Source of the DNA: Opitutales bacterium
GTDB lineage: Bacteria > Verrucomicrobiota > Verrucomicrobiia > Opitutales > PNEW01
Reading direction: 5' to 3'
NCBI GenBank assembly: GCA_965219535.1
Contig: CBDCNV010000001.1
Coordinates: 1,230,001 to 1,262,000, forward strand
DNA: 32,000 nt
Each line of letters begins with the position of its first letter. Position 1 is the stretch's first letter. Below are positions 1 to 32,000 of the stretch, piece after piece. Below the pieces are notes generated by a model that did not search any database, was not told the origin of the DNA, and saw only the letters and a list, made by a program, of their open reading frames with translations. Made by a program: the position numbers and the translations under genes.

Positions 1-115
1 TCATCTATACCTAAAATAATTATTTCATTGCCGTGAAATGTTAAAATTTAATATAAAATTAATTTTCTAACTGCCTAATCGAATAATATATTCTAAATTT
101 TCAGGAATCCAAACG

Positions 116-958
116 ATGATTGTTGATTGTCATACCCATCTCTCGACAAATGAACAGTGGGGTGAGGTTTTTTTAAATGAATTCGCTGTCGCCTATAAAA
201 AAAGCGGGATTGATTTGCACGTTACTCCGGAGAGGCATTGGAAAGCCTCTGCATCCGCAGATAAAGTCATTGTCTTTGGAATTAACTCACAATTTTTAAA
301 GATGAATACGCCGAATGATCAAATCGCGGATTATGCGAACGCTCATCCAGATAAAGTTATTGGTTTTATGTCAATTGATCCAAATGAATCAGGGGCAATC
401 GAAGAGCTGGAAAGGAGTGTGCATGATTTAAAACTACGCGGCATTAAAATGAGTCCCGTATATCAGTACTATGAGCCGATGGATGAACGCGTGCAGGAGA
501 TTTATAAACGCGCGGTAAAATACAATCTTCCTATCCTGACCCATTCCGCATTTCAGATGATACCGCAAACGCCCATGAAATGGGCGAATCCTTTACTCTT
601 TGACGAAGTCGGAATTCGCTATCCCGATTTAAAAGTCATAATCGCCCATGTCGGTATCCCCTGGTATGAAGATGCCATGGTCGTAGTGAGAAAACATCAC
701 AATTTCTATGCAGATATTTCCGGGATAATGACCAAACCCAATTGGGGTTACCAGGCTTTGCTTGCTTTTCATGAATTCCGTATTGCGCACAAGTTATTAT
801 TCGGAACAGATTTTCCCTTTGTTACGGTCGAGGATACAATCGAAGGCTTGCGCAATGCCAATCAAGTCATACCCGATAAGGGGATGACTGAAATTCCCCA
901 AACTTTAATTGAAGAAATAATTCACCGAGAAACCTTAACCCTTCTCGGCCTCGATTAA
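116..958 (+). CDS. amidohydrolase-superfamily metal-dependent hydrolase (TIM barrel, amidohydrolase_2-like)
   Basis: 280-aa ORF. N-terminal 'VDCHTHL' HxH metal motif, later 'IIAHVG' and 'FGTDFP' motifs typical of this superfamily. Confidence 0.75.
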   Translation: MIVDCHTHLSTNEQWGEVFLNEFAVAYKKSGIDLHVTPERHWKASASADKVIVFGINSQFLKMNTPNDQIADYANAHPDKVIGFMSIDPNESGAIEELERSVHDLKLRGIKMSPVYQYYEPMDERVQEIYKRAVKYNLPILTHSAFQMIPQTPMKWANPLLFDEVGIRYPDLKVIIAHVGIPWYEDAMVVVRKHHNFYADISGIMTKPNWGYQALLAFHEFRIAHKLLFGTDFPFVTVEDTIEGLRNANQVIPDKGMTEIPQTLIEEIIHRETLTLLGLD

Positions 959-1079
959 TCTTAATAGACTTCGCGCTTTAACCCAGCGACGGAAATCGCA
1001 CCCACGCATACACTCTTTATCATCGTAGTTTGCCCCATCTGTTTATCCTTAATCACTGCAATGTGGGACAAAATGACGA

Positions 1080-2501
1080 TTACTTTTTTATTTTGTGACC
1101 GCTTTTATTTCCCAAGCCGTCGTAAGCTGCATACTTATAAAGTTCGTGCAAGGTGGGGGAATTAATTGCAATCGATATACAATATTCAATCGGTTTTTTG
1201 CTTTCCACCAAAACCATGTCGAAATGTATAAGTTCAGTTGCAATCGGTCCGATAATATGAACGCCTAAAATTGTATTATCCGCGCGATTAAAAACTATTT
1301 TTAGAAACCCCTGTTTTGTCCCCATGATTCGACCGCGCGTTAGATCACTGTAACGTGCGCGACCTGCGCAGACATCGAAGTTTTGATCTAAGGCTTCTTT
1401 TTCCGTTAGTCCAATCATTGAAACTTCAGGCACTGTGTACATGCCCAGGGGATACTGGTCGGCGATATGTTCTACATCCGATAGACCAAACATGTGCGCA
1501 ACGGCTACGCGTCCCTGGTCCATGCTAATACTCGCGAGCGCTGGAAAGCCAATCACATCGCCCACGGCGAAAATGTTTGGCGTATTACTCCGATACTCTT
1601 TATCGACGATAATTGTTTCACGTTTCCCCGTTTTTAACCCTGCATTTTCACAATGCAAGGTGCCAATATTACCGCAACGGCCAGCTCCATAGAGAAACAT
1701 ATCTGCTTCAATAGTAACATCGGATGTGAGTTTCGCGTAAGCCTTTTTACCATCGTCAGTTTCTTTGATCGCCACGCTCTCAACCCGGGTATCAAAGAGT
1801 ATTTCGACCTTATCGCGTTTCATTTGTTCAACGAGAGCATTAGATATCTCCCCATCCAGAAATTGAAGGATCTTATTGTGACTGTTTACAAGATAGACTT
1901 TGCTGCCAAGCGTTGAGAAAATTGTCGCGTACTCACAGCCAATCACTCCCGCTCCCACAATGCAGATGGTCTCCGGCATGCGGTCTATTTCAAGAATAGT
2001 ATCAGAGTCATGGATATAATTACCATCAAAGGGAATGCCGGGAGGGTGGTAGGGGTAAGAACCGGTCGCGATAATGATATATTCCCCCTTGATGACAACA
2101 GTTTCTCCACCCTTAATTTCAAGGTGGTGTTCGTCAATGAATGAAGCTGATCCCTGGTAAATATCTACCTTATGGATCTCGAGATTATGATGAACTTCTT
2201 CGCTTATACTTTTAACAATAAGATTTTTGCGGTACAGGAAGTGTTTTACAGATGCTTTTTCCTGCAATTTTCGTTCGATCCCGTACAATCCGCTGTCATA
2301 TTTACCCGATAAATAAAGGGCCGACTCTTTCAGAGTCTTCGAAGGCACGGTTCCAGTTTTTACCCCCGCGCCCCCATAAGCAGAATCCTTTTCGATGATT
2401 GCTACTTTATGACCGAAGTATGCCGCTTTAACTGCAGCTTTTTCACCGGCAGGTCCCGTTCCGATTACAATCAGGTCATATTCTTTACTGGATTTCACCA
2501 T
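1080..2501 (-). CDS. sthA: soluble pyridine nucleotide transhydrogenase-like flavoprotein (SthA/UdhA family, pyridine nucleotide-disulfide oxidoreductase fold)
   Basis: 473-aa ORF with a GxGxxG FAD site ('VIGTGPAG'). 'GSYPYHP...DSDTIL...VGAGVIGCEYATIF', 'AVGDVIGFPALASISMDQGR' and 'YTVPEVSMIG' align by eye with E. coli SthA. The redox-disulfide position reads 'GGAGVKTGTVPSK' with no Cys pair, as expected for SthA rather than Lpd. Confidence 0.75.
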   Translation of the reverse strand: MVKSSKEYDLIVIGTGPAGEKAAVKAAYFGHKVAIIEKDSAYGGAGVKTGTVPSKTLKESALYLSGKYDSGLYGIERKLQEKASVKHFLYRKNLIVKSISEEVHHNLEIHKVDIYQGSASFIDEHHLEIKGGETVVIKGEYIIIATGSYPYHPPGIPFDGNYIHDSDTILEIDRMPETICIVGAGVIGCEYATIFSTLGSKVYLVNSHNKILQFLDGEISNALVEQMKRDKVEILFDTRVESVAIKETDDGKKAYAKLTSDVTIEADMFLYGAGRCGNIGTLHCENAGLKTGKRETIIVDKEYRSNTPNIFAVGDVIGFPALASISMDQGRVAVAHMFGLSDVEHIADQYPLGMYTVPEVSMIGLTEKEALDQNFDVCAGRARYSDLTRGRIMGTKQGFLKIVFNRADNTILGVHIIGPIATELIHFDMVLVESKKPIEYCISIAINSPTLHELYKYAAYDGLGNKSGHKIKK

Positions 2502-2743
2502 CGTGTGTAAGGGTGGTTATGGGGAAAGTATTCTCATTTACAAATTAAAAGGCCCAGTAAGCAATACCTGCACTCTGTAAGAAGGATATAAAATGGATCT
2601 TGGGAGGTAATATTATAAATTATTGTCTTTAACACCTGGTAAGGAAGGAAGAATGGAAGTTTTGATGATTGGACGTGTGGGGTTTTCCTTTGGTCATCAT
2701 CCATCTTTCCAACCTTCCTTTCAAGTCAAGTATCTTGCAACTC

Positions 2744-2916
2744 GAGGTGGAACGCGCTGCCTGACCGCCATAGCATTTCACTACACAGCGACGGCTGGTT
2801 CCCTAGCGCGTTTGAGAATGTCGCATTTGAAGAAGCGTGCTCGGGATCAGCCGTCGCCAAGACTATGTCGGACAGGACTTCGATGAGCTCAGCCGAATCG
2901 AAGCCCGCTCCACCTC
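2744..2916 (+). repeat. interspersed repeat family 1, copy A (173 bp, terminal inverted repeats GAGGTGGARCG)
   Basis: It starts 'gaggtggaacgcg' and ends 'gcccgctccacctc', which are inverted termini. The core 2801-2877 is homologous to 17842-17918 (61 of 77 positions in my hand alignment) and to the reverse complement of 16156-16234. Confidence 0.75.
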
Positions 2917-2936
2917 AATGTTTTTAAATAACTTGA

Positions 2937-3217
2937 GGGACGAAGACGAAGATTTAAATATCCAGGCTTTTCACCCCGGAGGGGTGAAACAATCGTAGCC
3001 CATAGCGTAAGCTATGGGAATAAATATGTGTATTTTTAATGAAGCCCCAGCGGGGCGACACAACAAATCTTCCGACTGTTATTGTATCGCCCCGCTGGGG
3101 CTCCGGATTTTAATTATATCTAAAACTCACAGCTAACGCTGTGGGCTAAGACTATGCCGCCCCTCCGGGGCTTTGAGAAATAGCAGGGACGAAGACGATG
3201 AGGTAGACGAAGATTTA
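2937..3217. repeat. hairpin cassette bounded by direct repeats of the GGGACGAAGACGA...GACGAAGATTTA word
   Basis: The direct repeats lie at 2937-2956 and 3186-3217. Between them are five hairpins: 2970-2988 (8-bp stem), 2999-3018 (8-bp stem, GTAA loop), 3044-3058/3087-3101 (15-nt arms, each arm also self-complementary), 3128-3143 and 3159-3171. Confidence 0.75.
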
Positions 3218-3231
3218 CCTGATTAATACAA

Positions 3232-4416
3232 TCATCCCAGGAAGACAAAGCCCACTGCGGCCGAAAATAATACGACGAGCCAGGCCGGACATTTCCAGAT
3301 GACGAGTAAACCGAATGCAGCCAGACAAAGAATGAAATCATGTGTATTGCCAATCGCGCTGATCCATACGGGATTGTAAAGTGCAGCTAATAATAACCCA
3401 ACGACCACAGCATTAACCCCTTTCAGAGCAGCTTGTGCAACGGGTTGCTGTCTCAATTTTTCCCAATAGGGAATTACGCCCAGGATCAGAAGAAATGAAG
3501 GAGTATATAGGGCGATGAGACACCACAACCCGCCTAGCCAACCTTGTGAGGTCATAACAGTACCGAGATAGGCGGCAAAAGTGAATAGAGGCCCTGGAAC
3601 AGCCTGGGCCGCGCCATAACCAGCTAAGAATTGGTCTTTGTTTATCCAACCCGTTGGCACTACCTCCGATTGTAGCATAGGGAGAACAACATGCCCACCT
3701 CCAAATACGAGTGAACCAGACCGGTAGAAACTGTCGAATAATACCAGTGCTTGATGGGGAAAAATGACCGATAATATCGGCAGACTGATTAGCAAACTTG
3801 CGAATAAGATAAGACATTTTACGCTTAAATTTTTATATCTATCGACAGGTAACGCCTGTCTTGCGTGGGAAGTTTTAGCATCTCTTAAAATCGCCCAACC
3901 GGTAAAACCACCGATAATGATTAGCACTATCTGAATCATTGGTAATGGCCATATAAGATACCCCATGGTTGAAAGCAGGGCCAAGGTAACACGCTTGCGA
4001 TCTGGACATAGCTTTGTCGCCATTCCCCATACCGCTTGAGCAACTACCGCGACCGCGACAATTTTTAATCCCGCGAGTAAGCCGCTTAGATTCCATGAAT
4101 TGAGCGCACTTATTCCATAGGCAAAAACAATAAGTACGATCGCTGATGGTGTGGTAAAGCCCAGCCATGCCGCGAAGCCACCCCTCAATCCACCTCGAAT
4201 GAGCCCAATCGTCATTCCCACTTGACTGCTCGCCGGCCCGGGGAGGAATTGGCACAAAGCGACTATATCAGCATAGGTATTTTCTTCAATCCAACGCCGA
4301 CGAATAATAAATTCATCTCGGAAATAGCCGATGTGAGCTACCGGACCTCCAAAAGACGTTAACCCCAGTTTAAGAAAGGCAAAAAATATTTCGCCAAATG
4401 GTATGCGTTCTGACAA
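3232..4416 (-). CDS. chrA: chromate ion transporter (CHR family, two fused CHR domains)
   Basis: 394-aa polytopic membrane ORF. 'FLKLGLTSFGGPVAHIGYFRDEF' and the second-half 'SGSLVFGGGHVVLPML' are the hallmark CHR-domain motifs. Confidence 0.85.
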   Translation of the reverse strand: MSERIPFGEIFFAFLKLGLTSFGGPVAHIGYFRDEFIIRRRWIEENTYADIVALCQFLPGPASSQVGMTIGLIRGGLRGGFAAWLGFTTPSAIVLIVFAYGISALNSWNLSGLLAGLKIVAVAVVAQAVWGMATKLCPDRKRVTLALLSTMGYLIWPLPMIQIVLIIIGGFTGWAILRDAKTSHARQALPVDRYKNLSVKCLILFASLLISLPILSVIFPHQALVLFDSFYRSGSLVFGGGHVVLPMLQSEVVPTGWINKDQFLAGYGAAQAVPGPLFTFAAYLGTVMTSQGWLGGLWCLIALYTPSFLLILGVIPYWEKLRQQPVAQAALKGVNAVVVGLLLAALYNPVWISAIGNTHDFILCLAAFGLLVIWKCPAWLVVLFSAAVGFVFLG

Positions 4417-4424
4417 TTAAATTT

Positions 4425-5363
4425 TCAGCTAACTTTATCTGCGACTCGACCTTTTGCCTGGGCTATGATGTCTACATGGACGCGTTCGCTCCAGGCTTGA
4501 ATGAGTTTATTGAAAACGGGTCCCGGTGTGCCACTCCCCACCGTGAAGCTGTTAAAACGAGTCACCGGCAGTATGCAATAAGAGGTGCTGCAAAAAAAGG
4601 CTTCGTCCGCGTTGATAACGTGAAAGGGTTGGATGTCTTCTTCACTCGTTGGTATATCCAATTGCTCTGCTAATTCTAACACCGTGGCGCGACTGACTCC
4701 ATCTAAAGCATTATCAGTTTTTGGTGTTCTTAAAACACCATTGGAGAAAATAAGAAAATTCGCACCCTTATTTTCCGTAAGGTTTCCGTTGAGATCCATA
4801 AAGAGTGAGAATGCTTCTGGATCTACAGCTTTCACTTCAAATTCACCCATGCACATGAACAACCGGCTTTTGTGTTTGATCTTTGAATCTAATGTTTGCG
4901 GTGGGATATGACGAATGGATGGTGTTACGGCGTGCACCCCAGTATCATAAAGATGCGCATAATCTGGTAAAGTAAGAGGTGGACTACTGATGATGAGTAC
5001 CGGGTCGGCAAATTCAAAGCCACCGATAGCCCTTGTCGTTCTCCCCCCGGAGATTTGCTGATTTAACCATACATCCATTTCAGGTTCGAGATGAGGTATA
5101 TTAGCTTCTAAAACGGCGCGTGTTATACGTTCCATTTCATCGGGATCCATGCCCGGATCAATACGGACCGCTTTCATTGAAAGATAGAAACGCTCAATAT
5201 GCTCACGCATTTTGAAAGGTCGATGAGCAAAAGTGCGGGCGCAGTCAATTACCGAATATCCCCAACCCATACTCGAATCTGAGTAGTGAACTTTTACTTC
5301 GGAATCAGGAACCATTTTTCCGTTAAAGTAGGTGATGAATTCTTCTTTGTGTTTCTCGCTCAT
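4425..5363 (-). CDS. aminotransferase class IV (branched-chain amino acid / D-amino acid aminotransferase fold type IV)
   Basis: 312-aa ORF. C-terminal 'GVSRATVLELAEQLDIP..EE.I......ADEAFFCSTSYCILPV' matches the class IV PLP-enzyme pattern. It lies 8 bp upstream of chrA on the same strand. Confidence 0.75.
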   Translation of the reverse strand: MSEKHKEEFITYFNGKMVPDSEVKVHYSDSSMGWGYSVIDCARTFAHRPFKMREHIERFYLSMKAVRIDPGMDPDEMERITRAVLEANIPHLEPEMDVWLNQQISGGRTTRAIGGFEFADPVLIISSPPLTLPDYAHLYDTGVHAVTPSIRHIPPQTLDSKIKHKSRLFMCMGEFEVKAVDPEAFSLFMDLNGNLTENKGANFLIFSNGVLRTPKTDNALDGVSRATVLELAEQLDIPTSEEDIQPFHVINADEAFFCSTSYCILPVTRFNSFTVGSGTPGPVFNKLIQAWSERVHVDIIAQAKGRVADKVS

Positions 5364-5497
5364 TGATTTGTTTATCCTATTTTGGTTGCTGAGAGGCTTA
5401 GTGGAAATAGCTCACAGCGATTTATTAATTTGTATCATTGATGTCAACCGGTATATCACCCCTACTGATCCACTGACAGATAATTAAATATTCCCGA

Positions 5498-6550
5498 TCA
5501 GGGTTTAAGCACAACCCGTCCCGAAACCTGACCTTTCCTGAGATCGGTTAATGCTTCATTTGCATGATCGAGAGGGCGAGTTTCAATAGGAATAGGGGAT
5601 ACCTTGCCAGCTTTAACCAATTCGATTAACTCGAACATTTCTGTTAGGGTGCCCATCTTTGTCCCCTTTATCTTCAGCAATCTTTGCATCACTAAGACCA
5701 GCGGTAAAGATAATGCTCCTCCCATAATACCTGCCGAAACCAGGGTCCCTCCATTGCGTATACTATCGATGCCAAACTGGGCCGTTGACGGCATGCCAAC
5801 GAAATCAATTGCCGCCGCCGCGCCCCCGCCAGTGATTTCCTTAATATACTCGATCGCTGATGAATCACTATTATCAACCGTCTCCTCGGCACCAGCTTCA
5901 CGTGCAACATTCAGTTTATTAGCATCGATATCGGCGACTATCACCTTACCCTTCGCTACATTGGGCGCGATTTTTAATGCACTTAGACCAAGACCTCCGG
6001 CGCCGATAATTACAATCGCATCGGATTCAGTTTTTACTTCTGTTTTCTTGAGCGCACTGTAGGCGGTGAGCCCCGAGCAGGCATAGGTACAGGCAAGTTC
6101 TGTAGGAATACCAGCGTAATCAACCAGGTATTTAGGATGGGGGACAATAACATAATCACTATAGCCCCCACCGCGGAATACACCGATGTATTGCGGTTTT
6201 ACACAAATCATATTTTCATCTCGGGTGCACGCTTTGCATGTTCCGCACCCAATCCATGGATAAACAATGCGTTTTTCCCCTACGGTGATTCCTTGGACTT
6301 CAGGTCCGATCGACTCCACTTCACCGACAACCTCATGCCCCATTGTAAAGGGTGGGGTTAACCCGCGCTCTGAAAACATTAACCGTTCGTCGTTTCCTAG
6401 ATTCAAATAGCCTTCCCAGATATGAAGATCACTGTGACAAACGCCGCAGGCGTCGACACGCATGATTACCTCCGTTCCCATGGGTTCCGGGGTTGGCCTT
6501 TCCCGTTGTTCGAGCGGTTTTCCCCAATCAATCACTTGATAACTGCGCAT
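5498..6550 (-). CDS. zinc-dependent alcohol dehydrogenase (MDR superfamily)
   Basis: 350-aa ORF. Motifs: 'GVCHSDLH' catalytic Zn, 'GHEVVGEV', structural-Zn Cys cluster 'CGTCKACTRDENMC', and Rossmann 'IGAGGLG'. Confidence 0.85.
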   Translation of the reverse strand: MRSYQVIDWGKPLEQRERPTPEPMGTEVIMRVDACGVCHSDLHIWEGYLNLGNDERLMFSERGLTPPFTMGHEVVGEVESIGPEVQGITVGEKRIVYPWIGCGTCKACTRDENMICVKPQYIGVFRGGGYSDYVIVPHPKYLVDYAGIPTELACTYACSGLTAYSALKKTEVKTESDAIVIIGAGGLGLSALKIAPNVAKGKVIVADIDANKLNVAREAGAEETVDNSDSSAIEYIKEITGGGAAAAIDFVGMPSTAQFGIDSIRNGGTLVSAGIMGGALSLPLVLVMQRLLKIKGTKMGTLTEMFELIELVKAGKVSPIPIETRPLDHANEALTDLRKGQVSGRVVLKP

Positions 6551-7250
6551 GACTTATTCCTTTTAGATACTCTATTACATTGTCCACGGGCATCACATCG
6601 CCGAGATCTATATCGATGTCCAGTAAATTTACCTCATGCATAATTTCGCAGCGTTCGCCCACCGCTTCAGCCGGTACGATAATTCGATAGTCGTCAGTTG
6701 CATCCCGGCAAGTGGCATAGATGCAATGACTGGTGCTGACGCCCGTTACAATCAGAGTGTCCACTTGTAATTCCGAAAGAATGGCGTGAAAATTTGTATC
6801 CTTAAATGCGGAAGCGTATTTTTTTAAAATGATCCTTTCAGAAGACCTGTGCTTAAGACGAGGGTCCAACTGCAAAAGGGGTTCATCCCCAGGTTTGAGG
6901 TCCATTTGACACTTCTTATCGCGAGGGCTGGGGGGCGCAGCGGGATCATAATCCAAGGAAGTAAAAAAAATGGGGATTTCCGCTTTCCGCGCAGCCTCGA
7001 GGAGCCGAGCTGTCGCCTCTACCACGGAATCAACATTGCTTCCCATTTGGTGTTGTGGTTGGGTCCAGAAAAGAGCGAGATCTACAACCACAAGCGCCGG
7101 GTTCTCGCCAAATCCTACGCGGCCACCCCAGTTATTTTCAAGATAACGTTCACGTAAATAATTCAGGTGTTTTTTCAGCGGTTCACGCAATTCGTCAGGT
7201 AATCGCAGGTCATTTGATCCGGTAATCTGACGGGTTGATTTATCAGTCAT
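6528..7250 (-). CDS. isochorismatase-family cysteine hydrolase
   Basis: 240-aa ORF. 'ALVVVDL' N-terminal strand and 'LIVTGVSTSHCIYATCRDA' nucleophile-Cys motif. The 3' end overlaps the ADH start by 23 nt. Confidence 0.7.
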   Translation of the reverse strand: MTDKSTRQITGSNDLRLPDELREPLKKHLNYLRERYLENNWGGRVGFGENPALVVVDLALFWTQPQHQMGSNVDSVVEATARLLEAARKAEIPIFFTSLDYDPAAPPSPRDKKCQMDLKPGDEPLLQLDPRLKHRSSERIILKKYASAFKDTNFHAILSELQVDTLIVTGVSTSHCIYATCRDATDDYRIIVPAEAVGERCEIMHEVNLLDIDIDLGDVMPVDNVIEYLKGISHAQLSSD

Positions 7251-7287
7251 CCTTTTACTAATTATCTGTTAATAGCACTCATATATT

Positions 7288-8493
7288 CTAAATACCAGTT
7301 TGAATACGGAATTGCGCGCTGAATATACTGTAACTGATTAAAGCCATTGCAGGAATCACAAATCCGCCCAAACCGGGGATCCATTGTAAACTGATAAGGA
7401 GGAAGAATAAAAGCCGAATTAACCATTTTAAGATGAAACTTTGACTTAAGGGGATATATTGTCGAAAGGGGCCGACGAGCCTGAGCCGATAATAAATGAC
7501 CCCGGGAACGAGGCCTATAACCGGGATAAGACTGAAGAGAAAAGAAATTAAACATACACCGGGAACTCGCGTGCGAATACGGTGGAGGTAATTCCTCGCA
7601 AAATCCTTGTCGGCTAATAATTGATGTCCGCATGCATCGCAGGTTTGATTGACAGAACGTTTTTTAAATCGCGTCGCACAAACGGGGCATCGTTTCTTTG
7701 CCACTAAGAAATAGGGATGTGCTTCAAGATCATCTTCAGCTTTTTTCTTGGACTGGCCCAAAGCTCCCACTTTGCTCGGGTGCTCGCGCTTTTCTCCGCA
7801 TTGGGGACAGGCAATGGCCGTTCGATAGACACTCTCTCCACACTGATTACAATCTACTTTAGATTTTTCCTCCCGATAGGTGACATACTTTTGGGCGATG
7901 AAGAGAATTCCCAAGGCTACGCCATTGACGATAAGCATGAGTATGGGGAAAAACAACAGCGCTAAAATTCCAAAAGCAGCCCAGATATCCTCAACCCAGC
8001 TGATAAAATTTTGAATACCAAAATCGTCGTCTTCGTCAGCAGTACGTAATACTTCCAATAGACCCTTACGCATCCTGCTTGCGATATAAGCAGCGCCGGC
8101 AACGAATACAGTGAAAACGGTGTCGAAGACGCCAGCCTGGGTAATCGTTTTCTCTATAAAATCAATATCTACCGCGCTGATTAAACCCAAAAACGAGAGT
8201 CCCGCTAAAGCTGTTTTTGTGTAACCGTCAATCTCCTGCAATGCTAACCTGGCTTCAGGCACTTTATCCGCCGCCATTTCCAGTATAGATAAGAATCCAA
8301 GGATGGTAAGGGTAGCGCCGTGCGTAAACCATACCGGTTCTTGCCCCACATGATTGACGAGATCGATATTTTTCATGTAGGGGAGCACATCGCCGTAGCG
8401 CAAGGAGAAGGCAGTTATAAACGCGGGAAGGAATGCGCGGGAAGAAAACATCCCGATGGACCCAAAACCGTGCACCAAGGCATTAGTGAGCAT
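7288..8493 (-). CDS. membrane protein: DUF4126-like N-terminal domain fused to double zinc-ribbon and C-terminal TM hairpin
   Basis: 401-aa ORF. The hydrophobic N-terminal half begins 'GFGSIGMFSSRAFLPAFITA', as in DUF4126. The central segment has 'CNQCGESVYRTAIACPQCG' and 'CPVCATRFKKRSVNQTCDACG' (two CxxC...CxxC ribbons). Two further hydrophobic helices lie at the C-terminus. Confidence 0.6.
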   Translation of the reverse strand: MLTNALVHGFGSIGMFSSRAFLPAFITAFSLRYGDVLPYMKNIDLVNHVGQEPVWFTHGATLTILGFLSILEMAADKVPEARLALQEIDGYTKTALAGLSFLGLISAVDIDFIEKTITQAGVFDTVFTVFVAGAAYIASRMRKGLLEVLRTADEDDDFGIQNFISWVEDIWAAFGILALLFFPILMLIVNGVALGILFIAQKYVTYREEKSKVDCNQCGESVYRTAIACPQCGEKREHPSKVGALGQSKKKAEDDLEAHPYFLVAKKRCPVCATRFKKRSVNQTCDACGHQLLADKDFARNYLHRIRTRVPGVCLISFLFSLIPVIGLVPGVIYYRLRLVGPFRQYIPLSQSFILKWLIRLLFFLLISLQWIPGLGGFVIPAMALISYSIFSAQFRIQTGI

Positions 8494-8780
8494 ATTTAGA
8501 TGGAGTATTATTTTCTAACGGTAGACAATGGCAAAAATTTGCAATCGATACTCACTGATTTTTAGCTCCCGTTACGAGTGCCTATTACAGATTATTTATA
8601 GGTCACTAAACGACCGATTCAAGCGAGACGCATACTTGGGGGAGATGATCGCCAGGGTAGTGTTATAACAGGAGCAAAAATCTGATTTATTTACGCATAT
8701 CACGGAACGTTGTGAACAGAATCCTTGTCCTATTAAATGGATTATTTTATGGATGCACTGATATACTATAAATCATTATG

Positions 8781-8812
8781 ATTCAGTAAGATAAATATTC
8801 AGTAAGATTAAT
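8781..8812. repeat. 16-bp tandem direct repeat upstream of paralog 1 (possible regulator binding site)
   Basis: 'attcagtaagataaat' (8781-8796) is followed immediately by 'attcagtaagattaat' (8797-8812), with one mismatch. It lies ~130 nt upstream of ATG 8945. Confidence 0.5.
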
Positions 8813-8944
8813 ATGATGATTGATGTAAAAATATTTATCGATCGAGAACTGGACAAATTTAATTCATCAATTATCAATAAAAGTATGTCATTAAATGACA
8901 TTGTAATCATATGAGATAAAACCTCTAAAAAAGTGATACGCATT

Positions 8945-11200
8945 ATGGAAAAAAAGCTTATACTAACTCTTACACTATCCTTGGGAATACTTATAAACTG
9001 TGCCTTTGCTCAATCGGGTAGTTTCGATTTTGAGAACGATACCGCGGAGGGGACAGAATTTATCATCGGCCAATCACCGACGAGTATCCATGTAATAAAC
9101 TTTACCCTGGAAACAGTGGACAATCCAGCACTCGCTCATTCAGGCACAAAAGCTCTGGTCCTGGTGCCCGGTGCAACGGAGGGGAAAATACTTTTTGAAA
9201 GGGGAGTGAACAATCTCTCGTTCTATGCCGCCGATACGCAAGGCGGTGGACGCATTGAGTTAAGAGATAAAGTCTTTCTTGTTTTGAACGAAAATGGAGT
9301 TGTAAACGGCCTTCCAGGTAATATCAGTCCAGGCTCAAATCCCCCTCAGCAAAATTTCGTCGCCTTCAGCGGTGTATTCAACGATCTATCGGATCTCAAT
9401 TTTACTAATGGCATCAAAGAAATTAAAATAGTTAACGCTTCCGGACAGGTCTCCATCGATGACCTTACTTTTACCAATGTTGTCGGTCCACCTAACAATA
9501 CTTTTTTTGAGGATTTTTCGGATTTAGATAATCACCCCATTTTTGGGGAAAATTTTGTAAACCGCGTAAATTTTACCCTCGGTCAATCACCGAACACAGC
9601 TCACTTTACTATGGGTGTCGTTACCGCCATCAGTGTCTCAACCTATGGAAGTGCGGGCAGACCCTTTAACCACACTTTCCCATTAGCTCCAGCGCAGGGT
9701 GGTGATTTTGAAAGTGGTTCCTGGCAGGTACTTGATGAAACACAGGGAGAAATAACTTTTGAAGAGACACCGGCGGCGAAGGTTGAATTTTATGCAGTGG
9801 TTGGAGAGGAAGGTGATGGAAGGTTGGATGTTTATGATACGGCAGACAATCTACTCACCTCTACCACCGATATACCTTTAAATATTAGTATTGAATTAGA
9901 GGGCTCGATCTTTACCTTTTTCTCTTTTGTCGCGGAAGAATTAGGTGCACCGGGCGGGATAGGTAGAATTACTTATAATAATGACCCCTCACCACAGGCG
10001 CAGACCGGTGGATTTTTAACTAATATAGCATTGGACGACTTTGGCTGGACGCCGATTGGTGTCCCGTTGGGTGGAGGGGAACCCCCTCCCGCCGAAGCAC
10101 CGGCGATTACCACGCAACCTGCGAGCCAGGAAGTTGCATCCGGCACGGCTATTGCCTTAACGGTCGCAGCAAGCGGTGAGGATCTTACCTACCAGTGGTT
10201 TACCGGTAACAGCGGTGATACTGCCAGTCCCGTAGCCGGTGCCACGAGCGGCACCTTAACCACCGGTGCTCTCACCGCGAGTACGAACTTCTGGGCACAG
10301 GTAACAAACGCCGGCGGTACCGCTGACAGTGAAACCGCGGTGATCACCGTAGCTGCACCGGCTGTTCCCCTCGTGCTCGACGGATCGGGCGATATCGCCG
10401 GTGAAAACATTCAGCATGCCAACGGTAACGTCTTCGACCAGATACTGCTCACCGGAGAATCTGTCCAACTCCAGGCCAAACCGGGACAGATCACCCGCGT
10501 CTCCTTCATGGACGAAAACGAGGACATTGTGCAGGTAGAATTTTCTGGTAACGGTACCTTTACCGTAACCCTCGATCCGGCCACCTTCCTGCCCCCGGCC
10601 ATCCCTCCACGCTACAACCAGGCCGTTGAGTACGTGACGGGCAAACCGAGCGTAGTCATAGATGGAGCGGACGGCAATACCTTCTTCAGTATCTTTACCG
10701 TGGGTAGGATCAACGCGTTTAACCAGGCCCTCTTCCCCGAGGGACAGGTCTATGATGCGCAAGCGGACGTGACCCTCGTTGAAGTTGTAAATTCCACGGG
10801 AATGGGCGGCATACAACTGTCGAACACCGTGTTCAGTGGAAGCACCGGCAAGACCGGTATCGACGCGCGGGGAATACCGATCGGGGTACGCTTAACGATT
10901 GGCGATATCGATGCCAGTGGCGATGCGGTACCGCATATACTCTTTGGCTCAGGCTCTTTCACCGTGCCAGCAGGCAACCCCGGGTTGAGGATCACGGGTG
11001 GAGACTTATTGCAGACAAACGGTGCAGCAGTTGTCGTCGCAGAGAGCGGATCGACGACAACGGGATTTGATACGCTGATCACACAGAACAATTTTAAATC
11101 GGACAACACTCCACAGCCGACCCTGAGCATTGACGCCACCTTCGCTAATGAAGACGGGGATGCAATTACGGTTGCCGTTGAAGAGTTGACGATTGAATAG
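8945..11200 (+). CDS. secreted multidomain protein, paralog 1 of 3 (signal peptide; two lectin/CBM-like modules; Pro-rich linker; Ig-like domain; ~290-aa C-terminal domain of unknown function)
   Basis: The long ORF opens at GTG 8933, but ATG 8945 gives 'MEKKLILTLTLSLGILINCAFA/QS', a classic signal peptide. The 'PAITTQPASQEV..YQWF.GNSGD....GAT...L......AS..FWAQVTN.GG...S..AVITV' block is an Ig-like domain pattern. A strong hairpin terminator follows. Confidence 0.85.
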   Translation: MEKKLILTLTLSLGILINCAFAQSGSFDFENDTAEGTEFIIGQSPTSIHVINFTLETVDNPALAHSGTKALVLVPGATEGKILFERGVNNLSFYAADTQGGGRIELRDKVFLVLNENGVVNGLPGNISPGSNPPQQNFVAFSGVFNDLSDLNFTNGIKEIKIVNASGQVSIDDLTFTNVVGPPNNTFFEDFSDLDNHPIFGENFVNRVNFTLGQSPNTAHFTMGVVTAISVSTYGSAGRPFNHTFPLAPAQGGDFESGSWQVLDETQGEITFEETPAAKVEFYAVVGEEGDGRLDVYDTADNLLTSTTDIPLNISIELEGSIFTFFSFVAEELGAPGGIGRITYNNDPSPQAQTGGFLTNIALDDFGWTPIGVPLGGGEPPPAEAPAITTQPASQEVASGTAIALTVAASGEDLTYQWFTGNSGDTASPVAGATSGTLTTGALTASTNFWAQVTNAGGTADSETAVITVAAPAVPLVLDGSGDIAGENIQHANGNVFDQILLTGESVQLQAKPGQITRVSFMDENEDIVQVEFSGNGTFTVTLDPATFLPPAIPPRYNQAVEYVTGKPSVVIDGADGNTFFSIFTVGRINAFNQALFPEGQVYDAQADVTLVEVVNSTGMGGIQLSNTVFSGSTGKTGIDARGIPIGVRLTIGDIDASGDAVPHILFGSGSFTVPAGNPGLRITGGDLLQTNGAAVVVAESGSTTTGFDTLITQNNFKSDNTPQPTLSIDATFANEDGDAITVAVEELTIE

Positions 11201-11225
11201 TCAGAAATTCATTGGAAACATCTTT

Positions 11226-11259
11226 AAAACCCGCTTTCGTTGTGAAAGCGGGTTTTTTA
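11226..11259 (+). terminator. rho-independent terminator of paralog 1
   Basis: Stem 'acccgctttc' (11229-11238), loop 'gttgt', stem 'gaaagcgggt' (11244-11253), then a T-run. An A-run precedes the stem, so it could act bidirectionally. Confidence 0.8.
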
Positions 11260-11278
11260 TTGGTTCTAGAGCTCGTGT

Positions 11279-11310
11279 TTGACAAACGAGAGTCTGAGAT
11301 TTGTATATAT
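11279..11310 (+). promoter_or_regulatory. putative sigma70-like promoter of paralog 2
   Basis: TTGACA at 11279-11284, followed 17-19 nt later by 'tgtatatat' (11302-11310). The block and the ~80-nt leader are conserved upstream of paralog 3. Confidence 0.45.
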
Positions 11311-11387
11311 TTATTCAGTCACTCTACAGGTTACCACTCATCAATCGCCAAAGACTTTAAATCATAACCAACCCCTACAGTAAGAAA

Positions 11388-13643
11388 ATGTATAAAATAA
11401 AATTAATCACCTGCTTTTGTTTTTCACTCGGAATCCATTTTTTTCCCGTTTTCTCGCAAACGGCCACTTATGATTTTGAGAACGATACCGCGGAGGGGAC
11501 AGAATTTATCATCGGCCAATCACCGACGAGTATCCATGTCATAAACTTTACCCTGGAAACCGTGGATAATCCCGCGCTCGCTCATTCAGGGACCAAAGCC
11601 CTGGTTCTTGTTCCTGGCGCAACGGAGGGTAAAATACTTATGGAAAGAGGCGTTCAGGATCTTCAGCTCTATGTCGCCGATACCCAGGGAGGTGGACGCC
11701 TTGAGTTAAGGGATAAAAATTTTCACGTATTACAAGAGAATGGAGTCGTAGAAGGTTTTCCCGCTGACATCAGTCCGGGGGCTAATCCACCCGCACAAAA
11801 TTTCGTTGCATTCAACAGTGATATCTTCGTTACCACGGATCTCAATTTTACGAATGGCATCAAAGAAATAAAAATTGTTAATCCTTCCGGCCAAGTTTCA
11901 ATCGATGATCTTACTTTTACCAACATGGTAGGTCCGACTAACAATACTTTTTTTGAAGATTTTCCACTTTTAAGTGGTCATCCCATTTTTAAAATACCGG
12001 TTAATCGTGCAAATTTTACCCTTGGTACATCACCGGTAACAGCTACCTTTACGGGTGGTATTGTTACGACCATATTTTATGGTGGCGCGGGTGGTGCCGG
12101 TCGACCCTTTAATCACACTTATCCTTTATCACCCGGTGACATAGCTGAGTTACAATCTGCCTCCTGGCGGGTGCTCGATGAAATGGAAGGGGAAATTAAT
12201 TTTACCGAAACACCGATGGCAAAGGTCGAGTTTTACGCTGCTGTAGGTGAGGAAGGAGATGGAACGATTGAAGTTTACGATACCGAAGATAATCTACTCA
12301 CCTCGACCAATGATATCCCCTTAAATATGAGTTTTGAAATAGAGGGCTTTCCCTTTACCTTTTTCTCTTTTGTCGCAGAAGAATTAGGAGCTCCGGGTGG
12401 CATAGCAAAAATAACATACAATAACGCGCCCTCTCCGCAGGCGCAAACGGGTGGCTTTTTAACGGATATTGCTATCGATGATATTGGCTTCACACCAATC
12501 GGTGTTCCGTTGGGTGGAGGGGATCCTCCCCCTGCTGAAGCACCTGCTATCACCACGCAACCTGCAAGCCAGGAAGTTGCATCCGGCACTGCGATAGCAT
12601 TGACTGTCGCGGCAAGCGGTGAGGATCTAACTTACCAGTGGTTTATCGGTAACAGCGGTGACACCGCTGCCCCTGTCGCGGGTGCGACCAGTGGCACTTT
12701 AACTACGGGAGCCCTTACAGCGAGTACGAACTTCTGGGCACAGGTAACGAACGCAGGAGGTACAGCTGACAGTGATACCGCGGTCATCACCGTAGCAGCA
12801 CCGCCTATTCCCCTCGTGCTCGACGGATCGGGCGATATCGCGGGTGAAAACATTCAGCATGCCAATGGCAACGTCTTCGATCAGATTTTACTCACCGGAG
12901 AGTCCGTCCAACTCCAGGCAAAACCGAACCAGATTACACGCGTCTCCTTCATGGACGAAAACGAGGACATTGTGCAGGTAGAATTTTCTGGTAACGGTAC
13001 CTTTACCGTAACCCTCGATCCAACCACCTTCCTGCCCCCAGCCATACCCCCGCGCTACAACCAGGCCGTGGAGTACGTAACGGGAAAACCGAGTGTGGTC
13101 ATCGATGGAGCAGACGCCAATACCTTCTTCAGCATCTTCACGGTGGGCAGGATCAACGCCTTTAACCAGGCACTGTTCCCCGAAGGACAGGTCTATGACG
13201 CCCAGGCCGATGTGGCCCTCGTGGAAGTAGTCAACTCCACGGGATTGGGAGGGGTACAGTTATCGAATGCTGTGTTCAGTGGAAGCACGGGCAATGTCGG
13301 CTTTGATGCGCGCGGCGTGCCGATCGCGGTACGCTTAACGATCGGTGATATCGATGCTGATGGCGATGCAGTACCTCACATTCTCTTTGGAGAAGGTTCC
13401 TTTACCGTAGCCGCCGGCAACCCCGGGTTAAGGATCACCGGTGGTGACCTCTTGCAGACCAACGGTGCTGCAGTCGTAGTCGCTGAGAGCGGATCTACAA
13501 CCACCGGGTTTGAGACCTTGATCACGCAGAACAACTTTAAATCGGATAATACCCCTCAGCCAACCCTGAGCATTGACGCCACTTTCGCTAATGAGGATGG
13601 AGATGCGATCACAGTTGCCGTTGAAGAATTGACGATTGAATAG
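11388..13643 (+). CDS. secreted multidomain protein, paralog 2 of 3
   Basis: 751-aa ORF collinear with paralog 1. Signal peptide 'MYKIKLITCFCFSLGIHFFPVFSQ'. A conserved promoter-like block lies upstream and a terminator lies downstream. Confidence 0.9.
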   Translation: MYKIKLITCFCFSLGIHFFPVFSQTATYDFENDTAEGTEFIIGQSPTSIHVINFTLETVDNPALAHSGTKALVLVPGATEGKILMERGVQDLQLYVADTQGGGRLELRDKNFHVLQENGVVEGFPADISPGANPPAQNFVAFNSDIFVTTDLNFTNGIKEIKIVNPSGQVSIDDLTFTNMVGPTNNTFFEDFPLLSGHPIFKIPVNRANFTLGTSPVTATFTGGIVTTIFYGGAGGAGRPFNHTYPLSPGDIAELQSASWRVLDEMEGEINFTETPMAKVEFYAAVGEEGDGTIEVYDTEDNLLTSTNDIPLNMSFEIEGFPFTFFSFVAEELGAPGGIAKITYNNAPSPQAQTGGFLTDIAIDDIGFTPIGVPLGGGDPPPAEAPAITTQPASQEVASGTAIALTVAASGEDLTYQWFIGNSGDTAAPVAGATSGTLTTGALTASTNFWAQVTNAGGTADSDTAVITVAAPPIPLVLDGSGDIAGENIQHANGNVFDQILLTGESVQLQAKPNQITRVSFMDENEDIVQVEFSGNGTFTVTLDPTTFLPPAIPPRYNQAVEYVTGKPSVVIDGADANTFFSIFTVGRINAFNQALFPEGQVYDAQADVALVEVVNSTGLGGVQLSNAVFSGSTGNVGFDARGVPIAVRLTIGDIDADGDAVPHILFGEGSFTVAAGNPGLRITGGDLLQTNGAAVVVAESGSTTTGFETLITQNNFKSDNTPQPTLSIDATFANEDGDAITVAVEELTIE

Positions 13644-13672
13644 TTTTATAGTCATTAATTTATAACACCTTT

Positions 13673-13706
13673 AAAACCCGCTTTAGAAATTAAAGCGGGT
13701 TTTTTC
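13673..13706 (+). terminator. rho-independent terminator of paralog 2
   Basis: Stem 'acccgcttta' (13676-13685), loop 'gaaat', stem 'taaagcgggt' (13691-13700), then TTTTT. Relative to the paralog-1 terminator, the top base pair changed C:G to A:T, which is compensatory. Confidence 0.8.
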
Positions 13707-13725
13707 TCGGTTCTGGAGCGCGTGT

Positions 13726-13757
13726 TTGACATACGAGGATCTGGAATTTGTATATAT
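13726..13757 (+). promoter_or_regulatory. putative sigma70-like promoter of paralog 3
   Basis: TTGACA at 13726-13731 and 'tgtatatat' at 13749-13757, homologous to 11279-11310. Confidence 0.45.
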
Positions 13758-13836
13758 TTATTCATTCACGCTACAGGTCACCACTCATCATTCGCCAAAG
13801 ACTTTAAATCATAACCAAACCCCCTAAAGTAAAATA

Positions 13837-16080
13837 ATGTGTAAAATAAAATTAATCACCTGCTTTTGTCTTTCACTCGGAATTCCTTTTTTTTCCGCTT
13901 TCTCGCAAACGGTCACTTATGATTTTGAGAACGATACCGCGGGGGGGACAGAATTTATCATCGGCCAATCACCAACGAGTATACATGTGATAAACTTTAC
14001 CCTCGAGACGGTGGATAATCCCGCACTCGCTCATTCAGGCACCAAGGCCCTGGTTCTAGTTCCCGGCGCAACGGAGGGTAAAATACTTATGGAAAGAGGC
14101 GTACAGGATCTACAGTTCTATGTCGCCGATACCCAGGGTGGAGGCCGCCTTGAGTTAAGGGATAAAAACTTTCAGGTAACACATGAGAATGGAATCGTAG
14201 AAGGTTTTCCCGCTGACATTAGTCCGGGGGCTAATCCACCCGCACAAAATTTCGTTGCTTTCAACAGTGATATCTTCGTCACCACGGATCTCAATTTTAC
14301 GAATGGCATCAAAGAAATTAAAATTGTTAATCCCTCCGGCCAAATTTCAATCGACGACTTGACTTTCACAAATACGGCAGGTCCACCTAACAATATCTTT
14401 TTTGAAGATTTTCCAGATCTTGGTAATCACCCTATTTTTAAAATACCGGTTAACCGTGCAAATTTTACCCTCGGTACATCACCGGTAACAGCCACTTTTA
14501 CGGGTGGTATTGTCACGACCATATTTCACGGTGGTAACGCTGGTGCAGGTCGACCGTTTAATCATACTTATCCCTTATCACCTAGTGATTTAGCTGAGAA
14601 TGAATCTGCCTCCTGGCGGGTGCTCGATGAAATGGAAGGGGAAATTAATTTTACCGAATCACCGATGTCAAAGGTCGAGTTTTACGCTGCTGTAGGTGAG
14701 GAAGGAGATGGGACAATTGAAGTTTACGATACCGCAGATAATCTACTCACCTCAACCAGCGATATCCCCTTAAATATGAGTTTTGAAATAGCGGGCTTTC
14801 CCTTTACCTTTTTCTCTTTTGTCGCTGAAGAGCTAGGGGCTCCGGGGGGGATAGGAAAAATTATCTATAAGAATGCTCCTTCACCCCAGTCGCAAACGGG
14901 AGGCTTTTTAACGGACATTGCTATCGATGATATTGGTTTTACTCCCCTCGGCGTCGAGGGACCCCCTCCGGCTGAGGGACCGGCTATTACAACTCAACCG
15001 ACGAGCCAGGAAGTTGCCTCCGGCACGGCTATTGCCTTAACGGTCGCAGCAAGTGGTGAGGATATTACCTACCAGTGGTTTACCGGTAACAGTGGGGATA
15101 CTGCCAGCCCAGTAGCGGGTGCGACCAGTAGTACCTTAACCACCGGTGCTCTCACCGTGAGCACGAACTTCTGGGCACAGGTAACAAACGCCGGCGGTAC
15201 CGCTGACAGTGATACCGCGGTGATCACCGTAGCTGCACCGGCTGTTCCCCTCGTGCTCGACGGATCGGGCGATATCGCGGGTGAAAATATCCAGCATGCC
15301 AACGGTAACGTCTTCGATCAGATATTGCTCACCGGAGAGTCCGTCCAACTCCAGGCCAAGCCTGGACAGATCACCCGCGTCTCCTTCATGGACGAAAACG
15401 AGGACATTGTGCAGGTAGAATTTTCTGGTAACGGTACCTTTACCGTAACCCTCGATCCAGCCACCTTCCTACCGCCAGCTGTTCCTCCACGCTACAACCA
15501 GGCCGTAGAGTATGTGACGGGCAGACCGAGCGTGGTCATCGATGGGGCTGACGCCAATACCTTCTTCAGTATCTTTACCGTGGGCAGGATCAACGCCTTT
15601 AACCAGGCCCTCTTCCCCGAAGGACAGGTCTATGACGCCCAAGCGGACGTGAGCCTCGTTGAAGTAGTCAATTCCACAGGACTGGGAGGGGTGCAGCTTT
15701 CAAACACCGTCTTCAGCGGAAGCACAGGTAGAGTAGGGGTGGATGCACGCGGAGTACCGATCGCGGTGCGCTTAACCGTCGGCGACATCGATGCCGATGG
15801 CGATGCAGTACCCCATCTTCTCTTTGGAGAGGGGTCCTTTACCGTGCCGGCGGGCAACCCCGGGTTGCGGATCACCGGAGGCGACTTATTGCAGACGAAC
15901 GGTGCCGCGGTCGTCGTCGCGGAGAGCGGATCGACGACGACGGGATTCGATACCCTGATCACCCAGAACAACTTTAAATCGGACAACACACCGCAACCGA
16001 CACTGAGCATCGATGCAACCTTCACCAATGAAGACGGCGATGCCATAGAAGTGGTTATTGATGAGATCACGATTGAATAG
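13837..16080 (+). CDS. secreted multidomain protein, paralog 3 of 3
   Basis: 747-aa ORF collinear with paralogs 1 and 2. Signal peptide 'MCKIKLITCFCLSLGIPFFSAFSQ'. The Pro-rich linker is 4 aa shorter. The upstream block is conserved with that of paralog 2. Confidence 0.9.
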   Translation: MCKIKLITCFCLSLGIPFFSAFSQTVTYDFENDTAGGTEFIIGQSPTSIHVINFTLETVDNPALAHSGTKALVLVPGATEGKILMERGVQDLQFYVADTQGGGRLELRDKNFQVTHENGIVEGFPADISPGANPPAQNFVAFNSDIFVTTDLNFTNGIKEIKIVNPSGQISIDDLTFTNTAGPPNNIFFEDFPDLGNHPIFKIPVNRANFTLGTSPVTATFTGGIVTTIFHGGNAGAGRPFNHTYPLSPSDLAENESASWRVLDEMEGEINFTESPMSKVEFYAAVGEEGDGTIEVYDTADNLLTSTSDIPLNMSFEIAGFPFTFFSFVAEELGAPGGIGKIIYKNAPSPQSQTGGFLTDIAIDDIGFTPLGVEGPPPAEGPAITTQPTSQEVASGTAIALTVAASGEDITYQWFTGNSGDTASPVAGATSSTLTTGALTVSTNFWAQVTNAGGTADSDTAVITVAAPAVPLVLDGSGDIAGENIQHANGNVFDQILLTGESVQLQAKPGQITRVSFMDENEDIVQVEFSGNGTFTVTLDPATFLPPAVPPRYNQAVEYVTGRPSVVIDGADANTFFSIFTVGRINAFNQALFPEGQVYDAQADVSLVEVVNSTGLGGVQLSNTVFSGSTGRVGVDARGVPIAVRLTVGDIDADGDAVPHLLFGEGSFTVPAGNPGLRITGGDLLQTNGAAVVVAESGSTTTGFDTLITQNNFKSDNTPQPTLSIDATFTNEDGDAIEVVIDEITIE

Positions 16081-16081
16081 G

Positions 16082-16113
16082 GTCAAAACGTCAAAAGGTC
16101 AAAAAGTCAAAAA
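16082..16113. repeat. 4 x 8-bp tandem GTCAAAAN repeat immediately after the paralog 3 stop
   Basis: 'gtcaaaac gtcaaaag gtcaaaaa gtcaaaaa' begins 2 nt after the stop codon at 16078-16080. Confidence 0.85.
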
Positions 16114-16142
16114 GGAGGAGAGCTAACACTTGTTAGGTGTTA

Positions 16143-16249
16143 AGGTGGAGCGGGCTGCCTGCCGGCCATAGCCTTGGCGAAGGTTGGTCCCCAGTACGCT
16201 TCTTTGCTATTGGACATCCTAAACGCGGTAGGGACACCGCGTTCCACCT
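16143..16249 (-). repeat. interspersed repeat family 1, copy B (107 bp, inverted orientation, shorter)
   Basis: It starts 'aggtggagcgggc' and ends 'cgcgttccacct'. The interior aligns with the reverse complement of copy A, minus two internal segments. Confidence 0.75.
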
Positions 16250-16383
16250 ATTATATAATATTAAATACGACTAAATACTCATTCCTCTAAACGGTGTACC
16301 GAGGGTATAGCCCGACATCTTCAACCTTGAACCGTGAACCTACTTCACTTAACACATAACACGCGCGTCAGCGCTCCTCCACC

Positions 16384-17520
16384 GTGAGTGACAGTGTAAA
16401 ATTTCATTCTTTAGAATTTGTCGCCTATCCTGCGACCGTCCGCACGGAATGGGTGCACGCCTTGTTCCGAGACGATAATGGAATCGTCAGTTTGGTAGAA
16501 ATAATGAAGACGGGTAGTAGGGGAAATGCAGTTAAGTATTTAGTCGAGGGGGTCGAGAAAATTCGTGGAGAGGCAATTGAGAGAGAAGAAGATATACCCA
16601 ACCTTCTCGGTCTTGTTGATGAAAATATTCGAGCGGAACTTGACTTGGCTTGCGCAGTCAGTGCGCTGCGCACCGCAGTAACTCAATTTCAATCAGCATA
16701 TAGAGGTATCAGTCTGACTCAGGAATTAGGTGGTGCGTTATGTGAAAGCATACCGTTGTATGCGAATATAAATAGATCACTCTTAGGAAACCGTTCTCCG
16801 GGGGCATTTGCCCATGCAGCTGAACTGGCGGTTAGAAGCGGCTTCAATGTTATTAAGTGCGCGCCCTTCGATGAAGTTGCAATTACAGATTCAAATGCGG
16901 ACAAACTCAAAAGTGCGGATGCGGGCATACAGCGTGTGGCGGCGATAAAACATACGGTTGGCAATGAAATAACGGTGTTCGTTGACTGCCATCAACGGTT
17001 TGATGAACAAGCCGCGCTCATCATTTTTGAGAAGTTGGCTGAAATTGGAATCGGGTGGTTTGAAGAACCCATACCGGAGGGAAACAATCAAGCCATGGGG
17101 CGTATTTTAAAGGCTATTTCTGTCCCTTTGGCAGGTGGAGAGTGCAGATACGGAAAGTCACATTTTCTGGAATTAATTTCAAGCAACGCCTGTGACATTG
17201 TAATGCCAGACATCAAATTTTGTGGAGGTGTTGCCGAGGCCCAAAGAGTGGGCCAGTCGATAATTGCTGCGGGTGCTAAGTATTCTCCCCATTGCCCTTC
17301 AGGTCCGGTATCTTTATTAGCGAGCGCTCATGCCACGGCAGCGGTTAAGGGGGCCTACTTATTGGAACATGCGGTTAATGAAATCTCGTGGCGAGCAGAT
17401 ATCCTCTCCCCACCGGAACGGATTGAAAAGGGACGATTGTGGTTTCCCGGTGAGAGGGGACTTGGCGCAACCCTCAACCCAAATACGTTGGAAAAACAGG
17501 GTCGCTGTTGGACTCCTTAG
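16384..17520 (+). CDS. enolase-superfamily enzyme (mandelate racemase / muconate lactonizing enzyme family, sugar-acid dehydratase-like)
   Basis: 378-aa ORF with a GTG start. The metal-ligand pattern 'VFVDCHQRFD', 'WFEEP' and 'AGGE' is typical of the MR/MLE C-terminal barrel. Confidence 0.75.
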   Translation: MSDSVKFHSLEFVAYPATVRTEWVHALFRDDNGIVSLVEIMKTGSRGNAVKYLVEGVEKIRGEAIEREEDIPNLLGLVDENIRAELDLACAVSALRTAVTQFQSAYRGISLTQELGGALCESIPLYANINRSLLGNRSPGAFAHAAELAVRSGFNVIKCAPFDEVAITDSNADKLKSADAGIQRVAAIKHTVGNEITVFVDCHQRFDEQAALIIFEKLAEIGIGWFEEPIPEGNNQAMGRILKAISVPLAGGECRYGKSHFLELISSNACDIVMPDIKFCGGVAEAQRVGQSIIAAGAKYSPHCPSGPVSLLASAHATAAVKGAYLLEHAVNEISWRADILSPPERIEKGRLWFPGERGLGATLNPNTLEKQGRCWTP

Positions 17521-17600
17521 TCTTCAAGGTTATTAATAGCTTCGATCAATCTGGGGTTTCACTGAGATGGGAGTCTAATATTGTTGAGATAAACAATATA

Positions 17601-18001
17601 TCTTCGTCATCGTCTGCCTCCTCGTCTCACAGTTGAGGGGCTATGTCGAAAAAGGTAGTTGAATTTCCCTTTGTCATTGCGAGAAGCAACGCGACGAAGC
17701 TACCGAGGCACGCAACTGCGGGACGACATCTTACATTCCAGGAGGCTGACTTTGCGTTACAGACATTCCCCTGGATCGCCGCAGTCGACTTCGCCTCCTT
17801 TGCGATGACAAATTGGTAGTAATCAAATATTGGTTGGCTGTCCCTAGCGCGTTTGATCGTGCCATATTTGGAGATGCGTGCTAGGTATCAGAAGTTGCCA
17901 AGGCTATGTCGGACGGGCAACTTGATCCACCTTGGGTTATTAGAGCGTATCAGGTAAACTAACTAAAATATATAAGACGAAGAGGCAGACGATGACGAAG
18001 A
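17601..18001. repeat. 401-bp composite element bounded by 27-nt inverted repeats (MITE-like architecture, no transposase)
   Basis: The left arm 'tcttcgtcatcgtctgcctcctcgtct' (17601-17627) matches the reverse complement of the right arm 'agacgaagaggcagacgatgacgaaga' (17975-18001) at 26 of 27 positions. The interior holds an imperfect palindrome at 17673-17809 ('gtcattgcgag...ttgcgatgac') and family-1 copy C. Confidence 0.75.
17831..17932 (+). repeat. interspersed repeat family 1, copy C (about 100 bp, left terminus missing)
   Basis: 'ccctagcgcgtttga...gcgtgct.gg.atcag..gt.gccaag.ctatgtcggac.gg...ccacct' is collinear with copy A. Confidence 0.7.
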
Positions 18002-18130
18002 CGAAGATTATCCTGACCCGAGCTAATATATCTTTAAATTACATTGTACAGTTATATTTATCATTAACCCTGATATTGTTATTAACCGACTAATGCTATA
18101 GGGTAAACCTCCTTCAACAATAAATGGGAA

Positions 18131-19006
18131 GTGACACACGATCATCATAGTGCATCCAGTCGCATTAAGAACTTTAAGTTAGCGTTCTTTTTAAACCTTG
18201 GTTTTACGATTTTTGAACTTATCGGTGGCTTTTTAACTAATAGTTTGGCCATCATCTCTGACGCATTGCACGATCTGGGAGATAGCCTATCATTGGGGAT
18301 GGCTTGGGGTTTAGAGCAGTATTCGGAAAAGGGTGCAACAAGACAGTTCACCTACGGGTACCGGCGCTTGTCACTACTCGCGGCACTCATCAATACGATC
18401 GTTTTGATCGCGGGATCGTTAATCATTCTATCCTATGCAATCCCAAGGGTAATCAACCCTGAACAAACAAATGCAATGGGTATTCTCTTGTTTGCTATTA
18501 TCGGTATAGGTGTAAACGGATACGCGGCATTGCGTGTTAGCAAAGGCCGAAGCATGAATGAAAAAGTCGTTACCTGGCACTTGCTTGAAGATGTAATTGG
18601 GTGGGTCGCCATACTCATCGTGGGTATCGTCCTCCTAGTGAAAGATCTCTATATCCTGGATCCCATTCTTTCCATTATTATCACCCTTTACGTTCTTTTT
18701 AATGTCCTGATTAATTTAAAGAAAACCCTGCTTCTTTTTCTCCAGGGTGTTCCCTCAGATATCAATATGGATAAAGTCGAGAGTGCTTTGCAGTCCATAG
18801 ATAAGGTTATTTCGTCTCACCATACGCATATTTGGTCGCTTGATGGTAGTGACAACGTTCTTACTACCCACCTTGTTGTCGAACCCACGATCTCTCGAGA
18901 TGAAATCAAAACGGTAAAATCGCAGGTTAGGACGATTGCCCAGAATTTGTCCGTTAAACATGCTACAGTCGACCTTGAATTCGATGATGATTCGTGTATC
19001 ATCTAG
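18131..19006 (+). CDS. cation diffusion facilitator (CDF) divalent-metal efflux transporter (CzcD/ZitB-like)
   Basis: 291-aa ORF with a GTG start. His-rich N-terminus 'THDHHS'. TM2 'SDALHDLGD' and TM5 'HLLEDVIGW' metal-site motifs. The C-terminal cytoplasmic domain carries 'HHTHIWSL'. Confidence 0.85.
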   Translation: MTHDHHSASSRIKNFKLAFFLNLGFTIFELIGGFLTNSLAIISDALHDLGDSLSLGMAWGLEQYSEKGATRQFTYGYRRLSLLAALINTIVLIAGSLIILSYAIPRVINPEQTNAMGILLFAIIGIGVNGYAALRVSKGRSMNEKVVTWHLLEDVIGWVAILIVGIVLLVKDLYILDPILSIIITLYVLFNVLINLKKTLLLFLQGVPSDINMDKVESALQSIDKVISSHHTHIWSLDGSDNVLTTHLVVEPTISRDEIKTVKSQVRTIAQNLSVKHATVDLEFDDDSCII

Positions 19007-19056
19007 GTAGAGTTCAGTGAGTAGTGAACAGTTTTGAGTTAAGGAAAGTTGAAATA

Positions 19057-19719
19057 ATGGATGATTGGAAAGCTGAGTTTTTTCCAAAAAAATACCCGAT
19101 TTTAAAATTACTTATTCGTCCATTCATCCACACTTCCATCCTTCCAATTCTTCTACTCGTGTTCACCTGTTATATTAAACCTCTGTTTACTGTTCACTGT
19201 TTACTGTTCACTAAGGTTTTATTTTTTTCTCTTTTATTTCACGAAGTACTAGGTGTTGAGCAAAGGGATAGTCTCCCTCAAACCCAGTTCCCCGAGAAAA
19301 TTGTCGATATAAATGGGAGGCTTATAGATGTAGGCAAACTTACGGAGGAAAAGACGGTTACCGTGGTAACGTTAAAAGCCACCTGGTGTCCTGTTTGTCA
19401 GGAACAATTGATTCGCCTTAAGAATTATCTGAATTTGATCGATACCAAACGGGTAACCTTTCTTGTCCTATCGCCTGGTCCGAAAAATGATCTATTAGAG
19501 ATTAAAAAAAGCACCGGCTTTCCCTATCCTTTTATTGAAGATAAAAAACTGCGAATTACTAAATCACTGGGATTGGATATGAGCGAAAGTGAAATTACTC
19601 CCAGCATTTTTATATTAAATAAGCAGCGAAATATTCGCTGGATGCAAAGAGGGAGAAGCGGTTGGTACTACGGGGACAAGGAGCTGCTTAATGAAATCGG
19701 TATTGTGAATTGGATGTAA
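19057..19719 (+). CDS. membrane-anchored thioredoxin-fold protein (TlpA/redoxin-like, WCPVC active site)
   Basis: The ORF is open from GTG 19024. ATG 19057 follows 'aagga'. The thioredoxin motif 'ATWCPVCQEQL' is present. The hydrophobic N-terminal segment is encoded by repeat-rich DNA, and the start is uncertain (19024, 19057 or GTG 19159). Confidence 0.6.
   Translation: MDDWKAEFFPKKYPILKLLIRPFIHTSILPILLLVFTCYIKPLFTVHCLLFTKVLFFSLLFHEVLGVEQRDSLPQTQFPEKIVDINGRLIDVGKLTEEKTVTVVTLKATWCPVCQEQLIRLKNYLNLIDTKRVTFLVLSPGPKNDLLEIKKSTGFPYPFIEDKKLRITKSLGLDMSESEITPSIFILNKQRNIRWMQRGRSGWYYGDKELLNEIGIVNWM
19183..19210. repeat. perfect 14-bp tandem duplication (ctgtttactgttca x2) in the 5' part of the thioredoxin-like ORF
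   Basis: 19183-19196 equals 19197-19210. The unit length is not a multiple of three. Confidence 0.85.
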
Positions 19720-19832
19720 AAGTTGAATCTTGAGGATTTCATCATTAACTTGCCTCAACGCATGTATAGCTTCACTCTAATTAAAGCTTCGAAGGCAGGT
19801 GTCTAATAAAATCTAGTATGGGGAGAATCCTT

Positions 19833-22661
19833 ATGTCTGAAAAAAATGAATATTTCATAATAAACCACAAAATATCGAAGGTAAAGGTCGTTACGATTGG
19901 TATAATCCTTAGCTCCCTTTTTATCTTTTCACCGCTCTATTCGATGGCGGGAAAACCGGAAAAAGCTGATTTAACGCTACTGACAGAATACTGGGTGCAC
20001 AGCGGATTTTCCGATTTCTCTCAGGGCATTTTTGATAATGGGGGAGCTAATTTATACGTCAATGCCAAGGGCACGATTGAGATGATCAACCACTATGACG
20101 TTAACAACGATGGCTATGTCGACCTCGTTCTCGCGAATGATCATGATAAAATCGAGCGTGGTCCTACCTGGGGCTATATTGTTGATGAAGGTCCGGGCGA
20201 AAACTGGAAACGTTATGAAATGTCTGCCGACAGTGGTTGGATGAGCCGGGTTGCCGACGTGGACGCGGATGGATACCAGGATCTGATTACCGTCAATTGT
20301 TATAATGGAGTGACTTCAGAGTTGCCTGCTTTCATATATTGGGGGGGGGCTGATGGACCGGAGGAGAGTCGGACCGACCTGCCCACGATTGGCGCCTATG
20401 ATGTAGCTATCGTAGACATCAACCGCGATGGTCGACTGGATTTGATTTTCCCTTCGGCTTGGCGAGACAATCATAATCCTGCATTACCCCGGCTGGTTCA
20501 TGTCTATATTCAGGGTGCAGACCGACAATTTAAAGATGAAGGTGAGCGATATAATATGATCGCGACCGGAGCAATATCCATCGCGACGGCTGATTTAAAT
20601 AAAGACGGCTTTCCTGATATTGTTACGGCCAGCTATCGTGCGGGGCAAAGGAATTTGCCATTAAACACCGAGTCGAAAGTTTTCTGGGGAACAGCGGGTG
20701 GAGTCGATAGCGAATCACCTCTTATTTTACCGACTTACGGCGCAAGGCAAGTGATACTGGAAGACCTCAACAGTGACGGAAATACGGATATTACATTTAG
20801 TGGCAGTGATCAGGTTAAGGTCTTCTGGAATAGTGATAAGGGCATAGATACAAGCAGTCCCTTAATCATTGAAGCAAAAGGTGAATCCGGTGAATTTTCA
20901 GAGAATGTCGTGCGTATCGAAATCGCAGACGTCGATAATGACGAAGCATTAGAATTGATGATCGCCACCTCGGAAGGAGTGCAAATCAGGGACGGTAAGA
21001 ATCTTGAGAACATTGAAATGAAACTTCCCGTTAAACATGCTCGTTGGGTAACAGCTGCCGATCTTAATGGCGATAATCGGTTAGAACTTATTGTCAGTAA
21101 AAATTTCGATGAAAATGAATTTAAGACCAAGTCTCCGATATTCTGGAACGGACCGAAAGGCCTTTCATTTGAAGAAGCGAGCTGGGTTCCAACTTATGGT
21201 GTGGTCGGTAATACAGCTGGTGATCTGGATGGAGATGGTCGTCCCGAGGTAATATTCAATAATGTTTATGACGGTCATGTCCATTCCGTGCCTTCCTATA
21301 TTTATTTGGGCAATGAGAAAGCTGATTACGGAGTCGAAAATCGTTTGGAGTTTCACAATAAAAATAGCGGTATATCTCTTATTGCCGACCTCGATTTGGA
21401 TGGATTTCCGGAAGTGGTTTTCAGTACTCCTGATGGACTTCGTATCTACGAAGGGAGCAGGGCGGGACCCAGACAGGATCGATTTGTCGACTTATCAACT
21501 CATGGACATCACGCTGATATGGAGGTTGCTGATTTTAACCGCGACGGATACCTGGACTTGCTTGCCGTCGCTACCGGCGTCTCGGGTGAATACAAACCTT
21601 CACCCCTCTTTTATGGTTCGGCAAACGGATTTTATGAATCAGGCATAGATACCCTGAAATGCGCGGGAATCCGATCGGTCATCGGTGATGTCAATAAAGA
21701 TGGCTATCTTGACGTTTTATTCCACGATAAAGGAGACTTTATACTAATATATACGGGTGATTCTGAAGGCTACTCTGAAGATCGTACGATCAAAGTACCT
21801 TGCCATGGTCTTTTAGATGCGGCAACGCCTAATCTTGCTGACATAAATGATGATGGGTGGCTGGATCTTATTGTTGGCATTCTCGGTCATCGCTTGCGCT
21901 ATAAAGACACCTTGCGAATTTTCTTCGGCGGTCCCAACGGCTACCAAACTGATAATGTGCAAGAATTGCTTGCTGGCTACAGTGGCGGGTTCACCGGGGT
22001 TGCAGATTATAACAATGATGGCGATCTCGACCTCCTGGCAACTTCCTATGCCAATCCGACTTCAAGGACACCACCGGTCCAATTATTTTACGGCAATGGA
22101 AAAACCCTGGATTTCGATAATCCCGTAGACCTTCCAGGATATGCCGCCGGTGCGGTTACCCAGGTCGACTTGAACCGTGATGGGTGGATCGATATCGTTC
22201 TTGGCTGCCATCGCAACGATATTGGGCACCAGGTAGACTCATTGATTTACTGGAATAGCCCACAAGGGTTTTCACCTGACCGGGTTAATGGCATTCCTGG
22301 ATTGGGACCCCATGCGATGACCACCTTTGATCGTGGGAATTCTTATACCCGTGAACCGGTAGAACATTATATTTCCCCTTCCTATGAGATAGGAAATAAG
22401 CGGCCTCGCAGCATACAATGGGTGGCTGAAGAGACGGAACTATTAAAAATGAAGTTTCAGCTTCGTTCGGCAGAGAGCGAAGAAAAATTGGCTGATGCGT
22501 CATGGATGGGACCGAAGGGAGAGGAATCCTTTTTTGAAAGTTCTGGAGAAGAAATTCAGGATATACCAAAGACCGCTCACTGGCTGCAGTATAAAGCCAC
22601 TTTCGTTTCTCCCTACGCCTGCGGTTCGCCTAAACTAAAGGAAGTAAGAATAGAATTATAG
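19833..22661 (+). CDS. FG-GAP/VCBS-repeat protein, 14 repeats (predicted double seven-bladed beta-propeller) with N-terminal signal anchor and C-terminal beta-sandwich
   Basis: The ORF is open from ATG 19818. ATG 19833 is preceded by GGGGAG at a 7-nt spacing. I count fourteen D-x-[ND]-x-D-[GEN]-x-x-[DE]-[LIV] motifs, from 'DVNNDGYVDLV', 'DVDADGYQDLI' and 'DINRDGRLDLI' through to 'DLNRDGWIDIV'. Confidence 0.85.
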   Translation: MSEKNEYFIINHKISKVKVVTIGIILSSLFIFSPLYSMAGKPEKADLTLLTEYWVHSGFSDFSQGIFDNGGANLYVNAKGTIEMINHYDVNNDGYVDLVLANDHDKIERGPTWGYIVDEGPGENWKRYEMSADSGWMSRVADVDADGYQDLITVNCYNGVTSELPAFIYWGGADGPEESRTDLPTIGAYDVAIVDINRDGRLDLIFPSAWRDNHNPALPRLVHVYIQGADRQFKDEGERYNMIATGAISIATADLNKDGFPDIVTASYRAGQRNLPLNTESKVFWGTAGGVDSESPLILPTYGARQVILEDLNSDGNTDITFSGSDQVKVFWNSDKGIDTSSPLIIEAKGESGEFSENVVRIEIADVDNDEALELMIATSEGVQIRDGKNLENIEMKLPVKHARWVTAADLNGDNRLELIVSKNFDENEFKTKSPIFWNGPKGLSFEEASWVPTYGVVGNTAGDLDGDGRPEVIFNNVYDGHVHSVPSYIYLGNEKADYGVENRLEFHNKNSGISLIADLDLDGFPEVVFSTPDGLRIYEGSRAGPRQDRFVDLSTHGHHADMEVADFNRDGYLDLLAVATGVSGEYKPSPLFYGSANGFYESGIDTLKCAGIRSVIGDVNKDGYLDVLFHDKGDFILIYTGDSEGYSEDRTIKVPCHGLLDAATPNLADINDDGWLDLIVGILGHRLRYKDTLRIFFGGPNGYQTDNVQELLAGYSGGFTGVADYNNDGDLDLLATSYANPTSRTPPVQLFYGNGKTLDFDNPVDLPGYAAGAVTQVDLNRDGWIDIVLGCHRNDIGHQVDSLIYWNSPQGFSPDRVNGIPGLGPHAMTTFDRGNSYTREPVEHYISPSYEIGNKRPRSIQWVAEETELLKMKFQLRSAESEEKLADASWMGPKGEESFFESSGEEIQDIPKTAHWLQYKATFVSPYACGSPKLKEVRIEL
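20341..20349 (+). repeat. G9 homopolymer inside the FG-GAP protein gene
   Basis: The codons 'tgg ggg ggg gct' (W-G-G-A) create nine consecutive G residues. This is the longest G/C run I noticed in the window. Confidence 0.9.
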
Positions 22662-22694
22662 AATTGAGTGGAGTTGATGAAACTTCGCTACTCC

Positions 22695-23972
22695 CTAAGC
22701 GTAATATTCTATCGAAGCGTGTAATGCGTCCACTTCCCTTTCAATCTTCTCGAGGGTCTGCATACCCGTTTTAAAAAGAAAAATATGCTTTTGGAAGGAT
22801 TCTACATTCGGGCAATCTCCCTCATGATAGCTTTTTACTTCGCCTTTATACCTTGAATCGAAGTGGGGCGATCGCTCCGGTGGTCCATAAAATGTCATCG
22901 TCTGAAAAATAGGTTCGAGGTGTACTGGTGAACACATACCGTAGAGTCCATCGCCTCCCAGTTCGATATACTTATTACGGAAGGTGTGCCAGTCCACCCC
23001 CAGGGCTTCTTCATCGAGAATAATGGGATAGGAAAAATAGGAGTGTACAATTCCCTCTGGCTCCACCGGTGGAATGAGCCAACTGCACTTTGTGTCTTCG
23101 ATTACGGCGTCAAATTGTGAAGCGATGTAGCGACGCGCGGCAACGAGATAATCAAGCCGCTCAAGTTGACCCAGGCCAAGGGCCGCTTGCATGGAAGACA
23201 TGCGAAAATTATAGCCGAGGCTATCGTGCCGCTTATATCCCCAGTCCTGCCGCTCATCGCGTGGAATCATTGTCTCTCCGGGCTTTGCTGTAAGTGTGCG
23301 ATAACCTTGGACCGCGGCTTTACGGATTTTACCGCCGTATTCTTTGTCGGAGGTGAGAACCATTCCCCCATCACCAGCAGTGGTCATATGCTTGGATCCC
23401 TGAAAACTGAAACTCGACGCGTGACCGATGGTGCCGGCAATCCGGCCTTTGTAATTCCCTAAGAAACATTGGGCACTGTCTTCAACGACGGTTAAATTGT
23501 GTTTCTCCGCTAATTCCAGGAGAGGGTCCATATCAGCTGGTAAACCAAAAATATGAACGGGAATAATTGCTTTAGTGAAGGGTGTGATTTTTCGCGCGAC
23601 ATCAGCCGGATCGATATTGAAAGTACGTGGATCGCTATCAGCGAATACAGGTACGGCTCCACACTGGATAGCGGCAAAGGCGGTGGCCGCCATCGTATTA
23701 GTCGGGACGATTACTTCATCACCCGGCCCAATACCTGCGCCGAGTAAACAGGAGAGTAAGGTGCCAGAACCCGAATTCTGCGAAATAGCATAAGGAACGC
23801 CAAACTTCTGGGCGAACGCGGCCTCAAAGCGTTCAAGCATATCCGCTGATTCCCAGTTTCCAAAACCGGCTTCGAGCACCTCGTTTACATAACGACGATC
23901 AGCCTCGCCACACCGATTGGGTGGCAAATGACTAAAAATCTCTTTCACATCGAACTCTTTAGTTTCAACCAT
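22695..23972 (-). CDS. DegT/DnrJ/EryC1/StrS-family PLP-dependent aminotransferase (sugar/inositol aminotransferase-like)
   Basis: 425-aa ORF. 'SFSFQGSKHMTTAGDGGMV' contains the family PLP-lysine motif. The N-terminal 'AISQNSGSGTLLSCLLGAGIGPGDEVIVP' is typical of the family. Confidence 0.8.
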   Translation of the reverse strand: MVETKEFDVKEIFSHLPPNRCGEADRRYVNEVLEAGFGNWESADMLERFEAAFAQKFGVPYAISQNSGSGTLLSCLLGAGIGPGDEVIVPTNTMAATAFAAIQCGAVPVFADSDPRTFNIDPADVARKITPFTKAIIPVHIFGLPADMDPLLELAEKHNLTVVEDSAQCFLGNYKGRIAGTIGHASSFSFQGSKHMTTAGDGGMVLTSDKEYGGKIRKAAVQGYRTLTAKPGETMIPRDERQDWGYKRHDSLGYNFRMSSMQAALGLGQLERLDYLVAARRYIASQFDAVIEDTKCSWLIPPVEPEGIVHSYFSYPIILDEEALGVDWHTFRNKYIELGGDGLYGMCSPVHLEPIFQTMTFYGPPERSPHFDSRYKGEVKSYHEGDCPNVESFQKHIFLFKTGMQTLEKIEREVDALHASIEYYA

Positions 23973-24267
23973 AATTCAATTTCTCCTTTATACATTTATT
24001 GTACTATATCGAATAACTGCCAAGACATATTTGGAAAATATGGAAAGAGGGTATGCCTATTTCCTGAAATTTTATCTTATGGAAGGTGTGATTGCTTTAA
24101 GTCGATATTATTAAACTATTCAATTATCAGGTGATAACTTTAGAATAGCCCTATAAATTTGCTTTTATTCGGGGCGAGAATATTCATAATAATTGTGAAA
24201 ATATAACATGCGCGCTTTTATTCGTATGAAATTGAAAGTTTTACATTAGTTCAGGATGCTTATGTAA

Positions 24268-24708
24268 TTGGTAAAACCAAAAATACGTAAAGCCATCAAA
24301 AATATATATATCATAGAAGACGATGCGATGATTTGCGATATGATCGCAAGAATCATCGATACCTACTTCCCAGATCTTGAACTCGTGGGGACCAGCCAAA
24401 ATGGGCGCGATGTTTTAAATTTAAGTCCGGAACAGCAACCCGATATTGCGATTGTCGATATAATGCTTCCGGGTGAAAACGGTTTGGATATCTTACAACC
24501 GCTGAAAAACAAATATTCTAAAATAAAAATTCTAATTTACTCGGGATTTTTAACCCTTGATACGATCAGCATGGCTGTTGCGGGAAGAGCCGATGGCGTT
24601 CTAGATAAATCCGAAGGAGTAGAGGCCTTAAAGATAGCGATTGCTGTCATGATGGCTGAAGGGTACTATTATAACCCGGAAATCATCGAACAATTACAAA
24701 CCGCCTGA
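24268..24708 (+). CDS. stand-alone response-regulator receiver (CheY-like REC) protein
   Basis: 146-aa ORF with a TTG start, which is uncertain. 'IYIIEDD' acidic pocket, 'DIAIVDIMLPGENGLD' phospho-acceptor Asp, 'ILIYSG' and 'LDKS' conserved Lys. No output domain is present and no adjacent histidine kinase. Confidence 0.7.
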   Translation: MVKPKIRKAIKNIYIIEDDAMICDMIARIIDTYFPDLELVGTSQNGRDVLNLSPEQQPDIAIVDIMLPGENGLDILQPLKNKYSKIKILIYSGFLTLDTISMAVAGRADGVLDKSEGVEALKIAIAVMMAEGYYYNPEIIEQLQTA

Positions 24709-24792
24709 ATAAATGGCGGATAGACTGTAAGTTTTCGGTAAGAGAACGGATTATAATTTAAGGTATTCTCTATCGACCTTCGATGCTGAGTT

Positions 24793-25059
24793 CTATTCAG
24801 AGTCTAAAGTGTAATCTATTAATTCAGCGAGTATGGCGGAACTTTCCGCATAGCGACTTCGATAGATAATAAAATTAAAGGTGCCGGTTTGAGGGCCAGT
24901 GTCTATGATTATATCCTTCAGCTCTTCGGCTCCCGCCCAATCTTTATTGCCATAGAGATAAGCATAGGAATACCTGTCGTCTACAAATTTGAATGAAACA
25001 TGGGTATATTCTGCATCATAATAGCCTAAATCGAAGTTCTGTCTAAGTGAATGACACCC
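24793..25059 (-). pseudogene. start-less open frame continuing the Sel1-repeat gene in another frame (apparent frameshifted C-terminal domain)
   Basis: 88 sense codons run on the minus strand (24796-25059, stop at 24793-24795) with no ATG, GTG or TTG start. They encode non-low-complexity sequence '..FDLGYYDAEYTHVSFKFVDDRYSYAYLYGNKDWAGAEELKDIIIDTGPQTGTFNFIIYRSRYAESSAILAELIDYTLDSE'. The frame overlaps the Sel1 stop at 25026-25028. Confidence 0.4.
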
Positions 25060-26288
25060 TTAACTTTTATTTCCCTACTTAAGTAGAGGATCTGGTCTCT
25101 TTCTATTACACCTAATGTTTTAAATTCTTCAGCCGTTGATTTTGTAGGTGTATTTTGCTCCAATGTTTCTACAACCGGCTCATTGACAATTTGACTGACT
25201 GTTTCTGCAACCGGTTCTATGACCGGTTCTTCAACAAATTGACTAACCGGTTCTATGACCGGTTCTTCAACAAATTGACTAACCGGTTCTATGACCGGTT
25301 CTTCAACAAATTCATCAACTGGTTCGTCGACAGTTTCATCAACGGGCTCTACGGCCGGTTCTGCTTCATCAGGTGGTTCACCAATTAGCTTGTATATATT
25401 TTCTTGTGCCTCCGGATGCCCAAAATCATTAGCGCTATTTAACCAGAATAGCGCTTTATCATTGTCCAATGGCACGCCCATACCTTCGACATATCGCATG
25501 CCGACATCGAACTTTAATTCGGCACCACCAGCTTCTGCCGCGGCGTTAAACATAATTTCCGCTTCTTCTGAACTCTGAGATACTCCAAAACCCTCGTCAT
25601 AGTATAAACCTAATTTATAAAGTGAATTTGCGTCACCCAGGTCTGCCGCTTTATGATAAAAACGTGCGGCTTCTTTATAATGTTTCTTCTCATCAAATTG
25701 TTCCGCGGCTTTTCGATACCATGTAGATGCTTTCACGACATTTTTCTTCACGCCATTTCCACGGCTGAAGTAATCACCCAATGTCTCGATCGCAAAAATT
25801 TCACCATCATCTGCTGCGCGCCGGCACCATATTGCTGCTTTTCTGTAAGCGTTCTGCGAGTCGAGCTGTCTGGCAGCTTTAATCATCCATTTTGCAGCCA
25901 GGCTATTACTTTGAGGTACTCCATGTCCTTTGCCGTAAAATAACCCTAAATAATATTGTGCTTTGGGATGATCCTGCTCGGCGGCGAGATAAAACCAATT
26001 GGCTGCATCTCTTTCATTTTTTTCAACGCCAGCCCCCTTGGCATGAATAACACCTAAATTATATTGCGCCTTAATATGGCCCTCTGCCGCAGCCTTGCGC
26101 AGCCATTTTAACGCTTCCGTTGAGTCTTGTTGCGCCCCTCTACCCAATTGATATTTCATTCCGCGCATATAATACCCTTCAGCCGTGTTTGGCTCGGAAA
26201 TTTGGCCTGGTACTTCACCCAAAGGATATAAAATAAATCCGGAGAGAATAATAAGAAGCAGGGTGTGGTGATGAAATCTCAAGTTCAT
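25026..26288 (-). CDS. secreted Sel1-like repeat (SLR/TPR-like) protein with acidic Pro/Glu/Val-rich tandem-repeat tail
   Basis: 420-aa ORF with an N-terminal signal peptide. It has multiple SLR units ('AQYNLGVIHAKGAGVEKNERDAANWF', 'AQYYLGLFYGKGHGVPQS...'). The C-terminal part carries 'EEPVIEPVSQFV' x3. Confidence 0.8.
   Translation of the reverse strand: MNLRFHHHTLLLIILSGFILYPLGEVPGQISEPNTAEGYYMRGMKYQLGRGAQQDSTEALKWLRKAAAEGHIKAQYNLGVIHAKGAGVEKNERDAANWFYLAAEQDHPKAQYYLGLFYGKGHGVPQSNSLAAKWMIKAARQLDSQNAYRKAAIWCRRAADDGEIFAIETLGDYFSRGNGVKKNVVKASTWYRKAAEQFDEKKHYKEAARFYHKAADLGDANSLYKLGLYYDEGFGVSQSSEEAEIMFNAAAEAGGAELKFDVGMRYVEGMGVPLDNDKALFWLNSANDFGHPEAQENIYKLIGEPPDEAEPAVEPVDETVDEPVDEFVEEPVIEPVSQFVEEPVIEPVSQFVEEPVIEPVAETVSQIVNEPVVETLEQNTPTKSTAEEFKTLGVIERDQILYLSREIKVKGVIHLDRTSI
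25209..25316. repeat. 36-bp tandem repeat (about 3 copies, first two perfect) inside the Sel1-repeat gene
   Basis: The unit 'aaccggttctatgaccggttcttcaacaaattgact' occupies 25209-25244 and 25245-25280. The third copy, 25281-25316, diverges only at its end. The repeat is in frame (12 aa). Confidence 0.9.
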
Positions 26289-26496
26289 GGATAGAATTTA
26301 CAGTCCAAATAAAATAAGCTATGGAATGATTACAATAAATAGTATACGGTGATCAGTAGTCAGTAAATAAAATATACTTACAAATATTAACGAGAAGAAC
26401 CGGTGTGTTTTGATCAATTCACCTCAATTCATGTCCTGAATAGTGCTAGTCTAAAGTATGTTTATTTTTGTAATCCGAAAAATTAAAAAGGTAACA

Positions 26497-29031
26497 ATGA
26501 AAAGAACCATAATTGCGGGAATTATTCTAATTCAAATTTCGATTTTAAATTATAACCTCTACGCGACCCCGGAGGCTTTTGAAGTGGGACCAGCGACCCA
26601 GGATCAGCTACCCGGAGGAAAAGAAGCCGACGGGATTATTGGCGATTTTATCATGCGCAATAATTTGATCGAAGCGGTTATTTCACATAACGCGCATTTA
26701 CGGAAAGCCAATATTGGGACGAATTGGGATGCTGTAACTCCCGGGTGTCTCTATGACTTGACTAGAAGGGGAACAAACAACGATCAATTAACAATTTTCA
26801 GACCATCACACCAAAACGGGCCAGTATCTTATGTGCGAATTGTAAACGATGGCAACGGCGGCAACGCCGTTGTCGAAACCATAGTTTCGGCGACAATCAA
26901 TAAGGGTCTGTTCACAAGGCATGAGTATCATTTGCAAGATGACTGGCAGGGTCTTTACGTTATCACAACGCTACATAATAAATCTTCCGATCCAATTACC
27001 ATCGAAGCTCGAGATTTGATTACCAATGAACCGCCCGGTCGTACTCTTACATTATCCGATTTAAAATCAGTTAGAGGTATACTGGTTGGAGATGCGATTG
27101 ATCCTCACGATAAAGCTGGGTATGCCTGTGGTTGGGTAGCTCAAGAAGGTATGACTGCTCCGCCGGATATTGTTGAGATCGCACCAGGTGAAGAGATTCG
27201 TTACGCGCGATTTTTAATGGTGGGAAATTCGCCCGCCCAGGCATTTGGTCTTGTTGCCGAGCGCCAGGGGAGCGTGGGAATGGTTGTGGGAACAATTAAA
27301 GAGAAAGACGGTAACCCCGCTCTATTTGCCAAAGTAGAGGTAGCAATAGATGAAGAGACAGTCACTGCATACCCGGATAGTGAGGGCCATTATCATTTTA
27401 ACCTTCCTGTGGGTAAATACAACCTGACGGTCCAGGATCTAGGCCGAACCCCGATGGAAAGGAAAATAACTGTTAGGGCTGGCAAAACGTTAAAAGAGAA
27501 TTTTATTTTAAAACCGGCATCGGCAATCCAATTTTCCATTCGTGGAGAAAATGGTAAAAGTACTCCCTGCAAAGCACAGTTTATCGGCATTGAGGGGACA
27601 CCCTCGCCAAACCTGGGCCCCAGCAACCGTGCACACGGTTGCCTCGATCAGTATCATTCGGAAAATGGAGATTTCCGTGTACAACTTTCAGCGGGTACTT
27701 ACCGTGTCATCGTTACTCATGGCATTGAATATACGCATTTGGAAAAAGTTGTAAGCATCGAAGAGGGAGAGACGGTGCCGATTTCGGGTACCCTTGCAAG
27801 AATTGTAAATACTAAGGGTTGGATCAGCGCGGATTATCACAATCATTCCTCCCCAAGCGGGGATAATACGACAGGCACCGATGATAGGATTATCAACCTC
27901 GCTGCCGAACAGATCGAATTTGCTCCGACGACTGAGCACAATCGGATCTATGATTGGAGTCCGCATATTGAAAAACTCGGCCTGGAGGAAGAAATATCGA
28001 CCATCTCCGGGATGGAATTGACCGGACGGGGACCTCACTTAAACTCGTTCCCTCTTAAACCGGTCCCCTATACTCAAGATGGGGGTGCGCCGGAATGGAA
28101 TAAAGACCCGCGAATTAATGCAATCGCTCTACGGAATTTTCAGGGTTTTATGCCCGAGCGCTGGGTGCATTTAAACCATCCTGATATGGTTGAAGACTTT
28201 AATGATATGAATGAAGACGGTCATGCGGATGGGGGTTATCAAGGGCTACAATATTTAATTGATGCAGCTGAAACTTGGGTCGGAAACACCAATACTTATG
28301 ATATATTCACGCGAGCACCTTTTCACATCGGAAAAGATGATGAGGGTGAGGAAGAGGTGCACTATGATCGACAGTTTATTTGGCTGCAGTTGCTTAACCG
28401 CGGTCATCGTTATTGGAGTATCGCTGTGTCCGATGCGCATTCCGTGCATGGTAACGGGGTCGGCGGTTGGAGAATATACGTACCGAGTTCAAGCGATGAA
28501 CCTTCAGAATTAAATTGGAAAGAACTCATACGAAATTCGAAAGCGGGTCAGATTCTCATGACCAATGGGCCGTTTTTGCAGGTTGAAACCGAGGATGGGG
28601 TGATAGCGGGTGGCACGACACGGGCTGTGGGCTCCATTAATTTAAAAATTAAAGTGCAGACTACGGATTGGATCGATATTGATCGAATTCAGATCCTTGT
28701 GAATAGCAGGCAGCGAAGCGATTTAAATTACACACGTGAAAGTCATCCCCAAATGTTTCAGGATGGAGTGGTGAAGTTTGATCAATCTGTGCAAGTACCT
28801 ATCAGTGAAGACAGCCATTTGATTGTCGTTGCCTACGGCGAGAACTCAGACTTGAAGACAGGTTATGGTAGCAGTTGGCAGGCGGAAATGCATCCCTGTG
28901 CTTATATAAACCCGATCTTCGTCGATGCCGATGGAGGCGGATTTACACCCAATGGAGATACACTTGATTTTCCCATACCGACCAAAGGATTATCGGTGGA
29001 TGAAGCGAAAAAAATACTCGAGCGGCTGTAG
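26497..29031 (+). CDS. secreted PHP-domain metallohydrolase-like protein (CehA/McbA-like) with carboxypeptidase-regulatory-like beta-sandwich domains
   Basis: The ORF is open from 26458. ATG 26497 gives the signal peptide 'MKRTIIAGIILIQISILNYNLYA'. 'GMVVGTIKEKDGNPALFAKVEV....YPDSEGHYHFNLPVGKYNLTV' is a CarboxypepD_reg-like motif. 'ADYHNHSSPSGD' and the later 'SDAHS' resemble PHP metal ligands. Confidence 0.7.
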   Translation: MKRTIIAGIILIQISILNYNLYATPEAFEVGPATQDQLPGGKEADGIIGDFIMRNNLIEAVISHNAHLRKANIGTNWDAVTPGCLYDLTRRGTNNDQLTIFRPSHQNGPVSYVRIVNDGNGGNAVVETIVSATINKGLFTRHEYHLQDDWQGLYVITTLHNKSSDPITIEARDLITNEPPGRTLTLSDLKSVRGILVGDAIDPHDKAGYACGWVAQEGMTAPPDIVEIAPGEEIRYARFLMVGNSPAQAFGLVAERQGSVGMVVGTIKEKDGNPALFAKVEVAIDEETVTAYPDSEGHYHFNLPVGKYNLTVQDLGRTPMERKITVRAGKTLKENFILKPASAIQFSIRGENGKSTPCKAQFIGIEGTPSPNLGPSNRAHGCLDQYHSENGDFRVQLSAGTYRVIVTHGIEYTHLEKVVSIEEGETVPISGTLARIVNTKGWISADYHNHSSPSGDNTTGTDDRIINLAAEQIEFAPTTEHNRIYDWSPHIEKLGLEEEISTISGMELTGRGPHLNSFPLKPVPYTQDGGAPEWNKDPRINAIALRNFQGFMPERWVHLNHPDMVEDFNDMNEDGHADGGYQGLQYLIDAAETWVGNTNTYDIFTRAPFHIGKDDEGEEEVHYDRQFIWLQLLNRGHRYWSIAVSDAHSVHGNGVGGWRIYVPSSSDEPSELNWKELIRNSKAGQILMTNGPFLQVETEDGVIAGGTTRAVGSINLKIKVQTTDWIDIDRIQILVNSRQRSDLNYTRESHPQMFQDGVVKFDQSVQVPISEDSHLIVVAYGENSDLKTGYGSSWQAEMHPCAYINPIFVDADGGGFTPNGDTLDFPIPTKGLSVDEAKKILERL

Positions 29032-29160
29032 CCAGAAGGCCAGAGAACCAGTTCCAAGTTCCGCAGTCGCGGAACGACATCTTCCAATACGGAAAACCAG
29101 AAAGCCAGGGGAATAAAGACTAAGAGAATGAGAGTGATGACGGTATCAAACATATTTCTC

Positions 29161-29276
29161 AACGCATAACCGCATATACACTTTTTCGCTTACACGCATA
29201 TCCGCATCCACGCTTACACTCATAAAAGTAATTCCTCATATTGCCTAACACCTAAAACTTAAAACCTAACACTTAA
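29161..29276. repeat. low-complexity word repeats (ACGCATA/CCGCAT and CTAACAC/CTAAAAC words) in a convergent intergenic region
   Basis: The region contains 'acgcataaccgcatatacac...cgcttacacgcatatccgcatccacgcttacactc' and 'cctaacacctaaaacttaaaacctaacactta'. The same words recur at 16123-16142, 16349-16360 and 1000-1017. Confidence 0.6.
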
Positions 29277-29297
29277 TATTTTTCCATTGGAAAAATA

Positions 29298-30083
29298 TTA
29301 AACAGTAGCGCTTGAACCGCCATCGATGTTTATCGATGTGCCGGTTATGAATTCGCCGCGATCAGAGACAAGGAAAGCTACGAGATCCGCAACCTCACTG
29401 GCTTCACCAAATCGTCCTAGAGGAATTTTTTTGCCCTCTTCAACACACCAGTCTTCATAACTGAGCGGACTGTTTAATGACTGCCAAACGCGAACACCCT
29501 GGGCGGATTTGATATTTATCAGACAAACAGTATTAACACGAATTCCGTGTGGTGCCATGTCGTGGGATAAAGCCTTGGTAAAGGCGATACCAGCAGCGCG
29601 GGTGACTGATGTCGGCATTGTTTGAGCACCGGGTGCCTTTCCTAAGGGGTGTGTGATATTGATAATGCATCCGGCCCCTTTCTTTTTCATATGGGGAATC
29701 ACTTTTCGCGAACAGCGCACGGCAGACCAGAATTTAAGGTTAAAATCTTCCTGCCATAGCTCCTCCGTAGTATCTTCGAATGGATAACCCGCCGCCCTTC
29801 CCGCATTATTGATCAAAATGTCTACATCACCAAATTCTGTAATCACCGCATCAAGAAATTGATTGATGTCTTGCTCAACGGTTACGTCCGCTGGAATGGC
29901 GAGTATTTTTGCATCCGTATGTTTATCAATTTCCTCTGCCGCCTCATTTAACACATCGGGGCGTCGAGCACAGATGGCGACACGACACCCTTCGTCTGCC
30001 AGTTTTTTGGCTATGGCTTTGCCAATTCCTTCACTGCCGCCCGTTATAACGGCAACTTTATCAGTAAGATTCGTTTCTATCAT
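29298..30083 (-). CDS. short-chain dehydrogenase/reductase (SDR) family protein, atypical active-site region
   Basis: 261-aa ORF with 'VITGGSEGIGKAIA' (TGxxxGxG) and 'NNAG'. The expected Y-x-x-x-K position reads 'T-S-V-T-R' in my hand alignment. Confidence 0.75.
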   Translation of the reverse strand: MIETNLTDKVAVITGGSEGIGKAIAKKLADEGCRVAICARRPDVLNEAAEEIDKHTDAKILAIPADVTVEQDINQFLDAVITEFGDVDILINNAGRAAGYPFEDTTEELWQEDFNLKFWSAVRCSRKVIPHMKKKGAGCIINITHPLGKAPGAQTMPTSVTRAAGIAFTKALSHDMAPHGIRVNTVCLINIKSAQGVRVWQSLNSPLSYEDWCVEEGKKIPLGRFGEASEVADLVAFLVSDRGEFITGTSINIDGGSSATV

Positions 30084-30110
30084 TTATAATCAGGTTATTT
30101 TATTTTGAAA

Positions 30111-30989
30111 CTAAACAGGCATTGTCCGTTTCGTATAAGCCCTTCCGGTTTTTACCCCTGCTTCGCGGTCATAACAGTTCATCATCATTATGCCATCATC
30201 GATTTTACTGCTCACGTCATTAGTATGGGCACCTTCCAGAAAATGTATTCCTGCGTTTTCGCAAGCGGATTTCACCTTATTGCGAGCGTCCCACATATCC
30301 GGTGAGTAGGGGGGGTCGTGGGCATTGGGGTAGCCTAATGACATACCCATGTCACCCGGTCCCCATTCAGAAAATATTATACCCGGTACCTTGGCTGTAA
30401 GCTCGGCATTGGCGAGAGCGCGCTTATTTTCAATTTTTAGACCGAGCATAATTTCACCCTCAGGATTCAAGGGCCAGGGGTCAGCCTTCTGCAGGTATTC
30501 ATCCGGCGGAATGCCCCAAATCTCGGCGGCTCTCATTTGTCCCCCGGCTCCACGTCGACCCTGTTCATCCCCCTCTTTCATCCCCACGGTTTGAAAGGGG
30601 AAGCGACAGGATTGGACAAATGCTTGAACCGCTTCAGGAGATTCAGCGTGACATAAGAGTATGCCATGCACTCCCTGACTCAAGGCTTGTTTGAACATCC
30701 ACGAATTAGCACGTACGGCGGCTTCACTGGAGCCTTCAACAGGCAAGTCGATGCATACAGCCGGTGTGCGATGACCACTGGCGGTCGGGCCGCCGTCGAC
30801 CAGCCCTTGCATGAAGGTACCTAGTGCACAGAGGTCATATATATTGTGCTCCATACTTACTTGAATATAGTCGGCAAAAGTTTTCGCTAGTGCTTTTCCG
30901 CCTTCGTAGCTTACATCCGATGCGACAGTATAATATATCGGTTGATTTTGTTCCAGTAGCTCTATGCCTTTATTAATACGTTTTGTCAT
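30111..30989 (-). CDS. HpcH/HpaI-family aldolase / citrate-lyase-beta-like protein
   Basis: 292-aa ORF. 'YIQVSMEH' (substrate/metal E-H region), 'GILLCHAESPEAVQAFVQSCRFPF' and 'IENKRALANAELTAKVPGIIFSEWGPGDMGMSLG' match the HpcH/HpaI pattern by eye. Confidence 0.65.
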   Translation of the reverse strand: MTKRINKGIELLEQNQPIYYTVASDVSYEGGKALAKTFADYIQVSMEHNIYDLCALGTFMQGLVDGGPTASGHRTPAVCIDLPVEGSSEAAVRANSWMFKQALSQGVHGILLCHAESPEAVQAFVQSCRFPFQTVGMKEGDEQGRRGAGGQMRAAEIWGIPPDEYLQKADPWPLNPEGEIMLGLKIENKRALANAELTAKVPGIIFSEWGPGDMGMSLGYPNAHDPPYSPDMWDARNKVKSACENAGIHFLEGAHTNDVSSKIDDGIMMMNCYDREAGVKTGRAYTKRTMPV

Positions 30990-31082
30990 ATTATTAAAAT
31001 TTTGTAATTTGATTAAATATTCTCATCCTCAAACTGTTTTTTGTAAACTGCGTCCCACCTCTAGTATCCTGCATCCTGACTT

Positions 31083-31946
31083 TTATTTTTCACCGAATCT
31101 TTTTGCCATAGCATACTTATCTTCAACCCCGATGAGCTCATTGAAAGCTTTAAAATTCATAAGGCGATCATCTTCCCCCAGGGTAGTGCCATCGCTATAA
31201 AGTTTTTCGTAAATGATACGCATCGTTTGGGCGGCTCCGTATAGACCAGCCAGGGGATAGAGAATGAGATGAAATCCCATTTCAGCCAGTTGTTCTTTTG
31301 GTAATACCGGTGTTTTCCCCCCTTCGATCATGTTGGCGACATTGGGTGCGGGAGAGCGCCGTCCAATCTCAGTCAGTTGTTCCAAGGAGTCCGGTGCCTC
31401 GACAAAACTGGCATCCGCTCCTAACTCGCGGGCGCCTTCCACCCGGGCAATGGCTTCATTGAGATTAACCGCAGCCTCCGCATCGGTGCGAGCGACGATA
31501 AAGAAATCCCGGTCATTGCGTGCCTCAACAGCCGCTCGAATCTTGTCTAAATACTGTTCGCGCTCGATTACTTTCTTCCCACGCATGTGACCACACTTCT
31601 TTGGCCAGACCTGGTCTTCCAGAAAACAACCGGCCGCGCCTGCGGCGATGAGATCATTAACGGTACGGAATACATTCAGCGGGTTCCCGTAGCCAGTATC
31701 GGCGTCAATTATGATCGGAATGGACACGCTTTCGCATATGTGGCGCGAGCGGTCTTTCATTTCCGTTTGTGTTAACAGTCCCATATCCGGTTCGCCAATC
31801 TCCGATGCCGACACCGAGTAACCTGAGACAAATCCCAGGGGAAAACCTACCCGTTCTGCGATTTTCGCGGAGAGCGCATCATAGACACCGGGAAAAGCGA
31901 TGGAGCCCACTTTATCAAGAATACCTTGAATTCGATTTTTACTCAT
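31083..31946 (-). CDS. isocitrate lyase / PEP mutase superfamily protein (2-methylisocitrate lyase / oxaloacetate decarboxylase-like)
   Basis: 287-aa ORF with 'PGVYDALSAKIAE', 'IIIDADTGYGN', 'LEDQVWPKKCGHMRGKKV' and 'FIVARTDA'. The K(K/R)CGH loop is the lyase-type signature, not the true PEP mutase type. Confidence 0.8.
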   Translation of the reverse strand: MSKNRIQGILDKVGSIAFPGVYDALSAKIAERVGFPLGFVSGYSVSASEIGEPDMGLLTQTEMKDRSRHICESVSIPIIIDADTGYGNPLNVFRTVNDLIAAGAAGCFLEDQVWPKKCGHMRGKKVIEREQYLDKIRAAVEARNDRDFFIVARTDAEAAVNLNEAIARVEGARELGADASFVEAPDSLEQLTEIGRRSPAPNVANMIEGGKTPVLPKEQLAEMGFHLILYPLAGLYGAAQTMRIIYEKLYSDGTTLGEDDRLMNFKAFNELIGVEDKYAMAKRFGEK

Positions 31947-32000
31947 ATATTTCCGGGTTAAAAGTGGTTGTGAAATTCAATCATTCACAAAATTACCATC

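Follow-up and report, generated by a model that had tools for sequence, protein, structure and literature searches.

A tandem cluster of three genes from a very large marine Opitutales family, encoding predicted exoproteins with a portable C-terminal domain

The three genes described here form a short tandem array within a very large protein family specific to marine Opitutales (Verrucomicrobiota). Their products end in a conserved C-terminal domain (C-domain), which is an autonomous, portable module without a known relative. Our reading, held with about even confidence, is that the family supplies a set of glycan-binding proteins, displayed by way of an anchoring or docking domain peculiar to this lineage. 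The C-domain would then probably keep a wide range of exported proteins attached to the surface of the cell.

In the window (the whole 32,000-nucleotide stretch that was analysed), the genes lie on the forward strand, as do all features given below. Gene 1 occupies 8945–11200 (751 aa from the ATG at 8945; 755 aa if counted from 8933, where the ORF starts with GTG), gene 2 11388–13643 (751 aa) and gene 3 13837–16080 (747 aa, with a linker four residues shorter). The ORFs agree with in-register direct repeats of period 2,443–2,449 nucleotides (about 2,445; 71–92% identity per 300-nucleotide block), bearing out the head-to-tail triplication of a unit of about 2.45 kb reported in the initial annotation. 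The array is real. Short reads can mis-assemble repeats of about 2.4 kb, but we give practically no credence to an assembly artefact, against which the initial annotation had cautioned, or to a recent trivial duplication without functional meaning. The copies are 13–20% apart in nucleotide sequence (whole-gene identity 80% for genes 1 and 2, 80% for genes 1 and 3, and 87% for genes 2 and 3; dS 0.3–1.4), none of the three is disrupted and each is under purifying selection, the exact gene 2 protein is recorded on at least three independent contigs (135 kb and >1 Mb), each with the 751/751/747 arrangement, and orthologous two-copy arrays occur in two other genomes. Together these observations already refute such a reading.

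Both spacers contain a terminator-like hairpin followed by a conserved block. The hairpin after gene 1 spans 11226–11256 (AAAACCCGCTTTC-loop-GAAAGCGGGTTTT) and its homologue after gene 2 spans 13675–13701 (AACCCGCTTTA-loop-TAAAGCGGGTT), each running into a T-tract, so the terminators noted earlier behind these two copies are indeed conserved. The blocks, at 11258–11387 (5′ of gene 2) and 13703–13836 (5′ of gene 3), form a repeat family (D7) with 86% identity. Neither the hairpin nor the TTGACA block is present 5′ of gene 1 or 3′ of gene 3. Upstream of gene 2, the block contains TTGACA (11279–11284) and a TG-TATATA stretch (about 11302–11309). Because the spacer between them is 19 nucleotides long and the consensus promoter scan made no call for this block, it is promoter-like and its promoter function no more than plausible, although its conservation before copies 2 and 3 is as had been described. 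Since both spacers hold these conserved elements, a terminator and a promoter-like block, the three genes look like independent transcription units, as originally suggested.

The anatomy of the proteins is also as first described. In the gene 2 protein, a signal peptide (residues 1–24, MYKIKLITCFCFSLGIHFFPVFSQ; 11388–11459) precedes module 1, a CBM/lectin-like β-sandwich (residues 25–185; 11460–11942), and the homologous module 2 (residues 186–372; 11943–12503). A Gly/Pro-rich linker (residues 373–385, PLGGGDPPPAEAP; 12504–12542), an Ig-like domain (residues 386–472; 12543–12803) and the C-domain (residues 473–751; 12804–13640) follow. The approximate layout of gene 1 is signal peptide 8945–9016, module 1 9017–9499, module 2 9500–10060, linker 10061–10099, Ig_7 10100–10360 and C-domain 10361–11197; that of gene 3, from module 1 onwards, is 13909–14391, 14392–14952, 14953–14979, 14980–15240 and 15241–16077. 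Signal peptides were judged from the sequence and the N-terminal helix of the AF2 model. That of gene 2 looks like a Sec/SPI type (helix at residues 2–14, hydrophobic core at 6–17), and no canonical lipobox can be read from its sequence. The mature proteins are very acidic and have no cysteine.

Modules 1 and 2 are mutually homologous, as had been proposed (hhalign probability 98.6%, E 7.6e-16, 26% identity). Module 1 has no Pfam match at E≤10, and the modules belong to no Pfam CBM family by sequence. In the predicted model of the gene 2 protein (module 1 pLDDT ~90), they resemble CBM51-type carbohydrate-binding folds: at E 1e-7 to 1e-8 and a probability of 1.0, Foldseek matches them to tandem CBM51, MAM and Vip3 CBM-like domains, with low TM-scores that result from using the whole multidomain model as the query. 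The lectin/CBM-like β-sandwich suggested earlier is thus supported at the level of a predicted fold. The first and last strands of the modules carry conserved acidic residues (FDFE...IDDxxFT), which would be consistent with a structural Ca site. The linker is modelled with pLDDT <50 at residues 374–382. The Ig-like domain belongs to Pfam PF19081, Ig_7 (E 2.6e-08 and 34.5 bits in gene 2; 32–35 bits across the three proteins against a cut-off of 27.3); in the PDB profile and PHROGs searches it matches phage Ig-like domains only.

The C-domain (~280 residues) is all-β and is modelled with high confidence in gene 2 (pLDDT 95.8, pTM 0.92). Its conserved motifs are ENIxH, DIVQVEFSG, YNQ, FSIFTVGxxNAxNQxLFP, YDAxAD, GDIDAxGDAVP, GGDLxQxN and NxKSD. 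The proteins contain a DxDxDG-like loop (GDIDADGDA), of a kind common in extracellular Ca-binding proteins. The C-domain sequence has no match in Pfam, NCBIfam, the PDB profile search, PHROGs or PADLOC, and Foldseek finds none for its model in the PDB (best E 1.1) or BFVD; the earlier view that no characterised family fits therefore stands. Models of the T9SS CTD, PEP-CTERM, LPXTG and autotransporters in Pfam and NCBIfam likewise do not match the proteins, in agreement with the first reading for the first three.

One 4.49-Mb Opitutales chromosome carries at least 62 scattered C-domain genes and a second MAG at least 49, in arrays of 2–4 and as numerous singletons; 46 and 36 genes, respectively, have the canonical architecture. 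We collected 128 relatives, almost all from two Opitutales MAGs, and family members are labelled hypothetical by all sources. The scale of the family had gone unnoticed in the initial annotation; the triplication that it placed foremost is genuine but only a small, local part of a family that is scattered through each genome in some 50–60 or more copies.

Beyond the canonical architecture, the C-domain is fused to RCC1, to trypsin with CARDB and PPC, to CAP, to a PF14099 polysaccharide lyase, to FG-GAP_2 and to a subtilisin protease. It occurs N-terminally, followed by a different tail, and a distant genome has it in two genes side by side. A stand-alone C-domain protein behind a real signal peptide is conserved in at least eight assemblies, and its gene sits inside a sugar-acid/sulfatase gene cluster. 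All carriers examined have a Sec signal peptide. The proposal of a conserved anchor-like C-terminus paired with a variable ligand-binding N-terminus gains strength from this sharing among unrelated passengers, although the domain is not tied to the C-terminus. Attachment to proteases, a polysaccharide lyase, RCC1 and FG-GAP propellers suggests that the C-domain serves a function common to all exoproteins that carry it.

That function might be catalytic. Relatives at 36–45% identity retain three Tyr, an Arg and an Asn invariantly, and a His, a Gln and several Asp/Asn nearly so, a pattern that a catalytic or ligand-binding site would explain no less well than a docking surface. Many CAZymes have a CBM-CBM-Ig-catalytic layout, to which the array proteins would then conform. 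The C-domain could be a novel family of enzymes, carbohydrate-active or of esterase type, with the modules as CBMs that direct one and the same chemistry to different polysaccharide contexts. The setting of the stand-alone protein and the sole, insignificant Foldseek neighbours of the C-domain, β-helix pectin enzymes, point the same way. We nevertheless consider this unlikely: fusions to trypsin-like, subtilisin, CAP, RCC1 and FG-GAP domains typify localisation modules rather than a second catalytic domain, and no enzyme family is matched by sequence or fold. Some 60 paralogues with 90% identity in the C-domain against 44% in a targeting module would also be unusual for enzymes, whose catalytic domains normally diverge along with specificity.

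Alternatively, by analogy with T9SS/CTD, the C-domain might be a secretion tag for an Opitutales outer-membrane translocon that does not necessarily anchor its cargo. The diversity of cargo, dozens per genome, parallels T9SS CTD proteins (T9SS reviews: PMC10202324, PMC12618676), and the Sec signal peptide of all carriers examined would suit such a route. This is improbable, as the domain, at 280 residues, is three times as long as the C-terminal secretion tags that are known, it can also stand N-terminally with another domain behind it, it does not resemble a cleavage signal, and its neighbourhoods contain no conserved translocon gene.

Paralogue identity within one genome is 0.55 for module 1, 0.44 for module 2 (the most variable region), 0.78 for the Ig domain and 0.90 for the C-domain. 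The hypervariable segments of module 2 are mostly loops (residues 194–209, 225–238, 248–266, 308–319 and 344–360 in gene 2). Low pN with high pS among C-domain paralogues (medians 0.06 and 0.57) indicates that this domain is conserved by purifying selection and not by recent homogenisation. Across all domains ω is 0.03–0.19 (0.03–0.07 in the C-domain); in the loops that are hypervariable between paralogues it is 0.08–0.14 between orthologues and ~0.3 after duplication, so that their acceleration is confined to the post-duplication phase. These values do not support the antigenic variation and diversifying N-terminus proposed at first. They also weigh against a variable surface coat for adhesion, antigenic variation or evasion of phages and grazers, with an arms race driving the paralogue repertoire. 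The large size of the family, its variable exposed end, the tandem arrays, the differences in copy number, the gene-conversion tracts and the IS elements frequent near its genes would suit a coat, but one-to-one orthologues keep their loops across species, neither invertible promoters nor a DGR reverse transcriptase nor a shared switch motif was found in the window, and PADLOC gives no match; we regard it as very improbable.

Array size does vary among relatives, as the initial annotation had envisaged: two related genomes have two copies at the equivalent site. Gene 1 has orthologues L002_A (90% nucleotide identity) and L001_A (85%), gene 3 has L002_B (92%), and gene 2 is the extra copy. The Ig region of gene 3 (gene nucleotides ~1150–1650) resembles gene 1, which indicates a gene-conversion tract. 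The array has probably grown and shrunk through unequal recombination, with gene conversion between copies, each keeping its terminator and promoter-like block.

Family neighbourhoods, considered by themselves, abound in sulfatases, enolase-superfamily dehydratases, SDRs, amidohydrolase_2, sugar symporters and SBP5. The only recurrent neighbours are other expanded catabolic families; no gene for a partner, a receptor or secretion is linked to the family, nor did its members yield a common regulatory motif. Planktonic Opitutae of this group are described as algal carbohydrate consumers (PMC6003095; PMC8857213). Under the glycan-binding reading that we prefer, each protein would be exported through its Sec signal peptide. 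Since the loops differ between paralogues and are conserved between orthologues, each paralogue may have a ligand of its own, with glycans, for instance algal polysaccharides, as the likeliest candidates. The Pro-rich linker and Ig-like spacer join the modules to the near-invariant C-domain, whose most probable role is to retain or dock the protein at the cell envelope by binding one common, lineage-specific partner.

Several known systems offer parallels. T9SS cargo of Bacteroidota likewise combines a Sec signal peptide and diverse passengers (proteases, glycan-active enzymes, adhesins, Ig-like spacers) with a conserved domain common to dozens of secreted proteins per genome, and the Ig_7 domain of the array proteins is typical of CHU_C/T9SS proteins. 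The C-domain, however, has no CTD homology in Pfam or NCBIfam, is ~280 rather than ~80–100 residues long, and can be N-terminal or stand alone; no T9SS is known from the host phylum. Type Va autotransporters share the signal peptide, variable passenger (including proteases) and conserved C-terminal domain of ~280 residues, but the array proteins have no PF03797 match, no β-barrel match in the PDB and no C-terminal aromatic residue, the strands are polar, and the domain has N-terminal and solitary occurrences.

Cellulosomal dockerin enzymes and SLH-domain surface proteins also carry a portable, position-independent module that varies little across an organism's many paralogues and brings diverse enzymes and binding modules to a common surface partner, as the C-domain would here. 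The C-domain is unrelated to theirs in sequence or fold and far larger than a dockerin (~70 residues), the host is diderm, and neither a cohesin-like scaffoldin nor an SCWP partner has been identified. The predicted tandem β-sandwiches resemble tandem CBM51 (PDB 2ygm, 7js4), galactose-binding-like CBMs, MAM and Vip3 domains IV/V, although the modules fall outside the Pfam CBM families by sequence and no recognised catalytic domain is attached. Unlike SusE/SusF of Bacteroidota PULs, the array proteins are not lipoproteins, are unrelated in sequence and massively paralogous, and their genes are not next to SusC/D-like transporters; in their proposed role they may nonetheless be alike, with surface-displayed tandem CBM-like β-sandwiches capturing polysaccharide.

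The array consists of three collinear open reading frames on the forward strand: gene 1 (8933 or 8945–11200, 751 aa), gene 2 (11388–13643, 751 aa) and gene 3 (13837–16080, 747 aa). Direct-repeat families run through the array in register, recurring every 2,443–2,449 nt, in agreement with the head-to-tail triplication proposed in the initial annotation. Over the whole genes, copy 1 is 80% identical in nucleotide sequence to each of copies 2 and 3, which are 87% identical to one another. The intergenic spacers are 86% identical to each other (repeat family D7). Comparison of the two reveals a strong hairpin with a T-tract on the + strand after gene 1 (11226–11256) and gene 2 (13675–13701), followed in both spacers by a conserved block containing a TTGACA hexamer; both elements are absent from the outer flanks of the array, before gene 1 and after gene 3. 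The terminators proposed behind copies 1 and 2 are seen as these hairpins. The proposed promoter holds only in part: the block is conserved, but because its −35/−10 spacing is 19 nt and a consensus promoter scan did not call the site, it is termed promoter-like only.

An assembly artefact can be ruled out, as the copies are 13–20% divergent and the same array is found on several contigs; the exact copy-2 protein is encoded on at least three (135 kb and >1 Mb), each with the 751/751/747 arrangement. The window is syntenic with the related chromosome OY829953.1, the flanks being 92–96% identical. A survey of array size in relatives, suggested at the outset, gives three copies in the window against two each at the same site in OY829953.1 and a second related genome, CBDANS01, where the two genes are orthologous to copies 1 and 3. 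Copy 2 is thus the extra copy relative to these genomes. It is not recent, since its dS to copy 3 is ~0.4 over the N-terminal half and ~0.8 over the C-terminal domain. The Ig region of copy 3 (gene nt ~1200–1500) is 91–97% identical to copy 1 and 83–87% identical to its own orthologue in OY829953.1 (L002_B), which indicates that copy 1 was probably the donor in a gene conversion that bypassed copy 2, with a tract at approximately 14990–15490 (gene nt ~1150–1650, + strand). Upstream of the array, a ~4.8-kb block (3205–8033) is inverted relative to the corresponding locus of OY829953.1 (L002, 550–5378). In that chromosome an IS110-family transposase (L002 5703–6635) lies between the inverted block and the array, and has disrupted a DUF4126/zinc-ribbon gene.

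The three proteins share one architecture, described here with the numbering of copy 2. A hydrophobic signal peptide (aa 1–24; assigned on sequence, hydropathy profile and a helix in the AF2 model) precedes two β-sandwich modules (aa 25–185 and 186–372), a Gly/Pro linker (aa 373–385), an Ig_7 domain (aa 386–472) and a C-terminal domain, the C-domain (aa 473–751). The mature proteins are cysteine-free and very acidic. The proposed kinship of the two modules is supported by hhalign (probability 98.6%, E 7.6e-16, 26% identity), and the Ig-like domain is matched in all three proteins by PF19081 (Ig_7, CHU_C associated) at aa ~382–470, with 32.4–35.1 bits against a gathering threshold of 27.3. Beyond this domain, nothing was recognised in the array proteins by Pfam (2025 copy), NCBIfam (June 2026 release), PHROGs or PADLOC. 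The PHROGs phage search matched the Ig segment only, PADLOC matched no defence system, and PDB sequence and profile searches returned Ig-like domains only. Module 1 matches no Pfam family at E≤10 and the sole match of module 2, Big_15 at E 0.18, is taken as chance, so that by sequence the modules are members of no Pfam CBM family. The HMMER search advised in the initial annotation therefore yields Ig_7 alone, both modules and C-domain being absent from Pfam and NCBIfam.

In the full-length AF2 model the modules and the Ig domain are confidently predicted (pLDDT ~90). Foldseek aligned this model in the PDB with the tandem CBM51 structures 2ygm_B and 7js4 (E 1e-7 to 5e-8, probability 1.0; the low TM-scores arise from using the whole 751-aa model as query). 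Further matches at E 1e-7 to 1e-8 were the MAM-Ig ectodomain 2v5y, the CBM-like domains of Vip3 and other CBM-bearing glycosidases. From these matches the modules are predicted to have a carbohydrate-binding-module-type fold, in line with the lectin/CBM-like β-sandwich pattern first read from the sequence.

The C-domain, by comparison, had a pLDDT below 50 in the model built from a paralogue-only alignment, because that alignment is almost invariant there; a confident model was obtained once relatives at 36–60% identity had joined the alignment. It describes an all-β domain of ~280 aa. The AlphaFold and Foldseek check proposed earlier thus finds CBM-like modules and a C-domain without a match in the PDB or BFVD, which makes the modelled C-domain a candidate new domain family or fold. 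It has no internal repeat and no kinship to the modules or the Ig domain, and was not found in IMG/VR viral contigs. Its YNQ motif resembles the PL7 alginate-lyase motif YFKAGxYxQ; this likeness was set aside because Foldseek gave no match to the jelly-roll lyase fold.

An exhaustive search of representatives combined with Pfam scans located the C-domain, at 55–80% identity, at the C-terminus of proteins with differing N-terminal parts: RCC1 propellers, a trypsin-like peptidase with CARDB and PPC domains, a CAP domain, a PF14099 polysaccharide lyase and FG-GAP_2 repeats; subtilisin is a further passenger. A stand-alone form with a genuine signal peptide (P0316) is conserved in at least eight assemblies; elsewhere the C-domain accompanies a single module without the Ig domain (P0329), and it occurs in two adjacent genes of a distant Verrucomicrobial genome. 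In five proteins (P0364, P0371, P0247, P0380 and P0392) it is placed N-terminally and followed by an unrelated tail of ~150–170 aa. These tails open with a conserved 'APxSLxGK' junction in marine members, and the tail is Thr/Ser/Gly-rich in 'Opitutus'-type proteins. The C-domain is a portable, autonomous and strongly constrained module without detectable sequence relatives.

What this module does may be read in several ways. The main rival to a docking role makes the C-domain a new enzyme, for which the heads, i.e. the two N-terminal modules, would serve as CBMs. In favour of catalysis are the many polar residues that stay invariant in the C-domain and its occurrence as a stand-alone protein within a catabolic cluster, but its fusions to proteases, a CAP domain and propellers argue the other way, and we consider the proposal unlikely. 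A pure secretion tag appears less plausible still, given the size of the domain and its N-terminal occurrences. The C-domain is common to proteases, a lyase, propellers and binding modules, and is 90% identical among about 60 paralogues but only 36–45% identical in distant species. On these grounds, the reading that it behaves like a localisation or docking module co-evolving with one lineage-specific partner is given an even chance of being correct.

The array belongs to a very large lineage-specific family. A homology search returned at least 574 matches, the best 120 of which are unnamed proteins of 684–758 aa (722–758 aa in 119), 63–94% identical. Of the 128 relatives found by scanning one genome per species in GTDB, nearly all belong to two Opitutales MAGs; the Sargasso Sea single-cell genome Opi.OSU.00C (PMC6003095) is a further source. 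Counted in the DNA fetched around matches, OY829953.1 (a chromosome of 4.49 Mb) has at least 62 distinct C-domain copies and CBDANS01 at least 49; they comprise many singletons and arrays of 2–4. The canonical architecture of two modules, Ig domain and C-domain is found in 46 and 36 genes, respectively, and the family takes up roughly 2–3% of a 4.5-Mb genome. Every source annotates it as 'hypothetical protein', and literature searches returned no description of it.

Within one genome, median paralogue identity rises from 0.55 in module 1 and 0.44 in module 2 to 0.78 in the Ig domain and 0.90 in the C-domain. The uniformity of the C-domain is due mainly to purifying selection, since paralogue pairs have a median pN of 0.06 against a pS of 0.57 (dS about 1); the 25% of pairs with pS <0.5 point to occasional gene conversion as well. 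Omega is 0.03–0.19 in every domain. The segments that are hypervariable among paralogues, mostly loops of module 2, are conserved between orthologues (omega 0.08–0.14) and evolve faster only after duplication, when omega reaches ~0.3 (copy 2 against copy 3 or L002_B) while the framework stays at 0.08. This pattern would fit a set of paralogues whose specificities are distinct and stable; it speaks against antigenic variation in an arms race, an option of the initial annotation that is rejected on the omega values. Antigenic variation of the family is accordingly weakened as an explanation, and we regard it as very improbable. A sharp GC3 step is seen in every family gene (the three copies and 43 OY829953.1 paralogues), from 0.34–0.37 in module 2 and ~0.45 in module 1 to ~0.6 in the Ig domain and 0.61–0.65 in the C-domain, against a genome background of 0.49 ± 0.07; the step could stem from GC-biased gene conversion acting on the conserved 3′ halves or from selection on codons.

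Ordinary chromosomal genes flank the array in the window, and many fit sugar-acid catabolism: Amidohydrolase_2 (116–958), Zn-ADH (5498–6550), an enolase-superfamily enzyme (MR_MLE, 16384–17520) directly downstream of the array, an SDR (29298–30083) and an HpcH/HpaI aldolase (30111–30989). Together, the genes around the array resemble what is presumably a non-phosphorylative deoxy-sugar acid pathway of the fucose/rhamnose type. Published work describes marine Opitutales of this kind as feeding on polysaccharides from algae, which are often sulfated (PMC6003095; PMC8857213). Two other large proteins are encoded in the window, one of 947 aa with FG-GAP/VCBS repeats (19818–22661, +) and one of 857 aa with CarboxypepD_reg as its sole recognised domain (26458–29031, +); neither carries domains of the array family. 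An Rfam Acido-Lenti-1 RNA motif (RF01687; 3126–3172, +; 37.1 bits against a gathering score of 37, full model) sits in the spacer adjoining a chromate-transporter gene. Across 67 family loci the recurrent neighbours are PhyH-like dioxygenases, sulfatases, Na+/solute symporters (SSS), SBP5, SDR, FG-GAP/VCBS, Sel1, the enolase superfamily and IS3 fragments. Clustering of ~1,090 ORFs from these loci gave no dedicated partner gene, only other expanded families, and the contexts of stand-alone and distant C-domain members were equally uninformative. In the ~1.4 Mb of DNA fetched from OY829953.1 and CBDANS01 there are 51 PhyH-like dioxygenases, 39 IS3-type transposase fragments, 26 SSS symporters, 26 SBP5 and 15 sulfatases. 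The regions upstream of 82 paralogues share no motif and are simply AT-rich.

Membership in established sorting and anchoring systems was rejected from the database searches. T9SS cargo is defined by a C-terminal CTD of ~80–100 aa, whereas the array proteins lack a Por_Secre_tail/CHU_C match in Pfam (E≤1 full length, E≤10 C-domain) and in NCBIfam (E≤1). They end in ...VAVEELTIE or ...VVIDEITIE, without a hydrophobic segment, and PEP-CTERM, LPXTG and other small tripartite signals (motif, hydrophobic helix, basic tail) have no NCBIfam match, upholding the absences first reported; MYXO-CTERM-type signals, which contain Cys, are excluded because the mature proteins have none. Dockerin (PF00404) and SLH (PF00395) are without Pfam matches, and their partners, cohesin or pyruvylated SCWP, have no recurrent counterpart near family members in the 67 loci. 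A type Va autotransporter ends in a 12-stranded outer-membrane β-barrel (PF03797) with an aromatic last residue, whereas here the last residue is Glu, neither PF03797 nor a barrel in the PDB is matched, and the C-domain also occurs N-terminally. Targets of diversity-generating retroelements lie near a reverse transcriptase and a template repeat and vary in a C-terminal region, but here variability is spread over N-terminal loops conserved between orthologues and no reverse transcriptase is found among the window ORFs, ruling out this class.

The family thus combines a real tandem array, CBM-like heads and a portable C-domain in a modular architecture. The heads would bind differing glycans, and the C-domain may supply a function shared by many exoproteins. 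Marine Verrucomicrobiota specialise in breaking down recalcitrant sulfated polysaccharides of algae, and are not known to have the SusC/D and T9SS machinery by which Bacteroidota capture their substrates. Since variable CBM-like heads are joined to a constrained domain shared with secreted proteases and lyases, the family is a testable candidate for how these cells display binding proteins and enzymes; defining the C-domain and module families would also better annotate many ocean metagenomes. In its proposed role the C-domain resembles the dockerin, the SLH domain and the T9SS CTD alike. More tentatively, it could be a previously unseen fold by which an undescribed surface display or secretion system, specific to marine Opitutales, recognises or anchors its proteins. 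If so, the cell would gain at least 60 different glycan-binding proteins, proteases and lyases through this system, which would be the Verrucomicrobial answer to the T9SS/SusCDEF toolkit with which Bacteroidota capture algal polysaccharides.
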